Shown here: piece after piece, positions 1 to 64,000 of the stretch | Numbering within the stretch: position 1 is the first letter of the stretch | Layout: each line of letters begins with the position of its first letter | Source of the DNA: Candidatus Nealsonbacteria bacterium | GTDB taxonomy: Bacteria; Patescibacteriota; Minisyncoccia; Minisyncoccales; PWPS01 | Length of the DNA stretch: 64,000 nt | Direction: 5' to 3' | Assembly: GCA_003557645.1 (NCBI GenBank) | Contig: PWNV01000014.1 | Span: forward strand, 17,989 to 81,988 | Program-made: the position numbers and the translations under genes | The notes under the pieces: generated by a model | Databases searched by the model: none | What the model was told of the DNA's origin: nothing | What the model saw: the letters and a program-made list of their open reading frames with translations, nothing else

Positions 1-1123
1 ATGTTCCCATCGAACCAGGAATGATCACTGGCTGGCCTATTTTTTTGTACCTTTCTGGAATCTTCTCGCTCCCTGGAGGAAGTGCTCTCGTTGCTCCCTT
101 TCGATGTACAAGAAGCTTTTTCCCTTGATGCTCTTCCATCTTCACCGTGTTATGTGCTACATCATAAACCATTTCCAGTCTTTCCTCTCCAAATACTTCC
201 GTCCACGCTTTAGAAATGAAGTGTCCAATCATATGCCTGTTGGCAAAAGCATAGTTCATTGCTCCAGAAAGTGCTTTTTGATAATTTTCCCCTTCCTTAG
301 AAAGAAAGGGAGCACAAACAAGCTCTTTATCAGGAATACTAATACCATGCTCTTTCATCTTTCCTTTCATTGTGTTGATATGTTCGCTGGCTACTTGGTG
401 GCCAAGCCCTCGTGATCCCGAGTGAACCATAATCATCACCTGTCCTTTAAAAATACCCATTTCTTCTGCCCCTGGAAAAATTTCTTTAACTTCTTGAATC
501 TCTAAAAAATGATTTCCTGATCCCAAAGTACCTACCTGATCCGCCCCTCTTCTTTTTGCTTTTTCTGAAATTAGAGAAGAATCTGCGTTGCTCATTCTCC
601 CTTCTTCTTCACAAAGTTCCGCTTCGCTTCCTTTCCCATATCCTTCCTCGATTAGATAGTCTACCCCTTCTTCCAATATTCTATCTATCTGAGAAAAGGT
701 AAATTTAAGCCTTCTTCCTTTTCCTAGGCCAGAAGGAATTTCTTTCTGTATTTTTTCAGCTAATTTTTTTAGACTTCCCTCTGATCCCTTTTTAGAAACA
801 CTTGAAGCGAAAAGCCTCATTCCACAGTTTATATCATATCCACAAACTCCAGGAGATATCACCCCCTTATCTATCTCTGTAGCAATCACTCCCCCAATAG
901 GAGATCCATAGCCCTCGTGCACATCAGGCATGGCCATTGCGTACTTGTAAGCACCAGGAAGAGTAGCAAGATTTATAAGTTGATCTAGTGACCTGTCTTT
1001 CAGGCTTTCCCTTAAAATTTCTTTAGTTGCGTACACTCTTGCAGGAACAAACATATCACTCCTGTGCTCTCTGGAAACTTCCCATAGATAATCATTCTTT
1101 TTTTTAAAATTATCTATCAACAT
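1..1123 (-). CDS. rtcB: RNA-splicing ligase RtcB (3' part runs off window start)
   Basis: Manual translation of minus strand from ATG (revcomp at 1121-1123): MPDVHEGYGSPIGGV, GSGNHF, HNTVK, HRKGAT motifs typical of RtcB; no stop before position 1. Confidence 0.85.
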   Translation of the reverse strand, partial: MLIDNFKKKNDYLWEVSREHRSDMFVPARVYATKEILRESLKDRSLDQLINLATLPGAYKYAMAMPDVHEGYGSPIGGVIATEIDKGVISPGVCGYDINCGMRLFASSVSKKGSEGSLKKLAEKIQKEIPSGLGKGRRLKFTFSQIDRILEEGVDYLIEEGYGKGSEAELCEEEGRMSNADSSLISEKAKRRGADQVGTLGSGNHFLEIQEVKEIFPGAEEMGIFKGQVMIMVHSGSRGLGHQVASEHINTMKGKMKEHGISIPDKELVCAPFLSKEGENYQKALSGAMNYAFANRHMIGHFISKAWTEVFGEERLEMVYDVAHNTVKMEEHQGKKLLVHRKGATRALPPGSEKIPERYKKIGQPVIIPGSMGT

Positions 1124-2375
1124 TTTTCTCAAACTCTTCCTTTGCTATCTTTCGATCATCCCAAGGCACCTTTTTACCATCTTTCAAGCAAAGCCATGGT
1201 TCATTCCCTTTGCCGGTGATAATTATTATATCCCCCTCGCGTGCTCCCTTCACCGCTTCTCTTATTGCCTCTCTTCTGTCTGCTACTTTCTCCCCTTTTC
1301 CTTTCGTTCCAGAGATTACCTCATCAATAATCTCTTCTGGGTCTTCGTCGTAAGGATCTTCATTGGTAACAATAACGCGATCACAATATTTTACAGCAAT
1401 TTCTCCCATAACAGGTCTCTTCCATTTATCTCTTCCGCCACCACAAGACCCTAATACAGCTATCATATTTTTAGGAGAAAAAGACTCTTTGATTTCTTTA
1501 TAAACATCTTCCAGCGTTGTTGGTGTAACCGCATAATCAACAATTATCTTAAAAGGAAAAGATACTACTTCTTCCATTCTTCCCGGAATTACACTTACCT
1601 TGGAAAGAGCTTTTGCTGCTATTTCTATATTTACGTTTTCAATCATAGCAAAAGAAACAGCGGCAAGAGCGTTATAAACATTAAAAGAACCTTTCAGCTG
1701 GAGATCAAACCTGGTATTTTCCAGCATAAAACTCACTCCCTCATAGGTAGATTTTATTTCTGTAGCGTGTAATAACTTTCCTTGTCCCTTCCAAGAAGGC
1801 TTTTCTTTTTTGCTAAAGTAAATTTTTTCTGTACTTTTAAAGCCAAGAAAGTAATCTGCGTTTTCATCATCAATATTTATAATGTGAGTATCTTTTGTAG
1901 CTTGAAAAAGTTTTCCTTTTTCTTTTTTATAGTTTTCAAAACCTTTGTGAGCTTCAATGTGTTCGGGGGAAAGATTAGTAAAGCAAGCAGCAGAAAATCT
2001 TATAAACCTATGACGATGCTGTTTAATACCTTCTGAAGCAACTTCCATCACTGCTATTTGGCAACCTCTGTCAACCGCTTTTCTAAGAAGTGACTGAAGA
2101 ACACCTCTTCCAGGCATAGTCATCTTAAAAAGGTTTTGTTCTTCTTCTCCATCAATTTCAAATTTTACCGAAGAAAAAGCGGCTACCTTATACCCTGCCT
2201 CCTTAAAGATACGAGATGTTAAATCTACAGTGGTGGTTTTCCCGTTGGTCCCTGTTACAGCAAAAACTATTATCTTAGAAGAAGGGAAACGGTAATAAAG
2301 AGCTCCCAGGAAAGCTAAGGCAAAATGGTAAGCCCCAATAAGAGGAGTGATTTTACGTAATGTCTTTTTAATCAT
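1110..2375 (-). CDS. Mur ligase family protein, MurE-like (UDP-N-acetylmuramoyl-tripeptide synthetase family), lacks N-terminal domain
   Basis: VTGTNGKTTT P-loop, DYAVTPTTLE (cf. DYAHTPDAL), TGKGNE (cf. AGKGHE), VIVTNEDPYDEDPEEI tail as in MurE. Confidence 0.55.
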   Translation of the reverse strand: MIKKTLRKITPLIGAYHFALAFLGALYYRFPSSKIIVFAVTGTNGKTTTVDLTSRIFKEAGYKVAAFSSVKFEIDGEEEQNLFKMTMPGRGVLQSLLRKAVDRGCQIAVMEVASEGIKQHRHRFIRFSAACFTNLSPEHIEAHKGFENYKKEKGKLFQATKDTHIINIDDENADYFLGFKSTEKIYFSKKEKPSWKGQGKLLHATEIKSTYEGVSFMLENTRFDLQLKGSFNVYNALAAVSFAMIENVNIEIAAKALSKVSVIPGRMEEVVSFPFKIIVDYAVTPTTLEDVYKEIKESFSPKNMIAVLGSCGGGRDKWKRPVMGEIAVKYCDRVIVTNEDPYDEDPEEIIDEVISGTKGKGEKVADRREAIREAVKGAREGDIIIITGKGNEPWLCLKDGKKVPWDDRKIAKEEFEKNVDR

Positions 2376-2901
2376 TTCCCAGAATCTTTAATGCTTTCTT
2401 TACTCTTTCTTCTGTGCTCCCTTCATCTGAAATTTTTCTTAGGGCCTCTTTTATGTTTGCTTGAGGAAATCCAAGCTCCCGTAAAGCCTCAAAAACTTCA
2501 TCCTTTTCCGGCTCTTTTATAAACTTACGAGAGAGCTCAAACACTATCTGTTGGCCTTTTTTTTCTCCAATACTAAATATTTCCTTCATTATTTGCTTAT
2601 CCTCTCTTTGTATCGCCTCCTTCATCTCTTCCATGGGAGCAATAGATGCAATGCGAAGAGCTGTTTTAGGTCCAATCCCAGAAATATTCATTAATTTTTC
2701 AAAGAAGTCTAAATTTTCTTTATTCTCAAAACCATACAACCGAGACCCTTTATCCGTCACCTGCATATGACAATAAAGCATAACTTCCTTGTTCTCTCCT
2801 ATCTTCGAGGAAACCAAGACTTTGTATCCAACCCCTCCCACATCAACAACAACAAAATCCTTTTCCACTACTTCTATTTTTCCTTTTAAATAATAAATCA
2901 T
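2368..2901 (-). CDS. ruvA: Holliday junction DNA helicase RuvA
   Basis: MIYYLKGKIEVV... OB-fold plus HhH (GIGPKTALRI) and C-terminal domain; start placed at third Met of ORF. Confidence 0.8.
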   Translation of the reverse strand: MIYYLKGKIEVVEKDFVVVDVGGVGYKVLVSSKIGENKEVMLYCHMQVTDKGSRLYGFENKENLDFFEKLMNISGIGPKTALRIASIAPMEEMKEAIQREDKQIMKEIFSIGEKKGQQIVFELSRKFIKEPEKDEVFEALRELGFPQANIKEALRKISDEGSTEERVKKALKILGND

Positions 2902-2979
2902 GTATTTCATTATACAAAATAACAAGAAATAATAAAGAAGATTTGACTTAATAAAGAAAAAATGATATACGGTAGAACT

Positions 2980-3234
2980 ATGCCAATAATCAAATCAGCT
3001 AAAAAAAGACTAAAGCAAAGCGAAAAAAGAAGATCGCTTAATTTGAGATACAAAAATCAAATGAAACTGGTAGTAAAGCAGATCAGGGATCTTCTTAAGG
3101 AAAAAAAGAAAAGCGAAGCAAAAAAGCTTCTCCCAGAAGCTTATAAAAAAATTGATAAAGCTGCAAAAGCAGGAGTGATAAAAAAGAATACTGCTTCTAG
3201 AAAAAAATCACGATTGACGAAAGCTTTAGCTTAA
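2980..3234 (+). CDS. rpsT: 30S ribosomal protein S20
   Basis: MPIIKSAKKRLKQSEKRR... basic helical protein matching S20 N-terminus. Confidence 0.8.
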   Translation: MPIIKSAKKRLKQSEKRRSLNLRYKNQMKLVVKQIRDLLKEKKKSEAKKLLPEAYKKIDKAAKAGVIKKNTASRKKSRLTKALA

Positions 3235-4163
3235 GACTGAAAAACAAATAAATGGAGCGCTGAAACGGGATCGATCTGTCCCGTTTTTATTTTTAGATCT
3301 ATTTCGAAAAGCCAATCATACTTTTCTTCAAGTTCTTTGTAAGAAAATCTCTCTGCCTGCTTGTAGCTCTTTGCAAAAACAAAAGAGTGTAACTTTGATC
3401 TGCTTTTCACTTCTTTGTAAGGAAGGTTTTTCTCCAGAAGATCACTCACTATAAGCAGATTTCTAAACTGATAACTAATCATAGAAAAAAGATAGAGGGG
3501 GTTATCTCCTTTTTCTAAATGATCATGCAAGAGCAAGATAGCTTTTTCTCTATCACCCAATGCAACAGCATCTATCATTTTAAAAATATTAATCTCTATC
3601 TCTGGCTTAACAAGCAACTTCACGTCTTCTATTTTTATGTTTTTAGAATAGAGGGAAAGTTTTTCTATTTCATTTTTAGTTCTATGCAAATCTTCTCCAC
3701 GAAAGCGCATTAAGTAGTTGACCACCTCTTTTGTAGCTTTCACTTTTCTTTTCTCGAATTCTTTTTCAATCCACAAGGCAAGACTTCCTTTGACAAGAGG
3801 TTTAAACTCTTGATGTTTGCCTTTTTTCTCTTTTGTTAAGAAAACAAAAAGCTCATCTTTCTCTTTAATCTCACCTTCCTCATAAAAAACAATAATATTC
3901 TCGGAAGATATTATTTTTTCCGGCTTTTCGATAATCGCTTTTTTAAGAGAAGAAGAAGTAAAACCGTTTTTTACCACAAGAAGCCTTTTTTCTTGAAACA
4001 TAGAGACTTGCCGCTCCTCATCGTAGATGTCATCAAGCGAACTCTTTTCATTCAAAAATTTAAGATTGAGGCCGCTCGTATGCTTTTTTTCATACTCTTT
4101 AATAATATCTTGCAACTTTTCTTTTGAGCGATAAGTGTCTTTTCCGTGAAGAATAATAATCAT
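3231..4163 (-). CDS. holA: DNA polymerase III delta subunit
   Basis: MIIILHGKDTYRSKEKLQDII N-terminus and overall length/pattern of HolA; translationally coupled to mutM upstream. Confidence 0.65.
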   Translation of the reverse strand: MIIILHGKDTYRSKEKLQDIIKEYEKKHTSGLNLKFLNEKSSLDDIYDEERQVSMFQEKRLLVVKNGFTSSSLKKAIIEKPEKIISSENIIVFYEEGEIKEKDELFVFLTKEKKGKHQEFKPLVKGSLALWIEKEFEKRKVKATKEVVNYLMRFRGEDLHRTKNEIEKLSLYSKNIKIEDVKLLVKPEIEINIFKMIDAVALGDREKAILLLHDHLEKGDNPLYLFSMISYQFRNLLIVSDLLEKNLPYKEVKSRSKLHSFVFAKSYKQAERFSYKELEEKYDWLFEIDLKIKTGQIDPVSALHLFVFQS

Positions 4164-4984
4164 ATTTTCTGGCAAGTAGGACAATAATAAGTTCCCCTTC
4201 CTCCTACTTTAACTCTTTCTATCTTATCCTTACAGCTAAAACAGGGCAAGCCCTTCCGATTATATACCAGATGTTCATTTTGATATCCTCCCTTCTCTCC
4301 ACTTATAAGTCGATAATCACTCGTACTGTCTCCCTTGAGCTTTATTGATTTTTCCAGTATCTCTTTAAGAAAAGAGTAGATTCTTTTTTTCTCTTCTATG
4401 CTTAGAGATCCTGCATCTTTCCAAGGTGCAATTCCCGCCTTGAAAAGAACCTCAGCAGCATAGATGTTTCCAACACCAACAAGAAAGAACTGATTCATCA
4501 GCAAAGGTTTAATTTTTCCTTTCTTTTTGTTGAACAATTTAAGAAAATCCTCTTCCTTAAGAGATAGTGGCTCAGGGCCAAGCTTTTCCGAGTATTGCTT
4601 TTCTTCTTCTTTGGTAATTAGGGAAACCTTCGCAAATTTTCTCGGATCAGAAAGCGCGATCTGTTTCCCGTCATCAAGAAAAAAAATAAATCGTAAAAAT
4701 TTGTTTTTCCTTTCCTGCAAAATCTTTTCTTCACTCTCCCAATCTCCATTTTTTTGCTTCCACTTTCCAAGAAGTAAATGACCTGTCATACGCAAATGAA
4801 TAAATAAAACATTTTCACTGCTTAAGTCAAAAAAAATACACTTTCCTCTTCTTCTTATTTTCTCAATGCGTTTTCCTTCGAGCTCTTTCAAATCATTATC
4901 CCCCCATACACGCACAAAGGTCCTTTTGAGGACCTTTTTTTTAAGCGATGAAACTGTTGTCTCTACTTCAGGAAGTTCCGGCAT
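4160..4984 (-). CDS. mutM: Formamidopyrimidine-DNA glycosylase (Fpg/MutM)
   Basis: MPELPEVE N-terminal catalytic Pro, H2TH region, C-terminal CxxC...CxxC zinc finger (CPTCQK). Confidence 0.85.
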   Translation of the reverse strand: MPELPEVETTVSSLKKKVLKRTFVRVWGDNDLKELEGKRIEKIRRRGKCIFFDLSSENVLFIHLRMTGHLLLGKWKQKNGDWESEEKILQERKNKFLRFIFFLDDGKQIALSDPRKFAKVSLITKEEEKQYSEKLGPEPLSLKEEDFLKLFNKKKGKIKPLLMNQFFLVGVGNIYAAEVLFKAGIAPWKDAGSLSIEEKKRIYSFLKEILEKSIKLKGDSTSDYRLISGEKGGYQNEHLVYNRKGLPCFSCKDKIERVKVGGRGTYYCPTCQKI

Positions 4985-5014
4985 ATCAAAAACAACTAAA
5001 ATTTGTATCTTCCT

Positions 5015-5377
5015 CTAAAGAGTTTCTTGAATTTTTTCAATAATTTCTCCAGGGGTAAAGTGTGCTTTTATTAAAAAGTCAATTGCACCAAGGCTCAATC
5101 CTCTTTCTACTTCACTCTTCTGCCCTAGATTAGAGAGAATAATTACTGGAATATCTTTTACTTCTGGATCTTGCTTTACTCTCTCTAAAACAGTAAAACC
5201 ATCAATGCCTGGAAGAATAAGGTCCAGAAGAACTAAATCAGGCCTTTCTTCTTTTATTTTTTCTTCTCCCTCTTCTCCGTCCACAGCTTGAACCACCTCA
5301 TAATTCTCTCTGTCAAGCTTACGAGTAATCATCTCTCGAAGAAACTTATCATCTTCAACAACTAATATTTTAGCCAT
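5015..5377 (-). CDS. Single-domain response regulator (receiver only)
   Basis: MAKILVVEDD...DLVLLDLILPGIDGF...phospho-acceptor Asp context; no output domain. Confidence 0.8.
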   Translation of the reverse strand: MAKILVVEDDKFLREMITRKLDRENYEVVQAVDGEEGEEKIKEERPDLVLLDLILPGIDGFTVLERVKQDPEVKDIPVIILSNLGQKSEVERGLSLGAIDFLIKAHFTPGEIIEKIQETL

Positions 5378-5406
5378 ATTTTTTTATATTTATATTTTTA
5401 AAATTA

Positions 5407-5793
5407 TTAAATATTATTGTCTTTGGGTTTCCCAATTTGTTTAATTACTTTATCCACCACTTCTTGGGGGTCAAATTCTGTTTTTACAAGCCAATCACAC
5501 GCTCCAAGTCTTTGTGCTCGGTCAATCTCAACCGGTTGACCAGAGTTAGAAACTACAACAACAGGAACTCCTGAAAAACTTTTATCCTTTTGCATCTCTT
5601 CCATCATCTCAAACCCTCCCATGTTCGGCATAATAATATCTAAAAGAACAATATCTGGTTTTACCTGCTTTATTTTTTCAAGTCCCTCTATACCATCTCG
5701 TGCAACATCTGCTTCGTATCCCTCTTCTCTTAATCTCTTTTGTAATAAACTACGAAGAATCTCTTCATCTTCAACAATTAGAACTTTTTTCAT
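5407..5793 (-). CDS. Single-domain response regulator (receiver only)
   Basis: MKKVLIVEDEE...DIVLLDIIMPNMGGF; CheY-like. Confidence 0.8.
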   Translation of the reverse strand: MKKVLIVEDEEILRSLLQKRLREEGYEADVARDGIEGLEKIKQVKPDIVLLDIIMPNMGGFEMMEEMQKDKSFSGVPVVVVSNSGQPVEIDRAQRLGACDWLVKTEFDPQEVVDKVIKQIGKPKDNNI

Positions 5794-5858
5794 GATTTTA
5801 GGTGTTACCAGTCTTTTCTGTATTCTATTATGATTAAAAATAATGTCAACTAAAAATA

Positions 5859-7568
5859 TTATTTAACAAATGGAATGGTGAAATAGAAAGTACTTCCTTC
5901 TTCAGCCTTAGAGGTAAAACCAATCTTTCCACCGTGTGCATCAATAATATTTTTGGCGATGAAAAGCCCTATCCCTGACCCCTCCGTCTCCATACGCATT
6001 ACGTTTGCAGCACGAAAAAACTTAGTAAAAATTCTTTTTTTCTGTTCATCTGGTATCCCTACTCCCGTATCAGTAATTGATACTTTAATTTCTTCCTCTT
6101 CCTTACTAATAACAATAACCACCCCTCCTTCCTTGGTATAGTTTACGGCGTTATCTAGAAAATTCTGAATCACCATCTCAATTTTCTCCTTATCAATTTT
6201 AACTTTTGGCAGCTCTTCTTTTGGTTTTTCTACTTGAAGCTTTAATTTCTTCTCTTCTATTTTACTTTTATATTCTTCAATGATCGGACTAATGATTTCC
6301 ATCAAATCCACCTCTTCTGGCTTATATATATACCTTCCTTCTTCAATTCGGGTTACGTTTAAAAGATCATTGATTAAAGAAACCATGCGATTATTGGCAT
6401 CGTATGCCTTTTCAAGCAACTCTGTGTGTTCTTCAGGCGCATCCTTGCCCATCTCTTCTAAAATGGTTTTCAATGTCCACTTAACACCAGAAAGGGGGGT
6501 TCTAAGCTGATGAGCAGCAACAGAAACAAACTCCGTTTTTATCTGCTCCATCTGTTTTTCTCTTGTAATGTCATGCACATTTACAAGAGTACCAAAGTTT
6601 TTTCCCTTATATATAATAGGAATTGTTGTAATCTCAAGAAAAAAATTATCGCTAATCTGCATTTCTTTTCGGAACAAGTCTTCAATTTTTTCTCCGATTA
6701 CTTCAATCAACGACTCCAAAGCCGGTAAAGATTTAAGCTCCTTTATACTTTTCCCTCTAACATCTTTAGCTTTTACATTAAACATCTTCCCCGCCTCGGG
6801 ATTAATAAGAGTGAGCTCCTTCTTTTCATTGAAGAGAAAAAGTCCATCTGCAAAATTGCTAATTACTGCTAAGGTTTTTTCTCTTTCTCTTTCCACTTTT
6901 CTTAGCGATTCCTCATTCTCTTCCAAGATATTTAGAAGGGCAGTCTGAGACTTTTCCAGCTCTTTTGCTCTTTCCTGTAGCTCTTTTGTTCTTTCTTCTA
7001 CCTTTCTTTCCAGATTTTCATTTAACTCTTTAAGCTCTCTAGTACGAGCATTAATTTTAATTTCCAGTACCGCCTCAGATCTTTCTAACTTTTCTTTCGC
7101 TTTCTCCAGTTCTGCTGTCCTTTCTTTTATTTTTCTTTCCAGCTCCTCTTCAAACTCTTTCGTTTTTGTAATATCGGTAATTGTTAAAAAATAACCAGAA
7201 AAACTTCCATGTCGATCTTTCCTCGCAAGAGCAGACACTTCAACCGGAACCTCTTTTCCTTCTTTAGTGCTTAAGAAAGTTCTCCTATCGACTGCTCCTT
7301 CACTACTTGACACTTCTTCCTTAAAATCTTCGACAACCTCTTTATCTCTAAACAAAAATTCTATGTCATTTCCAATAACCTCCAATTTTTCATATCCGGT
7401 AAGATTTTCAAAGGACTGATTTACATCAAGAATAAAGTCAAGAGAATTTACCATACAAAAAGAAAGAGGGAGAAATGAGATAAACTCTTCTATATACTCC
7501 CTAAGCTCTTCAAGCTCTTTCTCTGTGGCTTCAATTATTTTTTCGCTTTTTGCTTTTTCTTCCGCCAT
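5859..7568 (-). CDS. Cytoplasmic sensor histidine kinase (coiled-coil, PAS-like, HisKA, HATPase_c)
   Basis: H-box AAHQLRTPLSGV, G-boxes DTGVGIP / GSGIGLFIAK; no TM segment; long coiled-coil in middle. Confidence 0.85.
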   Translation of the reverse strand: MAEEKAKSEKIIEATEKELEELREYIEEFISFLPLSFCMVNSLDFILDVNQSFENLTGYEKLEVIGNDIEFLFRDKEVVEDFKEEVSSSEGAVDRRTFLSTKEGKEVPVEVSALARKDRHGSFSGYFLTITDITKTKEFEEELERKIKERTAELEKAKEKLERSEAVLEIKINARTRELKELNENLERKVEERTKELQERAKELEKSQTALLNILEENEESLRKVEREREKTLAVISNFADGLFLFNEKKELTLINPEAGKMFNVKAKDVRGKSIKELKSLPALESLIEVIGEKIEDLFRKEMQISDNFFLEITTIPIIYKGKNFGTLVNVHDITREKQMEQIKTEFVSVAAHQLRTPLSGVKWTLKTILEEMGKDAPEEHTELLEKAYDANNRMVSLINDLLNVTRIEEGRYIYKPEEVDLMEIISPIIEEYKSKIEEKKLKLQVEKPKEELPKVKIDKEKIEMVIQNFLDNAVNYTKEGGVVIVISKEEEEIKVSITDTGVGIPDEQKKRIFTKFFRAANVMRMETEGSGIGLFIAKNIIDAHGGKIGFTSKAEEGSTFYFTIPFVK

Positions 7569-7628
7569 TCTTGTTTTGATTCTTACTTTTTAAAAATAGC
7601 ACTTTGAGATTTAGAATTCAATTCTTTT

Positions 7629-8516
7629 TTAAATTCCAAGTTCCAGGTTTACCTTTTCTTCCGGAAGACGATTAATCAAACTACTAAAACCAAGTCCTTC
7701 AAAAACAAGAGAAAGCCTTTCTTTCTTGTAATCGAAATAAAAATCTCCAAGATTAAAAGGAAAGTCTTTGTCCCTTCTTATCGTCGCCAATTCCTTGCTT
7801 AAAAAGGCTTTTTCTTTTTCTTCTTTCAATTTTTCTCTTAATCTCTCAGAAGCAACTTTATTTAAAGAAAAATACAAATTCTCCAAATTTTCAAACTCCT
7901 TGATAAGCTTTAATGCTGTCTTTTCTCCCACTCCGCTAACCCCAGGTATATTGTCCGAAGAGTCTCCCTGAAGAGCTTTTATATCTGGAATATTTCCTGG
8001 AGAAATTCCTTCATAACGCTCTTTAACCTTTTCTACGTCATATAAAACTCCTTCTTTTATTCCTCTTTTCAAGTTATAGATTTTTATGTTTTTGTCTGCT
8101 AGCTGTAAAATATCACCATCGCCACTTACAATAATTGTCTCCATCTCTTTCGAAGAAAAGAGAGAGAGAGTTCCTATGATATCATCCGCCTCCAGTCCTT
8201 TTTCTTCTAAAACAGAGACTCCCATTGCTTCAAAAATACTTTTCATTCCCTCTATTTGGGAAACAAGATCTGATGCAGTTTTAGGTCTTTGTTCCTTATA
8301 TTCCTTATACTTTTCATGCCGAAAAGTTTTTCCAGGAAAATCAAAAATTGCTGAAACATATTGAGGTCTAAAGGATGAAAATATCTTTAAAAACGCAAGC
8401 AAAGAACCGTACATCGCTCCTGCCGGTTTCCCATCCTTGGTGGTAAGTGGCGGAAGAGCGTGAAAAGCCCTGTGAAGAATAGAATTTGTGTCAATTAATA
8501 AGAATCTCTTTTCCAT
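7629..8516 (-). CDS. Stand-alone 5'-3' exonuclease (Pol I N-terminal/FEN-like)
   Basis: LLIDTNSILHRAFHALPP, GDSSDNIPGV, HhH; 295 aa without polymerase domain. Confidence 0.8.
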   Translation of the reverse strand: MEKRFLLIDTNSILHRAFHALPPLTTKDGKPAGAMYGSLLAFLKIFSSFRPQYVSAIFDFPGKTFRHEKYKEYKEQRPKTASDLVSQIEGMKSIFEAMGVSVLEEKGLEADDIIGTLSLFSSKEMETIIVSGDGDILQLADKNIKIYNLKRGIKEGVLYDVEKVKERYEGISPGNIPDIKALQGDSSDNIPGVSGVGEKTALKLIKEFENLENLYFSLNKVASERLREKLKEEKEKAFLSKELATIRRDKDFPFNLGDFYFDYKKERLSLVFEGLGFSSLINRLPEEKVNLELGI

Positions 8517-8761
8517 TGCTCTATACTATATCACATTAAAACCATCAAACACAGTCTTTGACAGAACGCCTTTTTTCTGATACTATAAAGTCATTATAAT
8601 AACTTTGGACTTGGAATTCATCTAAAAATCGTGTCCGTACTAAATTCACTATTTTTATATCGAGAACTAAAAAAATCGCGGGCTGTACTACTGAAATAGT
8701 GCCTGCATGCTCTTGAAAAAACGGGCAGAAAGACGTTGAAGAATCAAGTCTCCAAACTTGT

Positions 8762-10291
8762 ATGGAACAATTAACTTCACTTTTAGTGGCTGTGTTAATT
8801 TTGGTTACTGGTACCATTTTAGGGTATTACGCCAGACAATCAATCGCCAAAAGAGATCATAAGGCACTAGAAACCAAAGTACAGCAAAGAATAGATCACG
8901 CAAAAAAGAAAAGTAGAGGGATTATAAGCGAAGCAAAGAAACAAGCTGCTGAAACAGTAGAGACAGCAAAAAGAGAAACCGAAGAAAAGACAGAAGAACT
9001 TTTTAAACGAGAAAAATTTCTTTTAAAAAGAGAAAATTCTTTAGATAAAAAACTCTCTCATCATGAAAAAAGAGAGTCACTCTTTAATCAAAAAGTACAT
9101 CGCTTAAAAGAACTGAAAAGCCAAGTCGATACGATGCAAGAACAAGCTGAAACAGATCTTGCAAGAATTGCCGAGCTTTCTAAGGAAGAAGCTAAAGAAG
9201 AATTTCTTCAAGTCGTAGAAAGAGACTATGAAAAAGATATTGTTGATAGAATCGACAAGTTAGAAAGAGAAGGTCGAGACCGTTACTTACAAAGAGCAAG
9301 AGAAATCCTTGCTACTGTAATTCAAAAATACTCCGCTTCTCAAGTACAAGACCTTACAACGAGCAATGTAAGACTTCCCGACGACGAAATTAAAGGAAGA
9401 ATTATTGGAAAAGAGGGAAGAAACATTAAAACTCTAGAAAAATTAACCGGAGCAGAGGTAGTAGTAGATGACACTCCAGAAACGGTGGTTATCTCTAGCT
9501 TTGATCCGATAAGAAGACAGATCGCTAAAATAGCCTTGGAAAAACTTATTTTTGATGGAAGAATTCAACCAGCAAGAATAGAGGAAACTGTTGAAAAAGC
9601 AGAAGAAGAAGTTTCTGATCAGATTAAAAAAGCTGGAGAGCAAGCAGTTTACGACACAGGAGTTATCAATCTTGATCCAAAATTAGTAAATCTTTTAGGA
9701 AGACTTCTCTTCCGCTCTAGCTACGGTCAAAACATTTTAGCTCACTCTCTGGAGGTAAGTTTTCTTTCCGAGGCGATCGCTTCGGAGATCGGAGCAGACG
9801 CTTCTGTTTGTAAAAAAGCTGGGCTCTTGCACGACATCGGAAAAGCCTTGGACCACCAAGTAGAAGGCTCTCACGTTGATATAGGAATAAGGGTTTTAAA
9901 GAAGTTTGAAGTAGAAGAAGACATTATCACTGCAATGAAAGCTCATCACGAAGAATATCCTTATGAAAGCGTAGAAGCTGTAATTGTACAAACAGCAGAC
10001 GCGATTTCTGGAAGTAGGCCAGGAGCAAGAAAAGACACTCTAGAAAATTACTTAAAAAGACTAAGCGAACTGGAGGGAGTAGCAAACTCCTTTGCTGGAG
10101 TAGAAAAGTCATACGCTGTTCAGGCAGGTAGAGAAATAAGGGTGTTCGTAAAGCCAGAAGATGTAAGTGATTTGGAAGCAAAAAAGATATCTCGAAGTAT
10201 TGCAGACAAAATACAGCAAGATCTCAAATACCCAGGAGAAATAAAGGTGACTCTTATAAGGGAGAAAAGAATTATTGATTACGCAAAATAA
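8762..10291 (+). CDS. rny: Ribonuclease Y
   Basis: N-terminal TM helix, coiled-coil, KH (GRIIGKEGRNIK), HD domain (LLHDIGKA). Confidence 0.9.
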   Translation: MEQLTSLLVAVLILVTGTILGYYARQSIAKRDHKALETKVQQRIDHAKKKSRGIISEAKKQAAETVETAKRETEEKTEELFKREKFLLKRENSLDKKLSHHEKRESLFNQKVHRLKELKSQVDTMQEQAETDLARIAELSKEEAKEEFLQVVERDYEKDIVDRIDKLEREGRDRYLQRAREILATVIQKYSASQVQDLTTSNVRLPDDEIKGRIIGKEGRNIKTLEKLTGAEVVVDDTPETVVISSFDPIRRQIAKIALEKLIFDGRIQPARIEETVEKAEEEVSDQIKKAGEQAVYDTGVINLDPKLVNLLGRLLFRSSYGQNILAHSLEVSFLSEAIASEIGADASVCKKAGLLHDIGKALDHQVEGSHVDIGIRVLKKFEVEEDIITAMKAHHEEYPYESVEAVIVQTADAISGSRPGARKDTLENYLKRLSELEGVANSFAGVEKSYAVQAGREIRVFVKPEDVSDLEAKKISRSIADKIQQDLKYPGEIKVTLIREKRIIDYAK

Positions 10292-10301
10292 GAATTATAA
10301 A

Positions 10302-10329
10302 AACTCCGTCAAAAAGACGGAGTTTTTTC
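10302..10329 (+). terminator. Rho-independent terminator after rny
   Basis: ctccgtc-aaaaa-gacggag hairpin followed by TTTTTT. Confidence 0.7.
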
Positions 10330-10331
10330 TG

Positions 10332-10403
10332 AGCGGGCGAACGGATTCGAACCGTCATCACAACCTTGGAAGGGTTGGGTAATAGCCATTATACGACGCC
10401 CGC
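10332..10403 (-). tRNA. tRNA-Gly (anticodon UCC), CCA not encoded
   Basis: Cloverleaf folded by hand; near-identical to E. coli glyT (GCGGGCGTCGTATAATGGCTATTAC...); anticodon loop cuUCCaa. Confidence 0.85.
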
Positions 10404-10416
10404 AGGCTTCTAATTT

Positions 10417-10491
10417 GGTCGGGGCACTCGGATTCGAACCGAGAATCACTCGCACCCAAAGCGAGCATGTTAGCCGTTACACCATGCCCCG
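10417..10491 (-). tRNA. tRNA-Pro (anticodon UGG), CCA encoded
   Basis: Acceptor cggggca/tgccccg, anticodon loop uuUGGgu, TTCGAAT T-loop. Confidence 0.8.
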
Positions 10492-10538
10492 ACTACCTTG
10501 TAAGATACCACTGTTTTATCACAAAAGTCAACGCATTC

Positions 10539-11129
10539 TTATGCTTTCCTTTTCTCCGTAATCATTTCGTCAATTACTCCGTACTCTTTCGCTTCTTCTG
10601 GAGTAAGATAAAAATCGCGATCTGTATCCTTTCGAATTTTTGTAATGGGTTGCTTTGTATGACTAGCTATTATCTTGTTCAGCTTCTCTCTAATTTTTAA
10701 GATTTGTTTAGCAGTAATTTCAATCTCCGCGGCCGCACCACTCGCTCCTCCCATAACCTGATGAAGAAGTATCTCCGAGTTTGGAAGAGCAAATCTTTTT
10801 TTTGCTGCTCCTCCAGCAAGAAGAACCGCTCCCATTGATCCAGCCATTCCTACACACACAGTGGAAACATCACACTTTACATACTGCATCGTATCATATA
10901 TCGCCATTCCTGCTGTTACAGAGCCTCCTGGACTATTAATATAAAGACGAATATCTTTTTGCGAACTTTGACTGGCCAAAAAAAGCATCTGAGCGATAAT
11001 AGAATTAGCAATATCATCATTAATAGGAGACCCCAAGAAAACAATTCTTTCCTTTAATAATCTAGAATAAATATCGTATGCTCTTTCTCCATATTGAGTT
11101 TTTTCCACTACTGTTGGTATAAGATTCAT
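10539..11129 (-). CDS. clpP: ATP-dependent Clp protease proteolytic subunit
   Basis: Ser-His-Asp triad context [17 protein letters not shown]; classic ClpP length. Confidence 0.9.
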
Positions 11130-11136
11130 AGATTTT

Positions 11137-12276
11137 TTAATTATTTTCTACTTCTGCTGTTCCTTCTATTTCTTCTTTGCCAATTGCCTTCACATCAATT
11201 CTCCATCCAGTAAGCTTTGCTGCAAGACGTACATTCTGCCCATCTTTTCCTATCGCCAAAGAAAGCTGATCCTCTGGAACAGTAACAACCGCCCTTCCTT
11301 CTTTAATTTCCACATCTGATATTTTCGCTGGAGACAACGCGTTTTTAACAAAATCTTTCGGATCATCAAGGTACTCTATAATATCAATTTTTTCTCCGCT
11401 AAGCTCTGATATGATCGCACCTACGCGTGTCCCTCTTTGCCCTACCGCAGTTCCTACTGGATCAATTCCTTCTTCCTGAGAGTAAACAGCTATCTTAGCA
11501 CGAGATCCCGCCTCTCTTGCAATTGCTTTTATTTCTACTGTTCCAGCAGCAATTTCAGGAACTTCCAATTCAAAAAGTTTCGAAATTAGTTTCGGAAAAA
11601 CGCGGGAAAGAACCACACTCGGCCCCCTCGAACTATCTTCTACACTTAATACATAAACCTTATATCTCTGTCCCGGGCGATAACTCTCGTTAGGAATTTG
11701 CTCATCACTGTGTAAAATACCAAGAACTCTTCCTATATCAATTAACACGTTTCTTCCCTCCATTCTCTGCACAATTCCAGAAATAACTTCTCCTTCCTTC
11801 TCCTTATACTCATTGAAAATAAGTTCTCTTTCCGTCTCCTTTATTTTCTGTAAAATAACCTGTTTTGCTGTTTGCGCTGCAATTCTTCCAAAGTTATCTT
11901 TTCTCGGGAGAGAGGTTTCAATCTCTTCTCCAACTACAGTATCAGGTTTTATTTTCTTTGCATCTTCTAAGGTAATATGTCTTTTTGAGTTGTATTGAAC
12001 TTTTCCATCCTCGTTCTCTTCTTCCTCCACTCTCTCTTGATCCTCCTCTTCATCAAAAATAGCCGTTGTTTCATCTACCACCGTTTTTACCAACCAAAAA
12101 TCAGCTTCTCCCGTCTTGGGATTAACTTTTGCTTTTACTACCTCTCCTCTTTCTCTATATTCTTTCTTGTAAGCAGTGGCTATTGCTTGTTCAATAATCT
12201 CTATCATCTTTTGTTCTGGAATCTCTTTTTCTGTAGTAATTTGCGAAACCGCTGATGCAAATGATTTTATGTCCAT
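11137..12276 (-). CDS. nusA: Transcription termination/antitermination factor NusA
   Basis: N-terminal domain, S1 and two KH domains; GxxG KH motifs. Confidence 0.85.
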
Positions 12277-12389
12277 GAATTAACTTATTTGTAATTATTA
12301 ATAAATATTGTCCGCTTCATGACGGACAATACAAACTTCTCAAGTAACTTTCATTGTAACAAAATATCTTTCTTTGTCAAATAAAATAG

Positions 12390-12464
12390 TGGACCCAGCC
12401 GGATTCGAACCGGCGGCCTCTTGCATGCGAAGCAAGCGCTCTAGCCTGTCTGAGCTATGGGCCC
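12390..12464 (-). tRNA. tRNA-Ala (anticodon CGC)
   Basis: G3:U70 identity pair, anticodon loop uuCGCau. Confidence 0.8.
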
Positions 12465-12470
12465 TCCATG

Positions 12471-12543
12471 TCGGGCCGCCGGGATTCGAACCCGGAATCA
12501 CACGAACCCGAATCGTGTATGTTAGCCGTTACACCACGGCCCG
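12471..12543 (-). tRNA. tRNA-Pro (anticodon CGG)
   Basis: Acceptor cgggccg/cggcccg, anticodon loop uuCGGgu. Confidence 0.8.
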
Positions 12544-12553
12544 TTATCTTTAT

Positions 12554-13489
12554 CTATTCTTCTTTTACTCCCACTCTCTTCTTTGTCACCCATGCAAACC
12601 CTTCTCTTGAAGTGATCATCGCCACATCAACGGGCCCTCCAACTCCTGGCATATCTCCAGGGTCTCCTTTTATTCCATCCGAAAATCTTTGAATTGCAGA
12701 TGTGCTTTGAACCATCAGCACACAAAAATCAATTGCATCTTGTAATGTCATTGTTCCCCACTGAATAACGTACTCTAAGTTTCTTAATTGCTTATTAGTT
12801 TCTTCTTTCCCGTTTTGCTGTATCGCTTCTTTGACAAATTTAAGATTACCTATTCTCCCGTCAAAGCCCAAGACAATTCTTGAAACCACGTCTGTCTGCC
12901 CTATCCACGATGACCCGTACTCTTTACCTCCTTCATTTCCGTCTCTCACTTTTTGAACTTCTCCTGGAATATTACAAATACAAACTTGGTGGTTTCCGTC
13001 TTTATTGTACCCAACAACCATAAGCTTTATCATGTCAACAGTAGCTGAAGTTTCCTTTTCTTCCCCTTTACTATTCTTAAAGCGAATCTTAACAATCCCT
13101 CCTTCTTCTTTTTTATCTATAATCTCCGCTCCTTGTCTTTTTAAATCAATTTCAGCTCTTTTCATTAATTTCTCTACTCTCTCTTTATAATTATATTTTT
13201 TACTAAAAAGATAGTGTAATTTTTCCGCAATTTCTTGCACAGTTAAATTTTCTGTCTCTGTCTCGCACCTGAAAACATCAATAAATTTGCTAATATTTTT
13301 CATCACTCCGTCTTCTGGCAAAAAAGCAAGACCTGTTACGGCAACCCCCACCTTTTTGTTGATCTGAAAAAGCTTTGAAGCGTTATCTGAACCAATACGA
13401 GCCATTCCTTTGTGATTACGAAAAGACTGCCTGCTATCAACTGCTAAAATAATTCCCTCAGGAGTTGTTGTATTTATTGCCAAAGACAT
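12554..13489 (-). CDS. Ntn-hydrolase, proteasome beta-subunit/HslV-like protein with about 60-aa insertion
   Basis: N-terminal TTTPEGIILAVDSRQS (cf. HslV TTIVSVR..VIAGDGQ), conserved Lys (ASKLFQI), GVAVTG, GSSWIG (cf. GSGG) pattern. Confidence 0.45.
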   Translation of the reverse strand: MSLAINTTTPEGIILAVDSRQSFRNHKGMARIGSDNASKLFQINKKVGVAVTGLAFLPEDGVMKNISKFIDVFRCETETENLTVQEIAEKLHYLFSKKYNYKERVEKLMKRAEIDLKRQGAEIIDKKEEGGIVKIRFKNSKGEEKETSATVDMIKLMVVGYNKDGNHQVCICNIPGEVQKVRDGNEGGKEYGSSWIGQTDVVSRIVLGFDGRIGNLKFVKEAIQQNGKEETNKQLRNLEYVIQWGTMTLQDAIDFCVLMVQSTSAIQRFSDGIKGDPGDMPGVGGPVDVAMITSREGFAWVTKKRVGVKEE

Positions 13490-13599
13490 ATTTTTATTGT
13501 ATCTTATTATTAATAACTTTTTTAATTCTATTACAAGTTATGATTATATCAACCTTCCGCTAGCAAAAGGTCGTAAATATTAAAAAATACAATTAAAAA

Positions 13600-14085
13600 A
13601 TGAGCACTAAAATAATAGCATTAATCGGAGTCGTTCTTCTCGCCGTTCTTCTTCTACTTCTTTTCCTTGAAAGAACTGAAACAGAACTGCCAGAAGAGGA
13701 GATGGTAGACAAAGAGATTGAGTATTTTCTTTCTCTTAAAGAGGGAACTGTTTCTTCTTTAGGTGGTGATTACTTTATTATGGAAGCTATAGATACGAGA
13801 CGCTTTGAAGAAATGTCCGACGAAGAATTAATGAACTTAACAATAGAGGATTATGATACTGTCAATATAAAGGTAAATGTGACCGAAGAGACAGTTTTTG
13901 TTAATGAAACTGATTATCATTTTCTGGAAATTCCAGAAGAAAAGGAAGGATTAGAGGCTTTCGACTACATCAAGAACACTCCTGAAGAAGAGTATATTAT
14001 CGCTGTTTATGTTGACTTAGACGAAGAAACATACGAAGAAGACATCGTTGCTATCTATGTCTCCTGGAGTTACTATCCCAGATAA
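13600..14085 (+). CDS. Hypothetical membrane-anchored acidic protein
   Basis: Single N-terminal TM helix (IIALIGVVLLAVLLLLLFL) then Glu/Asp-rich domain. Confidence 0.5.
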   Translation: MSTKIIALIGVVLLAVLLLLLFLERTETELPEEEMVDKEIEYFLSLKEGTVSSLGGDYFIMEAIDTRRFEEMSDEELMNLTIEDYDTVNIKVNVTEETVFVNETDYHFLEIPEEKEGLEAFDYIKNTPEEEYIIAVYVDLDEETYEEDIVAIYVSWSYYPR

Positions 14086-14130
14086 ACAGTGAAGAAATCA
14101 ATTTGTAAACGCCTCGCAACGCGGGGCGTT

Positions 14131-15585
14131 TTATGTTACCCAGTACTTTTTTTTAGTCATTTCGTCACGCTTTACCTCCATTTTTTCTGCTTCTTTTTTT
14201 GCTTCTTTTGCTTTTTCTCTTACTTCTTCCTCCCTCCAGACTTTCATCTCCTCTATCTTTTTCTTTAGTGTTTCTTTTTTATTTAGGCTTGGATCGTTAA
14301 TAACATCAATTAGTAGGATGTTAAGAACTTCTCCAATTATTTTCCCTGGAGGAACACCCATTATTTTCATTACGTCATCTCCTCCTACCTTTAACATATT
14401 TACACTTATCGGGTCTTGTGAAACTTTATCAATAAGGTAGCGCATATGACGTAGTTTGTAGGGCTCTGCTTTTGGCACTCCCGAACCAATTCTGTCCGCC
14501 ATTCTAACCTCTAAAAGCTCTTCTATGTTTTCTTTTCCCACATTTTTAAGAAGTCTTCTTACTGAGCTCTCAGAAACCTCCCCTACATTATAATAGAACA
14601 AGTGATAACGAACCAAGAGGGTGATTTTTTCTATATCTTTCTTTTTAAACTTTAATCGCTTTAGAACTTCTCTTGTTATTCTTGCGCCAACAATTTCATG
14701 ATTGTAAAAGGTGGCATTCTCCCCTTCTCCTTCCTTCACTCTGGGCTTACCAATGTCGTGTAAAAGGGCAGCCATTCTTACGTGCATTCCAAAGCCCTTT
14801 TTAGCTGCATATTTTAAAGATTGAATCGAGTGTTCATAGCAATCATAAACATGATGTTTGTTTTGTGCCACCTTGTATCCTTCAAGAATCTCGGGAAGAA
14901 ACTGATCTAATAGATCCAGCTTTCGAAGACCTTCTACTCCTTCTGCCGCCTTTTCTGTCATAATTATCTTGATTAGCTCGTCTCTTATTCTTTCTCGCGA
15001 TATTTCTTGCAAAAGATGGCTGTTGCGCTTAATCGCTTCTTCTGTTTCTTTTTCAATAGAAAAATCAAGAGTTGTTGCAAGTCTCACTGCACGCATCAAC
15101 CTTAAACCATCTTCGGCAAGCCTTTCTTCAGGATCTCCTACCGCCCTTATCACCTTCTCTCCCAAATCCTTTTTTCCTTTATAAGGATCAATGATTACAC
15201 CATCTAATCCCATCGCCATCGCGTTAACAGTAAAATCTCTCCTCTTTAAATCTTCTTGAATGCTTTTTGTAAAAGAAACTTCATCTGGGTGTCTTTTGTC
15301 TTTGTATCCTTTTTCTGTTCGATACGGCGTAATCTGAACTTCCTGTAAATTTTCCTCTTCTTCTTCTTCTATTATTAGGGTAACTGTTCCAAAGTTATTA
15401 TCTGTGAAACTATTTTTAAATATACTTCCTATCTCTTTGGGAATCGCGCTGGTTGCAATATCAAAATCAACAGGGCTTTCCCCTCGCAAAATATCACGAA
15501 CGCACCCTCCTACCATGTACGCTTCAAACCCCTCACTTTCTAGTTTCTTTATTATTTTTTTGATTGTTTCTGGAATTTTCATCAT
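14131..15585 (-). CDS. cca: CCA-adding tRNA nucleotidyltransferase with HD domain
   Basis: GGCVRD...DFDIAT polymerase-beta head, HD domain (LLHDIGK); several tRNAs here lack encoded CCA. Confidence 0.85.
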   Translation of the reverse strand: MMKIPETIKKIIKKLESEGFEAYMVGGCVRDILRGESPVDFDIATSAIPKEIGSIFKNSFTDNNFGTVTLIIEEEEEENLQEVQITPYRTEKGYKDKRHPDEVSFTKSIQEDLKRRDFTVNAMAMGLDGVIIDPYKGKKDLGEKVIRAVGDPEERLAEDGLRLMRAVRLATTLDFSIEKETEEAIKRNSHLLQEISRERIRDELIKIIMTEKAAEGVEGLRKLDLLDQFLPEILEGYKVAQNKHHVYDCYEHSIQSLKYAAKKGFGMHVRMAALLHDIGKPRVKEGEGENATFYNHEIVGARITREVLKRLKFKKKDIEKITLLVRYHLFYYNVGEVSESSVRRLLKNVGKENIEELLEVRMADRIGSGVPKAEPYKLRHMRYLIDKVSQDPISVNMLKVGGDDVMKIMGVPPGKIIGEVLNILLIDVINDPSLNKKETLKKKIEEMKVWREEEVREKAKEAKKEAEKMEVKRDEMTKKKYWVT

Positions 15586-15644
15586 TTCATTGTACCTTAG
15601 CCGCTTGTTTTTTTCAATTACAGAAGGTAAAATAAAAAAACTAT

Positions 15645-15718
15645 GCCCCGGTAGCTCAACTGGATAGAGCGTCGGTCTTCGGAACCGCAGGCTGGGGGTT
15701 CGAATCCCTCCCGGGGTA
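15645..15718 (+). tRNA. tRNA-Arg (anticodon UCG), G1:U72 wobble
   Basis: Hand-folded cloverleaf, anticodon loop cuUCGga, TTCGAAT T-loop. Confidence 0.7.
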
Positions 15719-15781
15719 CGGTTTGATTAATCCTAAAAATAATCACTTTCATTTTTTAATAAAAAATATTATAATTGTTAA

Positions 15782-16201
15782 ATGATTAAAAGGATATTGA
15801 TAATTGCCTGCATTCTCGCCCTTTTTCCTCTTATTTCCTTCGCAAATGGAGAAGAGGGTCTTGTTCCTTGTGGCCCAGGAACCGGTGTGGATTGTCAGTT
15901 ATGCCATCTGTTTGTAATTTTTGGCAATGTTGTTGACTTCCTCATGACACGATTAATCCCTGCAGCAGCCATCATCCTTATAATCTACGGTGGAATCATG
16001 ACCTATGTCCATTCTGCTAACCCCGAAGGATTTTCCTACGGGAAGAAAGTTATCCTTATGGCTATTGCGGGTGTCTTTATCGCTTACACAGCTTGGATTA
16101 TAATCGGTCTTATTCTTCAAGGGTTAGGAATGGTAGAAGACTGGGGATTTCATGATTGGTGGCAAAGCGGCCTTTACACAATAGAGTGTCCTGTCGATTA
16201 G
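15782..16201 (+). CDS. VirB2/TrbC-like pilin-family small membrane protein (signal peptide plus two hydrophobic helices)
   Basis: Signal peptide, GLVPCGPG...CQLCHLF motif, then LIPAAAIILIIYGGIMTYV / VILMAIAGVFIAYTAWIIIGLI helix-loop-helix; same domain at C-terminus of ORF 28084..31224. Confidence 0.55.
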   Translation: MIKRILIIACILALFPLISFANGEEGLVPCGPGTGVDCQLCHLFVIFGNVVDFLMTRLIPAAAIILIIYGGIMTYVHSANPEGFSYGKKVILMAIAGVFIAYTAWIIIGLILQGLGMVEDWGFHDWWQSGLYTIECPVD

Positions 16202-16216
16202 AGCATCTTCTTTACT

Positions 16217-16292
<76 letters not shown>

Positions 16293-16322
16293 AAGAAAAA
16301 ATATAAATTAAATTAAAATCAC

Positions 16323-16577
16323 ATGCTTACAAAAGAAGAAAAAGAAGAAATATTAAAAGATTACGAAGACACCGGTGGTTCAGAGGCTCAGATAGCCTTG
16401 CTCTCAGCAAAGATAAAGAAACTCTTTCCTCATTTCAAGGAAAGCCCCAAAGACCTGCACTCTAAAAGAGGGCTTTTAGAGGCAGTAAATAAAAGAAGGA
16501 AACTTCTTTCCTATCTCCGTAAAGAAGATGAAGAAAGATACAATAAACTTGTTAAAAAATTGGGCTTAAAAAAATAA
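16323..16577 (+). CDS. rpsO: 30S ribosomal protein S15
   Basis: Conserved S15 sequence; canonical rpsO-pnp linkage. Confidence 0.85.
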   Translation: MLTKEEKEEILKDYEDTGGSEAQIALLSAKIKKLFPHFKESPKDLHSKRGLLEAVNKRRKLLSYLRKEDEERYNKLVKKLGLKK

Positions 16578-16578
16578 T

Positions 16579-17094
16579 ATGCTCATAAAACACAAGGGGC
16601 AGCGCGTGGCAATTTTTATCGACGTACAAAATCTTTACCACTCAGCAAAAAATCTTTATAACTCACGTGTTGACTTTAGCGCAATAGTAGAAAAAGCAGT
16701 AAGCAAAAGAAATCTTATTCGTTCTTTTGCTTATGTGATAAGAACCAAAACTGGTGAAGAAAAATCCTTTTTTGAAGCTCTCACCAATCTAGGAATAGAA
16801 ACCAGAATAAAAGACTTACAAGAGTTTTACGGTGGCCTCAAAAAAGGAGACTGGGACGTAGGAATTGTCGTTGATGCTATCCGTATGTCCATCAATGTAG
16901 ATGCTATTGTTCTTGTTACCGGAGATGGCGACTTCATCCCCCTTGTTGAATACTTAAAAAACAGAGGAAAACGAGTAGAAATAATGGCCTTTGAAAGATC
17001 TGCTTCCTCAAAATTAAAAGAAGTAGCGGATGAATTTATCGATCTTGAAAAAAGTCCTAAGAAATTCTTATTAAAGAAAAAAAGTCATGAATAA
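16579..17094 (+). CDS. NYN-domain (LabA-like) protein
   Basis: VAIFIDVQNLY...IVLVTGDGDFIPLV pattern of NYN/DUF88. Confidence 0.7.
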   Translation: MLIKHKGQRVAIFIDVQNLYHSAKNLYNSRVDFSAIVEKAVSKRNLIRSFAYVIRTKTGEEKSFFEALTNLGIETRIKDLQEFYGGLKKGDWDVGIVVDAIRMSINVDAIVLVTGDGDFIPLVEYLKNRGKRVEIMAFERSASSKLKEVADEFIDLEKSPKKFLLKKKSHE

Positions 17095-19183
17095 ATATAC
17101 TCTCACTCTTGGAAATTCTGATTTAATTGTTTCCTTGGAAAAATTAGCCGAGCAGGCAAACGGCGAGGTGTTGGTTCATTACGGAGACACGGTCGTCCTT
17201 GCTACCGTAACTCTTTCGGACGAAGACACTGAGAAAGATTTTTTTCCTCTTTCTGTAAGCTACGAAGAAAAATTTTACGCTGCAGGAAAGATAAGCGGTC
17301 CTCGCTACACAAGAAGAGAAGGAAGGCCTTCCGACAGAGCTACTTTAATTTCTCGTATGATTGATCGAGCCATCCGCCCTAAGTTTCCCAAAGAACTGAA
17401 AAAAGAAGTACAGATAATCGTTACCTGTCTTTCCTGGGATGAAGAAAATGATCCAGGAGTGCTAGGGATGATTGCTGCATCTCTTGCTCTTGAAATATCA
17501 GACGTTCCTTGGAACGGACCTCTTGGCTCGGTGAGAATAGGAAAAAATGGTGAATATATTTTAAATCCAAGCTCTACAGAAAGAGATGAAAGTGAGATAG
17601 ATCTTATTGTAAGCGGATTTATCAGCAAAGATAACAAGCTCATAACCAACATGATCGAGGGAAGTTTTAATGAAGTAGACGAAGAAGTAGCAGAAAAGGC
17701 CTTTCATTTTGCAGAAGACTCCATAAGACAGCTTTGCGCTTTTCAAGAAAAAATAAAAAAAGAAAAAGGAAAGGAAAAGATTGAGCTCTCTCCTCTTTTT
17801 TCTGACAAAAAAATAGAAAGCATTATCGCAGAAAAAATCAAAGAAGGAATGAAAGATATTTTCACAGAAAAAGAAGGAAGGGGTGATAAAATAAAAAAAC
17901 TTAAAAAAGATATTATTTCTTTTGCAAAAGAAAATTACGAAGACGCAACTGAGAAGAGTTACGCTGTTTCTTGCGTAGACACAGAGGTGGAAAAAGTTAT
18001 AAGAAAAAATATTTTAGAGAAAGAAGATCGTCCCGACGGAAGAAAAATGGACGAGGTAAGAGAAATAAGCACAAGCGTTGCCATTCTCCCTCGTACTCAC
18101 GGATCAGGCATTTTCAGAAGAGGCAAAACCAGATCACTTTCTATTATCACGCTTGGTGCTCCCGGTGAACAGCAACTTATCGAAGAGATGGAAGTTTCCG
18201 GTAAAAAACGTTTCATGCATCACTATAACTTTCCTTCTTATTCAGTTGGAGAAGTAAAACCTATTCGTGGTCCAGGGAGAAGAGATATCGGTCACGGAAT
18301 GCTTGCTGAAAAAGCAATCTTTCCTCTTCTTCCTAATATAGAAGATTTTCCCTACACCATTCGTGCAGTTTCAGAAATCCTTTCGTCTAATGGCTCAACT
18401 TCCATGGCTTCGGTTTGTAGCACCACTCTTGCATTGATGGATGCAGGGGTTCCGATTAAAAGACCTGTAGCAGGAATTTCTATCGGTCTTGTTACGGGAG
18501 ATCGTGGAGATTATAAGATGCTTACCGACATTCAAGGTCCTGAAGATCACTACGGCGACATGGATTTCAAAGTTGCAGGAACAAAGAACGGTATAACTGC
18601 TATTCAAATGGATGTAAAGATAGATGGCATTACGCAGAATATGATTAAAGAAGCTTTAAGCAGAGGAAAAGAAACTCGTTTTTACCTTCTAGAAGAAATA
18701 GCAAAAACGATTGAAACTCCGAGAAAAGAGCTTTCTCCTTACGCCCCTCGTATTGTTGTGATTAAGGTTGATCCAGAAAAAATAGGTGTCATAATAGGTC
18801 CTAAAGGAAAAACAATAAATGAAATAATGGAGGAAACAAATGTTTCTATTGATATTGATGATTCTGGCCTTGTTTCTGTCACTTCGGAAAATGAAGAAGA
18901 TATTGAAAAAGCTGTCTCTCGAATCAAAAACCTTACTCGTGAGGTTAAGGAAGGAGAAATCTTTGAAGGTAAAGTAATTAAAATATTTGATTTTGGAGCA
19001 GTAATAGAAATATTCCCTGGGCAAGAGGGTCTTTGTCATATTTCCGAGATCGCGCCACGAAGAGTACAGTCAGTAGAGAGTGAGTTAAAGAAAGACCAAA
19101 TCGTTCCTGTAAAAGTAATTAAAGTAGAAGAAAATGGGAAAGTAAGTCTTTCCATTAAAAGAGCAAAAGAGGATAAAAATTAA
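17087..19183 (+). CDS. pnp: Polynucleotide phosphorylase
   Basis: Two RNase PH domains, KH and S1 domains; 698 aa. Confidence 0.9.
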   Translation: MNKYTLTLGNSDLIVSLEKLAEQANGEVLVHYGDTVVLATVTLSDEDTEKDFFPLSVSYEEKFYAAGKISGPRYTRREGRPSDRATLISRMIDRAIRPKFPKELKKEVQIIVTCLSWDEENDPGVLGMIAASLALEISDVPWNGPLGSVRIGKNGEYILNPSSTERDESEIDLIVSGFISKDNKLITNMIEGSFNEVDEEVAEKAFHFAEDSIRQLCAFQEKIKKEKGKEKIELSPLFSDKKIESIIAEKIKEGMKDIFTEKEGRGDKIKKLKKDIISFAKENYEDATEKSYAVSCVDTEVEKVIRKNILEKEDRPDGRKMDEVREISTSVAILPRTHGSGIFRRGKTRSLSIITLGAPGEQQLIEEMEVSGKKRFMHHYNFPSYSVGEVKPIRGPGRRDIGHGMLAEKAIFPLLPNIEDFPYTIRAVSEILSSNGSTSMASVCSTTLALMDAGVPIKRPVAGISIGLVTGDRGDYKMLTDIQGPEDHYGDMDFKVAGTKNGITAIQMDVKIDGITQNMIKEALSRGKETRFYLLEEIAKTIETPRKELSPYAPRIVVIKVDPEKIGVIIGPKGKTINEIMEETNVSIDIDDSGLVSVTSENEEDIEKAVSRIKNLTREVKEGEIFEGKVIKIFDFGAVIEIFPGQEGLCHISEIAPRRVQSVESELKKDQIVPVKVIKVEENGKVSLSIKRAKEDKN

Positions 19184-19196
19184 TATTTTCCTTTCC

Positions 19197-21440
19197 ATGG
19201 AAGAAGACACAAACATCACACAAGAGGTCCGAACAATGAAAAAAGACCTCGCTGTTGCCCGGGAGGGGGGCGAAGAAAGTGTCGTTCCTTCTCCCAGTTC
19301 TAAAAAATCTCCTCAACCCAGAGATGACGAAGAAAGAAGAAGAGAAGAAGAAGTAATAAGAAACGAAGAAAGAAGGAAGGAAGAGAAAAAGCGCAAAGAG
19401 CGACTAGCTGAAGAAGAAAAAATAAGAGAGATTGAAAAAGAGAAAATTTCAACATGGATAAATGATATTCAAAAATCCAAACAAGGGATTAGAGGCAAGA
19501 TTGCAAAAGAGATAGAGTCTTTAAAGAAGGAAATTGAAAATAAAATTCGCGAAGAGGAGGAAAAGGGTCGTAAACTGGAAGAAATACTACAAAAAAAGGA
19601 GTCGTTTGAGACAAAGGAAAATCTTTTCAAAAAGAGCATTCTTAAGCTAGAAGAAAAAAAAGATGCACTAAAACTAAAAGAAGCGAGTTTTAAAAAGCAA
19701 ATCAAAGAAATAGAGAAGATAAAGAAAGAATCAGAAAAAAAAGAAGATATCATCATAAAAGAAGAAGAGTTAAGCGAGAGAAAAAGAGAAGTAACTCAAA
19801 AAAAATGGGACACAGAAAAAGATCTCATACGAACTAAGAAAACAACTCATGCTATTGACTTGAAAAAACTCTACCTTTCCCTTCAAGTAGGTAGAGAAGA
19901 GAGAGAAGTCGAGAAATTAAAAACAGAAAGAGAAGCTTTGGGTCTTCAGCTTTCTATTCTTGTTCCTCAAAACAAAATTTCTTTTCTAGAAGAAAGGATC
20001 AACCTCTATGATCAAATATTAGGCCTTTTTCAAGCTCGGAAAAAAAGAATAAAGGATAGATTAAGAAAAGTAGTTCAGGCAGATAAGAATATCAAAGAAA
20101 GGTTTGTTGATATAAAGGAAAAGCTTGCACAAACAAGCAGCAACGAAGAATTGGAATCCCTTGAAAACGAGAGATGGAAAATTGAAGAGAAAAAGAGACA
20201 GATTAAAGAAGAGGCTTGGGAGTGGCAAGAAACAATAAAGAAAACAGAAGAAAAAATAAAAATAATTGAAACCAAAAAGAAGTCTGCGGAAGAGAAAACT
20301 CTTTCCCTGCGAAAAGAAATACAGCAAAACGAAAAATCTCTGCAAGAAAAAAGAGCCCTGATAGAGACTCTTCAAAATAAAGAAAAGAGCTTAAGAGAAA
20401 AAGAAGAGGAGGACATCAAAGAAAAGAAACGTCTCATCGTCCTTAAGAGGAGAGAATTTCTCCTAAAAGACCCTGTTTACAGGAAAAAGATTGTTGCAAA
20501 ACGAGTAGATCTTTTAAGCAAGATCTGTAGCGCTATAGAAGAAAAAAATAAAATTAAAGCAGAGCTACGAAGTCTTTTAGAAAAGGAAAGAGAAATTGAA
20601 TCTGAATTAAAAGAAACCCAAAAAAAGGAAGATGAGCTAAAGAAAGAGAAAGAAGAAGTGGAGAGAAGAGAGAGGATAGCAAAAGACCCGCAAGAAGTCA
20701 GAGAAATGGAAGAAAAGAGGTGGAAGATAGGAGAAGAAAGAAGATCTGTAGAAAAAGAGGTTCTAGAAATTCAAGAAAAATTAAGTCCTTTTACAGAGAA
20801 AAGAAAAGAAGCTGAAAAAGAATACGCTGTTCTTTCAGAGAAAAAAACAAAAATAATTAAACAAGAAGCTTCTCTTGCGTCTAAGTTACGAAGATGGATT
20901 AAAGCAGAAGAGCAAAGAAAAGAGATAGAAAAAAGAAGATCTCAGATAAACAGGAAAAAAGAAAATATTTCTAATGAAAAGGAAGAAAAAGAAAAAGGTA
21001 TAGAGGGAGTTGAGAAAAAATTGAACAATATACTAAAAAGGGAGAGTGAAGTAGAAAAGGACGTTCGATGGATAGAAGAAAAAATACAAGCCATGAACAC
21101 CGAATCAAAAGAAAGAAGAAATGAAGTTAAAAAAATGTGGCAGTTAGAAGATAAAAGAAGGGAGATAGAAAAGATGAAATGGGAGCTACAAGAAAAAGTA
21201 GATGAAAGCGGGAAAGAAAAAGAAAAAATTGAACAACAATATCAACTCCTTCTAGATGAAGAAAGTCGCCTGCTCAAGGAGAAAGAAGGCTTTAAAGAGA
21301 AAGAAGCACTCCTATCACTAGAAAAAGAAAAAGAGGAGATAGAGAAGATGATGGAAGAAGAAGACAGCGAAGTTCTTGAGAAAAAATTCGTAGAAATCGC
21401 ACATCAAATGATAAGCGAACTTCAAAAAACGGTCTCTTAA
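19197..21440 (+). CDS. Giant Lys/Glu-rich coiled-coil protein with Trp-containing periodic repeats
   Basis: Repeats such as ENERWKIEEKKRQIKEEAWEWQE, KRWKIGEERRSVEKE, KMWQLEDKRREIEKMKWELQEK; no enzymatic motifs. Confidence 0.6.
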   Translation: MEEDTNITQEVRTMKKDLAVAREGGEESVVPSPSSKKSPQPRDDEERRREEEVIRNEERRKEEKKRKERLAEEEKIREIEKEKISTWINDIQKSKQGIRGKIAKEIESLKKEIENKIREEEEKGRKLEEILQKKESFETKENLFKKSILKLEEKKDALKLKEASFKKQIKEIEKIKKESEKKEDIIIKEEELSERKREVTQKKWDTEKDLIRTKKTTHAIDLKKLYLSLQVGREEREVEKLKTEREALGLQLSILVPQNKISFLEERINLYDQILGLFQARKKRIKDRLRKVVQADKNIKERFVDIKEKLAQTSSNEELESLENERWKIEEKKRQIKEEAWEWQETIKKTEEKIKIIETKKKSAEEKTLSLRKEIQQNEKSLQEKRALIETLQNKEKSLREKEEEDIKEKKRLIVLKRREFLLKDPVYRKKIVAKRVDLLSKICSAIEEKNKIKAELRSLLEKEREIESELKETQKKEDELKKEKEEVERRERIAKDPQEVREMEEKRWKIGEERRSVEKEVLEIQEKLSPFTEKRKEAEKEYAVLSEKKTKIIKQEASLASKLRRWIKAEEQRKEIEKRRSQINRKKENISNEKEEKEKGIEGVEKKLNNILKRESEVEKDVRWIEEKIQAMNTESKERRNEVKKMWQLEDKRREIEKMKWELQEKVDESGKEKEKIEQQYQLLLDEESRLLKEKEGFKEKEALLSLEKEKEEIEKMMEEEDSEVLEKKFVEIAHQMISELQKTVS

Positions 21441-21464
21441 ATAAGCTTTCCTAAAAGTAATTCT

Positions 21465-24365
21465 ATGCAAAACGATACAAAACCAATCACTGCCGAACTA
21501 GAAGAAGAATTGTCTGTATTAAAAAAACTAGAAGAAAAGCTAGAAGAGTTAAAAGTTAGTCTTGTTGGTGCTGCAGAAAAAAAAGAACAAATCAAAAAGA
21601 GCTTGGACCTTATAAAAGAAAAGGAAAAAGAGATAGAAGAGAGAGAAAGAGAACTTGAGAAAAAAGGAGAGGAAGCACAGAACGAGAAAGAGAAAAGAGA
21701 GGCCGGAGAAGAAAGATGGAAGGTAGAAGATAAGCGCAAAGAAATTGAGAAAGATCGATGGGATTGGGAAAATAAAATTAAAGAGGTAGAAGAGAACATC
21801 TCCTCTCTAGAAAAAGAGAAAGAAGCTACTATCGAAAAAAAGAAGGAGGCAGAAGAAAAGGTTGATCAGCTTCAAAAAAACGCAGAACAGGAGGATGAAG
21901 AAAGTATCAAAACGGCAATAGAAAGAAAGAAAGAGGAAGAGTCCTTGGCTCTTGAAGAAAAGAAAACCTTAGCTGTGAAAAAGGAGAAGGCAAAGGAGGT
22001 TTTAAAAGAAATAAAGGAAAAAGAAAAGGAAATAGAAAGAACCGAAAGAGATCTAGAAGGAAAAGAAGAGGCAGAAAAAGATTTTTCTGAAAAAAAGAAA
22101 CTTAAGGAAAAAAGGTGGGAAGCAGAAGATCAGCGTAAAAAAATAGAAGAAGAAAGATGGAAAATTGAAGAAACTGTCTCCTCTATAAATGAAAAAATTG
22201 AAAAGAAAAATACTAAACTAAGCAGACTAGAAGATGAGATCGAATCACTGCAAAGACAAAAAGACGAAGCAGAGGTAATTGCAGGAATCAAAGAAACGCC
22301 AAAACCAGAGGCTGATCTTGAGAAAAAGGAAAAAGAACCTTTAACCGGAGATCTTGAAGAAAAAATAGTCGAGAAGAAGGAATCTCTCTCTGAAGAAAAA
22401 GAAACTCTTTTTGCAAAAAGAATGGAGCTCTCCGACAAGCTTCGTGAAACAAAGAAAAAAGAAAGAGCGACAGAAAAAGAAAAAATAAAAATTGAGAGAG
22501 AAGAAACAGCCGTAAAAGGAACAAGTAAAGAGAAAGAGATAACTGAGAAAAAATGGGCGGTTGAGGAAGAAAGAAGATCTACAGAACAGATAAGATGGGA
22601 TTTAGAGAAGGAGCTAGGAGATGTTAATAAAAGAATAGAAGAAATCAAGAGAAAAGAGAAAGTTATTAGAAAAAAGGAAGAGGAACTAGCAAAAAGAAGA
22701 GAAGAGAGAGAAAGAGAAAGGGAGATAAGGCAAAGAGAAAGAGAAGTAACTTCTAAACTCCAAGACAAGGATCTCTCTTTAACACAACAAAAGAAGCTCC
22801 AGCTAGAAAAAATGGGTCTCCTAAAAGAAAAGCTAAGTGATCAGTTCTATCGATACAAAGAAGAAAAAAAACTTTTAGAAATTGAAATTGACAAGCTCTC
22901 ACAAAAGGAAAAAGAAAACGAGAGAAAGTTGGAAGAGGCTTATGAAGAAGAAAACTACGCAGAGAAAAAAAAGAATGAGATTGAGGCAAAGGAAAAAGCA
23001 ACACACAATGTAAAAGAAAAAGAAGAAATAGAAAAAAGCAGATGGGAAGCAGAAGAGGAAACGAGAGAAGCTAAAAGAGTTGTCTGGGATATTAAGGAAA
23101 GATTGAACGAAATAAAGAAAAGAAGTCGCAGAGCACACACAAAAAAATGGAAAGTTTCCACCAAGGAAAAGAGAGTTCAAGAAAAATGGCACAGCCTCGC
23201 TCGTAAAGAAGAAAGAGCTAGGGTTTCTCTGGAAAAAGCAAAAATAAAAGAAAAGATTAAATCTATTGAGAGTGAAAGGAGGACTCTTGACCTAGAAATA
23301 GTTAAGACAAAGGAAAGAAGAGATCATTTACAAGAAAAGATCGCTACTGTTATTGAAAAAGAAACTGTTATTGAAAAGAAAAAGAAAGAAATCGAAGAGG
23401 AAGAAACAGCCGCCAAAAACCCTGAAGAAAGAAGGGAGAAAGAAAAAGAGAGATGGAGAGTGGAAGAAAAAAGGAGAGAAATTGAGAAAGAAAAATGGTC
23501 ATTACAAGAAAAGATCAAAACAATAGAAAAAGATCTATACTCTTCTGAGCTGCATTATCAGCAAACGCTAAACAAAGAAGAAAACTTAAAGAAGAAAGAA
23601 TCCTCTCTTTCTAAAAAAGAAAAAGAGCTAATAGCCAAAGAAAGCAAGAGAGAGAAAGCTAAAGAGCTAAAAAGATTGCAGGCAATTAAGGGCAAGATCG
23701 AGGAGAAAAAAGAAAGCTTAATTGACGAAGAAAACCAACTAAAAGATTCTCTTAAAGAAATGAAGGAAAAAGTGAAAGGAATGAAGAAGGTTATGCACGA
23801 TATTGAAGAGGAAGAAGAATTCATCGAAGAACCTGAAGAAAGAAAAAAAGTAGAAGAAAAAAGATGGAAAGCAGAAGAAGATAAGCGCGAAACAGAAAAA
23901 AAGATCTGGGAATTAGAAAACAGATTAGCGGAAATTGAAACGGAGAGAAAGGGCTTTGATCTTATTAAAAAAAGAGAATCAGAAATCCAAGCAGAACTAG
24001 AAAAACTAGAATCTCTTTTAAGAAGAGAGAATGATGCTTTTGAAGAAGATTACACTGACGACCTAGAAGATGAGGAGGAAGCCACAGAAGAAATAGATCA
24101 AAGTTTAAGTAAAGAATCTTTTCGAGAAAGAAAAAAGAGAGAAATCGAAGAGGAAGATAGCGATGAAGAAGAAGATTATGAAGATGAAGAAGAAGATTAT
24201 GAAGATGAAGAAGAGGATGATGAGGAGAGAAAAGACAAAGATGAAGAAGAATATTATGAAGATGATGAAGAAGACGATGAGGAGGATGATGAAAAAACTC
24301 CATCAGAGTCAGAAGAAAAAGAGAAGAAAGATCCTAATATCTCTGACCTAGATTTTAAGTTTTAA
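21465..24365 (+). CDS. Giant Lys/Glu-rich coiled-coil paralog (six about 140-aa-period W repeats) with poly-acidic DYE tail
   Basis: ERWKVEDKRKEIEKDRWDWE, KRWEAEDQRKKIEEERWKIE, KKWAVEEERRSTEQIRWDLE, SRWEAEEETREAKRVVWDIK, ERWRVEEKRREIEKEKWSLQ, KRWKAEEDKRETEKKIWELE; same frame as upstream ORF, separated by one TAA. Confidence 0.6.
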   Translation: MQNDTKPITAELEEELSVLKKLEEKLEELKVSLVGAAEKKEQIKKSLDLIKEKEKEIEERERELEKKGEEAQNEKEKREAGEERWKVEDKRKEIEKDRWDWENKIKEVEENISSLEKEKEATIEKKKEAEEKVDQLQKNAEQEDEESIKTAIERKKEEESLALEEKKTLAVKKEKAKEVLKEIKEKEKEIERTERDLEGKEEAEKDFSEKKKLKEKRWEAEDQRKKIEEERWKIEETVSSINEKIEKKNTKLSRLEDEIESLQRQKDEAEVIAGIKETPKPEADLEKKEKEPLTGDLEEKIVEKKESLSEEKETLFAKRMELSDKLRETKKKERATEKEKIKIEREETAVKGTSKEKEITEKKWAVEEERRSTEQIRWDLEKELGDVNKRIEEIKRKEKVIRKKEEELAKRREEREREREIRQREREVTSKLQDKDLSLTQQKKLQLEKMGLLKEKLSDQFYRYKEEKKLLEIEIDKLSQKEKENERKLEEAYEEENYAEKKKNEIEAKEKATHNVKEKEEIEKSRWEAEEETREAKRVVWDIKERLNEIKKRSRRAHTKKWKVSTKEKRVQEKWHSLARKEERARVSLEKAKIKEKIKSIESERRTLDLEIVKTKERRDHLQEKIATVIEKETVIEKKKKEIEEEETAAKNPEERREKEKERWRVEEKRREIEKEKWSLQEKIKTIEKDLYSSELHYQQTLNKEENLKKKESSLSKKEKELIAKESKREKAKELKRLQAIKGKIEEKKESLIDEENQLKDSLKEMKEKVKGMKKVMHDIEEEEEFIEEPEERKKVEEKRWKAEEDKRETEKKIWELENRLAEIETERKGFDLIKKRESEIQAELEKLESLLRRENDAFEEDYTDDLEDEEEATEEIDQSLSKESFRERKKREIEEEDSDEEEDYEDEEEDYEDEEEDDEERKDKDEEEYYEDDEEDDEEDDEKTPSESEEKEKKDPNISDLDFKF

Positions 24366-24378
24366 GCCTCATCAAGCT

Positions 24379-25710
24379 ATGAATATTGTAACCTCAATTG
24401 AAACAGCAAGAAAAAAAGGAGCTTCTGATGAGAAGATCTTACTTGAAATAAGGAAACAAAATCCAGAGAAAGAAGACTTTTTTATTAAAGCAGAACACCG
24501 AGGAGCAAGCGCTTCTCATATTTTAGATGAGATAATTAGGCAAAATAAGGAAGAGAAAATAGAAGAAGATGCCACTTCTATTAGAAGAAGAAAAGAAGAA
24601 GAAAGAAGGAGAAAATTTTTGCAAAAAATTGAGGAGAAGGAAAAAGGAGAAAAGGAAGGTTTCGCTACTCCTTCCTCGGAAGCATTTACTCCTTCTTCTG
24701 TAACTCCTTCTCCAGAACAAGAAGAGATTTCTCCCCCTCTCTCTCCACCTCAAAAACCGCCCGAGAAAGAAAAACAAGTAAATCGTATACTTGTTATCAT
24801 AGTCATTCTTACTATTTTTGCTCTTTCTGTTGCTTTTCTTTATAGAATTTTGTTTCTGACCTCTCCTCCTGACGTCGAGCCAGTGGAAATAATTATAGAA
24901 GTTCCTATCCCCCGTGCACCTGAATCACTGGTAGAAATTGATGAAGAAAAAGATGATATTGTTAGATTCCCCGCTATAAACAGCAATGAACATATCATTG
25001 CTCTACGCAAAGCGATGGAAGAGATGGAGAGAGGAGAAATAACACGTATAATTATTGAAGACCAAAGAGAAGAAGAGCCACGTATTTCTGATCTGGAGGA
25101 TTTTTTTCGTCTTTTTAATATAAGGTCTCCCGAGAAGTTTTTTGAGATGATAGAAAAAGACTTTACTCTCTTAATATACACAAAAGAAGAGAAAAATCGC
25201 CTAGCCTTTGTAGTAAAAGCTAAAGAAAGAGACTTGGATCTAGAATGGTCTTTAATGAGGCCGTGGGAAAGATCTATCGAAAGGGATTTTCGTGGTCTTT
25301 TTGCTTTTCTGGAGATAGAAGTTGAAGATACTAGTGAAGAGTTAAATAATTTCATTTACGAAAGGCCTGGCAGAAGTAATCCTGTTATTCGTTATCGTAG
25401 CATCCCCTCAGATAAAAACCTTCTTATAGTTAAAGACTCTACTTCTGTCTATTCTGATACTGATAACTTTATCGAGATAGGAAGAACTTCGCATGAAGAA
25501 AAATATGAAGAATTAAAAGTAGAAGATGGTTGGTACAGTATTGCCATAAACAATACTGAAGGGTGGATAGAGGAAGATGCGGTTATAGAGGTAGAACCAT
25601 TCGGAGAGAACGTTGGCCTGTACTACTCTATTATGGAAGGGCGTATGGAGGATAAAATCGTCTTTTCTACTTCCCTTGAAAGTATCAAAGTAATAATTGA
25701 CCGTTTATAG
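24379..25710 (+). CDS. Hypothetical bitopic membrane protein (charged N-domain, Pro/Ser linker, TM, C-terminal globular domain)
   Basis: TM ILVIIVILTIFALSVAFLY in the middle; C-terminal GWYSI...GWIEEDAV reminiscent of SH3b-like fold. Confidence 0.45.
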   Translation: MNIVTSIETARKKGASDEKILLEIRKQNPEKEDFFIKAEHRGASASHILDEIIRQNKEEKIEEDATSIRRRKEEERRRKFLQKIEEKEKGEKEGFATPSSEAFTPSSVTPSPEQEEISPPLSPPQKPPEKEKQVNRILVIIVILTIFALSVAFLYRILFLTSPPDVEPVEIIIEVPIPRAPESLVEIDEEKDDIVRFPAINSNEHIIALRKAMEEMERGEITRIIIEDQREEEPRISDLEDFFRLFNIRSPEKFFEMIEKDFTLLIYTKEEKNRLAFVVKAKERDLDLEWSLMRPWERSIERDFRGLFAFLEIEVEDTSEELNNFIYERPGRSNPVIRYRSIPSDKNLLIVKDSTSVYSDTDNFIEIGRTSHEEKYEELKVEDGWYSIAINNTEGWIEEDAVIEVEPFGENVGLYYSIMEGRMEDKIVFSTSLESIKVIIDRL

Positions 25711-25713
25711 CTT

Positions 25714-26073
25714 ATGAATAAAACTCAAATTGAAAGTTTGAAAAGAAAACTGGAAGAAGACAAGGATTCTCTTCAGAAAACTTTACAACGCTTCGCTAAA
25801 AAAGGAAGTAAGCTCGAAGGAAATTGGGAAACCAACTATCCCGACTTTACTCCTAATGAATCAAGTAAAGAAGAGGAAGCCGATGAAGTGGAAGAGTACT
25901 CTGCTTTAATTAAAATAGAACATGCCCTGGAAGTCAGATTAAAAAATGTCAACGAAGCCTTAGAAAAAATGAAAAACGGTAATTATGGAACTTGCGAAAG
26001 ATGCGAAAAAGAAATTCCTTATGAAAAACTTTCTTTGGTTCCAGAAACAAAGACCTGCACCGATTGCGTATAG
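25714..26073 (+). CDS. DksA/TraR-family C4 zinc-finger protein
   Basis: Coiled-coil N-half, C-terminal CERCEKEIPYEKLSLVPETKTCTDC. Confidence 0.65.
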   Translation: MNKTQIESLKRKLEEDKDSLQKTLQRFAKKGSKLEGNWETNYPDFTPNESSKEEEADEVEEYSALIKIEHALEVRLKNVNEALEKMKNGNYGTCERCEKEIPYEKLSLVPETKTCTDCV

Positions 26074-26087
26074 ATCTTCTTAAAAGA

Positions 26088-26113
26088 AAATCCCCTCTTT
26101 AGGGGGTTTTTTG
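26088..26113. terminator. Bidirectional rho-independent terminator
   Basis: cccct-cttt-agggg hairpin followed by GTTTTTT, between convergent genes. Confidence 0.6.
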
Positions 26114-26119
26114 TTAGAG

Positions 26120-27124
26120 CTATCTAACTTGTCCTCCAACCGGGATGTGAGAAAAAGGATTCCTTATTCTTCTGGAAAGAATATCAAAGTGAACATGGCA
26201 TCCTGTTGAAAGTCCCGTAGTTCCCATTGTTCCAATTTGCTGTCCTTGATAAACTCTCTCTCCCACTCCAACATGCATTCCTTGTAAGTGTCCATAAAAA
26301 GCAACTACACTTCCATGATTGATCTTGATAAAGTTCCCCGCTGGCCAGGTATTGTAGGCTCTCTCTATTACTACTCCAGATTGCACGGCATAAATCGGGG
26401 TTCCACAGTTGTTAGCAATATCAACTGCATTGTAGTGGTGGGGTCCCTGTGTAAGGATTCCTGTTGCTGGAGGAATAAAGTGCATTGATGGAGTTGGCCT
26501 TGGTACAGTAGTTCTTGGAATTGGCGGCTGTTCCCCTCCTGGAACAATTATTAAGTCTCCTGGATAAATATTCTCAACGTATAGATTATTAAATTTTTCT
26601 ATCTCCTCCTTTTTTGCTTTATGTCTCTCTGCAACTTCAGACAAAGTATCCCCTGCTTCTACATAATACATCACTCCCGTAACAGGGAGGATTGTTAATT
26701 CTTCTCCCGGTTTTATCTTATCTCCCTTTATGTCGTTTGCCCATCTTATCGTGTCTTTGCTAATTCCAAACTTATCGGCTACATTATCAAGGGTATCTCC
26801 TTCTTCAACTTTATAAGAGATTATGCTGTTTCTTTGATCTATCCCGCCTCCTCTACCCATCACTTGAGAAGTTACAAAATAAGGAGTGGAATCAGAGAGA
26901 AGAGTGTTTTCGTGAGTAAATACAATCGGCTTAAAATCATCAAAAGATTCTCCTTGATAAGAAAGAAATATATCAATATCAGAAACAAAGCTCTCCTCTG
27001 AATAATCTTTCCTGTCTATAAAAAAACTTGAATCTGTAAAATGATTTAACGCTAAAAGAGAGAACACAAAAAGAAGGAAAAACTTACTTTTCCCCTTAAT
27101 GGCTACAAATCTACCTTGGCTCAA
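26120..27124 (-). CDS. LysM-domain M23 family peptidoglycan endopeptidase
   Basis: Two LysM repeats (GDTLDNVADKFGISKDTIRWAN; GDTLSEVAERH), M23 motifs HHYNAVD and HVHFD. Confidence 0.85.
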   Translation of the reverse strand: MSQGRFVAIKGKSKFFLLFVFSLLALNHFTDSSFFIDRKDYSEESFVSDIDIFLSYQGESFDDFKPIVFTHENTLLSDSTPYFVTSQVMGRGGGIDQRNSIISYKVEEGDTLDNVADKFGISKDTIRWANDIKGDKIKPGEELTILPVTGVMYYVEAGDTLSEVAERHKAKKEEIEKFNNLYVENIYPGDLIIVPGGEQPPIPRTTVPRPTPSMHFIPPATGILTQGPHHYNAVDIANNCGTPIYAVQSGVVIERAYNTWPAGNFIKINHGSVVAFYGHLQGMHVGVGERVYQGQQIGTMGTTGLSTGCHVHFDILSRRIRNPFSHIPVGGQVR

Positions 27125-27226
27125 AGATTTTCTTTTCGAGCCTCTTTTTTTTGAAGTATAAATAGCTTTAAATCTGTTATAAGCTGTGGTATTATTCTAC
27201 TAATTCAAGGCGAAAAGTCAATATAA

Positions 27227-28072
27227 ATGACCCTAACAAACAAAGACATTCTAAAAGAAGCTCTCGATAATTACTCCATAACTCCCAAAAAATCACTGGG
27301 ACAAAACTTCGTTATAGATAAGAATGTTATCAAAAAAATTTGTGACTGTGCCGATCTTTCAAAAGAAGATCAAGTCCTTGAAATCGGTCCGGGAACAGGA
27401 GCCCTTACCCTTTCTTTAGCGGAAAAAGTAACTCACGTCACCGCAATAGAAAAAGATAGGAGATTGATGCCCTTACTTCTTGACCTAACAAAAGAGACCA
27501 AGAACATAAGTGTCGTACATAGTGATATCTTGGATTTTTCCATTCCTTTCAAAAAGTATAAAGTTATAGCAAATCTCCCTTACTACGTTACTTCTCCTAT
27601 AATAAAAAAATTCTTAGAAGAATATTTTCCTCCTGAGATGCTTGTTCTCACTGTTCAAAGAGAAGTTGCAGAGAGAATAATAGCGAAACCTCCTAAAATG
27701 AGCCTCTTGTCTGTCTCCGTACAATTTTATGCCGATGCCAAGATAATATCTCACATTTCAAAAAACTCTTTCTGGCCACCTCCTTCTATCGAGTCTTCTA
27801 TTATAAAAATTACTCCAAAGAAAAATTCCTTTGATAAAGCTTTTAAGGAAGATTTTTTCCGCATCCTTAGAAAAGGATTTTCTCATCCCCGAAAACAAAT
27901 ACTAACCAATTTCCAGCTTGACAGAGAAAAGAAAAGTGGGGTAGACTTTACAAAACGAGAGATAATCTGTAACCTTATTAAAAAAAGTAACGTTGATGCA
28001 AGAAAGAGGCCCGAAAGCCTAAACATAGATCAATGGAAATCCCTAACTAAAAATCTTTCAAAAATCATCTAA
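27227..28072 (+). CDS. rsmA: 16S rRNA (adenine1518/1519-N6)-dimethyltransferase
   Basis: SLGQNFVIDKNVI, LEIGPGTGALT SAM motif, NLPYYVTSPI. Confidence 0.85.
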   Translation: MTLTNKDILKEALDNYSITPKKSLGQNFVIDKNVIKKICDCADLSKEDQVLEIGPGTGALTLSLAEKVTHVTAIEKDRRLMPLLLDLTKETKNISVVHSDILDFSIPFKKYKVIANLPYYVTSPIIKKFLEEYFPPEMLVLTVQREVAERIIAKPPKMSLLSVSVQFYADAKIISHISKNSFWPPPSIESSIIKITPKKNSFDKAFKEDFFRILRKGFSHPRKQILTNFQLDREKKSGVDFTKREIICNLIKKSNVDARKRPESLNIDQWKSLTKNLSKII

Positions 28073-28083
28073 TATAAAGCTTC

Positions 28084-31000
28084 ATGAAAAAACTTTTTCT
28101 CCTTTCTGCTCTCGTTTGTTTTCTCGCTCTTTCTTTTAACTTCGTGCTGGCAGACGACCCCCCTAAATGTACTCCCAAATGTGAGTGCATTTATGCTGAA
28201 ACTGAGCCCGAGCATGCAGGATGTGGTTTTCCAGAGTGTGGAGGAGTGGTAATAGAGTACTGGTATGATACAAGATGTGGCACGGGTTTTTGTTATGAAG
28301 TTGAAAACGAGTCCAACGGACCCTGGGAAGACGCTAGGCCTGAATGTAATTGGGGTTGGTCTTGTCATCCGGGATGCTTAGATCTTCCCACACCTGACTA
28401 TTATTGGGCTGATCCGGGAGAAACAATTAAACAAAAAGATTATCCTATCGCCTCTCAGTACCCATACGATGAAACTCCAAACGAGAGAGTATATCTTCCT
28501 GTTAAGCTTGGTTGGGACCATATAAGAGGATGGATGCACCCAACAGGACCTAAGTCTTATCGTATACAAATAGACGGGACAACCAGAGATTATCCCCCTC
28601 CTTACTCCTATCCTCCCGCTGACCCGTCCGACCCTGATCCTCCTGGCGGCCCAGGACCATCCCCTCCCGCAGAGGGATTTCTTACTTGGCCAGTTGATAA
28701 TATTTTTAATGTTAGTGATTACTACGCTCAAGACAGACGGGCAGCATCTTTTCCTTATCTCACAGACTATCACACTGGAATTGATTTTTTTGGTGGCAAC
28801 GTCCCGATATATGCAGCGGGCAACGGAGAAGTAGTAAGAGTAAACAGAAGCCTCCAGGCAGGGATGGGAAGATGGGTCTTGATCAAGCACCCCGGCATAA
28901 CCTCCACCGATGGAAGAACTGTCCTTACACGCTATCTCCACTTAAAGAGCATTGATCCCAATCTCAACGAAGGAGATATGGTCACTGCAGGACAACAAAT
29001 AGGAATAATGGGAGGAACAGGAAGTAGTGAAAATAGTTACGCCATACATCTTCACTGGGATGTTTGTTTTGGAAGTTGTAGGTACAGTAACTGGCCTAAT
29101 GAATTTGATGACCCTCTTAATTACATTACTCGTGATCAAAGGTGGGCAGACTTTATAGAAGCAAGAAGAAGTCACCACAATCACGGAAGAGAAAATTACT
29201 ATTGGCCGGGAACTGTGCCTATTTATATAAGTAATAAAGACACCGACCCCTTCGATCTTTACAACACCCCTCCTCCAACCACTTCTCTTAACAGCTCATC
29301 TTCTTCTTGTTCTTTGGTGACAAACGACTCTCTTCCCTCTAACGAAAATAATACCTCCTTTTTATCAGAGCTATCCTCTTCTTTCGTTTTGACATCAAAC
29401 TCTTTAGAAATAACTCTTGAAGAGTGTCTCCGCACCAATCGATTTATTGCTGATAAGTGTCTTCTACGGTCAGACTATAATCACAACTGGAGAGTGCAGG
29501 GCTGTTGTGACACAGAGTGTAACTCGTGTCACCCCACATGCTGGTCAGAATATGATTTTATAACAGACGAAGCTCCTGAACCTATTGAGCCATATGATCC
29601 TAGCTGGGCTGGAGATTACGGAATGGCAGGAGGTCATCATAATCCACTAGGCTTCCAAGACGCAAACTCAAAATGGTGTGATCCAGAAAACGAAGACGAT
29701 TATAAGGGTTATCTCCTTCTTGCTTTTAAGGAAATAAACGGAAATATGGTCTGTCATCCTGATCGTCTTCGTCCCGATGGCGTTTGTCGTCCTATTCTTG
29801 TCCGAGATGACAATCCTGTTCCTATCCACAGAGGACCTCCTCCCACAGAGATTATTAATATAAGAGAAGACCTTTTCAATGAAATAGGAGAAATATTTGC
29901 CTGGAGGGTGGCTGCTTGTGAGGATCATAAAATGGAAGACTGCTCTGACTATAGCCAGAAATGGAGACTTATTGTTGGAGACACAATAAAAAACCCTCAT
30001 GATTTTCAACCCGCAAACGACCCTGAAGGAGAAACTCCTATTGGAATTTATCCAGACGCTACTTTTAGATGGAACTGGCCCTTTGGAGCACACTCTTTTT
30101 GGTTCCAGCTTGCCGTAGATAACGAAAATCAAGACGTCATAATAGAAGAACTCCTAACCACTAACAGCTTTACCGTTCCAGCAGCAACTTTGGGAATTGA
30201 AAATCGCTTTATCTGGAGAGTTAAATCTTGCTACGATGAAGATGGAGAGAACTGCCTTGAAGAGTGGACAGAAAACATTCACTTTACTACTACGGGAAGA
30301 CCTCCTAACCTAGAGGAGACAGCCGTTCCTCCCGACGGAAGTGAGGAAGTGACTATTCCCCTTACCATAGAGTGGGAATCTGTCCCTGGAGCACAGTCAT
30401 ACATCTTTAGAATAGATGGAGAAGAGAGGCGTGTTTCTTCAGAAAAAATTCATCTTAATTATCCACAACTTAAAACAGGGACTGAGTACTCATGGACCGT
30501 AAAAACTTGTGCTGATCCGGGGGGCTCTGCTTTTTGTGGAGGATTTTGGTCTCCTGAAGTAAAATTTACAACTCTAGTTCTTCAGCCCCCTACAAATCCT
30601 AGCCCTGAAGACAATTCCACTCTTTTCACAGACACAAGAAGCATTAACGCTTCTTGGAGCAAGGCCAGAGGAGCAAACTATTACGAGTATGAGATTAGCT
30701 ACCCAGGAGGAGAAACAGAAAGTGATATTATTTCTGGAACATCCTTTTATGTCAACCTTTTTGACTTGGGAACATATAATTGGAGAGTTCGGTCTTGTCT
30801 TGACAGTAACTGCGAAGACAGCAGCGCTTTTTCCAACTGGAGCTTCACCTACGAAGAAATAGAAGCAGATGGAGTGGGTCTTGTTCCTTGTGGAAGGGCA
30901 TACGACAGCCCTAGCACTCCATGGAACGAGAGAGAGCCTTGTCAGTTGAAACATCTATTTATATTGTTTAAAATATTGACTGATTTTGTCCTTTGGAACC

Positions 31001-31224
31001 TTTTCCCAGTTGCTCTTGTTTTAATGGTTTTAACTACTGGTGCTTTGTTTTCGTTCGCTTCACCTTTGGGACCAAGCGTACTAGCAAGAGTAAAACTGTT
31101 ATGGAAAGGAGTAGGAATTGGTTTTGTTGTTCTTTTCTTTGGTTGGATTATTTTAACAATAGGTCTGTCAATGATAGGATACGACGCAGGTATCTACGGT
31201 CCGTGGTGGCAAATCAACTTTTAA
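28084..31224 (+). CDS. Giant secreted multidomain protein: Cys-rich N-domain, Pro-rich linker, M23 peptidase, four FN3-like WRVxxC repeats, C-terminal VirB2-like pilin/membrane domain
   Basis: Signal peptide; DYHTGIDFF...HLHWD M23 motifs; repeats FAWRVAACED / FIWRVKSCYD / YSWTVKTCAD / YNWRVRSCLD; C-terminal GLVPCG...CQLKHLF plus two TM helices matching ORF 15782..16201. Confidence 0.75.
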   Translation: MKKLFLLSALVCFLALSFNFVLADDPPKCTPKCECIYAETEPEHAGCGFPECGGVVIEYWYDTRCGTGFCYEVENESNGPWEDARPECNWGWSCHPGCLDLPTPDYYWADPGETIKQKDYPIASQYPYDETPNERVYLPVKLGWDHIRGWMHPTGPKSYRIQIDGTTRDYPPPYSYPPADPSDPDPPGGPGPSPPAEGFLTWPVDNIFNVSDYYAQDRRAASFPYLTDYHTGIDFFGGNVPIYAAGNGEVVRVNRSLQAGMGRWVLIKHPGITSTDGRTVLTRYLHLKSIDPNLNEGDMVTAGQQIGIMGGTGSSENSYAIHLHWDVCFGSCRYSNWPNEFDDPLNYITRDQRWADFIEARRSHHNHGRENYYWPGTVPIYISNKDTDPFDLYNTPPPTTSLNSSSSSCSLVTNDSLPSNENNTSFLSELSSSFVLTSNSLEITLEECLRTNRFIADKCLLRSDYNHNWRVQGCCDTECNSCHPTCWSEYDFITDEAPEPIEPYDPSWAGDYGMAGGHHNPLGFQDANSKWCDPENEDDYKGYLLLAFKEINGNMVCHPDRLRPDGVCRPILVRDDNPVPIHRGPPPTEIINIREDLFNEIGEIFAWRVAACEDHKMEDCSDYSQKWRLIVGDTIKNPHDFQPANDPEGETPIGIYPDATFRWNWPFGAHSFWFQLAVDNENQDVIIEELLTTNSFTVPAATLGIENRFIWRVKSCYDEDGENCLEEWTENIHFTTTGRPPNLEETAVPPDGSEEVTIPLTIEWESVPGAQSYIFRIDGEERRVSSEKIHLNYPQLKTGTEYSWTVKTCADPGGSAFCGGFWSPEVKFTTLVLQPPTNPSPEDNSTLFTDTRSINASWSKARGANYYEYEISYPGGETESDIISGTSFYVNLFDLGTYNWRVRSCLDSNCEDSSAFSNWSFTYEEIEADGVGLVPCGRAYDSPSTPWNEREPCQLKHLFILFKILTDFVLWNLFPVALVLMVLTTGALFSFASPLGPSVLARVKLLWKGVGIGFVVLFFGWIILTIGLSMIGYDAGIYGPWWQINF

Positions 31225-31233
31225 TTTAAATAA

Positions 31234-31920
31234 ATGTCTGATAAAAAAATAGTTATTGTAAGTTTCTTAATGATAGCTTTTCTGGTTCTCTCTACATATA
31301 TCCACAGTCAAAGAACTAGAGATATTCAAGAGAACGGCCATCCCGTGCTGCCAAGCAAAGAGTTCTCTTCTTCCGATCATTCTCTCCCCAAGTTAGAAGA
31401 CATTATCAGTGAAAGATCTGGAGAAAATCAAGGAGAGAGACTAAGAGAGCCCGAAGAAATCGAGTATAAAGAATTTATAGATCAAGATAACAAAATAACG
31501 GTAGAGTACCCTTCACACTGGAAAGTTACAGAAGATGCAACTCCCTTAGGGCAAGATAATATAGATTTCCTTTTTGTTGCTTTCTTAGAAGGATCCTACG
31601 AAGTAAGGGCTGGAATGACCATTTTGAGAGGACAAAACTTAGATGAAGACAGTAATTTGCTTGAAAAAACAGAAAGTACTTTTGCCGATGCCGCTAGCCG
31701 AGAAATTTTAGAAGAAAAAGAAACCGAAAACGGGAAGATATTTAAGACAAAATATAAAGATTCATTAGGAGAGATTCGTGGCAAAGAAAAGGTTATGCAG
31801 GCTAATGATAGTAGTTACATGGTCTCCGTTTTTGTGATGTCTCACTCCTGGGAAGATTTCTTACCTCAAACAGATCATATAATTAATTCTGCCACAATTA
31901 GAACAGAAAACGACTTATGA
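31234..31920 (+). CDS. Hypothetical bitopic protein (N-terminal TM plus periplasmic/extracellular domain), VirB8-like topology
   Basis: Single TM (IVIVSFLMIAFLVLSTYI) then about 200-aa soluble domain; size and topology as VirB8 but no sequence motif recognised. Confidence 0.35.
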   Translation: MSDKKIVIVSFLMIAFLVLSTYIHSQRTRDIQENGHPVLPSKEFSSSDHSLPKLEDIISERSGENQGERLREPEEIEYKEFIDQDNKITVEYPSHWKVTEDATPLGQDNIDFLFVAFLEGSYEVRAGMTILRGQNLDEDSNLLEKTESTFADAASREILEEKETENGKIFKTKYKDSLGEIRGKEKVMQANDSSYMVSVFVMSHSWEDFLPQTDHIINSATIRTENDL

Positions 31921-33035
31921 TAAAAAAACCCACCTTACTAAAAATAACAAAGCTTGCACTTGTCTTTCTATTTTTTTCTTTTCTTCCTTTTACTTTTTCT
32001 TTTGCCGGCGAAGATCCGGCTGAAACAGAAGTTATCTGGCCCACCTCTCCTGTAGGAACAGAGTTTACTCGAGACATGCCATTGCACGAGCTTATCGCTT
32101 ATTTTTATGAATGGGGTATTGTTATCGGAATACTGGCAGTGTTTGGTATTTTGGTTTTCGCCGGATTTCAATACACAATTTCTGCTGGAAAGCCTGCCAT
32201 GATGACAGACGCCCTAAGTAGAATTCAAGCTGCAATAATTGGTCTTGTTCTTCTTTTATCTTCTTGGCTAATATTAAGCATTATTAACCCTGAATTGGTA
32301 AAAATTTCTCCTATCACATTTAGTATTTCTGATGAAATACGTGGATTAAATCTTGACGTTGATGATCTCTACGGAGCACCAGTCGACGCTGTAGAGTTCT
32401 ATCCTAAAAAGAATTATGAAGGAGATATTATCTCCACATTATATACTCCAAAAAGATCAACATATGAAATAAGAATAGAACAAGTTCATTATTTAAGTCA
32501 GGGTGGAACAGTTGCTGCTCCAGGAGAAGGAGAAGCAATTCCTCCAGAATCAGCAAGAGGATTTACAGCTATTCCTCCTTCCGAGATGATACAGTGGGAA
32601 CAAGGAATAGATCTTGATTATCAAAGATACAGTCATCCTCCTCTAGATGGAGTACTCGCAGGAACAGGATCATATCTCTCCTTTGGACAAAAAATGATTC
32701 CAGATCCCGAAGGTCTTTATAAAGAAGGAGGATCTTCTTTAGTTGATCTTTACGAAGAAACAACCAGGGGTTTTTGGGACTGGCTTACGGGAACGAAAAT
32801 TAATTGTGAAAGCAAATTAAGTCGAGGAATAATTTCCACGGTTGATGTTAGAGAAGGAATTTTTGGTTTTGACAGAGAAATAAACTGCATGATAATTGAA
32901 CGAAGACACGTGCCTTTAGATGATGCCTTGTTTGGTAGTCCTGGTGAAAACGCGGTAAGAGTTTCTCCCGTTTTTTGCGATGGAGGTGATCCGTGTTTCT
33001 ACAATCCTCCGGAAGACGAAATTCCAGAAGATTAA
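31917..33035 (+). CDS. VirB2/TrbC-like pilin domain protein with about 240-aa C-terminal extracellular extension
   Basis: Signal peptide, LHELIAYFYEWGIVIGILAVFGILVFAGFQYTISAGKP...IQAAIIGLVLLLSSWLILSIINP two-helix pilin pattern. Confidence 0.55.
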   Translation: MIKKPTLLKITKLALVFLFFSFLPFTFSFAGEDPAETEVIWPTSPVGTEFTRDMPLHELIAYFYEWGIVIGILAVFGILVFAGFQYTISAGKPAMMTDALSRIQAAIIGLVLLLSSWLILSIINPELVKISPITFSISDEIRGLNLDVDDLYGAPVDAVEFYPKKNYEGDIISTLYTPKRSTYEIRIEQVHYLSQGGTVAAPGEGEAIPPESARGFTAIPPSEMIQWEQGIDLDYQRYSHPPLDGVLAGTGSYLSFGQKMIPDPEGLYKEGGSSLVDLYEETTRGFWDWLTGTKINCESKLSRGIISTVDVREGIFGFDREINCMIIERRHVPLDDALFGSPGENAVRVSPVFCDGGDPCFYNPPEDEIPED

Positions 33036-33065
33036 ATGTAAGTTATTTTTGATTAAATATAAAAA

Positions 33066-35306
33066 ATGAATTTTTTAAAGGAAAAGTGTAAATCTAAACT
33101 GAGACACGTGTTCACTCTACTATTTTTTCTCTTCTTCCTTTTTATTCCGGAGATAACAGAGGGGTTTGCTTTTAGTCTTGGAGAAAAGCAGCTTGCAGGT
33201 CTTTCTGAAGTAGTGGGTCCAGTTTTGGCTCTTGGTATCTTTCTTTTTGCCTTCCTTATTTTTTCCTACGGCCTTTTAGTGGTAGCAACCGAATATTTGC
33301 TAGCAATTATCATCTCTACTCCCGATGCTCTTACGCTGAGTGCAGAAAAAGCTCCTTTTGTAGATATAGGATGGCAGTTTATTCTAGGAATATCCAACAT
33401 GCTCCTTATTCTTGCTTTTATTGTTATTGCTATCTCCGTTATATTAAGATTCGAAAATCTTGGCTTTAAAAAGGCATTTCCTAGACTAATCGGTGTTGCC
33501 CTTCTTATAAACTTCTCACTGGTGTTTGTAGGGATGGGAATTGATATCTCGAATGTTTTTTTTAGCACTATTGAAAATGAGCTTATTCTAGAGATGGATC
33601 CTGAGTGCTCTTGGCAGGCCGCAGGTCTGGGAGATTGTCCAGAAGACACCAGCCCAAGTGCCGAAGGGAATTGTCTAGGACCAAATCCTGGAGGATCTCT
33701 TTGTTGCTGTTATGAGGCAGAAACCACCACCCTTATATCCGAATCAATGGAGATGCTCTTCTCTGGGGCAGCTCAAAGAATAATTAATTTTGGCGCTATT
33801 CTCGCTGGTTTTGCAGCGGCAATGTTAATACCTTATGTATCTGTAGGGGTGCAGTTTGCAGTTATTATAGCTGGTGTAGTCTGGTTCTCCGATATTATGG
33901 CAATGCTTACTCAGGGACTAATAATGTTTCTTCTTGCAGGAGCTTTCTTTCTCTTTTTTATTATTTTCCTTGTACGAATCTTTGTTATTCAAATACTTGC
34001 TATCGTCGCTCCCCTTGCCTTTATTTGTTTGATTTTCCCAGGAACACAGTTATATAAATATTTTGAAATGTGGGTAAGAAGTCTTCTTCAGTGGCTTTTT
34101 GCTGGTATTGCCTTCCTTTTTCTGCTCATCCTTGGCTTTAATATGGTTGGTATGGTAGATGGTCTCGTAGGGGTTATCGGAGATTTAGAAGTAGAAGGAG
34201 AAAATACCTGGGTTGTTGCAATAAAGAACGTCTTCTTAGACAGTGGTTTTGTTTACTATATCGTCCTTCTTGTTTATTTTGTAACTATTCTTTTTTTCGG
34301 TAAAAAATTCATTCCAGCTGGAGTAGATGCAATGATTAGTCAAGCTAAGTCTGTTAGCTCTTCGGTTACCGGAATAGCAGGAAAAGCATTTAATCGTAGC
34401 CTTGTACCAAAGAGAGCGCAAGATCAAGCCAATGTTCCCGAAGGAGCTGAGAACATGGCAAATTGGATGAGAAAGAGTAGAGTGCCTGGAGCAAGACTAG
34501 CAGCCCCTACTGTTGCTAGATGGGCTAAGAGAAGAAAGGACGAGGCGGAAAAAGAAGCAAAAGAGGTATCAAGAGACTTTCGTCGTATGGATCAAGTAAG
34601 AAGAGCGGGCGGAACCCAGCAAGAATTAAAGGCGTTATCTTCTACAGGAACTAAGAGACAACGCCACGGGGCAGATTTAGCTTGGGAGGCTAAGATAGGT
34701 GAATTAGAAAAGAAGAAAAAAGAAGTAGAAGAAAGTAGAGGAAAAGCTCCATCAAGATCTGAGGTTGAAAAAGATCTTCCAATAAGAACAGGTGAATCTA
34801 CAACAGACTGGAAGATAAGAGTCGGTAAGGAGCTAGACAGAAGAGAAAGGCAACACAACGCCCCTGTAAGAAGAGTTGAAAAAGAGATAGAATCTTGGAA
34901 TCGAATGGCCCCTCATTTGGGAGCTCCTAATGAAGATGATATTGCAAAAAAGATTCCAAAGGTGGAAGGAGAATCTAGAACGCAAAGAAAACAGAAAATA
35001 CAAAAAGCAATGGACGAAGCCTTAAACAAGCATAGAAGTAAAGTAGGAAAAACCGTTAATGATATGTCTCCAAGTGAACAAGCAAGCATGTTGTCTTCTG
35101 CCTATGATAATAAGACGGTTGTTACTCACATGACAAAAAAGAAGGCTAATATTGATGCGCTGGTGGAGAAGAAAAATTATAAGAATCTAAGAAGAACAAT
35201 CAAAACTTTCAATAAGCTTCATCCTAAAGTACGACAAAAGAGAAGAAAAGTCTTCGATACAATAACAGCCACTCCCGCGTGGAAAGAAGCTAAAAGAATA
35301 AAATAG
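33066..35306 (+). CDS. VirB6/TrbL/TcpH-like polytopic membrane protein with Cys-rich loop and long basic C-terminal tail
   Basis: Signal/TM1 plus at least 7 further TM helices, extracellular loop CSWQAAGLGDCPEDTSPSAEGNCLGPNPGGSLCCC, about 300-aa Lys/Arg-rich cytoplasmic tail. Confidence 0.55.
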   Translation: MNFLKEKCKSKLRHVFTLLFFLFFLFIPEITEGFAFSLGEKQLAGLSEVVGPVLALGIFLFAFLIFSYGLLVVATEYLLAIIISTPDALTLSAEKAPFVDIGWQFILGISNMLLILAFIVIAISVILRFENLGFKKAFPRLIGVALLINFSLVFVGMGIDISNVFFSTIENELILEMDPECSWQAAGLGDCPEDTSPSAEGNCLGPNPGGSLCCCYEAETTTLISESMEMLFSGAAQRIINFGAILAGFAAAMLIPYVSVGVQFAVIIAGVVWFSDIMAMLTQGLIMFLLAGAFFLFFIIFLVRIFVIQILAIVAPLAFICLIFPGTQLYKYFEMWVRSLLQWLFAGIAFLFLLILGFNMVGMVDGLVGVIGDLEVEGENTWVVAIKNVFLDSGFVYYIVLLVYFVTILFFGKKFIPAGVDAMISQAKSVSSSVTGIAGKAFNRSLVPKRAQDQANVPEGAENMANWMRKSRVPGARLAAPTVARWAKRRKDEAEKEAKEVSRDFRRMDQVRRAGGTQQELKALSSTGTKRQRHGADLAWEAKIGELEKKKKEVEESRGKAPSRSEVEKDLPIRTGESTTDWKIRVGKELDRRERQHNAPVRRVEKEIESWNRMAPHLGAPNEDDIAKKIPKVEGESRTQRKQKIQKAMDEALNKHRSKVGKTVNDMSPSEQASMLSSAYDNKTVVTHMTKKKANIDALVEKKNYKNLRRTIKTFNKLHPKVRQKRRKVFDTITATPAWKEAKRIK

Positions 35307-35317
35307 CATCAATTACT

Positions 35318-35725
35318 ATGCCTAAAAAAATAATCTATCCTAAAAATACCAAAGAAGTAATTCAGAGAATTATCGAAGATAGTAATAGGTTAAAATCAAT
35401 GCAAGAAAAGGCCTTTGAGAGATGGAGTAATTCTAAAGAAGGAGAAGAAAGTGAGAAAATTATGTTTTCCTCTCCTGGAGGTGTTATTTCTGAAGCCATC
35501 TCAGACTTTGCGCACGGTGAAATCAAAAAAGAAGATCTGGTCCCTTTGTTTGTTGAGCGCCTTGAAATTAGTGAAAAAAGAGCTCAAAAAATTAAAAAAA
35601 TCTTAAGTACAGAAATATTTCCCCTCCTCTCCTCTTCTGGTGGTAAGAAAAGCAAAAGTGTTTCTTCTGAAGGAGAAAAGAAAACAAAAAAAGAAAAAGA
35701 CCCTTATAGAGAGCCCATAACATAA
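35318..35725 (+). CDS. Hypothetical small Lys/Glu-rich protein
   Basis: ORF only; no recognised motifs. Confidence 0.35.
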   Translation: MPKKIIYPKNTKEVIQRIIEDSNRLKSMQEKAFERWSNSKEGEESEKIMFSSPGGVISEAISDFAHGEIKKEDLVPLFVERLEISEKRAQKIKKILSTEIFPLLSSSGGKKSKSVSSEGEKKTKKEKDPYREPIT

Positions 35726-35747
35726 CTCTCTTTATTGTTATTAAAAA

Positions 35748-35775
35748 AGACCGGTACTCTTTAGTGTACCGGTCT
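35748..35775. terminator. Bidirectional terminator, perfect 10-bp palindrome
   Basis: agaccggtac-N8-gtaccggtct followed by T-rich tract; between convergent genes. Confidence 0.7.
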
Positions 35776-35783
35776 TACTTCTT

Positions 35784-37028
35784 CTAATAAAAGAACTTTA
35801 GCCTCCTTTTCCAGGAAAGCTTTGTTTTTGGTTTATACTTTTTCTTGCCGTGATCAGCATCCTCATCGTCGTCATCATCGTCGTCATCATCATCGTCAAT
35901 CTTCTGCCTACTCTCTTTTTCCTTCTCTACTTTCTCTATCTTTTGCTGCTCTTCTTTTTCTCGTTTTTTGTCTTCTTCTTGAATATTTTTTCCTTGTGGC
36001 ATTCTGAGGAATCCCGCAATTGTATTAAGGAAGCTTTTCTCTAGTGATCCGCCTCCCTCAACATCAATATTTACGTAACTACCATTTTCCATTGCCAATT
36101 TTTTCTTGATCATTTCCCTTGCCCAGCGAGCAAAGACTTCCTTCATCTCTGGGTCTTCTCTTATTTCCTTGGCAACTTGACGGGGAGTCTTTCCATAAGC
36201 TTCCGCCATCATATAGACAACGGTCTTAGCGATTTCTCCGGACCTTGCTTTGGCTTTAAATTCTTGCTTTTGTTCGCTGGCCAAAGCCTTTGAGATCTCT
36301 TCGTCCATCGGGGAGATATCAAGGAAAGTAACTCCCTCCTCAGCTATCTTCACTCCCCATTTACGAAGCGTCCCTCCTTCTTCTCTTAACAGTTTGCTCT
36401 CCTTGAGATACTCCCAAATCTTTGCACTTTTAAGTTTGTATAAGTCTTCAAATGAATAACTCGAAACAAAAGAGCGCATCACTCCATCGATTTGGGACAA
36501 CGCTTCCTCTAGTGAGTTCTCCGGAGAGACAAAGAGGAAAAGATAAGGATTTTCAATTTTTAAAGTAACTAAATATTTTACCCTAACTTGAAACCTCTCT
36601 GGCCTTTTCGTTTCAGCGTTCTCTATTTCCGAAGAGTAAACCTCAGGCTTGAGCTTTACTTCATTGAACTCTTCCTTTGCTCCTTTTATACCTTCTTTAC
36701 GCCCATGTTTGTCACTCCATGAGATAGAATAAGTATAAGTTTTTTTGAAGGGAAAGAGTCCAAAATAAAAGAGACCACCAAAAATCCTTCCAGTAATTTT
36801 CTTCCTTACTGCTCCTACTGCTTCGTCGTGCCCTTCTCGTAGCACAGTAAAATTTTCATCCATAAAATGATCTCTCCAGACCATTTTAAAGGAATGAAAC
36901 TGACCAAAGGACATTATTGCCCGAGCCGTTCCTTCTTTAACACTTCCAAAGGAGTGTCTTAGAAAAAAATAAATAAAAGAAACAATACTTCCAAGAAAAA
37001 GAAGAATCAAGACAGTCCATATAATCAT
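35784..37028 (-). CDS. SPFH/band-7 domain membrane protein with C-terminal poly-Asp tract
   Basis: N-terminal TM, KWGVKIAEEGVTFLDISPMDEEISKALASEQKQEFKAKARSGEIAK pattern of SPFH C-region; 9xD+E+D stretch. Confidence 0.5.
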   Translation of the reverse strand: MIIWTVLILLFLGSIVSFIYFFLRHSFGSVKEGTARAIMSFGQFHSFKMVWRDHFMDENFTVLREGHDEAVGAVRKKITGRIFGGLFYFGLFPFKKTYTYSISWSDKHGRKEGIKGAKEEFNEVKLKPEVYSSEIENAETKRPERFQVRVKYLVTLKIENPYLFLFVSPENSLEEALSQIDGVMRSFVSSYSFEDLYKLKSAKIWEYLKESKLLREEGGTLRKWGVKIAEEGVTFLDISPMDEEISKALASEQKQEFKAKARSGEIAKTVVYMMAEAYGKTPRQVAKEIREDPEMKEVFARWAREMIKKKLAMENGSYVNIDVEGGGSLEKSFLNTIAGFLRMPQGKNIQEEDKKREKEEQQKIEKVEKEKESRQKIDDDDDDDDDDDEDADHGKKKYKPKTKLSWKRRLKFFY

Positions 37029-37150
37029 CTCTACACCTCCATTTTTAAGTTGTTAAGTGTACATTTTCTGCCTTTATTTTTTTTATCATTAAATCTTGCT
37101 TTTGTCAAGTACTCTCTTTACTTGCCTTCTCTTTGTGCTAAAATATTTAC

Positions 37151-37567
37151 ATGAGATTCAAAGTTCCAAGAAATATTGAGCATGAAGCAAAAGTAGTGGG
37201 GCCCGCTACTTTTCAGCAAATTCTTCCTATTGGAGGGGCCTCTTTTATTATCTTTATTCTTTACCTTTTACTTAGAGAAAAAAGCATGTTCCTCTTCTTT
37301 TTTCTCTCTACTATCGTTGCTTCCGGCGGCTTCGCTTTGTCTTTTTTAAAAATCAATCAGATGCCCTTATCCCAATACATCAAAAATTACATTTCTTTCT
37401 CCCTTGCTCCGCGAGAGTATATCTGGAAGAAAAAGGAGAAAACTATTAATATATCTACAGAAAGAAAAGCCACGGTAGTAAAAGAAAAAATAGAGAAAGA
37501 AGAGGAAAACAAGCCAAGAAAAGAAAGTCAAATAAATAGAATCAGCTCAAAAATTGATTCACTTTAA
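37151..37567 (+). CDS. PrgI/VirB3-like small membrane protein
   Basis: MRFKVPRNIEHEAKVVGPATFQQ N-terminus then two hydrophobic helices; located immediately upstream of VirB4 as VirB3/PrgI genes are. Confidence 0.5.
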   Translation: MRFKVPRNIEHEAKVVGPATFQQILPIGGASFIIFILYLLLREKSMFLFFFLSTIVASGGFALSFLKINQMPLSQYIKNYISFSLAPREYIWKKKEKTINISTERKATVVKEKIEKEEENKPRKESQINRISSKIDSL

Positions 37568-37569
37568 AT

Positions 37570-38199
37570 ATGCCCTTAAGCACTCAAGAATTACTTGAAA
37601 TTAAGCAGATTAGAGAAGGTGTTCTCGTCCTCAAAAACAACCAGCTACGAGGAATTTTGATGGTTTCGTCAATAAATTTTGTTTTAAAATCTGAAGAAGA
37701 GCAAAAAGCAACTATTTATCATTTTCAATCCTTCTTGAATTCCTTGGATTTCTACTTACAGATAGTTATTCAGTCTAGAAGAACAAATATTAGGGGATAT
37801 ATTGATAAAATCAAGAAAATAGAAAAAGAACACACTAATGAGCTTTTACAGTTTCAAATAGCGGGTTATATAAAGTTCTTGGAAGACTTTGTAAGAAAGG
37901 AAGATGTTTATAGTAAAAACTTTTTTGTAATCATTCCTTATGGTGTTGGAGAGACTAAAACATCAACACGTGATGTTATGGCTGCTAGAAAAGGAACCCT
38001 TACTGATGAGATTTTTGAAAGGGCAAGAGATCAGCTATATCAAAGAATGGAGTTTGCCGCTTTGGGTCTTCGTAGGTGTGGTCTCCACTCCGCTCCATTA
38101 ACTTCTTCTGAAATTATAGAATTACTTTGGAGTATGCATCATCCAAAACAAGCAGAAAAGGGATATTTCCCAGAAATACCTGATGAACTTATTATGTAA
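37570..38199 (+). CDS. VirB4/TrsE/PrgJ-like ATPase, N-terminal fragment (split gene, part 1)
   Basis: REGVLVLKNNQLRGILMVSSINFVLKSEEEQKATIYHFQSFLNSLDFYLQIVI matches VirB4 N-terminal region; ends 17 nt inside next ORF in different frame. Confidence 0.6.
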   Translation: MPLSTQELLEIKQIREGVLVLKNNQLRGILMVSSINFVLKSEEEQKATIYHFQSFLNSLDFYLQIVIQSRRTNIRGYIDKIKKIEKEHTNELLQFQIAGYIKFLEDFVRKEDVYSKNFFVIIPYGVGETKTSTRDVMAARKGTLTDEIFERARDQLYQRMEFAALGLRRCGLHSAPLTSSEIIELLWSMHHPKQAEKGYFPEIPDELIM

Positions 38200-40021
38200 A
38201 ATGTCACATTTTATAAAAAATTTTAAAGAAATTCTTGGCTTAAATCTTCCTGGTAAAAAAACTTCTTCCAAGCCAGAGGAAGATGATGACTTTTTTGAGA
38301 TAAAAGACATTATCGCTCCTTCTTTTATAGAAGAGAAACAAGGAATGATAAAAATAGGTGAGAAAAGTTGTCGCTCTTTCTTTGTTTTCTCTTACCCTCA
38401 TTACCTTACAAGCGGTTGGCTTATCTCAGTAATTAACTTAGGAGCACAGATGGATATATCTTTTTTTATTCATTCTGTAGACACAACTCTTATTTTAAAA
38501 AAACTAAGAAAAAAACTTACTGAGGTTCAAGCAGAGATAATGGAAAATGAAAGTAAAGGAATTGTTCGCGATCCTGCTTTGGAAACAGCTCATCAAGACA
38601 TGGAAGATCTACGAGACAGACTTCAATCTGCACAAGAAAGAATGTTCCAGTTTGGCTTTTATATTACTATTTACGGAGATAATGATAAGGAGTTAGAGGA
38701 CATAGAAACCGTTTTAAGGTCTATATTGGAAGCAAAGGTAGTTTACCTTAAGTCTGCTCTCTTTCAGCAAAAGGACGGCTTTATTAGCACCTCTCCTTAC
38801 GGAAGAGATATACTTCAAACCCACAGCCCGATGAATACAGAACCCCTTTCCAGTATCTTCCCCTTTATTTCTTCCGAACTTACCTCTAACGACGGAATTT
38901 TATACGGAATCAACAAGCACAATAACTCTCTTGTTTTGTTTGATCGTTTTGAATTGGAAAATCCAAATCAAATAGTTTTTGGAACTTCGGGAGTAGGAAA
39001 ATCTTATCTCGTAAAATTAGCACTTCTAAGGTCTATTATGGTAGGCTCGGAAGCTATTGTTATTGATCCGGAAAACGAATACAAAACATTAGCCGAAGCA
39101 GTCGGAGGCTCTTTTTACGATATTTCCCTAGGTTCAGATAATCATATTAACCCTTTTGATATACCAGTTCCAAAAGAAGACGAAACAGCAGAGGAAGTTT
39201 TAAGGACAAATACCATTAATTTGGTTGGACTTTTAAGAATGATGTTGGGAGGATTAACTCCAGAAGAAGATGCTGTTATTGATCAAGCTATTTATGAGAC
39301 TTATGCAGCAAAAGACATCACAGCAGACAGTGATCCGAGTACATGGGAAGAAAAAGTACCTCTTTTTTCAGATTTAGAACAAATATTAGAATCAATGGAA
39401 GGAACAAGATCTCTGATGCTGCGTCTTAGAAGATTTTCAAAAGGAACTTATTCTAAGTTTTTTAACCAACACTCTAACGTCAAACTTGAAGGAAATCTAA
39501 CTGTTTTTGGGATAAGAGACCTTGAAGAAGAGCTCCGTCCGATGGCAATGTTTATTATTATGCGCTATATCTGGAAAACAGTAACCACCTCTATGAAAAA
39601 ACGAGTTCTCGTAATTGATGAGGCTTGGTGGATGATGCAGAGCGAAGATGGAGCATCATTCCTTTTTGGCTTAGTCAAAAGATCAAGAAAATACTGGTTA
39701 GGAGTTACTACTATTACTCAAGATGTTGCTGATTTTATGCGTTCCGAATACGGTCAACCCATCGTTACCAACTCTGCTCTAAAGGTACTACTTAAACAGT
39801 CCTCTGCTGTTATTGATAAAATTCAAGAAACATTTAGCCTTACAGATCAAGAAAAATTTATCCTTTTAGAAGGACAAGTGGGAGAGGGTATCTTTTTTGC
39901 TGGTCAAAAGAGAGTTGCTATTGAGATTACTGCCTCTCCTGCAGAAGACCAAATTATTACCTCTTCACCTGAAGAGATAAAGAAAATAAAGGATAAAAAG
40001 AGAAAAGAAGCAGGACTCTAA
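38183..40021 (+). CDS. VirB4/TrsE/PrgJ-like ATPase, C-terminal part (Walker A and DEAW Walker B)
   Basis: DIIAPSFIEE...FFVFSYPHYLTSGWL, Walker A GTSGVGKS, Walker B VLVIDEAWWMM (VirB4 family DEAW signature). Confidence 0.7.
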   Translation: MNLLCKMSHFIKNFKEILGLNLPGKKTSSKPEEDDDFFEIKDIIAPSFIEEKQGMIKIGEKSCRSFFVFSYPHYLTSGWLISVINLGAQMDISFFIHSVDTTLILKKLRKKLTEVQAEIMENESKGIVRDPALETAHQDMEDLRDRLQSAQERMFQFGFYITIYGDNDKELEDIETVLRSILEAKVVYLKSALFQQKDGFISTSPYGRDILQTHSPMNTEPLSSIFPFISSELTSNDGILYGINKHNNSLVLFDRFELENPNQIVFGTSGVGKSYLVKLALLRSIMVGSEAIVIDPENEYKTLAEAVGGSFYDISLGSDNHINPFDIPVPKEDETAEEVLRTNTINLVGLLRMMLGGLTPEEDAVIDQAIYETYAAKDITADSDPSTWEEKVPLFSDLEQILESMEGTRSLMLRLRRFSKGTYSKFFNQHSNVKLEGNLTVFGIRDLEEELRPMAMFIIMRYIWKTVTTSMKKRVLVIDEAWWMMQSEDGASFLFGLVKRSRKYWLGVTTITQDVADFMRSEYGQPIVTNSALKVLLKQSSAVIDKIQETFSLTDQEKFILLEGQVGEGIFFAGQKRVAIEITASPAEDQIITSSPEEIKKIKDKKRKEAGL

Positions 40022-40470
40022 TTTTTCTTTTTTATAACTACTCTCCTTTGAGAACCTTCGTCTACACTCTCTGTTATTATATCTTCTCTTTTCGCAAGGG
40101 TTAAATGAATAATTCTTCTCTCGTAAGCAGATAAGGAAGGAAATTTTTTTCCTACTCCAGTAAGAGAAACCTCATCAGCGGTTTTATTTGCAATTTCTTC
40201 TAGTTGTTCTCCTTTCCTTTTCTTATAATCATTAATATCTAGATTAATAAATAGTGGTTCAGAGCTGTTTTTTCTTGCTATGATCTTTAAAAGCCTTTCA
40301 ATCTCAACCAAGGATTGACCCCTCTCTCCTATAAAAGCTTGAGGGCTTTTTATCCTTGCATAAACATTAAGATTTTTATCGTCATTAGAAAAAAACTCCA
40401 CCTTAATGTCTGAATCAATTAAATAGAAAAATTTAATTATAATATCTTTGATTTCTTGCTTTGTCTTCAT
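40018..40470 (-). CDS. jag: Jag/KhpB RNA-binding protein (KH plus R3H)
   Basis: R3H motif ERRIIHLTL, position downstream of yidC. Confidence 0.7.
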   Translation of the reverse strand: MKTKQEIKDIIIKFFYLIDSDIKVEFFSNDDKNLNVYARIKSPQAFIGERGQSLVEIERLLKIIARKNSSEPLFINLDINDYKKRKGEQLEEIANKTADEVSLTGVGKKFPSLSAYERRIIHLTLAKREDIITESVDEGSQRRVVIKKKN

Positions 40471-41174
40471 ACTTCTTCACTTTTTTTCACCATATAATGT
40501 TGTGATATAGAAAAAATAATTGTTATTATCCAATAAAGTCCAACTGCAGAGGGAAGATTAAGAAGTATTATAAAAGTAAACCCTGGTAAGAAAATCATCA
40601 TGTGTGATTGCATCATTTTTGCCATATCCTTACTATCTTCTTTTCCTTTATTCTCCATCGTCATTTTCATTTGCAAATACTGTCCTCCTCCCGCTAAAAC
40701 AGCGAGAATAACATTTGCTGTTGACAGGTCTATAATTCCAAGGAATGTAGTGTCTACGCTCTCTGGAGAGGGAATAAAGTTGTAAAGATGAGTCATCTCT
40801 CCTGTTTCCAATCCTCTTCGAAAAATCTGAAACAAGGAAATAAGTATGGGTAGTTGAATAAAAAGAGGAAAAAGGCCAGAGAAAGGGTTAACTTTGGCTT
40901 TTTTATAAGCCTCCATTATCTTTCTTGCCTGAGTTTCTTTGTCATCCTTATATTTCTCTTGTAACTTCTTTATCTCAGGTTGAATCTTTTGTATTTCTTT
41001 TTGAGATCTTGTAGCCTTCAGTCCTAAGGGGTAAAGAATACTCTTAATAAGAACTGTGACTAGAACAACGGCAATTCCTAGGTCAGCAAAAGGAACTACG
41101 TTATAGAAAAAAATTAGCAAATTAAAGAGAGGCTGGTATATTGTTATGTAAAAAAAATCGGCTATAAAGCTCAT
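40467..41174 (-). CDS. yidC: Membrane protein insertase YidC (short, Gram-positive type)
   Basis: Multi-TM Oxa1 family pattern, rnpA-yidC-jag synteny. Confidence 0.8.
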   Translation of the reverse strand: MSFIADFFYITIYQPLFNLLIFFYNVVPFADLGIAVVLVTVLIKSILYPLGLKATRSQKEIQKIQPEIKKLQEKYKDDKETQARKIMEAYKKAKVNPFSGLFPLFIQLPILISLFQIFRRGLETGEMTHLYNFIPSPESVDTTFLGIIDLSTANVILAVLAGGGQYLQMKMTMENKGKEDSKDMAKMMQSHMMIFLPGFTFIILLNLPSAVGLYWIITIIFSISQHYMVKKSEEV

Positions 41175-41178
41175 TGTT

Positions 41179-41523
41179 TTAACTCTTAATCACCTTCGCT
41201 TTTTGTAATATATCCACTACTCCTTCCTTGATCTCTTTATAACTTCTTTTATCTAAGTCTTTCTTACTGATAACAATAACATCAAACCCTTTTTCAATTT
41301 GTTTAAAAACACTTCTTACTGCTTCTCTTTTCTTTCTTTTTAAGGTATTCCTTACTACTGCTTTTCTATATATTTTTACTGGAACAACAAAAGCGAAACG
41401 GGAGAAATCTAAATTATTTTCTTTTACTTTTATTAAGTAAGTCTGATTTTCAAACTTCTTTCCGTTTCGAAAAATATCATCAAACTCCTTCCTTTTTTTA
41501 ATTCTATATTTAAAAGAAAGCAT
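41179..41523 (-). CDS. rnpA: Ribonuclease P protein component
   Basis: Basic small protein, RNR-like motif region, synteny rpmH-rnpA. Confidence 0.75.
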   Translation of the reverse strand: MLSFKYRIKKRKEFDDIFRNGKKFENQTYLIKVKENNLDFSRFAFVVPVKIYRKAVVRNTLKRKKREAVRSVFKQIEKGFDVIVISKKDLDKRSYKEIKEGVVDILQKAKVIKS

Positions 41524-41526
41524 TAA

Positions 41527-41661
41527 TTAGACAGTAAGCCTGCTTCTTTTCTTCCTTATTCTGCGCTTTAAAACAGATCTTCCTGCTTTGTTTTTAATTC
41601 TTGCAAAAAATCCATGCGCTCTTTTCCTTTTTCTATTTTTTGGATTAGTAAAAAATGACAT
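41527..41661 (-). CDS. rpmH: 50S ribosomal protein L34 (not in ORF track, 44 aa)
   Basis: Manual translation MSFFTNPKNRKRKRAHGFFARIKNKAGRSVLKRRIRKKRSRLTV matches L34 consensus. Confidence 0.85.
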   Translation of the reverse strand: MSFFTNPKNRKRKRAHGFFARIKNKAGRSVLKRRIRKKRSRLTV

Positions 41662-41840
41662 AGTTTCGTAAAATTTACCTTGTTATTCTACTTCAAATTA
41701 ATTTAAATGTCAATTTATAAAACTAAATTAGTTATCCCCACTTTTTCCACATGTTATTAAGATATTAACAGATAAATGGAGTTTTCCCCACCATTTTAAT
41801 TATGCTATAATCCACCTAGTTAATTTTAATATAATTAAAA
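41662..41840. promoter_or_regulatory. Chromosomal replication origin region (oriC) with DnaA-box cluster between rpmH and dnaA
   Basis: AT-rich; DnaA-box-like 9-mers ttatcccca (41732), ttttccaca (41744), ttttcccca (41782), taatccacc (about 41808) all same orientation. Confidence 0.7.
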
Positions 41841-43193
41841 ATGATTACAGAGAAAGAAAAACTTTGGCAATCAGTCTTAGCTCAAGTTCAATTAAATACC
41901 TCTGAAGCAAATTTTAATACATGGTTTAAGGGCACTCAAATTTATTCCCTTGAGGATCCTAAAATAATTATTGCTGTTCCTAATTCTTTTGTAAAAGAGT
42001 GGCTAGAAAATAAATATAACAAAATAATACTTAAAACAATAAAAGAGCTAAATAATAATATAAAAGAAATTAATTATATTATTAAAACCCCTAGCAAAAA
42101 AGAAGTAGAGAGAGAGGAAAAGATTGGACCGATTAATCAAATGCAATTTCAAGAGTTTTCAGTAGACTCATCTACAGGTCTAAATCCTAAATATACATTT
42201 GAAAATTTTGTAGTTGGTCCTTTTAATGAACTCGCACATGCTGCTAGTTTTGCTGTTTCAGAGAGTCCCGGAACAATTTATAATCCCCTTTTTATTTATG
42301 GGAAAACAGGGCTTGGAAAAACACATCTTTTACAAGCAGTAGGAAACGAGATAAAAAATAAAATTAAGAATAAAAATATTTTATATATTCAAGCACAAAA
42401 GTTTATCTCTGAAGTAGTTTCTTCTATAAGAAATGGAAAGATGGAGGAGTTTAAAAATCAATATAAAGATATTGATATTATTATTATTGATGACATTCAA
42501 TTCCTTTCAGGAAAAGAAAAAACACAAGAAGAGTTTTTTCATATTTTTAATGAATTATATGAGAAAAATAAACAAATTATTCTTTCTTCAGACAGACCTC
42601 CAAAATCAATTAATGCTCTTACTGATAGATTAAGATCTCGATTTGAAGGAGGGATGATTACTGATATAGATTATCCTGATCTTGAAACTAGAGCCGCTAT
42701 TCTTAAGAAGAAGGCTATCGAAAAAGAATTTAATCTTTCTGATGATGTCTGTTCTTATATAGTAGAAAATATTCAAAAAAATATCAGAGAATTAGAGGGA
42801 GTTTTAAATAAATTAATAATTCATCAAAAAGTTCATAAAGAAGATATTAATATGGACAGAATAAAGATTGTTTTAAAAAATATAATTCAATCTTCAACAA
42901 CCTCTTTTTCTTCACAAAATATATTTAAAGTTGTATCAGATTATTATGAAATTAATGAAAAGGAGATAAAAAGCTCTTCTAGAAAAAGAGAAATTGTAAA
43001 ACCAAGACAAATTATAATTTATTTATTAAGAAATGAATTAAATTATTCCTTTCCTTATATTGGTAAAAAAATAGGAGGAAAAGATCATACAACAATAATA
43101 TATTCTTTTAATAAAATAAATAAGGATTTAAAAATAAATGAAGATTTAAGAGAGGAGATATCATATATTAAACAAACAATATCTTCTATGTAA
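41841..43193 (+). CDS. dnaA: Chromosomal replication initiator DnaA
   Basis: AAA+ Walker A GKTGLGKTHL, DnaA domain IV; rpmH-dnaA-dnaN synteny. Confidence 0.9.
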   Translation: MITEKEKLWQSVLAQVQLNTSEANFNTWFKGTQIYSLEDPKIIIAVPNSFVKEWLENKYNKIILKTIKELNNNIKEINYIIKTPSKKEVEREEKIGPINQMQFQEFSVDSSTGLNPKYTFENFVVGPFNELAHAASFAVSESPGTIYNPLFIYGKTGLGKTHLLQAVGNEIKNKIKNKNILYIQAQKFISEVVSSIRNGKMEEFKNQYKDIDIIIIDDIQFLSGKEKTQEEFFHIFNELYEKNKQIILSSDRPPKSINALTDRLRSRFEGGMITDIDYPDLETRAAILKKKAIEKEFNLSDDVCSYIVENIQKNIRELEGVLNKLIIHQKVHKEDINMDRIKIVLKNIIQSSTTSFSSQNIFKVVSDYYEINEKEIKSSSRKREIVKPRQIIIYLLRNELNYSFPYIGKKIGGKDHTTIIYSFNKINKDLKINEDLREEISYIKQTISSM

Positions 43194-43369
43194 AAGTTGT
43201 GGAAAAGATGTAAAAAAGATGAATATAATTAAAACTTCTTTTTTTCTCCTTATTTATCCCCTTTTCTTTTTTCCTTTTTTACCACTTTTCTTCAATTATT
43301 TTCCCCACCTTATTTAAGTTTAAAAACTAAATTAATAACATCTTTAATAATAACAATAAATTTAAAAGT
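43194..43369. promoter_or_regulatory. Second DnaA-box cluster between dnaA and dnaN (bipartite origin)
   Basis: tgtggaaaa (43198, reverse box), tttatcccc (about 43253), ttttcccca (43310); AT-rich. Confidence 0.55.
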
Positions 43370-44488
43370 ATGAATATTAAAGTATTACAGAGTAAATTAA
43401 AGGAAGGGTTAAATATTATAAGTAGAGCATCTCTTAAATCTACTACTCTCCCTATTTTGAAAAATATTTTAATAAAAGGAGAAAATAATTTTCTTTCACT
43501 TTTATCTACAGATTTAGAAATTGGTATAAATTGGTGGACGCTTGCAAAAGTGGAAAAGGATGGAGAGATAACTGTTCCTTTTAATGTTTTATCAAGTTTT
43601 GTAAATTTACTTCCAAATGAAAAAGTTGATTTAATTTTAAAAAAAGAGACTTTATCTGTTCAGTGTGAGGATTATAAAATCCAAATTAATGGTGTTAATA
43701 CGAAAGAATTTCCTATTATTCCTAAAATAGAGGAAAAAAATTCTATAAATTTAAGTAGTAAGAGTTTTTGTGAAGGTTTATCTCAAATAATTGATATTCC
43801 TTCTTTATCTAAAGTAAAACCAGAGATATCAGGGATATTACTATGTTTTACAAAAGAGGGAGTAAAAATAGTTGCAACTGATAGTTATAGATTAGCGGAA
43901 AAACAGATCAATATTAAAAATAAAAGCAGTAATCTTTCTTTTATTATTCCTCAAAAAACAGCACGAGAAGTTGTTAATATATTTAAAGATTTAGATGAGG
44001 AGATGGAGATTATTTTTGGTGATAATCAAATTTTATTTAGAGCAAATATGAAGGAAGCAGAGCACCCTTATATCGAGCTTACCTCTAAATTAATTGAGGG
44101 AGAGTATCCTGACTATAAGAGTATTATTCCTCCTAGTTTTAAATCGCAAATTATATTAGATAGAGAAGAATTTCTAAATAAGATAAAAGCAGCGAGTATT
44201 TTTAGTGGAAGGGTAAATGAAGTTAATTTAGATATTAATACTGAAAAAGAAGAGATAGTTATTAAGAGCCAAGCTACTGATCTTGGGGATTATAAAGCTA
44301 AAATAAAAGGAAGAGCTGAAGGTGATAAGGTAAATGTTTCTTTTAATAATCGTTTCCTTTTAGATGGACTTGTAAATATCAAAAGCTCAGAAGTAGTTTT
44401 TGAAATTAGTGGAGATTCTAGTCCTGGCGTTTTAAAACCAGTTGGAAAAAGTGATTTTCTTTATGTGGTTATGCCGATTAAAAGTTAA
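43370..44488 (+). CDS. dnaN: DNA polymerase III beta sliding clamp
   Basis: Three-domain clamp, 372 aa, follows dnaA. Confidence 0.85.
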   Translation: MNIKVLQSKLKEGLNIISRASLKSTTLPILKNILIKGENNFLSLLSTDLEIGINWWTLAKVEKDGEITVPFNVLSSFVNLLPNEKVDLILKKETLSVQCEDYKIQINGVNTKEFPIIPKIEEKNSINLSSKSFCEGLSQIIDIPSLSKVKPEISGILLCFTKEGVKIVATDSYRLAEKQINIKNKSSNLSFIIPQKTAREVVNIFKDLDEEMEIIFGDNQILFRANMKEAEHPYIELTSKLIEGEYPDYKSIIPPSFKSQIILDREEFLNKIKAASIFSGRVNEVNLDINTEKEEIVIKSQATDLGDYKAKIKGRAEGDKVNVSFNNRFLLDGLVNIKSSEVVFEISGDSSPGVLKPVGKSDFLYVVMPIKS

Positions 44489-46347
44489 AGAAAACTTTCA
44501 AAAAATTCTCTCCAAATAGGTGCGGTAACAACTATTCCAGGCGCGTTTATCATTGATGCATTATTATTATTACCCGTCCACACTCCTACCACTAAAGAAG
44601 AGTTATATCCGATTGTCCATCCATCTCGGAAGTTTTGTGTACTACCTGTTTTTACTGCGATGTCGTGGTCTGGGAAATGAAGTAAAGAATTTTGACCAAA
44701 AACAGGGGCTCTTGCTGAATTATCAGAAAGGATGTCAGTTATTTCTTCTGCTATAGAAGAAGAAAGAACTCTTCTTAATGTTGGTTCGTTTTTTTCTATA
44801 ATATTACCGTGCTTATCAGTTATCTTTTTAATAAAGATAGGAGAATTTCTGTATCCACCAGAAGCAAAAACTCCATAAGCAGAAGTTATTTCAAGTAGCT
44901 TTACATCTCCTCCTCCTAAAACAAGAGGAAGGCCATAAAAACTGGCATCACGAGGAAGTTCAATTCCAAAAAGCCTTGCGTTTTCTACGCTTCTTTCTAA
45001 ACCAGCTAAGTCTCTTAGTGCTTTAACAGAAGGTATATTTAGAGATTGTGCAAGGGACTGTCTAAGAGTTACCTCTCCTCTGAACTGGCCGTCGTAATTT
45101 CTTGGTATATAAGGGTTACTTACTGTTCCAAAATTTGTTCTTTCATCTATTACAATAGTATCTCCACTGTAACCATTCTGGAAAGCTGTTGCATAAACGA
45201 AAGGTTTAAAAGAGGAACCAGGTTGCCTTTCTCTCATTGCTACATTTGAATAAGGATCAAATTTACAAGTAGATCCAGGAATACAACCTTCTGGAAAGGG
45301 TTCACTTGAATAATCTACTGATCCTACCATAGCAAGAATTTCTCCTGTATTAGGCTCAATAGCAACTAAAGCAGAGTTATAAGCGTTGTGTTGATAGTTA
45401 TTAACAGCTTTTTCTTTTATAATCTTTTCTGCTTTTTGCTGCATTTCAAAGTCAATAGTAGTATAAACTTGAAGACCATTCTCTTTTAAAAACTCTTCTC
45501 CATATTTTTTCTCTAATTGACTTTTAACTTCCATTACAAAGTGTGGAGCTCGAAGATAAATCGAGAAAGATGAAAACTCTAAATCTTCTTCTTTCGCTTC
45601 TTCTAACTCCTCCTCTGTTATTAAATCGTTTTGGTACATTCTATTTAAGAGATGATCTTTCCTAAGAATTAAAGTCTCTACGTTTTCTCCAAAAGGAGAA
45701 AGGTAACTTGGAGAGGGAACAAGAGTTACTAAGACAGCAGACTCGTTAAGACTTAATTCTTTTGCAGGTTTATTGAAGTAGGTTTGTGCTGCTGCCTCAA
45801 TTCCATAAGCGTTATGACCAAAAGGAATTTGATTTAAATAAAATTCAAGAATTTGATCTTTCGAATATCTTCTTTCTAGCTCTAATGTAAGAATAATCTC
45901 TCTTATTTTTCTCATATAAGTTCTTTCTGCGCTGAGGAAGGCAGAGCGGACAAATTGTTGAGAGATAGTTGAGCCCCCTGCTACAGTCCTTCCTCTTTGG
46001 AAATTAGCTATTGCTGAACGAACTATTCCTTGAAAATCTACTCCATAGTGATTATAGAAATTAGAGTCTTCTGCGGTGAGAATAGCATCTATAAAGTGAG
46101 GAGGAATATCTGATATTTCTATTACATCTCTTCTTTCTTCTCCGTGAATGGTGTAAAGGAGATGATTTCCACTTCTATCGTAGATGTGAGTAGGTTCTGC
46201 TGTGGGACTATCCATAAAACGTTCTGGACGTGGAAGATCTCGCGCAAAATAGATAAAGACGAGGGAAGCAAAAAGAACAACGGAAAGAATAACCGCGATA
46301 AAGCCGTAAAGCAAATTAATAAGTATTTTTTTTCTTTTCATTTTCAT
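44485..46347 (-). CDS. Class A penicillin-binding protein (GT51 transglycosylase plus transpeptidase)
   Basis: N-terminal TM, GT51 motifs EDSNFYNHYGVD, GGSTISQQ, RKIRE; SxxK transpeptidase region. Confidence 0.85.
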   Translation of the reverse strand: MKMKRKKILINLLYGFIAVILSVVLFASLVFIYFARDLPRPERFMDSPTAEPTHIYDRSGNHLLYTIHGEERRDVIEISDIPPHFIDAILTAEDSNFYNHYGVDFQGIVRSAIANFQRGRTVAGGSTISQQFVRSAFLSAERTYMRKIREIILTLELERRYSKDQILEFYLNQIPFGHNAYGIEAAAQTYFNKPAKELSLNESAVLVTLVPSPSYLSPFGENVETLILRKDHLLNRMYQNDLITEEELEEAKEEDLEFSSFSIYLRAPHFVMEVKSQLEKKYGEEFLKENGLQVYTTIDFEMQQKAEKIIKEKAVNNYQHNAYNSALVAIEPNTGEILAMVGSVDYSSEPFPEGCIPGSTCKFDPYSNVAMRERQPGSSFKPFVYATAFQNGYSGDTIVIDERTNFGTVSNPYIPRNYDGQFRGEVTLRQSLAQSLNIPSVKALRDLAGLERSVENARLFGIELPRDASFYGLPLVLGGGDVKLLEITSAYGVFASGGYRNSPIFIKKITDKHGNIIEKNEPTLRRVLSSSIAEEITDILSDNSARAPVFGQNSLLHFPDHDIAVKTGSTQNFRDGWTIGYNSSLVVGVWTGNNNNASMINAPGIVVTAPIWREFFESFL

Positions 46348-46402
46348 CTTCTCTATTTTATCTTAATTATCTAATTTTTCAAATAATAATATTTTTGTTA
46401 TA

Positions 46403-47593
46403 ATGAAAAGCATGGAAGAAAAAATAAAAAACATACTAGAAAGAGGAGCAGAGGATATTGTCGGGAAAGAAGAGATTGAGAAAAAACTTCGGGAAGGGGA
46501 AAAGTTAAGAGTAAAATTTGGACTTGATCCCACTGGAACAAATATCCATTTAGGAGGAGCTTCTCAGTTTTGGAGATTAAAGGCATTCCAAGACCTAGGT
46601 CACCAGGTAGTTTTTATTATTGGAGATTTTACAGCTAAAATTGGAGATGCTTCTGATAAACAGGAGATGAGAAAAAATCTCACAGACGATGAAATAGCAG
46701 ATAATATGAAGGACTATAAGGAACAGATTAGTAAAATTCTAGACATGGATAAAATCGAGATTAGGTATAATAGCGAGTGGTTTAATGATTTTGACTTAAA
46801 AAAACTTATTCCTCTTGCAATGGAGTTTACTTCTCAGCAGATGATTCAGCGACGTAATTTTAAAGAAAGATGGGATCAAGAAAAACCAATTGGCCTTCAT
46901 GAACTTCTTTATCCCCTTTTGCAAGGCTATGATTCTGTGGCGGTGAAGGCAGATGTAGAGATTGGTGGATTTGATCAGCTTTTTAACCTGAAAGCTGGGA
47001 GAAAAATTCAAAGATTCTATAAACAAAAACCACAATATATTATTACATCAAAAATGCTTTATGGTCTTGACGGAAGAGAGATGTCAACTAGTTGGGGGAA
47101 TGTGGTGAATATAAACGAAAAAGCAAAAGAGATGTACGGGAAGGTAATGTCAATACAGGATGATTTAATAATAGACTATTTCGAGCTTTGTGCATTTGTT
47201 GATTATAAGGAATTAGAAGAAATAAGAAATAGAATTTCTAAAGGAAAAATTAATCCAAGAGATGCAAAGGCGGATCTTGCCTTTCGTATAGTCAAACTTT
47301 ATCACGGTGAAGAGGAAGCAGAGGAAGCAGCAGAACATTTTGAGCGTGTTTTTTGCAAAAAAGAGAATCCGGAGGAGATAGAAGAAGTTGAAATAAAGAA
47401 GGAGAAGATGAGCGTGCTTGATCTGCTATCTTTTTCAGGAATGATCTCTTCTAGAGCAGAAGGGAAGAGGCTTGTAAATCAGAGAGGAGTTAAAATAAAT
47501 GAAGATATTATAGAAGATCCTCATCAGGTAGTAGAAGTTACTGAAGGAATGATAATAAAAATAGGTAAGAGAAAATTTAAAAAAGTGATATAG
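46403..47593 (+). CDS. tyrS: Tyrosyl-tRNA synthetase
   Basis: HLGG (HIGH-class), KMSTS (KMSKS), C-terminal S4-like domain; true start may be second ATG at 46412. Confidence 0.85.
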   Translation: MKSMEEKIKNILERGAEDIVGKEEIEKKLREGEKLRVKFGLDPTGTNIHLGGASQFWRLKAFQDLGHQVVFIIGDFTAKIGDASDKQEMRKNLTDDEIADNMKDYKEQISKILDMDKIEIRYNSEWFNDFDLKKLIPLAMEFTSQQMIQRRNFKERWDQEKPIGLHELLYPLLQGYDSVAVKADVEIGGFDQLFNLKAGRKIQRFYKQKPQYIITSKMLYGLDGREMSTSWGNVVNINEKAKEMYGKVMSIQDDLIIDYFELCAFVDYKELEEIRNRISKGKINPRDAKADLAFRIVKLYHGEEEAEEAAEHFERVFCKKENPEEIEEVEIKKEKMSVLDLLSFSGMISSRAEGKRLVNQRGVKINEDIIEDPHQVVEVTEGMIIKIGKRKFKKVI

Positions 47594-48056
47594 ATTTATT
47601 TATTCCACAGATAGCTGCTCCCAGAGCATCTGCCGCATCATCTGGTTGCGGCTTTTCTTTTAAATTTAAAAGAAGTTGAATCATTTTTTGCACTTGTTCT
47701 TTATCTGCTTGCCCATAACCAGCGATAGAACTTTTTATTTCTGGTGGGGTAAACTCTTGAACAGGAACCCCCTCTCTTTCGGCAGTCATCATAATTACAC
47801 CTTTTGCTTGGCTAACGGGGATAATGGTTTTAAGGTTTTTAAAAAAATATACTTTTTCTATTCCGAGAATAGTAGGATTATATTTTTTAATAATAAAAGA
47901 AAGCTCTTCACCTAAAATACTTAATCTTTTAGGCATAGCGATGTTTTTGTCTGTTTTAATAACTCCATAACCAAGGCAGGAAAAAGCATTTCCTTTGCAC
48001 TCTACTATGCCGTATCCGGTAGTGGCGATACCTGGATCTATTCCGATACCGATCAT
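47577..48056 (-). CDS. ruvC: Holliday junction resolvase RuvC
   Basis: MIGIGIDPGIATTGYGIVE RNase H-like start, catalytic acidic residues. Confidence 0.85.
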   Translation of the reverse strand: MIGIGIDPGIATTGYGIVECKGNAFSCLGYGVIKTDKNIAMPKRLSILGEELSFIIKKYNPTILGIEKVYFFKNLKTIIPVSQAKGVIMMTAEREGVPVQEFTPPEIKSSIAGYGQADKEQVQKMIQLLLNLKEKPQPDDAADALGAAICGINKSISLF

Positions 48057-48742
48057 ATTTTTGTATTTAAATAAACTCCCTCAACTGATGATAAACTATC
48101 TAAGTCGTCAAAAAGCTTTTTATCACTTTTACTTGCAGGGCCGATGATATCGTTTGCTCTCCAACCTAAAGTGAATGAAGATATTTTTTCTCCCAAAACA
48201 TTTTTTAAGTTTTCTGTTGCTTGAGGGGAAACGTAAAGAAAAAAGGAGTGGTTTTTTTCTTCAACATCTTCTACGTTATGTTCTATTGCTTTCGTTAGCA
48301 TTTCTTCATTTTTTTCTGTTTCAATAATTCCCTGAGGCTGGAAGAGCCACTTTACAGCACCTGGCTTAACAAGTTTTCCTCCATGTTTTTTCAATATTTC
48401 TTTTATTTCGTTTAAGTCACGATTTCTATTATCAGTTGATCCTTGAATAAGAAAAGCTGATTGATCTGGTCCGTAAGCCTCAAAAAGAAAAGGCTCAAGC
48501 TTTCCTTCTTCTCCAACACCCATACCCCTTTTTATTGCGCGGTTAATATTTTCTTTAGGCATATCGGCTTCTTTTGCCCTTAAAATAGCCATACGGAGAG
48601 CAGGATTAGATTGGGGATCATCCCCTTTTTCTCGTACAGCAGAGATCAGGAGACGTGCCATTTTTGAAAAAAGCACGGCTCTTTTTTTGTCTTCTGCTTC
48701 CTTTTTTCTTTTTATGTTTTTGAAGTGACTGTGTCCTGCCAT
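48053..48742 (-). CDS. yebC: YebC/PmpR family transcriptional regulator
   Basis: MAGHSHFKNIKRKKEAEDKKR... conserved YebC N-terminus. Confidence 0.85.
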   Translation of the reverse strand: MAGHSHFKNIKRKKEAEDKKRAVLFSKMARLLISAVREKGDDPQSNPALRMAILRAKEADMPKENINRAIKRGMGVGEEGKLEPFLFEAYGPDQSAFLIQGSTDNRNRDLNEIKEILKKHGGKLVKPGAVKWLFQPQGIIETEKNEEMLTKAIEHNVEDVEEKNHSFFLYVSPQATENLKNVLGEKISSFTLGWRANDIIGPASKSDKKLFDDLDSLSSVEGVYLNTKI

Positions 48743-49383
48743 TTTTTTAAAAATAAAATTAGAAAACCCAAAAAAGCTGAAGAGAAAAAGGCAATAAGAT
48801 AAGGATTTCCTTTTTCTTCTTTTCTTGGCTCTGTATAAGTTTTTTGTATTTTTAAAGGTGATTCCGGTGGAGGATATAGGAAAAAGTCATCAGCATTGTT
48901 TTGTGTGTTTTTATATTCTCCGTCAATTTTCTTTCTTCTTATTACTTGTCCTTTTTCCGGATTAAAGGGGAAAATATAATTTTCTTTATATTGATTATCT
49001 CCATCTCCCCAACCCAAGGAGTCTAAAATATTTCCCTCATTATCGAAAACAGCAATACTGTTATTACGAGAAAGGTACTGGGTGGACTGTATATCTGCAT
49101 CTATTTTTTCTGGAAAATTTTTGTTTCTTGAACTTGCCCAAAGAAGATAATCACCCTCTTTAATAGTTATTCCAGAAGGGATTACCCGAACAGAACTTTC
49201 ACTTCCCGTAGAAGTTCTTTTCCTTATTCTGTATCCTTCAAGATTTTTTTCTTTTAAGGAGGGGTTGTAAATTAATATATAACAGTCATCGCTTCTTTCT
49301 CCTTCTATTTGTACTTCTGTTATTAACAACGCATCAACAATTAAAGGAGATAAAGCTAGAAAAAGACACAACAAAAAAATCAT
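48712..49383 (-). CDS. Secreted lamin-tail-domain (LTD) protein
   Basis: Signal peptide; LLITEVQIEG...DCYILIYNPS...NLEGYRI pattern of LTD (PF00932). Confidence 0.55.
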   Translation of the reverse strand: MIFLLCLFLALSPLIVDALLITEVQIEGERSDDCYILIYNPSLKEKNLEGYRIRKRTSTGSESSVRVIPSGITIKEGDYLLWASSRNKNFPEKIDADIQSTQYLSRNNSIAVFDNEGNILDSLGWGDGDNQYKENYIFPFNPEKGQVIRRKKIDGEYKNTQNNADDFFLYPPPESPLKIQKTYTEPRKEEKGNPYLIAFFSSAFLGFLILFLKKWQDTVTSKT

Positions 49384-50384
49384 ATCTTCTTATTTTTCTT
49401 TAAATATTCTTTTGCTTTTTGAGTAACTACTCTTCCGCGTGGAGTTCTTTTTATAAATCCCAACTGCATAAGATAAGGCTCATAAATATCAATAATGGTT
49501 TCTTCTTCCTCTCCAGTAGAGATAGAGAGTGATTGAAGTCCCGCGGGACCACCTCCAAAATTTTCAAAAAGAACTTGCAATATTTTTCTGTCACCAGATT
49601 CTAATCCCATCTCATCAATATCTAAAAAAGAAAGAGCCTTAATAGCTTCTTTTCCAGTAACAACTCCCTTTCCCTCTACTTCTGAAAAGTCACGAACTCT
49701 CTTTAAAAGTCTGCTTGCTACTCGTGGATTAAATCTTGATCGCGATGCTATTGTCTTTATCGCTTCTTCCTCTATCTCTACCTCTAAAAGAGATGCTGAT
49801 CTTTTAATAATGGAACCGATTTCTTTTAAGTTGTAATTATCAAGGCGAAAGATAGCTCCGAAACGACTTCTTAAAGGTGAAGATAGAAGAGCAAGTCTTG
49901 TAGTTGCTCCAATTAAAGTAAATCTTGGTATCTTTAAATCCATTGTTCTTGCCATAGGGCCCTTGCCGATAATAAGGTTTAGTTTAAACTCTTCCATTAC
50001 AGGGTATATCATCTCTTCACAAGTTTTATTTGTGCGATGTATCTCATCAATGAAAAGAATATCTCCTTCACGCAAATTGGTGAGGATAGCTGCTAAATCA
50101 CCTGATTTTTTAATAGAAGGACCAGCGATGGTACGAACACCAGTACCCATTTTTTTTGCTACTAAGTAAGAGAGAGTAGTTTTTCCAAGCCCTGGTCCCC
50201 CGTAGAAAAGGATATGTTCAATGCAGGGGTCTTTTCTCTTCTTTGCTGCTTCTGTAATGATGCGAATGTTTTTTTTAATGCGATCTTGACCAAGGTAATC
50301 CTGGAAAGTTTGTGGGCGAAGAGCAAGATCAAGAGTACGATCTTCTTCTGTCGGTATAGGTATAATTTTCTTATTTTGTGGCAT
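49380..50384 (-). CDS. ruvB: Holliday junction DNA helicase RuvB
   Basis: LRPQTFQDYLGQ, Walker A GPGLGKTTL, sensor motifs. Confidence 0.9.
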   Translation of the reverse strand: MPQNKKIIPIPTEEDRTLDLALRPQTFQDYLGQDRIKKNIRIITEAAKKRKDPCIEHILFYGGPGLGKTTLSYLVAKKMGTGVRTIAGPSIKKSGDLAAILTNLREGDILFIDEIHRTNKTCEEMIYPVMEEFKLNLIIGKGPMARTMDLKIPRFTLIGATTRLALLSSPLRSRFGAIFRLDNYNLKEIGSIIKRSASLLEVEIEEEAIKTIASRSRFNPRVASRLLKRVRDFSEVEGKGVVTGKEAIKALSFLDIDEMGLESGDRKILQVLFENFGGGPAGLQSLSISTGEEEETIIDIYEPYLMQLGFIKRTPRGRVVTQKAKEYLKKNKKI

Positions 50385-50386
50385 AT

Positions 50387-51688
50387 CTAAGTAACCCTAT
50401 CTACTTCTTCTATAGTTGTTTCTCCATTTAATACCTTTATCATGCCGTCTTGTCGCATAGTAAGCATTCCCTTTTCGATAGCCTTGTTTCTTATTTTTGA
50501 AGTAGAAGGAGACGAAAGAATAAGCTCTTCCATCTCTTCATCAACAACTAAGGCCTCAAAAATTCCAGCCCTTCCTCTGTATCCGGTATAGCTGCATTCG
50601 CGGCAACCTTTCTTTTGAGCAAGCTTTATGATCTCCGGGAAGGAAACGACATTTTCACTTACTCCTTCCAGCTCTTCTTTTAATTTTTTTAAAGTTTCTT
50701 CTTCTGCTTCTACAAAGCGAGCACAAGATTTACAAATTTTTCGTACTAACCTTTGTGCAATCGCCAGATTAATAGAGGGAGCAATGTTTATAGGATTTTC
50801 TCCAATAGCTTGCAGTCTCGCTATTGCTCCAGCAGCGTCGTTAGTGTGAAGGGTGGAAAAAACAAGATGACCAGTAAGAGCAGCTTGCATGCTGATTTGA
50901 GCAGTTTCAAGGTCTCTTATCTCTCCTACTAAAATTACATCAGGATCCTGTCTTACGATGGTTCGCAGACCACTGGCAAAGTCATACCCTTTGCTTGAAT
51001 CAGCTCTTGTTTGTGATATTCCGTCTAAATGGTATTCGACAGGGTCTTCGATAGTTACAATTTTTATTTCTGGATCATTAATAGTTTTTAGGAAGGCGTA
51101 AAGCGTGGTTGTTTTACCAGAACCGGTGGGACCAGTAACAATAATCATTCCATTGGGCTTTGTTATTTCGTTCTTGAAGAGCTCAAAAAGATCTTCTCTA
51201 AGACCAAGACCATCAAGAGTTATTAATTTCCGAGGGTCAAGAAGTCGCATTACAATTGTTTCTCCATACTCGGAAGGGAGGGTAGACATTCTAATCTCAA
51301 TAGAGAGATCTTCTTTAGGGATCCATATCGTAAATCTTCCGTCTTGAGGGCGGTCTTCAATATTAATTTTTACACGAGAAAGAAGCTTAATACGTGAAGT
51401 AATTTTATTACAAAGTTCTCTGTCTATATCGGCAACGTCATGCAAGACGCCGTCTATTCTCATTCTCAATCTCACGTTCTCTTCTTCAGGTTCAATATGG
51501 ATGTCGGATGACTCAATTATGACAGAACCCATAAGAACAAGCTCAAGAAATTCAGAGATATTCTCTTTTTCAAAGCTTCTTATTTTCTCTTGAAGGCTAG
51601 GGAGGTTACGTACATCTCTTCTAAGTTTTTCTGAGATAGACTCAGTAATCCTTATTTCTCCCGATACGCCCTTGGAATTTTTAAGCAT
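50387..51688 (-). CDS. Type IV pilus/type II secretion assembly ATPase (PilB/GspE family, short form)
   Basis: SDIHIEP...RLRMRIDGVL, Walker A GPTGSGKTTTL, tetracysteine CKSC...CREC motif. Confidence 0.8.
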   Translation of the reverse strand: MLKNSKGVSGEIRITESISEKLRRDVRNLPSLQEKIRSFEKENISEFLELVLMGSVIIESSDIHIEPEEENVRLRMRIDGVLHDVADIDRELCNKITSRIKLLSRVKINIEDRPQDGRFTIWIPKEDLSIEIRMSTLPSEYGETIVMRLLDPRKLITLDGLGLREDLFELFKNEITKPNGMIIVTGPTGSGKTTTLYAFLKTINDPEIKIVTIEDPVEYHLDGISQTRADSSKGYDFASGLRTIVRQDPDVILVGEIRDLETAQISMQAALTGHLVFSTLHTNDAAGAIARLQAIGENPINIAPSINLAIAQRLVRKICKSCARFVEAEEETLKKLKEELEGVSENVVSFPEIIKLAQKKGCRECSYTGYRGRAGIFEALVVDEEMEELILSSPSTSKIRNKAIEKGMLTMRQDGMIKVLNGETTIEEVDRVT

Positions 51689-51750
51689 AAAAGGTATTAT
51701 TATCTGTGCGTAAATTTAGCTTAAAACTCTTTATTAGTCAATTTTAATTT

Positions 51751-52230
51751 ATGAAAATCAAGATTTCTTCTCCATTAAAAATGAGAAAAATCGGTAGTTA
51801 TCTTGCTCAGGATCTAGCAAAAAGAGAGATGGCGGTAGTACTATCTTTGGAGGGTGATTTAGGAAGCGGGAAAACTACTTTTTTACAGGGATTTGCGAAA
51901 GGACTTAATGTAGAAGAAGAAATTACGAGCCCTACGTTTTTAATATTTAAAAAATATAAGACAGAGGGACAAAAGTTCTTTTATCATTTTGATGCTTACA
52001 GAGTAGAAGAGAAAGATCTTCTTTCTCTGGGAATAAATGAAATAATGGAGAAAAAAGAAAACCTTATTGCGATAGAATGGGGAAATAAAGTAAAAAAAAA
52101 TCTGCCGAAAGAAGCGATAAGATTGTTTTTTGAAGTTATCTCTGACTTAGAGAGAGAGTTGATAGTAAGTGATAAGAGTGGTATAATAAGTGATAAATTT
52201 TTTGAAAGGGCCCGTAGCTCAGTTGGCTAG
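51751..52230 (+). CDS. tsaE: tRNA threonylcarbamoyladenosine biosynthesis protein TsaE
   Basis: LEGDLGSGKTTFLQG P-loop, ITSPTF; 3' end reads 23 nt into tRNA-Ala. Confidence 0.75.
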   Translation: MKIKISSPLKMRKIGSYLAQDLAKREMAVVLSLEGDLGSGKTTFLQGFAKGLNVEEEITSPTFLIFKKYKTEGQKFFYHFDAYRVEEKDLLSLGINEIMEKKENLIAIEWGNKVKKNLPKEAIRLFFEVISDLERELIVSDKSGIISDKFFERARSSVG

Positions 52231-52281
52231 AGCGTTTGCGTGGCACGCAAAAGGTCATCGGTTCAAGTCCGATCGGGTCCA
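52208..52281 (+). tRNA. tRNA-Ala (anticodon GGC)
   Basis: G3:U70, anticodon loop guGGCac. Confidence 0.8.
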
Positions 52282-52305
52282 CCCTAATAGGAGACCCCCA
52301 GTTAT

Positions 52306-52392
52306 GGAGGGGTACCGAAGTGGTTATAACGGCATCGCCTCGAAAGCGAATGGCTCTTAAAGGGCACGTGGGTTCGAATCCCACCCCCTCCG
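52306..52392 (+). tRNA. tRNA-Ser (anticodon CGA), long variable arm
   Basis: Type II structure, G73 discriminator, anticodon loop cuCGAaa. Confidence 0.75.
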
Positions 52393-52417
52393 CTTATTTT
52401 AATAATTACTGTAATTT

Positions 52418-52783
52418 ATGTTTAAATTTAAAAAGAAAGAGAAAGAAGTGCCAAAGGACATAAGTAGCCTTGTTGACAGAATCAACACACTAGAAGAAGA
52501 AAACAGAGAGTTAAAAAAAGAGATCGAAAAGATTTACCAAAAACAAGAAAGCTTTCTGCAAAAAATAGAAGTGGTGAGGTTTAATCCCTTCTCTGATTCG
52601 GGAGGAAATCAAAGCTTTTCAATGGCACTTCTGGACAATAGCGGAAACGGAGCAGTTATTACTAGTCTTTATTCCAGCGAAGGCAATAGGGTTTACGCAA
52701 AGCCGATCAGAGGGGGCGTTTCAGAGTATTCTCTTTCTGTAGAAGAGGAAAAAGTGATAGGAAAATTAAATAAAGATGAATAA
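52418..52783 (+). CDS. Hypothetical coiled-coil protein (DUF4446-like)
   Basis: Coiled-coil N-half then VRFNPFSDSGGNQSFSMALLDNSGNGAVITSLY pattern recalled for DUF4446. Confidence 0.35.
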   Translation: MFKFKKKEKEVPKDISSLVDRINTLEEENRELKKEIEKIYQKQESFLQKIEVVRFNPFSDSGGNQSFSMALLDNSGNGAVITSLYSSEGNRVYAKPIRGGVSEYSLSVEEEKVIGKLNKDE

Positions 52784-54263
52784 AAAAAAGAAAAACTTAA
52801 TAACAAGACCTCCAGTTGTAGTGATTTTGGGTCACGTTGATCATGGCAAGAGTTCCCTTTTAGAGGCGATAAAAGATCTTAAGATTACACAAAATGAGGC
52901 GGGAGGAATTACACAACATATAGGAGCATATGCTGTTGATCATGAAGGAAAAATGATTACTTTTATTGATACTCCCGGACATGAGGCTTTTTCTGCAATG
53001 AGATCAAGAGGAACGGAGGTTGCTGATATTGGAGTTCTAGTTGTAGCCGCTGATGAAGGAGTAAGAGAACAAACCAAAGAAGCAATCTCTCACTTAAAAG
53101 ACTCAGGAATACCTTTCTTAGTTGCAATAAACAAAATGGATAAGCAAGGATCTCAGCCAGAAAAAGTAAAGCAAGATCTTTCTAAAGAGGGCATCTTTTT
53201 AGAATCTTATGGAGGGAAAATTCCTTCGGTGAGTGTTTCTGCTCTTAAAAAAGAAGGGATTGAAGATCTTTTAGAGGTTATTCTTTTGATTGCTGAGATG
53301 GAAGAGATGAAAGGAAACCCTGAAGCACCTGCTGAGGGGGTGATAATTGAAAGTCATCTTGACTCGAAAAGAGGAACTATTGTTTCTTTGATTGTTAAAA
53401 ATGGAGTTCTTAGAAAGGGAGATATAATAGCGACGGAATCTTCTTTTGGAAAATTAAAAACAATAGAAGGGATCCTTGGAGAAGAAAAAGAGGAGGCGGG
53501 ACTATCTGCTCCTGTCTTAGTAGCAGGGATTAAAGGAAACCCTTGTGTTGGGGATGAATTTTTTACGTGTAACAGCATCGAAGAAGCAAAGAAATTTGCC
53601 TCTCAAAAGAGAAAAGAGAAAGGGTTTGTGGAGTGTGAAGGAGAAAAAAAGAACTTAAATGTTATTATAAAAGCAGATGTTATTGGTCTTGCAGAAGCTA
53701 TTTTAAGCTCTCTAGAAAAAATACCACAAGAGGAGGTTAGAGTAAGAGTAGTTAGTTCCGGCATTGGAAGTGTTAGTGAATCTGATATTGAACTCGCCAA
53801 AACAACCGACTCTAAAATATTTTCTTTCCGTGTAAAAAAAGATAAGGCAGCAGAGAAGATGGCGATAAAGGAAGGAATAGAGGTGAAGAATTTTGAAGTT
53901 ATTTATGAGCTAATAGATGAAGTAAAAAAAGAAGCAGAAGATTTGCTGGGATATGAAACAGTGAGAGTTGAAAAAGGACAAGCAAAGATTCTTGCCATTT
54001 TCCGAGAAGAAAAGAATAGGCAAGTACTAGGAGCTGAGAATATTAAAGGAGAAGGGAAAAAAGGATCTCTTGTTGAGATTTGGAGAAAGGGAGAAAAAAT
54101 CGGGGAAGGAAAAGTTATAAACCTCAAAAAGGAGGAAAAAAATATAGAAAAAATTACAGGGAAGGAAGAGTTTGGTATGCTTTTTGAGGGAAGGACGAAG
54201 GCAAAAGAAGGAGATTTCTTTCACTTTTATGAGGAAGAAAGAAAAAAGAGAACTCTTTCTTAA
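52776..54263 (+). CDS. infB: Translation initiation factor IF-2 (short form without N-terminal region)
   Basis: G-domain GHVDHGKSSLL, DTPGHEAF, NKMD; beta-barrel domains. Confidence 0.85.
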   Translation: MNKKKKNLITRPPVVVILGHVDHGKSSLLEAIKDLKITQNEAGGITQHIGAYAVDHEGKMITFIDTPGHEAFSAMRSRGTEVADIGVLVVAADEGVREQTKEAISHLKDSGIPFLVAINKMDKQGSQPEKVKQDLSKEGIFLESYGGKIPSVSVSALKKEGIEDLLEVILLIAEMEEMKGNPEAPAEGVIIESHLDSKRGTIVSLIVKNGVLRKGDIIATESSFGKLKTIEGILGEEKEEAGLSAPVLVAGIKGNPCVGDEFFTCNSIEEAKKFASQKRKEKGFVECEGEKKNLNVIIKADVIGLAEAILSSLEKIPQEEVRVRVVSSGIGSVSESDIELAKTTDSKIFSFRVKKDKAAEKMAIKEGIEVKNFEVIYELIDEVKKEAEDLLGYETVRVEKGQAKILAIFREEKNRQVLGAENIKGEGKKGSLVEIWRKGEKIGEGKVINLKKEEKNIEKITGKEEFGMLFEGRTKAKEGDFFHFYEEERKKRTLS

Positions 54264-54269
54264 GAATAT

Positions 54270-54341
54270 GGCCTGGTGCCCGAGGAGCTTAGGGAGCGGT
54301 CTGCAAAACCGTTTACAGGGGTGCAAATCCCCTCCAGGCCT
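54270..54341 (+). tRNA. tRNA-Cys (anticodon GCA), atypical T-loop (G at position 55)
   Basis: Acceptor ggcctgg/ccaggcc, anticodon loop cuGCAaa; T-loop tgcaaat. Confidence 0.55.
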
Positions 54342-54351
54342 CTAGAAAGAA

Positions 54352-54435
54352 GCCGCGGTGGCGGAATCGGTATACGCGACGGACTTAAAATCCGTTGGGA
54401 AAATTCCCTTGTGGGTTCGAGTCCCACCCGCGGCA
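54352..54435 (+). tRNA. tRNA-Leu (anticodon UAA), type II
   Basis: 3-bp D stem, long variable hairpin gggaaaattccc, anticodon loop cuUAAaa. Confidence 0.8.
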
Positions 54436-54443
54436 CATTAAAA

Positions 54444-54470
54444 AACTCGGCGCTTTTTGGCGCCGAGTAA
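54444..54470. terminator. Bidirectional rho-independent terminator
   Basis: ctcggcgc-ttttt-ggcgccgag hairpin with flanking A/T runs. Confidence 0.7.
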
Positions 54471-54488
54471 AAGTTTATTGAAGAACTT

Positions 54489-55082
54489 TTATTTAAGAAT
54501 TTCTATGTAAGCCCCTCTTCTTCCGAAGTTAAGCGCTCCTTGCCTTGAAGAGAAAAAGACATCCACGGTTCCGTTAATAGTAGGACTCATTCTATCTTCT
54601 ACTGTGTAGATCTTATCTCCAAAAAGAGAAGGTATTCTTATCTTTGTTCCAAAAGGAAGAAAGTTAGCTGCTACAATACCATCCCGTGGATAAGTTCCAG
54701 AAGCAGTTACGGAAGGATTTCCGGAAAAGCACATTCCTGCCATAGCGTTGGCGTCAAGAGGAGCGTAAGCAGTTACATTTACCCACATACGATCTAAGAC
54801 AATCTCTTCTTTTTCTATTTTTGGAGATCCCATTACTTGTGGCTTGTGATATGTGGGAGACGATACGGCAAGAAGAGTGTTGTCGTCATGAAGATCGTAA
54901 TCCTCATTTTTCTCTTTTTCAACTCTATCAAGAGAAGAGATAACAAACTTTTTTTCTGTTTCGCCTTCTTTTGCCGTCTCTCCTTCTGAGAAGTTAAAGA
55001 GAAGAAGAAAAGCTATAACCATTACGGAAAAGAAGGCAATATTCAGACTTCCGTCATCGGAAGAACTATTGATCTTGTTCAT
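54489..55082 (-). CDS. 3D-domain (MltA-like) cell-wall-binding protein
   Basis: N-terminal TM, C-terminal VAANFLPFGTKIRIP...VEDRMSPTINGTVDVFF 3D-domain pattern. Confidence 0.6.
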   Translation of the reverse strand: MNKINSSSDDGSLNIAFFSVMVIAFLLLFNFSEGETAKEGETEKKFVISSLDRVEKEKNEDYDLHDDNTLLAVSSPTYHKPQVMGSPKIEKEEIVLDRMWVNVTAYAPLDANAMAGMCFSGNPSVTASGTYPRDGIVAANFLPFGTKIRIPSLFGDKIYTVEDRMSPTINGTVDVFFSSRQGALNFGRRGAYIEILK

Positions 55083-55195
55083 GTTTTTAATGATTTTTCT
55101 ACTAAATAAAAAGCCCCTCTCTTTAAAGAAGGGTAACTACACTTTATCACAGAAAAGAAATAGTGTCAAGAGATTTTGAGGAAAAACTGATTATG

Positions 55196-55267
55196 AGCGG
55201 GAGACGGGATTTGAACCCGCAACCTTTTGCATGGCAAGCAAACGCTCTGCCGTTGAGCTACTCCCGC
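55196..55267 (-). tRNA. tRNA-Gly (anticodon GCC)
   Basis: gcgggag acceptor, anticodon loop uuGCCau. Confidence 0.8.
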
Positions 55268-55274
55268 AAATTTG

Positions 55275-55346
55275 TGCCGCGGGTGAGAATTGAACTCACG
55301 ACCTAACGATTTTCAGTCGTTCGCTCTACCACTGAGCTACCGCGGC
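55275..55346 (-). tRNA. tRNA-Phe (anticodon GAA)
   Basis: gccgcgg acceptor, anticodon loop cuGAAaa. Confidence 0.8.
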
Positions 55347-55359
55347 TGGCAAAACTGTG

Positions 55360-55433
55360 TGGACGGTGTAGGACTCGAACCTACGACCCCCTCGATGTAA
55401 GCGAGGTGCTCTAGCCAACTGAGCTAACCGTCC
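55360..55433 (-). tRNA. tRNA-Val (anticodon UAC)
   Basis: ggacggt acceptor, anticodon loop cuUACau. Confidence 0.8.
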
Positions 55434-55451
55434 GACTTCTTTAAAGGGCTA

Positions 55452-55538
55452 TGGTGCCCAGGGTGGGACTTGAACCCACACGTCCATAAGAACACATGGC
55501 CCTCAACCATGCCTGTCTACCAATTCCAGCACCTGGGC
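55452..55538 (-). tRNA. tRNA-Leu (anticodon GAG), type II, CCA encoded
   Basis: gcccagg acceptor, long variable arm, anticodon loop uuGAGgg. Confidence 0.8.
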
Positions 55539-55552
55539 ATTTTAAATCTGCG

Positions 55553-55885
55553 CTACTTTATTTTCTTTCTTGCTATTTTCTTCGATTTATCCTTAATGTA
55601 ATATATTTTAGCTTTTCTTGCTCTTCCTGCTTTCACAATTTCAATCTTTTCTATTATTGGAGAGTGGATTGGAAATATCTTTTCGGTTCCAACTTTATCA
55701 ACAATTTTTCTTACGGTAATGGTTGCGCTAGCAGTGTTCCCATGTTTTTTGGCGATAACTAATCCTTCAAAGGCTTGCGTTTTTCCGTTTACTTTCTCTG
55801 TAACACGAACAGTGTTTCCCGTTGCTATCTGAGGGATATCATCTCTTGTTTGGTTTTTTTTGAATTCTTCCAGTTTAGTAGACAT
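55553..55885 (-). CDS. rplS: 50S ribosomal protein L19
   Basis: Conserved L19 sequence (IPQIATGNTVRV...). Confidence 0.85.
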   Translation of the reverse strand: MSTKLEEFKKNQTRDDIPQIATGNTVRVTEKVNGKTQAFEGLVIAKKHGNTASATITVRKIVDKVGTEKIFPIHSPIIEKIEIVKAGRARKAKIYYIKDKSKKIARKKIK

Positions 55886-56567
55886 TTTTTTTCAAGTTTT
55901 GAATAATTTTTTTTAAGTCTGTAGGTAATTTTGCGTGTAGCTTCTTCTTTCCGAGAGGAGTTTTAATCTCTATTGATTTTGCGTGTAAAAACTGCCTTTC
56001 AAGTTCTTTTGGGTCGGTTTGATCTTTAAAGCGATATAACTTATCTCCCGCAACAGGGTGTCCGATGTAAGAAAGGTGACATCTTATCTGATGTTTTCTC
56101 CCTGTTCTTGGGAAAACTTCTAGAAGGGAATAGTTAGAAAATGTTTTCAGTACTCGGAAAATGGTTACAGCCTCCCTTCCCCCTCCCTCTGTATAAGAAC
56201 CTTGCTTTCTTCTGTCTTTTGGAGATCGCTTCATAAATGTTCTTATCTCTCCGCAGTTTTTCTTGACTGGTTTAAAGACAAGGGCAATATACCTTTTTTT
56301 TGCATTTTGTTCAAGTAGCTCTTTTTGTAGCGAAGATAAAGTTGCCTTGTCTCTTGCAAAAAGAAGGATGCCCGAAGTGTCTTTGTCTAGTCTATGCACT
56401 GCTCCACACCTCACTCTGTCAACTTCTTTCAGTTCAGGGAAAGAAGAAGAGAGAATAGAGGCTACGCTTTTTTCTTTGGATGGGCTGTTTTGCTCGTTGA
56501 AAACCACCATGCCGGGAGGCTTGTTTACGGCAAGAACATATTTATCTTTGTAAACTGCTTCTATCAT
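55875..56567 (-). CDS. RluA-family pseudouridine synthase
   Basis: LAVNKPPGMVVF, HRLDKDTSGILLFA catalytic Asp motif; start moved to Met17 to avoid overlap with tRNA. Confidence 0.75.
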   Translation of the reverse strand: MIEAVYKDKYVLAVNKPPGMVVFNEQNSPSKEKSVASILSSSFPELKEVDRVRCGAVHRLDKDTSGILLFARDKATLSSLQKELLEQNAKKRYIALVFKPVKKNCGEIRTFMKRSPKDRRKQGSYTEGGGREAVTIFRVLKTFSNYSLLEVFPRTGRKHQIRCHLSYIGHPVAGDKLYRFKDQTDPKELERQFLHAKSIEIKTPLGKKKLHAKLPTDLKKIIQNLKKNVY

Positions 56568-56573
56568 AATGTG

Positions 56574-56646
56574 TGGGCGCGCCCTGACTTGAACAGGGGA
56601 CCTCGTCGATGTCAACGACGCGCTCTGCCGACTGAGCTACGCGCCC
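56574..56646 (-). tRNA. tRNA-Val (anticodon GAC)
   Basis: gggcgcg acceptor, anticodon loop uuGACau. Confidence 0.8.
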
Positions 56647-56651
56647 GCATG

Positions 56652-56725
56652 TGCGCGTGGATGGACTCGAACCATCGACCTCAGACTTATAAGATCTGCG
56701 CTCTCACCGACTGAGCTACACGCGC
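56652..56725 (-). tRNA. tRNA-Ile (anticodon UAU)
   Basis: Perfect cloverleaf gcgcgtg...cacgcgc, anticodon loop cuUAUaa. Confidence 0.7.
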
Positions 56726-56770
56726 TTGTTTCCGTGATATTATACCACAAGATTGAAATTTTACCACTCC

Positions 56771-58609
56771 TTACTTGGTTTCTTTTTTGATGAGTTTTTC
56801 GTACTCTTTTCTTTCTATGGTTTCGTTTTCCATCAAGTGCTTTGCTACCGTGTCTAATGATTTCTTTTGCTTCTTTAAAAGAAGATCAGCTTTTTTTTCT
56901 GCTTCTCTAATAAAAGAAGAGACTTCTTTATCTATTTTAGAAGCGGTTTCTTCGGAATAGTTTTTTTCGCTAGGCATATCTCTTCCTAAAAAGATGTGTT
57001 CTTTTTCTCCTCCGTAATGAACAGGACCAAGAGCAGACATACCAAACTCCTTAACCAGTTTTCTTGCATATTTAGAGGCTCTTTCTAAGTCGTTTACTGC
57101 TCCGGTGGATATCTCTTTAAAGGCAAGCTTTTCTGCACAATATCCCCCCATAAGCACTGCCATTTCGGAGATAAACTCGGATTTTCTTTTTGTCCTACTT
57201 TCCTCGGAAGGAATTTTGATTGTATATCCTCCTACTTGTCCCCTTGATACAATTGAAATTTTTCTTACAGGCTCTGCTTCTGGAAGGAAAGAAGAAACAA
57301 CAGCGTGTCCCGCTTCATGATAAGCGGTTATCTCCTTTTCTTTTTTGCTTATTGTGTAATTTTTTCTCTCTGGCCCAAGTAGTACTTTTTCTATTGATTC
57401 TAAGAAATCACTTTGACTAATTTTAGATTTTCTTTTTCTTGCAGCAAAAATAGCAGCCTCGTTTGTCAGATTGGAAATATCAGCACCAGAAAAACCAGGA
57501 GTACGCTCTGCCACCTCTTTGAAATCTACTCCTGAAGAAAGAGGCATTTTCTTGGAGTGTATTTTTAGCATCTTTTCTCTTGTTTTTTTATCTGGTAAGT
57601 CAAGAACAATTTTTCTGTCAAAGCGGCCAGGACGAAGTAGAGCTGAGTCAAGAACGTCTGGACGGTTAGTACTGGCAAGAACCACTATTTGTGTGTCTTG
57701 CTGAAAACCATCCATCTCTGACAAGATTTGATTTAAGGTTTGCTCTCTTTCATCGTGTCCTCCTCCTAGTCCAGCTCCCCTTGCTCTTCCAATAGCATCA
57801 AGCTCATCTATATAAATAATGCAAGGTTGTTTGCTTTTTGCGTTATTAAAGAGATCTCTTACCCTTCCACTTCCCACTCCCACAAAAAGCTCAATAAACT
57901 CTGATCCAGAAATTTCAAAAAAAGGAACACTTGCCTCGCCTGCAGTAGCTCTTGCAAGAAGAGTCTTTCCTGTCCCTGGTGCACCAGTCAGGAGAACCCC
58001 TTTTGGAATACGAGCTCCAAGTTTTAGAAATCTTTTCGGGTCTTTTAAAAATTCTACAATCTCTTTTAATTCTTCTTTTGATTCTTCAAGACCGGCCACA
58101 TCATCAAAGGATATTTTTTCTTTTCCGTCGTCTTTATCTCCAACGAGTCTTGCTTTTGCTTTTGAAAAATCAAGTGCTTGCATCGCTCCTCCTTTAGCTT
58201 GTTTAAAGACGGAACGGAAAATAAAAAAGATAAAAATAATAGGAAGAGATATAATCAGTAAAGTAAGTAAAGGAGACCAGTCCTGTTCTCTCTGGTAATC
58301 TACATCGAGAAGATGTATTTTGGATTCTTCTGCTCCCCAATCTTTCATAGAAGGAACAAACTCCGCTCTTTCTTCTTTTTTAGCAACGGCTTTGCTTTCG
58401 TCTTTGTAGAGTATCTCTATCTCGGTTCCCCTTACAGTGATGTGCTTTATTTTTTCTTCGTTAATTTGTTCTGCTAGAAGGCGCAGACTTATCTCTTCGG
58501 GCTTTTGAAAAGAGTCGGAGGCGATAATCCCAAAAAGAGTAACGATCACAAGGAAGAACAACAAGAAAACGCCGACATTTTTGCTTAGTGTTTTAGTTAT
58601 TTTTTTCAT
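56771..58609 (-). CDS. ftsH: ATP-dependent zinc metalloprotease FtsH
   Basis: N-terminal TMs, AAA+ Walker [21 protein letters not shown] zinc motif. Confidence 0.9.
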
Positions 58610-58685
58610 GTAAATTATTTAAATAAATTTGTACTATAGGATATCATAAAGCGTTATCATTTCAAGAAAGTATAATATTTTTAGT

Positions 58686-58714
58686 TTGACTCAGAGCACT
58701 TTTTTTATTATAAT
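58686..58714 (+). promoter_or_regulatory. Consensus sigma-70-type promoter (TTGACT-17-TATAAT) driving tRNA-Arg/His/Arg array
   Basis: TTGACT at 58686-58691, 17-nt spacer, TATAAT at 58709-58714, about 20 nt upstream of tRNA 5' end. Confidence 0.65.
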
Positions 58715-58733
58715 GCAGTTTATCTTAGAGAAT

Positions 58734-58807
58734 CTCCCTGTAGCTCAACTGGATAGAGCGACAGCCTTCTAAGCTGTAGGTTGCAGGTTCGAGTCCTGCC
58801 GGGGAGA
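58734..58807 (+). tRNA. tRNA-Arg (anticodon UCU)
   Basis: C1:G72, anticodon loop cuUCUaa. Confidence 0.75.
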
Positions 58808-58815
58808 CAAAAAAT

Positions 58816-58888
58816 GGCGGCCGTAGCTTAATGGTAAAGCACTCGGTTGTGGTCCGAGAGCATGCGGGTTCGAGTCCCGTCGGTCGCC
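58816..58888 (+). tRNA. tRNA-His (anticodon GUG) with genomically encoded G-1
   Basis: Extra 5' G opposite C73 discriminator, anticodon loop uuGUGgu. Confidence 0.8.
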
Positions 58889-58897
58889 CAAGTAGTA

Positions 58898-58971
<74 letters not shown>

Positions 58972-58999
58972 CATGAACCTCTCTTAATTTATAAAACGA

Positions 59000-59031
59000 A
59001 AAACTCGGCTAGTATCCGAGCTTTATTTTTT
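59000..59031. terminator. Bidirectional rho-independent terminator
   Basis: ctcgg-ctagtat-ccgag hairpin flanked by A-run and T-run, between tRNA array and convergent rpsA. Confidence 0.7.
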
Positions 59032-59039
59032 GAATAAAA

Positions 59040-60092
59040 TTATTTTTCGATGAGTCTTAATCCAAGGCGGTGGTCACTGGCGTTAATGGATAAGATTTTA
59101 AACTTATAACTCTTTCCCACCTCCAAAGCTTCTTCCATTTTTTCACGCGTTTGAAATTCAGAAATATGACAAAGTCCTTGGATGCCGGATTCGATTTCCA
59201 CAAAAGCACCAAAAGAGATAAATTTTGTAACAGTTCCTTCAATAATGTCTCCACTTTTATAGTTCTTTTCTACTTCTTTCCAAGGATCTGATTTTAGTGC
59301 TTTAAGAGAAAGGAAAACTTTGCCGTTATCAATTTTAATTATTTTTGCTTTTATCTTTTCTCCTTCTTTTAAGATTTCGCGAGGATTCTCTACCAAGCTC
59401 CAGTTCATTTCAGAAATATGAATAAGTCCCTCGATACCTTCTCCGAAACGAACGAATGCTCCAAAATCAACAATTCCTGTTACTTCTCCTTCAACAACAT
59501 CTCCTTCTTTGTGGTCTTTTAGAGAACCATCTGCTTGTTCTGATTCGTTTGTTCTTTCAGAGAGAATAAGTTTTTCTCCTTCTTTTGAGAGGTCAAGAAT
59601 TTTTACCTCTAGCTCTTTTCCGACAAGGCTTTGTAATTCCTTCAATATTTTTGACGTATCTCCACCCTCAACTCGAGGATAATTTTCTGAAGAAAGTTGA
59701 GAAGAAGGAATAAAAGAAGGAATTCCGGATACTTTAGTAAGTAAGCCTCCTTTATTCGCGCCCTCAATTTTTACAATAAGAGTTTCTTTATTATCCTTTT
59801 TCTCTTGCAAGGTGCCCCAAGCAAGCTCTTTTCGTGCTTGAATGCGAGAACACTCTACATAGCCGTCTTCTGTCTCCAGGGCAATTATCTTTACTGTAAT
59901 AGTGTCTCCGTCTTCAAGATCCTTCAGTTCATCTTTTGATTGCTGGAACTCTCTTCCGTATATTATTCCAGTGCCAAAAAGACCCAAATCAACAAAAGCG
60001 GCAGCACGTCCTTTACCGACAATCGTTGTGTCTACAGTATCTCCCACTCGGGGAATTTCAAGTAAGTTTTTTTCTTTTAGTACTTGTTTCAT
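59040..60092 (-). CDS. rpsA: 30S ribosomal protein S1 (four S1 domains)
   Basis: Repeated S1 OB-fold motifs (G.V.G.V....GAFV). Confidence 0.8.
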   Translation of the reverse strand: MKQVLKEKNLLEIPRVGDTVDTTIVGKGRAAAFVDLGLFGTGIIYGREFQQSKDELKDLEDGDTITVKIIALETEDGYVECSRIQARKELAWGTLQEKKDNKETLIVKIEGANKGGLLTKVSGIPSFIPSSQLSSENYPRVEGGDTSKILKELQSLVGKELEVKILDLSKEGEKLILSERTNESEQADGSLKDHKEGDVVEGEVTGIVDFGAFVRFGEGIEGLIHISEMNWSLVENPREILKEGEKIKAKIIKIDNGKVFLSLKALKSDPWKEVEKNYKSGDIIEGTVTKFISFGAFVEIESGIQGLCHISEFQTREKMEEALEVGKSYKFKILSINASDHRLGLRLIEK

Positions 60093-60155
60093 AACAATTT
60101 CAGAGTTTACACCATTTCTTGAATTTTTTCAAGAGGGGTGATAGAATTAGCACGT

Positions 60156-60839
60156 ATGCATATTGTATGGTATGGACAATCGTGTTTTAAAATTACCTTG
60201 CAGCCTCAAAAAAGGTCTAAACAGTGGGCTTCTTTGGTGATAGATCCTTTCAGCGAAAGCATTGGATTAAAATTACCAAAAATAGAGGCAGATGTTCTTC
60301 TTGTAACCCATGAGCATGAGGATCATGGAAACAGAAGTGCTATTGGGAAAGACCCCTTTATTATTGATGGTCCTGGAGAGTATGAAATTAAAGATATCTT
60401 TATCTATGGAGTTCAGTCTTTTCATGACAAAAAGCTTGGAGAGGAGAGAGGATTAAACACGATATATACTATTACCGTTGAAGATATGAGAATCTGTCAT
60501 ATGGGAGATTTTGGTCAAGAAGAGCTAACAAGCAAACAACTTGAAGATATAGGAGATGTGGATATTCTTATGATTCCTGTTGGAGGAAAATATACTATTG
60601 ATGCAAAAGGAGCGACAAAAATAATAGCGCAGATAGAGCCAAGAGTAGTAATACCGATGCACTATAGTATTCCAGAGTTAAAGATAGAGCTAGACGATCT
60701 CTCTGCGTTTTTAAAAGCAGTTGGAGAAAAAAAAGTAGACGCAGTGGAAAAATTTTCGGTGGCAAAGAAAAATTTCTCAGGAGAAGAAATGAGTATTGTT
60801 TCACTGATTCCGCAAGCTAAAAAAATATCTAAAAAATGA
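60156..60839 (+). CDS. MBL-fold metal-dependent hydrolase (UPF0173-like)
   Basis: [10 protein letters not shown] His motif, start at [11 protein letters not shown]. Confidence 0.7.
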
Positions 60840-63298
60840 CCGAGAAAAAGAAAGAAAGAGAAAATTATGATATTGGATATGTTAAAGTAACGAGCATCTC
60901 GCAAGAGATGCGCGAGTCTTATATAGACTATGCAATGTCAGTAATTGTGGGAAGAGCCCTTCCCGATGTGCGTGACGGCTTAAAGCCGGTACACAGAAGA
61001 ATACTCTACACTATGAAAGAAGATGGTTCGCTGCATAACGCCAGATATAAGAAGTCGGCGAGTGTAGTAGGAACAACTCTGGCAAGATATCATCCGCACG
61101 GAGATATGGCGGTTTATAACTCTATGGTATTAATGGCTCAAGACTTTTCCATGCGTTATCCGCTAGTGCAAGGACAAGGAAACTTTGGATCAATTGATGG
61201 AGACCCTCCCTCTGCTATGAGATACAGTGAAGCGAGGCTTTCTAAAATGGGTGAGGCGATGTTACAAGATATTCAAAAAGATACGGTTAATTATATTTCT
61301 AATTATGATGGAACGAGGAAAGAGCCGACAGTCCTTCCTTCTCCTGTTCCTCAGTTGCTCTTAAACGGGTCTTTAGGAATTGCTGTTGGAATGGCCACTA
61401 ATATTCCTCCTCACAACCTCTCGGAAGTTATCGATGCAACGGTTCATATCATTGATAATCCCAAAGCGGACACAGAGGATCTTTTTAAGTTCATAAAAGG
61501 CCCCGACTTTCCTACCGGAGGGGAGATATATAATAAGGAGGAGATTATTGCTGCTTACTCTAAAGGGAAAGGTTCGATCACAATTCGAGGAAAAGCGGAG
61601 ATAGTTGAAGAGAAAGGAAAAGCACAGATTATTATCACGGAAATACCTTATCGTGTTCGAAAAGCAAGAATGGTGGAGGAGTTTGCAAAGATGGTGCAAA
61701 ATAAAAGATTGGAAGGAGTTAAAGATATAAGAGATGAGTCTGATAGAGAGGGAATGCGTATAGCCTTAGACTTAAAAAGCGGTGCTTACCCAAGAAAGAT
61801 TTTAAATCGTCTTTATAACTTCTCTTCTCTACAAGAGGTGTTCCACTTAAATATGATATCTCTTGTTGATGGAATACAGCCTCGTGTAATGGGGCTTGTT
61901 GAGATGCTTCAGTATTATATTAGTCATCGAATAGAAGTAATAACAAGAAGGACAAAGTTTGACCTTGATAGAGCTAAAGAAAGAGCTCATATCCTCGAAG
62001 GACTTGATAAAGCGCTTTCCAATATCGACGAAGTTATAAAAATCATCAAAAAATCAGAGAGCAAGGAAGATGCCAAAAAGAATCTTATTAAAAAGTTTAA
62101 GTTTACAGAGATTCAAGCAACCGCTATTTTAGAGATGCGACTTCACAAGCTCGCCAAACTAGAAAGAGGAGAGATAGAACAAGAGCTCAAAGAAAAGAAA
62201 GCACTAATAAAAGAGCTTACATCCATTCTAAATAGCAAAAAAAAGATAAAGGAAGTTGTAAAGAGAGAACTCCTGGAAATGAAAGAGACCTTTGGAGATA
62301 AAAGAAGAACAAAAGTATACGATGAGGGACTAAAGAAAGCGGATGATTTAGATTTAATTCCTCAAGAAGAAACAATAATTACTATTACTCAAGGTGGGTA
62401 TATAAAAAGAGTAAATCCTTCTACTTACAAGTCACAAAAAAGAGGAGGAAAGGGAATGCTTGGAATGAAGACAGGAAACGATGATGTTGTAGAGCACTTC
62501 ATTGAAGCAATGACTCATGATTTTCTGCTATTTTTTACTGATAACGGAAAAGTTTTTCGAGTTCCAGTATATCAGGTTCCTGAAGGAGCAAGAGCAGCTC
62601 GCGGAAGAGGACTTTTAAACTTTTTAGAGATATCTTCTGAAGAAAAAGTACTTGCCGTTATTCCTCTTGGAAAAGAAGAAGTGACGGAAAAAAAGAACTT
62701 GGTAATAGTAACTAAGAAGGGAATAATCAAAAAGACATCACTTAAAGAGTTTGCTAACATACGCCGTTCTGGACTTATCGCCATTACTCTAAAAGATAAG
62801 GATGAGGTTCATAGAGTCAGAAAAACTGATGGCAATAGCGAGATTGTAATTGGTACAAAGAAAGGGAAGCTTATCAGGTTTGGAGAAGAAGATGTGCGCA
62901 ACATGGGAAGACAGGCTAGCGGAGTGAAAGGGATAAATTTGAAAAAAGAAGACAGCATAGCAGATATGGAGGTAATTAGGAAAGAAGAAGTGAAAACAGC
63001 TCAGATCTTATTTATGACGGAAAACGGATACGGAAAGAGAATAAAGATAAAGAACTATCGTCCGCAACATAGAGGAGGAATGGGAGTTAAGACAATAAAG
63101 AACATTGAAAAGGTAGGTAATATTATTTCTTTACGAACTATTTTTTCCGATAGCGGTGATCTTATGGCTATTTCGCAGAAAGGAAAAATAATAAGAACAG
63201 AGATTAAAAATATACCCGAGCAGTCTCGCATAACGCAAGGAGTTAGATTAATGAAGATGGATAAAGGAGATAAATTAGCTTCCATTATCTGCTTATGA
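60836..63298 (+). CDS. gyrA: DNA gyrase subunit A
   Basis: [26 protein letters not shown], active-site Tyr region, C-terminal beta-pinwheel repeats. Confidence 0.9.
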
Positions 63299-63798
63299 AC
63301 CCAGAAGAAGTTATAGGAGAACTTAATATAAAGGAAGACACAAATGTTGCTGATTTTGGTTGTGGTTCTGGGGGATTTACTTTTCCTGCCGCTAAGAAGG
63401 CGAAGAGGGGGAAAATTTATGCAATTGATTTTTCCAAAGAGGCGCTTTCTGCACTAAAGGGGAAAATGGAAAGAGAAAAGGCACAAAATATACGAACAAT
63501 TCTTGCTGATATAGAAGAAGGGCTAGAGCTAAAGGAAGGAATTGTTGACCTGGTAATCATGTCTAATATTTTCTTCCAATCTGATAATAGAGAGATAATA
63601 TTAAAAGAGGCTTACCGCGTTTTATGCAAAGGAGGAGAAGCACTTGTCGTTGACTGGAAGAGAGGAGATATTGTTGGTGTTAAGGAGAAAGTTTTACCAG
63701 AGGAAGTAAAAAGCATCGCTTCAAAAATAGGATTTGAGACGGAAAAAGAATTTGATATTAAGCCATATCACTATGCTGTTATATTAAAAAAGGCATGA
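63295..63798 (+). CDS. Class I SAM-dependent methyltransferase
   Basis: [12 protein letters not shown] motif I. Confidence 0.7.
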
Positions 63799-64000
63799 TT
63801 AAAAAAACATTTATCTTATTAATACTTTCCTGTCTTCTCTTACCTTTGATGGTTTTTGGAGGTTCGGGAGAGGGAATAACACTAAAAAACATCTTAAAAT
63901 TTGATACCTTCGAAGAGCTGGTTGATTCGATTATTGCCCTTCTTTTCTATGTTGGCATAATTTTAGCTCCTGTATTCATTCTTCTTGGAGCATTTTACTT
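63795..64000 (+). CDS. Partial small secreted/membrane protein, possibly another pilin-like gene (runs off window end)
   Basis: Manual translation [27 protein letters not shown]...LVDSIIALLFYVGIILAPVFILLGAFY: signal peptide then hydrophobic helix as in VirB2-like genes. Confidence 0.35.
   Translation, partial: MIKKTFILLILSCLLLPLMVFGGSGEGITLKNILKFDTFEELVDSIIALLFYVGIILAPVFILLGAFY

Follow-up and report, generated by a model that had tools for sequence, protein, structure and literature searches.

A predicted proteasome-like N-terminal-nucleophile hydrolase of the PMI type, with folded insertions, in a Candidatus Nealsonbacteria genome

The locus lies in a 64,000-nucleotide stretch of Candidatus Nealsonbacteria DNA (hereafter the window) and comprises a minus-strand coding sequence (CDS) for a protein of 311 aa, which begins MSLAINTTTPEGIILAVDSRQS in the ORF listing, together with the features collected in Table 1. 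M-S is the earliest start available to this frame: the ORF caller opens each frame at the first start codon past the preceding stop, and no other in-frame start lies farther upstream. The CDS is placed, as the earlier note had described, between a tRNA pair and an unrelated membrane protein, and we infer that the CDS and the tRNAs are co-transcribed. The neighbors within the window are the tRNAs, NusA, ClpP, a CCA-adding enzyme and the membrane protein, with ClpP located 1.4 kb downstream of the CDS on the same strand. FtsH, at a distance of 43 kb from the CDS, is the only AAA+ protease within the 64 kb. No HslU, ClpX, PAN or ARC was found anywhere within the 64-kb window, in agreement with the claim that no unfoldase is nearby, and no further proteasome-family match was found among the 32 window ORFs scanned, which were the CDS neighbors and the longer ORFs. 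The closest genome, a Candidatus Nealsonbacteria MAG, is syntenic with the window, which bears out the earlier description of a reduced (CPR) genome. The gene order NYN, S15, CCA-adding enzyme, target, NusA, ClpP and RNase Y was common only to this closest genome. As no other locus has ClpP or NusA linked to the gene, a functional linkage with them was rejected. The GC content of the CDS is 0.377 compared with 0.367 for the window, so that the composition of the gene is that of the host genome, and a dN/dS of approximately 0.06 against the nearest ortholog (Nealsonbacteria) shows that purifying selection on it is strong.

Table 1. Features at and around the CDS, with positions counted along the window.
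Feature	Position	Strand	Evidence
CDS, predicted PMI-type proteasome-like N-terminal-nucleophile hydrolase, 311 aa	12554..13489	-	ORF, PF00227, homologs, AF2, Foldseek, hhalign, dN/dS
tRNA-Pro(CGG) and tRNA-Ala(CGC), directly downstream of the CDS	12389..12543	-	tRNA search
Terminator-like hairpin past the tRNAs	12305-12332		sequence scan
Candidate promoter-like TTGATA-16-TAGAAT (13552-13525) and TACAAT -10 hexamer ending 6 nt before the ATG	13496..13552	-	consensus scan only
Membrane-anchored acidic protein, 161 aa, without Pfam match	13600-14085		
Ser2 codon (TCT), predicted nucleophile, Thr1 equivalent	13484..13486	-	family profile vs PDB and hhalign register
Asp18 codon (GAT), Asp/Glu17 equivalent	13436..13438	-	alignments; D/E in 77/78 diverse relatives, Asp in 80/80 genomic homologs
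Lys39 codon (AAG), Lys33 equivalent	13373..13375	-	alignments; 77/78 diverse relatives, 80/80 genomic homologs
Gly53 codon (GGT), equivalent of oxyanion-hole Gly47	13331..13333	-	alignments; 77/78 diverse relatives, 80/80 genomic homologs
Insertion 1, residues ~101-150, after H2 at the "pore-loop" site	13040..13189	-	gap vs 20S beta and vs ~270-aa relatives
Insertion 2, residues ~205-238, between H3 and H4, three short helices	12776..12877	-	AF2 model; gap vs 20S beta (hhalign)
Conserved 11-residue loop 272-282 (GIKGDPGDMPG), ahead of the GGPVDVA strand	12644..12676	-	gap vs 20S beta; 5/11 invariant

The protein was compared with proteasome subunits by profile and by structure. The Pfam proteasome profile PF00227 was passed only marginally, as the protein scored 23.5 bits where the gathering cut-off is 22.4, and the match covered residues 9-55 only; a precomputed PF00227 match was present on many of the homologs. 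When the single sequence was searched against PDB sequences only chance matches were returned and a family profile was needed, which recovered yeast beta1 (E 2.9e-6) and also 20S alpha subunits (E about 1e-4). With hhalign the family profile was aligned to the archaeal 20S beta subunit of T. acidophilum with 97% probability and an E value of 1e-10 over 189 columns, which take in the entire domain. The AF2 model (pLDDT 96.3, pTM 0.92) displayed the four-layer alpha-beta-beta-alpha Ntn fold, with two central sheets and helices H1 (66-76), H2 (84-98), H3 (200-207) and H4 (249-269), and it ended in two strands (287-293 and 297-302) followed by a 9-residue tail. In a Foldseek search of this model against the PDB, all of the top 50 matches were 20S subunits (both beta and alpha) with a probability of 1.00 and a TM-score by target of 0.45-0.76. 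Matches to Pfam DUF4959 and to NCBIfam MotP and PqqD-related models were far below their cut-offs and for this reason were taken as chance. The profile and fold searches proposed for the earlier assignment to a proteasome-beta-like Ntn hydrolase thus both pointed to the proteasome fold, and on the basis of the profile alignments and the predicted structure the protein is a proteasome-like Ntn hydrolase.

With respect to the active site, the nucleophile predicted from the alignment register is Ser2, once the initiator Met is removed. The earlier note had taken the TTT run at residues 7-9 as the catalytic N-terminus; this proved incorrect, as profile alignments set Ser2 opposite Thr1, and position 2 was Ser or Thr in every relative inspected (78/78 diverse relatives and 80/80 genomic homologs). 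In essentially all members position 2 directly follows the initiator Met, and in secreted-looking relatives a predicted signal peptide ends right before a Thr in the same register as Ser2. When the second residue is small, as Ser is, the initiator Met is taken off by methionine aminopeptidase, and in Ntn hydrolases a single residue serves as both nucleophile and base through its free alpha-amino group and hydroxyl. Lys39, the conserved Lys which had been noticed after the N-terminus, is situated 21 residues past Asp18 and aligned with Lys33, and the S2-S3 loop ahead of it exceeds that of 20S beta by 5 residues. The alignment check of the Thr/Asp/Lys-type triad accordingly returned it intact, as Ser2, Asp18 and Lys39 by profile alignment. 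The GxAxxG and GSxxxG blocks were likewise located, at G48-G53 (mapping to Gly47) and G192-G197 (mapping to Gly130), respectively. Loop 21-38, which lines the substrate pocket, was the most conserved stretch of the protein, with 10 of its 18 positions at least 95% invariant. Opposite proteasome Ser129, Asp166 and Ser169, hhalign placed I196, F269 and G284, with no conserved identical residues aligned; the conserved S270-D271-G272 nearby might, from its position in the sequence, substitute for these supporting residues.

The internal charged insertion described in the earlier note is real and follows H2, but it measures ~50 residues (about 101-150) and not ~60. In the AF2 model it forms a helix (101-118) and a three-stranded beta-meander (122-129, 132-138 and 144-150) with a pLDDT of about 97. 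Lys, Arg, Glu and Asp are abundant in this insertion, which is of mixed charge and is the least conserved region of the protein, with 1 of 54 positions invariant. Relatives of ~270 aa were found to be without this insertion and to carry insertion 2, whose modeled helices span residues 211-215, 217-226 and 228-238. This second insertion and the 11-residue loop 272-282 had been missed in the earlier note. In the survey by Fuchs, Alva and Lupas (PMC8665760), the sites of these insertions in PMI-3 and PMI-4 are identified as the ring and ring-ring interfaces of the 20S proteasome and HslV, and insertions there are argued to be incompatible with rings and double rings. The built-in subdomains of the present protein probably preclude a barrel.

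The family comprises 1161 full-length homologs forming 763 clusters at 50% identity. The 121 GTDB loci which were collected came from CPR phyla, Atribacterota, Omnitrophota and Methanobacterium, together with a small number of MAGs that bear a Proteobacteria label, with 55-77% identity. Conservation at this level between phyla and domains could just as well stem from extensive interfaces between subunits, in which case the protein would form a large assembly. PMI stands for "Proteasome homolog with Multiple Insertions", a set catalogued computationally by Fuchs, Alva and Lupas in 2021, and PMC8665760 describes PMI-3 and PMI-4 as having a long insertion after H1/H2, a further one between H3 and H4, and no propeptide. 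Table 1 of that paper lists PMI-3 from other Bacteria, Euryarchaeota and a few Proteobacteria, with 28 sequences reducing to 11 at 70% identity, and OGZ26396.1 and HDY66466.1 are the representatives of PMI-3 and PMI-4, respectively. No OGZ or HDY accessions were found in look-ups of our homolog clusters. We take the OGZ-series accession of the PMI-3 representative to come from a CPR-rich groundwater data set. No biochemical data on any PMI protein were found in the literature. The protein fits the PMI-3 or PMI-4 type by match to the published descriptions, with the choice between the two drawn by us, and because its architecture and distribution agree with these groups it is presented here as an addition to an already catalogued, uncharacterized group.

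Gene neighborhoods were compared across 80 clustered GTDB loci (L006-L085). The only recurrent immediate neighbors were LexA-type winged-helix and TPR genes, other neighbor clusters being mostly unannotated. In about 15 CPR relatives a LexA-type winged-helix gene was situated immediately upstream and translationally coupled, with gaps of -17 to +16 nt and often a 4-nt overlap; the relatives with this coupling fall in three separate clades of the family tree and include loci from Magasanikbacteria and Moranbacteria. These LexA-type neighbors are without the S24 protease (self-cleavage) domain of LexA; several of them have hydrophobic, TM-like segments at their ends and contain the conserved linker motif IKTDGT. 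Most loci were without a LexA-type partner, and no LexA-type winged-helix gene was detected in the 64-kb window by hmmsearch with E values up to 10. By analogy with ImmR/ImmA, DdrO/IrrE and CapH/CapP, which the arrangement would resemble but with an Ntn hydrolase, the enzyme of these CPR relatives may be the trans-acting protease of a repressor-protease switch, cleaving the LexA-type repressor or freeing it from the membrane so that genes are turned on; we consider this reading improbable. If it holds, the enzyme would have a different specific target in genomes without the partner, such as that of the window. The 80 clustered loci contained no linked AAA+ gene, and none was called beside the gene in five further loci.

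Mobile-element and defense contexts were also considered. A tblastn search of 50,697 phage records and 72,556 plasmid records returned no match, and an IMG/VR pattern scan yielded nothing. BFVD contained one phage proteasome-like protein, of 219 aa and without the insertions, and the PHROG match (phrog_5990, E 7.5e-6) was confined to residues 280-305. A phage or plasmid vehicle is unsupported by these results. A defense system was likewise rejected, as PADLOC gave no match for the target or its LexA-type partners.

The explanation which we favor as a whole, and consider likely, is that of a PMI-type Ntn hydrolase which is ATPase-free, non-barrel and substrate-specific. The protein is cytoplasmic and has no propeptide, and removal of Met would leave Ser2 with a free alpha-amino group and hydroxyl acting as nucleophile and base, with Lys39 and Asp18 as the proton relay. 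The two folded insertions would occupy the sites used for ring and ring-ring contacts in 20S and HslV, and the enzyme would work independently of an ATPase, either alone as a monomer or in a small oligomer of unconventional form, cleaving, or possibly transpeptidating, a specific peptide or protein rather than degrading proteins in bulk within a barrel. In the subset of CPR relatives with the coupled gene, the likely substrate or regulator would be the upstream LexA-type winged-helix protein. The proposal of ATPase-free, non-barrel and specific action is drawn from the insertions at the contact sites, the lack of a linked unfoldase and the conservation of pocket loop 21-38.

Several other explanations were weighed against this one. 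A self-compartmentalizing ring protease like HslV, BPH or Anbu, forming a double or split ring and degrading unfolded proteins, possibly with an unlinked AAA+ unfoldase, would share the fold and catalytic residues of the ring-forming relatives; a surface that is for the most part very highly conserved would be in keeping with numerous contacts between subunits, and the presence of ClpP and FtsH speaks for the reliance of this genome on compartmental proteases. We nevertheless regard such a ring as improbable, since the folded 50-residue insertion at the pore-loop site and the helical H3-H4 insertion fall on the interfaces named in PMC8665760, the C-terminal H5 helix is lacking, profile similarity to HslV is not significant, and a linked AAA+ gene was absent from the window as well as from the loci surveyed above. 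Less probable still is a sequence-specific transpeptidase or ligase of the connectase kind in place of a hydrolase. Connectase, a proteasome-like protein with insertions and probably monomeric, is a specific ligase according to PMC8665760, the pocket loop of the present family is very highly conserved, and the IKTDGT motif of some LexA-type partners could be a recognition site; against this, the protein lacks the defining anatomy of connectase, as it retains H1 and H2 and has its insertions at other sites, and the window contains no conserved gene for a candidate substrate.

A catalytically dead, alpha-subunit-like scaffold or pseudoenzyme would account for the 20S alpha matches in the PDB profile search and for the lack of evident Ser129, Asp166 and Ser169 equivalents. 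It is very unlikely, because the invariance of S/T2, D18, K39 and G53, with position 2 right after Met, is hard to explain without catalysis, and no alpha-type N-terminal H0 extension is present. That the ORF arose by chance or was mis-called had been refuted by the number of full-length homologs and their clusters, the low dN/dS and the confident structure model; with nothing but the weak single-sequence Pfam score in its favor, this explanation can be regarded as practically excluded.

For the window itself, the outcome is chiefly the correct annotation of a "hypothetical protein". More broadly, proteasome-like proteins beyond 20S, HslV, Anbu and BPH are almost entirely unexplored, and connectase, the one that has been studied, is a useful and highly specific protein ligase. 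Because of its high conservation, an intact active site with Ser, and subdomains which probably preclude a barrel, the present protein is a promising candidate for a substrate-specific enzyme that needs no ATP. Orthologs occur in cultivable Methanobacterium, among them M. ferruginis NBRC 105197, and the function is therefore within experimental reach, while the LexA-type proteins encoded beside it in CPR relatives supply a concrete candidate for the substrate.

Among known systems, the 20S beta subunits (archaeal PsmB and eukaryotic beta1/beta5) gave the best profile and fold matches and share the catalytic register, H1-H4 and the two central sheets. In contrast to these subunits of ~200 aa, the protein has 311 aa, three insertions, no propeptide and Ser for Thr, and is unaccompanied by an alpha-subunit gene among the 32 window ORFs scanned or by PAN or ARC within 64 kb. 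The NCBIfam model arc_protsome_B (TIGR03634) was matched at only 18.8 bits against a cut-off of 224, and 24 of 25 family members matched it weakly only. HslV is likewise bacterial and starts with Met plus nucleophile, but it is compact (~175 aa) and HslU-dependent, whereas here large insertions are present; hhalign against E. coli HslV gave a probability of 0.8% (E 0.066), no NCBIfam HslV match was obtained, and no HslU gene was found within the 64-kb window or beside homologs.

An Anbu/BPH-like protein, as the earlier note had suggested, would also be a bacterial proteasome homolog without a dedicated unfoldase. Anbu, however, has a long C-terminal H5 coiled-coil helix, which is missing from the AF2 model. 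The Anbu operon contains ATP-grasp, transglutaminase-like and alpha-E genes; it was not found around the CDS in the window, nor was it recurrent in the 80 clustered loci. BPH is compact, with a long acidic pore loop and heptameric double rings, whereas the present subunit is not compact and holds a folded alpha/beta subdomain of mixed charge at the pore-loop site. Given these differences, and a profile closest to 20S beta and alpha, the Anbu/BPH-like assignment is not supported. Connectase is similar in being proteasome-like with insertions, in probably acting on specific substrates without rings, and in occurring also in methanogens. In connectase, H1 and H2 are missing and two helices are inserted between S3 and S4 (PMC8665760), in contrast to the present protein, in which both helices are retained and no helical insertion is found among the N-terminal strands. 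The protein is not HslV, Anbu or connectase, and it is probably not BPH. Compared with PMI-3 and PMI-4, the LexA-type winged-helix coupling and the preference for Ser at position 1 are absent from the description in the accessible portion of PMC8665760. With these groups it shares a proteasome-like core with the Thr/Ser1, Asp17, Lys33 and Gly47 site, the lack of a propeptide, with which the N-termini of relatives agree, and, as described in that paper, the post-H2 insertion and the insertion between H3 and H4, together with the taxonomic spread and tight clustering of PMI-3.

The open reading frame that the earlier note placed at 12554-13489 was confirmed at exactly these coordinates on the minus strand, and encodes a 311-aa protein with the N-terminus MSLAINTTTPEGIILAVDSRQS. 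Translation cannot begin earlier than the ATG at 13489, because no other start lies between it and the preceding stop; this leaves no room for an encoded N-terminal extension or propeptide. Because a -10-like hexamer ends 6 nt ahead of this ATG and no Shine-Dalgarno motif was evident upstream of it, the mRNA could be leaderless; a further promoter-like site lies upstream. The gene is real, resident and under selection, with a GC content of 0.377 (surroundings 0.367) and a dN/dS of about 0.06 against the ortholog in the nearest genome. A Candidatus Nealsonbacteria MAG, the closest genome, was the only one to share the gene order of the window; identity to it was 77% for the target, 88% for NusA, 93% for ClpP and 86% for RNase Y. 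The tRNA pair on the 3' side of the target is followed by a terminator-like hairpin and then by nusA and clpP, an order of the last two genes which is common to the window and this relative and not to the other loci. The divergent 161-aa protein, for which no Pfam or PADLOC match was obtained, is conserved (58%) only in the same relative.

Positions of features in the window, in the target protein and at related loci
Feature	Position	Strand	Remarks
Target ORF	12554..13489	minus	311 aa
tRNA-Pro(CGG) and tRNA-Ala(CGC)	12389-12543	minus	downstream of target, same strand
161-aa protein	13600-14085	+	upstream of target, divergent; single N-terminal hydrophobic segment, very acidic body
clpP	10539-11129	minus	directly after nusA; no adjacent clpX
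TACAAT, -10-like	13496-13501	minus	
Further promoter-like site	13552-13525		
FtsH	56771-58609		
tRNA-Ile, anticodon UAU	56651-56725	minus	
Pilin, ATPase and large-ORF regions	15782-16201, 31917-33035, 38183-40021, 50387-51688, 19197-25710 / 33066-35306		
Predicted nucleophile (Thr1)	Ser2		diverse relatives (78): Thr 41, Ser 37 (100% S/T); genomic homologs (80): Ser 78, Thr 2
Asp/Glu17	Asp18		Asp or Glu in 77/78 and 80/80, respectively
Lys33	Lys39		77/78 and 80/80
Gly47	Gly53		77/78 and 80/80
Insertion 1	residues ~101-150		after H2; helix 101-118, three-stranded meander 122-129, 132-138, 144-150
Insertion 2	residues ~205-238		between H3 and H4; helical; also in shorter relatives
Conserved 11-residue loop	residues 272-282		third addition relative to 20S beta
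LexA-type gene next to homolog	L007, L008, L009, L041, L043, L045, L049, L064, L068, L071, L076, L078; also L028, L070, L001		
TM/TPR gene next to homolog (Atribacterota)	L023, L027, L029-L033, L035, L036, L038		protein ~392 aa, N-terminal TM segment and TPR repeats
LexA/S24/methyltransferase fusion	L002/L017, ~8143-9618	minus	491 aa; divergent, upstream of homolog

Elsewhere in the 64-kb window, 19 tRNA genes occur in small clusters. A tRNA-Ile with anticodon UAU is present; such a tRNA is uncommon in bacteria and, in known cases, replaces the TilS-dependent CAU tRNA-Ile. The window also encodes T4SS-type pilins, a TraG-like P-loop ATPase and a T2SS/T4P ATPase, along with several very large ORFs of 443-966 aa that lack a Pfam match; this set suggests a surface or conjugation-like apparatus, of a kind common in CPR genomes.

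The case for the target as a proteasome homolog was solid once its homologs were included. Searched alone, it matched Pfam PF00227 with 23.5 bits (gathering score 22.4) over residues 9-55 only, and a single-sequence search of PDB sequences gave nothing meaningful. The metagenomic protein database contained 1161 relatives, the best 120 of which were all full length with identity of at least 67%, and an exhaustive HMMER search produced 763 clusters at 50% identity. When a profile was built from 78 diverse family members, it matched both beta and alpha subunits of 20S proteasomes in the PDB, with a best E of 2.9e-6. It also aligned by hhalign with mature Thermoplasma beta (97% probability, E 1e-10, 189 columns), a sequence entered by hand after UniProt P28061, so that residue-level statements carry a caveat; an independent profile alignment to PDB chain 1fnt_H gave the same register in the N-terminal half. 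The AlphaFold2 model built on the alignment of the 78 diverse members was very confident (pLDDT 96.3, pTM 0.92), and the top 50 Foldseek matches in the PDB were 20S subunits only (probability 1.00, TM-score by target at most 0.76). Profile, model and structure search thus bear out the original proposal of a proteasome-like Ntn hydrolase.

With respect to the active site, the TTT run at residues 7-9 had been taken as Thr1, but the alignments put Ser2 in this position. Profile position 4 lies opposite residue 3 of mature yeast beta1 in the PDB alignment, and L3 of the target lies opposite T2 of Thermoplasma beta (hand-entered P28061 sequence); Ser2 is therefore the Thr1 equivalent. The spacing from Ser2 to Asp18 is 16 residues, the same as from Thr1 to Asp17. 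Methionine aminopeptidase is well established to take off Met before Ser, and would do so in the target. No conserved identical residue was found opposite the secondary residues Ser129, Asp166 and Ser169 of the hand-entered Thermoplasma beta, whose position is adjoined by a conserved S270-D271-G272. Some distant family members (P0160, P0174, P0221, P0235, P0263 and P0268) carry an N-terminal signal peptide. Predicted cleavage falls just ahead of a Thr whose spacing from the DSR motif is unchanged, an independent sign of the same nucleophile register. As this cleavage would expose the Thr, signal peptidase may activate these relatives as proteasome-like hydrolases that are secreted or periplasmic.

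The AlphaFold2 model and the profile alignment revealed three additions relative to 20S beta. Insertion 1, which corresponds to the "charged insertion" noticed earlier, is rich in Lys, Arg, Glu and Asp and confidently folded in the model; it is absent from relatives of ~270 aa and is the least conserved region (invariant positions 1/54). The S2-S3 loop (residues 21-38), beside the active site, is 5 residues longer than in 20S beta and is the most conserved stretch of the target, with 10 of its 18 positions invariant.

Pfam scanning of 32 ORFs, comprising the target's neighbours and the longer ORFs of the window, found no HslU, ClpX, PAN, ARC or Cdc48, in agreement with the reported lack of an adjacent unfoldase; FtsH was the only AAA+ protease among them. 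Likewise, no linked AAA+ gene was present in 80 GTDB species-representative loci (L006-L085), whose genes were clustered together with those of the window, or in 5 further contigs analyzed by called genes. About 15 CPR loci, spread over three separate clades in the family tree, have a gene for a LexA-type winged-helix domain (PF01726) immediately upstream of the homolog on the same strand; it is translationally coupled to the homolog, with a gap of -17 to +16 nt (4-nt overlaps included). The flanks vary by locus and therefore the pair behaves as a two-gene cassette. These LexA-type neighbours (124-336 aa) lack an S24 peptidase domain, and some have a conserved IKTDGT linker motif and TM-like hydrophobic C-terminal segments. 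The two genes may constitute a repressor-protease pair, and of the new leads this coupling, seen in relatives, is the most promising; no LexA-type gene was found in the window by hmmsearch. Ten Atribacterota loci carry instead a TM and TPR protein 27 nt upstream, which always precedes one of two Atribacterota clades, while the other clade follows small membrane proteins. Methanobacterium loci displayed ordinary genus-level synteny. The fusion at L002/L017 joins a LexA DNA-binding domain, an S24 peptidase and an N6/N4 DNA methyltransferase, and several CPR loci repeatedly feature, in the vicinity of the homolog, orphan N6_N4 methyltransferases, serine recombinases and PD-(D/E)XK genes.

A pattern-limited scan with one genome per species identified 121 loci from many CPR phyla, Atribacterota, Omnitrophota and Methanobacterium, all with 55-77% identity to the window protein. 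These include an Atribacterota single-cell genome, a complete Omnitrophota chromosome and complete Methanobacterium genomes (for example M. ferruginis NBRC 105197). The neighbour-joining tree had a star-like backbone, from which a single clade of Methanobacterium, two of Atribacterota and several of CPR branch. Some short MAG contigs that fall inside CPR clades bear other labels (among them Pseudomonadales, Heimdallarchaeota and Desulfobacteraceae), which may reflect binning errors. Searches for phage, plasmid and IMG/VR carriers found none, and PADLOC defence-system models did not match the target. The gene is accessory and sporadic in its distribution, and has passed between phyla and between domains. 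One Atribacterota MAG (CAZAJW01) holds two copies (L016 and L066), whose identities to the window protein are 68% and 57%; they lie in different tree clades, which points to paralogs or two separate acquisitions.

The results taken together show a proteasome-like fold in the model and an essentially invariant Ser/Thr1-Asp-Lys-Gly site that starts right after the initiator Met. Purifying selection on the gene is strong, two folded insertions occupy the canonical ring interfaces, and no unfoldase is linked. We consider it probable that, once Met is removed, Ser2 would serve as the N-terminal nucleophile of an enzyme that would work without an ATPase, as a monomer or unconventional oligomer, on a substrate that is a specific peptide or protein. 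Oligomeric state and substrate are the least certain parts of this reading. In some CPR lineages the co-encoded LexA-type protein may be this substrate. The main rival, a compartmental protease that forms rings and has its partner encoded elsewhere, is unlikely. A connectase-like ligase is somewhat less likely again, as connectase differs from the target, in which H1 and H2 are present. With the catalytic residues so widely retained, a dead scaffold is very improbable. The earlier interpretation was partly right: the target is a proteasome-like Ntn hydrolase that stands alone in a reduced genome, with its nucleophile reassigned and its Anbu/BPH label replaced by the type described below.

Fuchs, Alva and Lupas (Bioinformatics 2021, PMC8665760) describe 22 new subfamilies of proteasome-like proteins, including the PMI group (proteasome homologs with multiple insertions), and give the Thr/Ser1, Asp17, Lys33 triad and Gly47 as common to all members, with propeptides only in 20S beta and HslV. 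In that scheme, long insertions follow H1/H2 in PMI-3 and PMI-4 and are predicted to clash with the assembly of a ring, while PMI-2 to PMI-6 carry an H3-H4 insertion predicted to prevent double rings. The PMI-3 table row lists a few Proteobacteria, other Bacteria and Euryarchaeota (representative OGZ26396.1; 28 sequences, 11 at 70% identity) (PMC8665760). HslV, Anbu, connectase and true 20S beta were ruled out feature by feature, and BPH is improbable. The target subunit is not compact, in contrast to HslV (hhalign probability 0.8% against a hand-entered E. coli HslV sequence), and HslU was absent from the scanned window ORFs. Unlike Anbu it has neither a C-terminal H5 helix nor an Anbu operon; unlike the compact BPH it has a folded subdomain at the pore-loop site. 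Against TIGR03634 for true 20S beta it scored 18.8 bits (cut-off 224). Because the published taxa and the OGZ accession series, which we take to come from groundwater sampling with many CPR genomes, fit the loci found here, the target is placed in PMI-3, or less likely PMI-4, by the published description. No experimental study of a PMI protein came up in our literature search; the target is a new member of this already described type.

Follow-up and report, generated by a model that had tools for sequence, protein, structure and literature searches.

A small gene of 139 codons between two tRNA genes of a patescibacterial genome raises the question of what its product is and what its cysteines do. 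The protein carries a motif, GLVPCG, and shortly after it a second one, CQLxHLF, followed by hydrophobic helices. An earlier note on the same DNA had taken this signature as the mark of a family of VirB2/TrbC-like pilin domains and had suggested that GLVPCG, directly after the predicted signal-peptidase site, is a dedicated maturation site. Here we ask how far the signature extends, to which family the proteins bearing it belong, and whether the cysteines are better accounted for by processing or by disulfide bonds.

The window, i. e. the whole stretch of 64,000 nucleotides that was analysed, has a G+C content of 36.7% and 19 tRNA genes. The housekeeping genes in it include dnaA/dnaN, yidC, rnpA, gyrA and genes for ribosomal proteins. 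It is patescibacterial (CPR), and the nearest genome relative is a Candidatus Nealsonbacteria MAG in which the local gene and tRNA order is identical. The 139-aa protein is present on a JGI sediment contig, too. The hosts may inhabit reducing sediments.

The six-frame translation of the window was scanned with regular expressions. GLVPCG and CQLxHLF occur together exactly twice. In ORF 15782-16201, GLVPCG covers residues 26-31 (nt 15857-15874) and CQLCHLF residues 38-44 (nt 15893-15913); in ORF 28084-31224, GLVPCG is found at residues 932-937 (nt 30877-30894) and CQLKHLF at residues 953-959 (nt 30940-30960). Two long hydrophobic helices follow in both copies. The two domains align with 33% identity over 116 aa (E 3e-11), and thus the motif block is homologous and not a chance resemblance. 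The signature had been assigned to three or four genes. These two, the latter at its C-terminus, do carry it, but ORF 31917-33035 and the ORF starting at 63795 are free of the motif. The wider pilin-like family does comprise four genes in the window, but the second pair are cysteine-free members of PF18895.

The stand-alone gene (15782-16201, forward strand), recognized by the motif scan, by its near-threshold score against PF18895 and by its relatives, represents what we call class A, the 4-Cys form. The N-terminus of its product, MIKRILIIACILALFPLISFANGEE, is a Sec-type signal peptide of about residues 1-21, and by the -3/-1 rule cleavage is predicted after the SFA ending at residue 21. The layout of the class is GLVPCG, a loop, CxxC[H/D]xF, a two-helix hairpin and a C-terminal WWxIxCP. 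In the window protein helix 1 extends over residues 40-76, the loop over residues 77-80 and helix 2 over residues 81-114; the tail contains W126, W127 and C136 (nt 16187-16189).

A word-indexed search with the 139-aa protein yielded 19 relatives. In the alignment with them G26, L27, V28, P29, C30, G31, C38, H42, F44, P81 and W126 are invariant, and C41 and the C-terminal C136 (I-x-C-P) nearly so. The profile built from this alignment was searched against 1.84 billion cluster representatives and gave 24,972 matches at E<=1e-3, 5,875 at E<=1e-10 and 320 at E<=1e-30. Among the best 150 of the 24,972 matches, 133 match PF18895 and 36 match PF04956 (E<=1e-3, best 1e-14). Together with the location of two of the window genes inside a T4SS cluster, this bears out the assignment to VirB2/TrbC-like pilin domains. 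The class A protein itself scores 25.5 bits against PF18895 (T4SS_pilin), just under the gathering cut-off of 26.6, with profile positions 16-71 matching residues 55-111; the precomputed domain list for the exact 139-aa protein (P0001) includes PF18895. Against PF04956 it scores 14 bits (E 0.058), below the gathering score of 27.9. The matches of the 36 relatives to PF04956 indicate that the homology is one at the superfamily level, outside the PF04956 model. The 71 positions of the PF18895 model map to residues 40-111. The model hence spans the hairpin and omits both the GLVPCG/CxxCH cap and the W..CP tail. Neither class A nor class B is covered by an NCBIfam model.

AF2 predicts a helical hairpin formed by residues 40-76 and 81-114 with a pLDDT of 90-97 in the core and lower values at the Cys loop (61-74) and in the tail (63-70). 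The architecture of PF18895 proteins, namely a signal peptide and two hydrophobic helices with a short loop, is thereby present in both the sequence and the model. When two AF2 models were compared with the PDB by Foldseek, generic helical hairpins came up, none of them significant, and a profile search of PDB sequences gave only spurious transmembrane matches, e. g. the neurotensin receptor. Hence the likeness to the solved VirB2/TraA pilins rests on sequence profiles and is putative at the level of the fold. Among the library proteins there are also polyproteins with 7-8 tandem copies of the domain (P0047, P0061). Such tandem-repeat proteins, and likewise fusions to large passengers, sit poorly with a simple pilus subunit.

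The genomic position of the class A gene is itself conserved. It is preceded at a distance of 62 nt by tRNA-Arg(tcg) (15645-15719, forward strand), which is part of a conserved syntenic block, and followed 15 nt after its stop codon by tRNA-Lys(ctt) (16217-16292, forward strand); rpsO (16323-16577) comes next. The coordinates agree with the earlier description of a stand-alone copy between these two tRNA genes, 12 kb away from the island. The slot, with cca on the opposite strand, tRNA-Arg(tcg), pilin gene, tRNA-Lys(ctt), rpsO, a gene for a NYN-domain protein and then pnp, was found in about 19 of 34 genome loci. Across loci the stop codon of the pilin gene often lies 0-30 nt from tRNA-Lys, and the gene in the slot is small (about 140-190 aa) or extended at its C or N terminus by up to about 600 residues. 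The region is syntenic across genomes, often within about 10 kb of the gene in the VirB6 position. The tRNA-flanked locus is deeply conserved and probably highly expressed.

The T4SS cluster of the window (ORFs 28084-40021) is of the monoderm type and lies immediately upstream of jag-yidC-rnpA and dnaA. It begins with the gene for a 1046-aa exported surface protein (28084-31224), followed by a 228-aa conserved cluster partner with a weak PsbP_2 match (31234-31920), a 372-aa pilin-like protein (31917-33035) and a 746-aa polytopic membrane protein (33066-35306), which has no Pfam or NCBIfam match and is assigned to the VirB6 position by its place in the order only. After a 135-aa protein and an SPFH protein encoded on the opposite strand come a PrgI/VirB3-like protein (37151-37567; PF12666, 42 bits), a TrsD-like protein similar to the N-terminal portion of VirB4 (37570-38199; NF041427, NF045975) and a VirB4-family ATPase (38183-40021; NF045971, 361 bits vs a cut-off of 325). 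All the genes given here with coordinates are on the forward strand. This order is common to about 50 metagenomic loci, where it reads: an M23-LysM gene (opposite strand), ksgA, the big protein with the class B domain, the 228-aa protein, class C, the VirB6-position protein, further genes, and then PrgI, TrsD and VirB4. Classes B and C are thus encoded together with T4SS components (PrgI, TrsD and VirB4). The window contains no gene for a coupling protein, a relaxase or a TraF/S26-type peptidase. A T2SSE ATPase (50387-51688) is part of a separate system.

The arrangement of the cluster agrees with what has been reported for Patescibacteria, whose T4SS is MPF-FATA-like, lies near dnaA and has VirB2-like pilins that were found with PF04956 and PF18895 (Quinonero-Coronel et al. 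2025, PMC12102498). Southlakia epibionticum cannot do without the T4SS or the genes for its pilins (Wang et al. 2023, PMC10633639; reviewed in PMC12857230). In the review the patescibacterial T4SS is only credited with the "potential to elaborate conjugative pili" (PMC12857230).

The second copy of the signature defines class B, the 2-Cys form. It is the C-terminal domain (30877-31221, forward strand) of the 1046-aa protein. This protein has a signal peptide, a Cys-rich N-terminus, an M23 peptidase domain (residues 229-327, nt 28768-29064) and, after it, five beta-sandwich-like repeats, each of which closes with WxVxxC...C. No repeats were found at the DNA level within the gene; the protein repeats are too diverged. 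The class B domain consists of GLVPCG, a 15-aa loop, CQLKHLF, a two-helix hairpin and a C-terminal WWQINF. Lys occupies the position that corresponds to C41 of class A, and the C-terminal Cys is absent. Taken alone the domain has no Pfam match. Class B was traced in 50 metagenomic loci. In all of them it is the C-terminal domain of an exported repeat protein of 576-1287 aa with WxVxxC...C ends, and the gene for this protein is the first one after ksgA. The signature of the class is GLVPCG, a 15-residue loop RxxDDPxTPWNEREP, CQ[ILF]KH[LI]F, the hairpin and WWQIxF at the C-terminus. In the large orthologues from the other loci, many of them incomplete at the N-terminus, the M23 domain was not detected; it therefore looks like a lineage-specific insertion in the window protein.

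Classes C and D lack cysteines in their pilin-like parts. Class C is represented by the 372-aa protein (31917-33035, forward strand), in which a PF18895 core (residues 64-123, nt 32106-32285) is followed by a C-terminal extracellular extension. It matches PF18895 with 31.1 bits, above the cut-off of 26.6, and is related to the 139-aa protein only via the helix-loop-helix core (hhalign probability 94.7%, 45 columns); BLAST gave no match between the two. The N-terminal pilin-like part contains no cysteine and neither of the two motifs, and the orthologues share a signature of their own, WPxSPxGT...YFYEWG...INPxLT. Class D begins at 63795 and runs to the end of the window at 64000 (forward strand). 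The entire region before the helices is visible in this truncated ORF of a small Cys-free pilin gene, and the motif is absent from it. The full-length product, as given by a database twin of the ORF (P0173), has 112 aa, is Cys-free and has PF18895 as its precomputed domain. A paralogue with 78% identity (P0174) is encoded on the same 86,865-bp contig, beyond the window.

The conservation of the cysteines is nearly complete. C30 and C38 are present in 166 of 166 aligned domains and C41 in 165 of 166, the sole exception being the class B copy of the window; every apparent absence of the C-terminal Cys turned out to be an alignment shift of 1-3 residues. Hence the paired cysteines that had been pointed out are both conserved, but a third and a fourth one, C41 and the C-terminal C136, had been overlooked. 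At position 42 His (n=136) or Asp (n=30) is found. The spacer between C30 and C38 has a bimodal length distribution with 6-8 or 14-18 residues and a full range of 4 to 234. In class B, C41 and the C-terminal Cys are missing while C30 and C38 are kept in 47 of 47 scored domains, for which the scan pattern itself demanded a residue other than Cys at position 41, and also in P0168 and P0169. This joint loss represents one evolutionary event in one clade. About 166 class A domains and the paralogues found in 85 loci were inspected for the loss of only one cysteine of a proposed pair, and no such case was encountered. Of 83 stand-alone proteins, 77 have an even number of cysteines in the mature region, most often 4, and overall there are 136 even and 26 odd counts. 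A Dsb-type oxidoreductase was not found in the window, which, like the possibly reducing habitat of the hosts, counts against disulfides; a literature search for patescibacterial Dsb or VKOR proteins gave nothing relevant.

As C30 and C38 are kept in both classes and C41 and the C-terminal Cys are either kept or lost together, a pairing of C30 with C38 and of C41 with C136 is the most economical one. Disulfides are favoured by the even cysteine counts and by the Cys-rich passenger domains, and the highly variable spacer length suggests that C30 and C38 close a surface loop. These patterns point to the disulfides C30-C38 and C41-C136 in class A. Two disulfides account for the way in which the cysteines are lost better than TrbC-like processing or cyclisation would.

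Two other interpretations start from the GLVPCG motif. GLVPC superficially resembles the lipobox L-[ASTVI]-[GAS]-C and follows soon after the signal peptide in many class A proteins, so that it could be a lipobox or a generic sorting signal of unrelated secreted proteins. This was rejected and is hardly conceivable: there is a Pro at position -1, the charged NGEE stands between the hydrophobic signal-peptide core and the motif, and in class B more than 900 residues precede the motif. Moreover, in a sample of 8,751 ORF segments with 778,585 residues from 85 related loci and the window, L[IV]PCG occurs 83 times, each time in an ORF that matches the pilin profile and never outside pilin-domain ORFs. 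The motif is thus not spread over many unrelated secreted proteins, the observation which, according to the earlier note, would have spoken against a pilin domain. The other interpretation is that of the earlier note itself, a dedicated maturation site analogous to TrbC processing or cyclisation. Spelled out, a specialised enzyme would cleave the protein there or join it to its C-terminus, as in the TraF-dependent maturation of TrbC/VirB2; in class B, cleavage would free the pilin from its passenger. The near invariance of six residues across proteins of 27-65% identity seems to exceed the needs of a simple turn, and a sequence that stays constant after a signal peptide as well as after a 900-aa passenger would suit recognition by an enzyme. 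Yet the tie to the signal-peptidase site does not hold. In the 1046-aa protein and its about 50 orthologues the motif is located 450-1170 residues into the exported protein, and many stand-alone relatives have long or Cys-rich stretches inserted between signal peptide and motif. With so variable a distance, GLVPCG belongs to the domain and not to the region of signal-peptide cleavage. Furthermore, no TraF/S26, sortase-like or other candidate peptidase is encoded in the window or recurs in the cluster, and many class A relatives run for hundreds of residues past the C-terminal Cys, which is incompatible with head-to-tail joining there. We therefore regard a maturation site as improbable.

The cysteines could also serve a purpose other than disulfide formation. 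C30, C38, C41, His or Asp 42 and the C-terminal Cys might form a site for Zn or Fe which clamps the termini. A CxxC at the start of a helix followed by His (136) or Asp (30), an exchange typical of metal ligands, would be in line with this, and since many of the hosts are anaerobic (sediment, groundwater) extracytoplasmic thiols could remain reduced. However, class B keeps C30, C38 and H42 and drops C41 and the C-terminal Cys, by which a four-ligand site is destroyed and one pair is left. The extra cysteines of relatives come in even numbers, and the flanking passengers are Cys-rich in the way typical of disulfide-bonded extracellular modules. A metal site is thus a quite improbable explanation. 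A different objection concerns the pilin function as such. Possibly the domain is a two-helix membrane anchor or a T4SS-docking module for diverse extracellular proteins instead of a polymerising pilin. At one or the other of its ends the module is joined to PKD, fn3, Flg_new_2, He_PIG, dockerin, apiosidase and M23 domains, it occurs in the 7-8 copies of the tandem polyproteins (P0047, P0061), class A is found outside the T4SS cluster amid housekeeping genes, and the patescibacterial T4SS pilus is itself only "potential" (PMC12857230). On the other side stand the sequence-profile homology to TrbC/VirB2, the predominance of small stand-alone forms (112-170 aa), the fixed positions of classes B and C in the VirB4 cluster and the finding that the in-cluster pilin genes are essential in S. 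epibionticum (PMC10633639). For the fused forms a role as an anchor is plausible, and in the case of classes B and C it overlaps with the interpretation that we prefer; as an account of the whole family it seems unlikely.

The interpretation that we prefer, and to which we assign a probability of about 0.7, is that the proteins are paralogous PF18895 pilins of the dnaA-proximal T4SS and form disulfide-capped hairpins, with class A as the likeliest major subunit and class B as an anchor or display module. Of this, the homology to hairpins of the T4SS_pilin/VirB2 type, the linkage to a VirB4 machine and the conservation of four or two cysteines in the segments next to the hairpin are shown; the steps that follow are inferred. 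The protein would be exported by the Sec pathway, the signal peptide would be removed, and the hairpin would insert into the membrane with both ends outside; the positively charged loop and the Lys/Arg-rich start of helix 2 would be cytoplasmic as in VirB2. All four cysteines would then be on the outer face. There C30-C38 would close a variable, exposed loop before helix 1, and in class A a disulfide between C41, at the start of helix 1, and the C-terminal Cys would staple the tail to the N-terminal end. Such a staple would resemble the head-to-tail cyclisation of VirB2/TrbC in its outcome, but would be formed by other chemistry, without a peptide bond. Class A would be the likeliest major subunit of a filament or conduit built by the VirB4 machine. 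In class B the same module would hold a large repeat protein at the surface or on the filament, as an anchor or for display, and class C would likewise anchor or display its extracellular domain on the membrane or filament. The M23 peptidoglycan peptidase on the class B protein of the window could serve a VirB1-like opening of the cell wall. For the pilin-like proteins of Patescibacteria in general, polymerisation is no more than a candidate property.

A more far-reaching proposal joins these elements: the disulfide between C41 and the C-terminal Cys replaces the cyclisation of VirB2/TrbC, C30-C38 closes a hypervariable loop that faces the host, and class A is the major subunit of an essential T4SS filament, probably expressed from a tRNA-punctuated transcript. 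We put this combination forward tentatively and consider it possible but doubtful. If it were true, a T4SS pilin would be stabilised in a previously undescribed way.

Earlier publications have described the family PF18895, have placed it in the dnaA-proximal T4SS clusters of Patescibacteria and have noted its multiplicity. The 4-Cys and 2-Cys classes with their fixed genomic roles, the cysteine signature outside the Pfam boundaries, the putative disulfide staple and the conserved tRNA-Arg/pilin/tRNA-Lys/rpsO block appear to be undescribed, as no description was found in the searchable literature; a search for GLVPCG matched only papers on cyclotides. Our results leave the published basic picture unchanged and add refinements and testable hypotheses. 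Few machines have been shown to be indispensable to Patescibacteria living as epibionts; the T4SS is one of them, and of its parts the pilin-like proteins are understood least. Their paralogues can now be sorted into conserved classes (4-Cys, 2-Cys fused and Cys-free), a likely disulfide cap is located outside the Pfam model, and concrete targets are available for proteomics, structure prediction and cryo-ET.

Among known systems, the PF18895 pilins of patescibacterial T4SSs are shared ground in several respects: a signal peptide and a hairpin whose two helices are joined by a short G-x-P loop, several divergent paralogues in each genome, and a location in or near a cluster of the VirB4/TrsD/PrgI/VirB6 type beside dnaA with no relaxase or coupling protein nearby. 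The difference is that the cysteine cap and the tail of the 139-aa protein fall outside the PF18895 model. The pilin-like protein of Mycoplasma ICEs (NF045849, Mbov_0395 family) is likewise small, has two helices and is encoded next to a VirB4 of the monoderm type. The class C protein matches NF045849 weakly (E 0.01, 15.5 bits, far under the cut-off of 40), and the proteins of that family lack the cysteine signature. Type IV pilins offer an analogy for the variable surface loop between C30 and C38 in their C-terminal, disulfide-bonded D-region. They differ in fold and in their dependence on a prepilin peptidase; a class III signal peptide (G|(F/M)xxxE, in type IV pilins G|F/M-T-L-I-E) is absent from the class A N-terminus.

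The most instructive comparison is that with TrbC/VirB2 (PF04956; TrbC of RP4, VirB2 of Agrobacterium). In these pilins a peptide bond joins the termini after proteolytic trimming. Like them, the class A protein is a small Sec-exported hairpin whose termini would lie outside and be brought together. In contrast to them, its termini are likely to be linked by a pair of cysteines, and its host is a monoderm.

The class A gene, which encodes the stand-alone pilin-like protein with four cysteines (15782-16201), lies between two tRNA genes; the order at 15645-16292 is tRNA-Arg(tcg), protein-coding gene, tRNA-Lys(ctt). This order is kept in many patescibacterial genomes (related loci L002, L005, L006, L009-L013, L025, L030-L033), and in about 12 of 20 loci tRNA-Lys is found 0-30 nt from the stop codon of the sandwiched gene. 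In the window this distance is 15 nt, with no terminator between the class A gene and tRNA-Lys (15645-16292). A TATAAT sequence upstream of the gene ends 6 nt from its ATG. The conserved sandwich, the short gap before tRNA-Lys, the lack of a terminator and the TATAAT close to the ATG together suggest that the class A gene is co-transcribed with the flanking tRNAs and that tRNA processing sets the ends of its mRNA, which is possibly leaderless.

The large class B protein of 1046 aa (28084-31224) carries its pilin-like domain behind a passenger part (28084-30876) that contains five repeats, each about 95 aa long and ending in W-x-V-x-x-C...C...W..F(T/D). These repeats are predicted to be beta-sandwich-like modules, each with a loop closed by a disulfide; the only Pfam match on the repeats was a sub-threshold one to Ig. 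The module is kept in the orthologues from about 50 loci. The protein also contains an M23 peptidase domain (28768-29064, aa 229-327). Its large orthologues at these loci are in many cases N-terminally cut, and no such domain was detected in them; the only M23 matches there came from a separate M23-LysM gene upstream of ksgA. The M23 domain thus appears to be a lineage-specific insertion.

Within the T4SS cluster the TrsD-like ORF (37570-38199) and the VirB4 ORF (38183-40021) overlap by 17 nt. A frameshift as the cause of this split was considered and rejected: the split recurs in related loci, where the ORFs overlap or abut. The two ORFs are thus genuinely separate genes.

Outside the cluster, two adjacent very large proteins of 747 and 966 aa (19197-21440 and 21465-24365) are encoded between pnp and the T4SS region. 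Both are extremely rich in Glu and Lys and coiled-coil-like; the motif E(E/K)RWK(V/I)E(E/D)(K/E)RR recurs in them, the tail is acidic, and neither has a Pfam match. ARAGORN called 19 tRNAs in the window versus 18 from Rfam at the gathering threshold; tRNA-Val(gac) (56573-56646), absent from the Rfam listing at that threshold, overlaps the 5' end of a pseudouridine synthase ORF (55875-56615). A Lamin-tail-domain protein (48712-49383) and a T2SSE-family (type IV pilus/T2SS) ATPase (50387-51688) are encoded amid ruvB, yebC and ruvC; they are part of a pilus system distinct from the T4SS.

Further pilin-like proteins lack cysteines. There are at least two such paralogues of 112 aa, P0173 and P0174, which are 78% identical. 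The ORF cut at the window end (63795-64000) is the first of them; the second lies beyond the window end on the source contig of 86,865 bp. Their genes, which may form a small pilin array, adjoin gyrA and a methyltransferase gene, distant from the T4SS cluster. The database proteins P0047 (820 aa) and P0061 (606 aa) are polyproteins, single chains of 7-8 tandem cysteine-free T4SS_pilin hairpins. Such a layout fits poorly with the role of a simple pilus subunit; the two proteins may instead be precursors that undergo processing, or pseudo-oligomers linked covalently.

What the first reader, a model, noticed from the sequence alone, without database searches (positions are those of the whole stretch)
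19197..24365. Two tandem giant coiled-coil proteins (747 + 966 aa) with periodic Trp repeats, same frame, separated by a single TAA
Both ORFs are over 50% Lys+Glu+Arg, predicted as essentially continuous coiled coil. They carry a recurring module of consensus E-K-R-W-K-x-E-E-x-K-R-x-I-E-K-x-K-W-x-L-Q-E-K about every 140 residues (six copies in the second ORF, three in the first). The second ends in a poly-acidic (EEEDYED)n tail with a 21-nt tandem duplication. The two ORFs are in the same reading frame. Only one TAA, plus 24 nt without stops, separates them. So they may be a single 1,720-residue protein interrupted by a stop (error, readthrough, or recent split). Architecture and size resemble bacterial intermediate-filament-like or crescentin/FilP-type cytoskeletal proteins rather than any enzyme. 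They are immediately downstream of rpsO-pnp and upstream of a membrane protein and a DksA/TraR-like gene.
Basis: seen in the sequence. Interest (0 to 1): 0.7.

Follow-up and report, generated by a model that had tools for sequence, protein, structure and literature searches.

The report
Expanded, split coiled-coil arm protein
Two real, giant, helix-only cytoplasmic proteins in an ultra-small (Patescibacteria) bacterium are the hugely expanded, split-off inner arm of a conserved cell-wall-anchored membrane protein, and they are built from a repeat module that no database describes.

Summary
ORF1 (747 aa) and ORF2 (966 aa) are in one frame, separated by one TAA plus 24 stop-free nt. They carry 3(+1 weak) and 6 copies of a ~115-aa module with an R-W-x13-W core, and ORF2 ends in an acidic tail with an exact 21-nt duplication.

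It is not an error or a recent break. A relative (L163, PNPase 80% identical) has the same two ORFs (54% and 59% identical), with the stop at the same position, again in frame, followed by an ATG.

Even so, the two ORFs descend from one gene. ORF1 keeps the family's N-terminal IRTMxKDI motif and ORF2 keeps its C-terminal ISDLDFKF peptide, and both sit on a single 501-aa protein in locus L008.

The module defines an undescribed family with no Pfam, NCBIfam or PDB match (461 cluster representatives). Members normally have exactly two modules in front of a TM helix, a conserved ectodomain ("domain X") and peptidoglycan-binding or hydrolase domains. In Patescibacteria the gene after pnp usually encodes this membrane protein with no modules.

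AlphaFold predicts long antiparallel helices joined by tight turns, not an intermediate-filament-type rod.

Best reading (inferred): a variable-length cytoplasmic spacer docked on wall-anchored ORF3.

The parts
16323..19183 (+). Upstream operon genes: rpsO (16323-16577), NYN-domain gene (16579-17094) and pnp (17087-19183)
   Evidence: Translations. NYN Pfam hit at 1.1e-38. The same trio precedes the family gene in L001, L163 and L166.
19197..21440 (+). ORF1, 747 aa, 90 kDa, pI 8.9, no TM segment. It corresponds to the N-terminal part of the ancestral gene.
   Evidence: It is 53.7% identical and colinear end to end with the 752-aa protein of L163.
19227..19250 (+). N-terminal family motif VRTMKKDL (ORF1 aa 11-18); family consensus IRTMxKDI
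   Evidence: Consensus of 52 full-length members. A regex for the motif hits most family members and many module-free pnp-downstream proteins.
19617..19949 (+). Degenerate module (ORF1 aa 141-251)
   Evidence: Weak HMM match: -0.4 bits here and 10.2 bits in the L163 orthologue.
20022..20366 (+). RW-W module, ORF1 aa 276-390
   Evidence: Homologue-only HMM, 41.9 bits.
20568..20888 (+). RW-W module, ORF1 aa 458-564 (second Trp replaced by Leu)
   Evidence: Homologue-only HMM, 46.9 bits.
20991..21347 (+). RW-W module, ORF1 aa 599-717
   Evidence: Homologue-only HMM, 49.1 bits.
21438..21464 (+). In-frame TAA (21438-21440) plus 24-nt stop-free spacer before the ORF2 ATG
   Evidence: The homologous TAA, a 12-nt spacer and an ATG, also in frame, are present in L163.
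21465..24365 (+). ORF2, 966 aa, 117 kDa, pI 5.1, no TM segment. It corresponds to the C-terminal part of the ancestral soluble arm.
   Evidence: It is 59.1% identical to the 959-aa protein of L163.
21573..21914 (+). RW-W module, ORF2 aa 37-150
   Evidence: 60.8 bits.
21960..22277 (+). RW-W module, ORF2 aa 166-271
   Evidence: 58.2 bits.
22398..22751 (+). RW-W module, ORF2 aa 312-429
   Evidence: 45.9 bits.
22890..23246 (+). RW-W module, ORF2 aa 476-594 (with an extra W-x12-W at aa 562/575)
   Evidence: 34.9 bits; Trp positions.
23304..23657 (+). RW-W module, ORF2 aa 614-731
   Evidence: 81.0 bits. Part of the AlphaFold2 model with pLDDT 92.
23703..24032 (+). RW-W module, ORF2 aa 747-856
   Evidence: 39.5 bits. 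Part of the AlphaFold2 model.
24057..24335 (+). Poly-acidic tail of ORF2, including the exact 21-nt tandem duplication at 24163-24204
24336..24362 (+). Conserved C-terminal peptide NISDLDFKF, the presumed docking peptide
   Evidence: The same peptide type ends the soluble proteins of L163 (DISDLDFKF), L008 (NLSDLDFKI), P0052/L166 (DISDIDLKF) and P0136 (ISDSDVKF).
24379..25710 (+). ORF3, 443 aa, the membrane partner. It has a cytoplasmic helical N-terminal domain (aa 1-91), a disordered linker, a TM helix (aa ~129-164) and extracellular domain X with an SH3b-like insert (aa ~336-410).
25714..26073 (+). DksA/TraR-type C4 zinc-finger protein, last gene of the operon
   Evidence: PF01258 at 1.7e-8. 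The same position is occupied in L001, L008, L163 and L166.
26092..26106 (.). Terminator-like GC hairpin with T runs on both strands, closing the operon
   Evidence: No terminator-like site on the + strand lies between pnp and dksA apart from one inside ORF3.
26120..27124 (-). Convergent LysM-LysM-M23 peptidoglycan peptidase, a conserved neighbour
   Evidence: Pfam hits. The same neighbour is present in L008 and L163.

Best explanation
Shown by the analyses:
- ORF1 and ORF2 are two genuine cytoplasmic proteins without TM segments, encoded in a tightly packed run of genes (rpsO-NYN-pnp-ORF1-ORF2-ORF3-dksA).
- Together with ORF3 they are the pieces of one ancestral gene.
- That gene is the Patescibacteria-wide 'gene after pnp'. 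It encodes a single-pass membrane protein with this layout: an N-terminal IRTMxKDI motif, a cytoplasmic insert of variable length, a charged linker, one TM helix, extracellular 'domain X', and then peptidoglycan-binding or hydrolase domains.
- The insert is made of a previously undescribed ~115-aa module. Most loci have none, a large subfamily has exactly two, and this lineage has nine to ten.
- In this lineage the gene is cut into three cistrons. ORF1 holds the motif plus 3-4 modules. ORF2 holds 6 modules, an acidic tail and the C-terminal ISDLDFKF peptide. ORF3 holds a helical N-terminal domain, the TM helix, and domain X with an SH3b wall-binding insert.
- The cut between ORF1 and ORF2 is old and maintained.

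Predicted:
- Each module contributes a tight turn placed just before an E-x2-R-W / E-x2-R-R / E-x2-R-W heptad ladder.
- Successive ~130-residue helices are joined by tight turns. By inference they run antiparallel and are zipped by conserved Arg/Glu/Trp contacts.

Inferred mechanism:
- The array is a stiff cytoplasmic spacer or scaffold of adjustable length.
- It holds the N-terminal motif, taken to be a docking site for a still unknown cytoplasmic partner, away from the membrane.
- The other end is fixed to the cell wall through ORF3.
- ORF2 is re-attached to ORF3 non-covalently, its C-terminal peptide binding the ORF3 N-terminal domain.
- ORF2 is translated from its own ATG, probably by reinitiation 24 nt after the ORF1 stop.
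- How ORF1 is held to ORF2 is not known.
For: Single-gene origin and a maintained split:
- L008 has pnp, then a 501-aa protein (NIRTMKKDI... two modules ...NLSDLDFKI), then a 605-aa membrane protein, then dksA, then LysM-M23.
- L001/P0002 has all parts fused in one 999-aa protein at the same position.
- L163 repeats the three-cistron layout of the window. Its proteins are 752, 959 and 437 aa and 53.7%, 59.1% and 62.6% identical. It has the same module count, the same stop position and the same frame. pN is 0.23-0.26 with pS saturated.

Family definition:
- An exhaustive profile search found 461 representatives at E<1e-3 and 234 at E<1e-10.
- 143 of the best 151 have exactly two modules, usually followed by one TM helix 100-250 aa downstream.
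- Ectodomains among 52 full-length members: PG_binding_1 in 13, GH3 in 10, Amidase_2 in 2, PG_binding_3 in 2, SH3_3 in 1. Three members carry PilM instead.
- There is no Pfam, NCBIfam or PDB sequence match for the module.

Variable insert:
- Among the pnp-anchored loci, 40 encode a domain-X protein with no modules, often with the IRTMxxDI motif close to the TM helix. About 12 have two modules and one has four.

Structure:
- AlphaFold2 on two modules gives pLDDT 92.4 and three helices (2-40, 44-175, 181-260).
- Near-invariant positions across 269 modules are R49, W50, E53, R56, E60, R/K63 and W64.
- Heptad periodicity is z = 7-9.

Docking inference:
- The C-terminal [IL]SD[LI]D[FL]K[FI] peptide and the ORF3-type N-terminal domain co-occur in all four syntenic loci where the arm and the membrane protein are separate genes (window, L163, L008, L166).
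- Both are absent from about 95 fused members.

Wall anchoring:

Operon:
- Intergenic gaps are 3-24 nt, and the only clean terminator follows dksA.
Against: - No member of the family has any experimental characterisation, so spacer or scaffold function is inference from architecture alone.
- The 3D arrangement of nine to ten modules is unknown. It could be a side-by-side ~20-nm bundle or an extended zigzag. Only two modules were modelled, pTM was 0.56, and I had no coordinates to inspect.
- The partner of the IRTMxKDI motif is unknown.
- Docking of ORF2 on ORF3 rests on co-occurrence in four loci. In L168 a soluble family protein with a similar C-terminus sits next to an MscS channel instead. 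Several two-module soluble proteins have no domain-X gene adjacent.
- Nothing identified here links ORF1 physically to ORF2.
- The shared frame of ORF1 and ORF2 in both genomes, with spacers of 24 and 12 nt, leaves a small opening for readthrough.
- The large protein libraries do not contain ORF1, ORF2 or their L163 orthologues. The rarity of such expansions therefore cannot be quantified.
Confidence: 0.55

Rival explanations
1. One 1,721-residue protein. The TAA at 21438 is a sequencing or assembly error, a fresh nonsense mutation (pseudogene), or is read through or recoded so that ORF1 and ORF2 are made as one chain.
For: The ORFs share a frame, with only one stop and 24 stop-free nt between them. 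L163 also keeps the frame with a 12-nt spacer. ORF1 lacks the family's C-terminal peptide and ORF2 lacks its N-terminal motif. No Shine-Dalgarno sequence precedes ORF2.
Against: The stop lies at the homologous position in a genome whose orthologues are only 54-59% identical, so it is old. Both halves stay under purifying selection. TAA is the most used stop codon in the window (34 of 54). The spacers differ in length and sequence (ISFPKSNS versus GFWL). An ATG is retained within 4-8 codons of the stop in both genomes, although Met is only 0.6-1.2% of these proteins. No gene inspected in this region has a Shine-Dalgarno sequence, so its absence before ORF2 says nothing.
Confidence: 0.07
2. An intermediate-filament-like cytoskeleton (crescentin, FilP or Scy type). 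ORF1 and ORF2 would form parallel coiled-coil dimers that self-assemble into filaments shaping the cell.
For: Heptad periodicity is strong. The proteins are large, have no enzymatic domain and no TM segment. Generic coiled-coil structural matches include tektin and SMC arms.
Against: AlphaFold2 predicts three helices joined by tight turns every ~137 residues, with high confidence, instead of an uninterrupted rod. There is no Pfam Filament or other IF-like hit at E<=1. In 143 of 151 relatives the same module occurs just twice, mostly as the tail of a membrane protein. Most orthologous loci have no modules at all, which is hard to square with an essential filament.
Confidence: 0.12
3. A membrane-remodelling or membrane-stabilising coat of the PspA/Vipp1/ESCRT-III kind, built from helical hairpins.
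Confidence: 0.05
4. A compositional artefact: long open frames that arise by chance in purine-rich, T-poor DNA, not real genes.
For: The coding strand is 71-74% purine, and the antisense strand also shows ORFs of up to 212 aa.
Against: The other two sense frames hold 131 and 133 stops. The module is detected by a profile built only from other organisms, at 35-81 bits against at most 6 bits in shuffles. Colinear orthologues exist at 54-59% identity with pN far below pS.
Confidence: 0.01

Closest known systems
FimV / HubP / TspA-type polar hub proteins (from my own knowledge of Pseudomonas FimV and Vibrio HubP)
   Same: A single-pass membrane protein with a peptidoglycan-binding domain outside and a very large, highly charged, repeat-containing cytoplasmic region that acts as a scaffold. 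There is also a link to type IV pilus machinery: here, 3 of 52 family members carry the modules on a PilM/PilN-like protein inside a pilus locus.
   Different: No sequence similarity. The topology is reversed, with the cytoplasmic part N-terminal here. The wall-binding domains are SH3b, PG_binding_1 or GH3 rather than LysM. The repeats are ~115-aa helical hairpin modules rather than short acidic repeats. In the window the arm is a separate gene product, in two pieces.
Bacterial intermediate-filament-like or coiled-coil-rich proteins (crescentin, FilP, Scy)
   Same: Very long, heptad-periodic, highly charged helical proteins without enzymatic domains.
   Different: The predicted fold is three helices joined by tight turns every ~137 aa, not a parallel dimeric rod. 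The family norm is two modules tethered to a membrane anchor. No sequence or Pfam relationship was found.
Spectrin repeats / EzrA
   Same: Tandem helical repeat units with conserved tryptophans, in which a long helix runs from one unit into the next. EzrA is likewise a membrane-anchored cytoplasmic repeat protein tied to cell-wall growth.
   Different: The period is ~137 aa with one long helix and one turn per period, rather than a ~106-aa three-helix bundle. Both Trp lie 14 residues apart in the same helix, inside an Arg/Glu ladder. No Pfam Spectrin or EzrA hit was found.
Short cytoplasmic N-terminal tails of single-pass wall enzymes that are recognised by adaptors (for example PBP tails bound by GpsB; from my own knowledge)
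   Same: A short conserved motif at the cytoplasmic N-terminus of a single-pass envelope protein (here IRTMxKDI) is the kind of element such adaptors read.
   Different: No adaptor is known here. The motif is unrelated. It can be displaced from the membrane by 0, 2 or 9-10 large helical modules.

Membership tests
RW-W hairpin-module family (undescribed; defined here) | A ~115-aa module with the core E-x2-R-W-x2-E-x2-R-R-x2-E-x2-(R/K)-W, preceded by an E-rich helix and a short turn | tested here: met
   A homologue-only HMM finds 9 strong copies at 35-81 bits against at most 6 bits in shuffles. Consensus derived from 269 modules.
RW-W hairpin-module family (undescribed; defined here) | N-terminal IRTMxKDI motif on the same polypeptide | tested here: met
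   ORF1 aa 11-18 read VRTMKKDL. ORF2 lacks the motif, as expected for the downstream half.
RW-W hairpin-module family (undescribed; defined here) | Exactly two modules per protein | tested here: not met
   143 of 151 relatives have two. The window has 3-4 plus 6, as does L163. This is the expansion that makes the locus unusual.
RW-W hairpin-module family (undescribed; defined here) | Encoded directly after pnp and linked (fused or adjacent) to a TM + domain-X wall-associated protein | tested here: met
   Synteny in L001, L008, L163 and L166. ORF3 matches P0002 at E = 4e-12. Domain-X HMM hits.
Intermediate-filament-like proteins (crescentin/FilP/Scy) | Long uninterrupted parallel coiled-coil rod flanked by head and tail | tested here: not met
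   AlphaFold2 gives helix-turn-helix segments (2-40, 44-175, 181-260) at pLDDT 92.
Intermediate-filament-like proteins (crescentin/FilP/Scy) | Sequence-family membership (Pfam Filament or similarity to known members) | tested here: not met
   No Pfam family at E<=1 and no NCBIfam family.
Intermediate-filament-like proteins (crescentin/FilP/Scy) | Cofactor-independent self-assembly into filaments | not testable with these tools
   Requires purified protein.
SMC / Rad50 / MukB | ABC-type ATPase head (Walker A/B) and hinge flanking the coiled coil | tested here: not met
Spectrin repeat / EzrA | A ~106-aa three-helix bundle repeat; Pfam PF00435 or PF06160 | tested here: not met
   No Pfam hit. The model has one long helix and one turn per ~137-aa period.
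ESCRT-III / PspA / Vipp1 | A Snf7 or PspA_IM30 domain: alpha1-alpha2 hairpin plus alpha3-alpha5 | tested here: not met
FimV/HubP-type hub | Peptidoglycan-binding ectodomain, single TM helix and a large charged cytoplasmic repeat region | tested here: inconclusive
   The architecture is analogous: ORF3 has an SH3b fold, one TM helix, and relatives carry PG_binding_1. No LysM domain, FimV signature or homology was found, so this is a functional analogy only.
Programmed stop-codon readthrough / recoding | Leaky stop context, a conserved translated spacer, and no need for a downstream start codon | tested here: not met
   The stop is TAA in both genomes. The spacers are not conserved (24 versus 12 nt). 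An ATG is retained in both.

The most novel reading that the evidence does not exclude
The RW-W module array is a new kind of bacterial intracellular structural element. It would be a genetically adjustable ruler or 'accordion' made of serial antiparallel helical hairpins. It would project a conserved docking motif tens of nanometres into the cytoplasm of an ultra-small cell and mechanically couple it to the cell wall (or, in the PilM-fused relatives, to the pilus platform). The step from 0 to 2 to about 10 modules would then be a natural length series, and the three-cistron form a non-covalently assembled version held together by a peptide-domain dock.
Probability: 0.2. Interest if true: 0.8.

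Novelty: new variant of a known kind. Interest (0 to 1): 0.55.

Why it matters
Almost nothing is known about how Patescibacteria (CPR) cells organise their envelope, division or pili. Their genomes lack many classical cytoskeletal and morphogenetic genes.

This locus exposes a conserved, unannotated envelope gene that sits right after pnp across the group. It also shows that the cytoplasmic tail of that gene hosts a well-defined, undescribed helical module found in hundreds of protein clusters.

The module's copy number ranges from 0 to about 10, and its extracellular partners are peptidoglycan binders and hydrolases. That gives a concrete, testable handle: a defined module, an N-terminal motif that needs a partner, a candidate peptide-domain dock, and a natural length series. 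All of these bear on how these tiny cells link cytoplasm and wall.

It is also a clean example of an old gene fission that left two cistrons in the same frame. Annotation pipelines could easily misread this as a pseudogene.

Tried and rejected
- Word-indexed homologue searches with ORF2 and with the module alignment were swamped by low-complexity words and gave only 2 and 1 hits. The exhaustive profile search was needed.
- Exact-sequence look-ups of ORF1, ORF2 and their L163 orthologues found nothing in the big collections. I therefore found no independent assembly across the 21438 stop. The only independent contig (L165, Logan SRR490128) covers 24185-27688 at 100% identity.
- PNPase-anchored scans of genomes and metagenomes found no close relative (at most 57% identity). 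The exception was a 3.5-kb contig (L023, 72%), which ends inside the ORF1-like gene. The informative relative L163 came only through ORF3.
- Classifying the window's modules as 'first-type' or 'second-type', to see whether pairs were duplicated, was inconclusive. Score differences were 2-14 bits with no alternating pattern. Only the first module looked clearly first-type and the last module second-type.
- The AFDB fold library was unavailable.
- A PDB sequence search, PADLOC and NCBIfam gave nothing specific.
- The promoter scan was at shuffle expectation, and no gene inspected has a Shine-Dalgarno sequence, so translation signals cannot decide how ORF2 starts.
- Three literature searches found no description of the family.
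Full report
**1. The observation**

Both start coordinates are multiples of three. Translating the whole span gives only the internal stop and the terminal stop. The junction reads TCT-TAA-ATA-AGC-TTT-CCT-AAA-AGT-AAT-TCT-ATG.

K+E+R is 48.9% in ORF1 and 53.4% in ORF2. Eight W-x13-W pairs are present, against a mean of 0.16 (max 2) in 600 residue shuffles.

The open frame is not a by-product of the purine-rich composition. The two other sense frames contain 131 and 133 stops. Hydrophobic residues show a strong 3.5-residue period, with z = 7.4 and 9.3 against shuffles.

The acidic tail (61 D/E in the last 102 residues) contains an exact 21-nt tandem copy at 24163-24204.

**2. The repeat is a real, conserved module**

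I aligned ~115-aa windows around the Trp pairs and searched 1.84 billion representative proteins exhaustively. That gave 461 hits at E<1e-3 and 234 at E<1e-10.

An HMM rebuilt from 269 modules of those foreign proteins alone finds six modules in ORF2 (35-81 bits). It finds three in ORF1 (42-49 bits) plus one degenerate copy. The best score on shuffled ORFs is 6.0 bits.

The family consensus is L...ke.le..L.pIl.kEk.IEee...IEekEk.A...eEkR.iEkeRW.iEekRReiEkeRW..Eeei. Positions R49, W50, E53, R56, E60, R/K63 and W64 are 86-97% conserved. They form a heptad-spaced Glu/Arg/Trp ladder.

Pfam, NCBIfam, PADLOC and a profile search of all PDB sequences give nothing specific. Three full-text literature searches found no description.

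**3. What the family normally looks like**

Of the best 151 relatives, 143 have exactly two tandem modules. In most full-length ones a single TM helix follows 100-250 residues later.

An alignment of 52 full-length members shows this layout:
- an N-terminal I-x-T-M-x-K-D-I motif;
- a charged region;
- two modules;
- a linker;
- PKKPS..EK followed by a TM helix (FWYW);
- a conserved extracellular 'domain X' (TLFIYSQ..G.R.GF ... GICY...YF.FTSS..SM).

Variable wall-related domains follow: PG_binding_1 in 13 of 52, GH3 in 10, Amidase_2 in 2, PG_binding_3 in 2 and SH3_3 in 1. Three members carry the modules on a PilM-like protein instead. One of these, P0001, lies in a type IV pilus locus with a pilin, PilC and PilB.

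**4. Synteny shows ORF1, ORF2 and ORF3 are one gene in pieces**

- In L001 the order is rpsO-NYN-pnp, then P0002. P0002 is a single 999-aa protein with two modules, a TM helix, domain X and GH3. A DksA/TraR zinc finger follows. ORF3 aligns to P0002 residues 391-676 at E = 4e-12.
- In L008 the order is pnp, a 501-aa soluble protein, a 605-aa membrane protein, dksA, and a convergent LysM-M23 gene. The soluble protein starts NIRTMKKDIERAKKGE, has two modules and ends NLSDLDFKI. The membrane protein starts MGIVESIKKARERGTEDKKILEEIIEQNPSKK...GGASPSQILEEIIRQNKEK, then has a TM helix, domain X and two PG_binding_1 domains.
- The window has the identical order. ORF1 starts ...VRTMKKDLAVAREGGE, ORF2 ends ...NISDLDFKF, and ORF3 starts MNIVTSIETARKKGASDEKILLEIRKQNPEK...GASASHILDEIIRQNKEEK.

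The two ends of the single L008 soluble protein are therefore distributed over ORF1 and ORF2.

**5. The split is old and maintained**

ORF3 led to L163 (GCA_003551425.1, PUMP01000059.1). Its PNPase is 79.8% identical to the window's. Its gene order is rpsO-NYN-pnp-752 aa-959 aa-437 aa-dksA-LysM/M23-rsmA-M23.

- The 752-aa protein is colinear with ORF1 from Met1 to the last residue, at 53.7% identity. Both end ...ELQK(T/V)(V/I)S-TAA.
- The 959-aa protein is 59.1% identical to ORF2. It has the same six modules and ends DISDLDFKF.
- Non-synonymous differences (pN 0.23-0.26) are far below the saturated synonymous ones (pS 0.74-0.78).

So the stop is neither an assembly error nor a recent lesion, and both halves are under purifying selection.

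In L163 the spacer is 12 nt (GGTTTTTGGCTC), again in frame, followed by an ATG. The spacers share no sequence. TAA is the commonest stop codon in the window (34 of 54 genes). An ATG is retained right after the stop in both genomes, although Met makes up only 0.6-1.2% of these proteins. I therefore favour independent initiation or reinitiation over readthrough. The shared frame could be a relic of the original nonsense event, with roughly a one-in-three chance of surviving one neutral indel.

No gene in this region has a Shine-Dalgarno sequence, so that signal is uninformative. Gaps of 3-24 nt, with a clean terminator only after dksA, indicate one operon.

**6. The modules are an optional insert in a deeply conserved gene**

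I scanned every ORF of the pnp-anchored loci with a domain-X profile and the module profile.

- The gene right after pnp encodes a domain-X membrane protein in 47 of the pnp-anchored Patescibacteria loci.
- 40 of these have no module at all, often with the IRTMxxDI motif a few dozen residues before the TM helix.
- About a dozen have two modules. One (L010) has four, through an extra stand-alone two-module protein.
- Only the window and L163 have nine to ten. L023 (PNPase 72% identical) has an ORF1-like protein colinear over 400 residues, but its contig ends.
- No module was found next to pnp in the Bacillota and Chloroflexota loci returned by the same scans.

**7. Structure**

AlphaFold2 on ORF2 residues 610-870 used 25 homologous two-module segments and gave pLDDT 92.4 and pTM 0.56. 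It predicts three helices: 2-40, 44-175 and 181-260. The turns fall at KNP and EEPEE, just before each RW-W core. So one ~130-residue helix and one turn correspond to one period. Successive helices separated only by such tight turns must run back alongside each other, that is, antiparallel.

I had no coordinates. I cannot say whether ten helices stack side by side into a bundle about 20 nm long or form an extended zigzag.

ORF3 (pLDDT 85) has these parts:
- a four-helix cytoplasmic N-terminal domain (aa 3-91);
- a disordered linker;
- a TM helix (aa 129-159);
- an alpha/beta domain X carrying an inserted beta-domain.

**8. How the pieces may be held together (inference)**

The C-terminal peptide [IL]SD[LI]D[FL]K[FI] ends the soluble protein in the window, L163, L008 and L166/P0052. 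In each of those loci the next gene's product begins with the ORF3-type double G-x-S-x3-IL-x-EI-x-QN helical domain.

A profile of that domain finds it in none of the ~95 fused family members in hand (best E = 0.08). The peptide is also absent from them.

Two elements that appear only when the gene is split, one on each side of the break, are best explained as a non-covalent dock. This remains untested. One soluble member with a similar tail (P0136) sits next to an MscS channel instead. I found nothing comparable for the ORF1/ORF2 break.

**9. Interpretation**

What is established:
- identity: a new module family;
- origin: fission of the pnp-downstream envelope gene;
- expansion: from 2 to 9-10 modules;
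- maintenance by selection.

What is inferred: the array acts as a stiff, length-adjustable cytoplasmic spacer or scaffold. One end (the IRTMxKDI motif) would engage an unknown cytoplasmic partner. The other end would be fixed, through ORF3, to the cell wall.

The closest functional analogy is the FimV/HubP type of wall-anchored hub with a long charged cytoplasmic repeat region. There is no homology to it. The intermediate-filament reading of the first stage is not supported by the predicted fold or by the family's usual architecture, though filament formation cannot be excluded without protein in hand.

**10. Verdict**

This is a real and well-defined feature. It is an unusual, expanded and split member of an undescribed but widespread Patescibacteria protein family. 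It is of moderate to high interest for the cell biology of ultra-small bacteria. Its function is still inferred.

Noticed in passing
window 56651..56725 (-): A tRNA-Ile with anticodon TAT. This is uncommon in bacteria, which usually decode AUA with a modified CAU tRNA.
   Followed up: no
window 16579..17094 (+): A NYN-domain (LabA-like) gene is wedged between rpsO and pnp and overlaps the pnp start by 8 nt. The same rpsO-NYN-pnp trio occurs in L001, L163 and L166.
   Followed up: partly
window 15782..16201, 31917..33035, 33066..35306, 38183..40021 (+): Type IV secretion-like genes are scattered around the locus. There are two T4SS_pilin-like membrane proteins, a TraG/VirD4-like P-loop ATPase and an unannotated 746-aa protein. 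The arrangement is conserved in L163.
   Followed up: no
window 26120..27124 (-) and 28084..31224 (+): Two M23 peptidoglycan peptidases flank rsmA/ksgA: a LysM-LysM-M23 protein and a 1046-aa M23 protein. Both are also conserved in L163.
   Followed up: partly
window 41841..46347: dnaA and dnaN, followed by a convergent class A PBP (transglycosylase plus transpeptidase). The window therefore probably lies near the replication origin.
   Followed up: no
window, upstream of 12 genes between 16323 and 33066: No Shine-Dalgarno-like sequence precedes any of the genes inspected. Upstream regions are simply A/T-rich.
   Followed up: partly
window 24379..24558 (ORF3 aa 1-60): The cytoplasmic N-terminal domain of ORF3 is an internal duplication of a ~25-aa helix-turn unit (ARKKGASDEKILLEIRKQNPEK and AEHRGASASHILDEIIRQNKEEK). 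It has no Pfam match and is found only where the membrane partner is a separate gene.
   Followed up: partly
L168 4001..6619 (SLDR01000037.1): A two-module soluble family protein ending ISDSDVKF is followed by an MscS-type mechanosensitive channel. It is not followed by a domain-X partner and is not next to pnp.
   Followed up: no
L010 12085..15529: A stand-alone 301-aa two-module protein without the N-terminal motif sits between pnp and a canonical 845-aa family member. This is a second route to more modules per locus.
   Followed up: partly
window 24185..27688 = L165: A Logan assembly of run SRR490128 is 100% identical over 3,504 nt. The same organism is therefore present in that public read set, which could be used to check the stop at 21438.
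   Followed up: partly
L023 (PUOA01000041.1): The closest PNPase relative found by the genome scan (72%) is a 3.5-kb contig binned as 'Rhodobacteraceae'. Its gene content (pnp plus an IRTM-motif coiled-coil protein) is Patescibacteria-like, so the contig is probably mis-binned.
   Followed up: no
window 35784..37028 (-): An SPFH/Band 7 family membrane protein.
   Followed up: no
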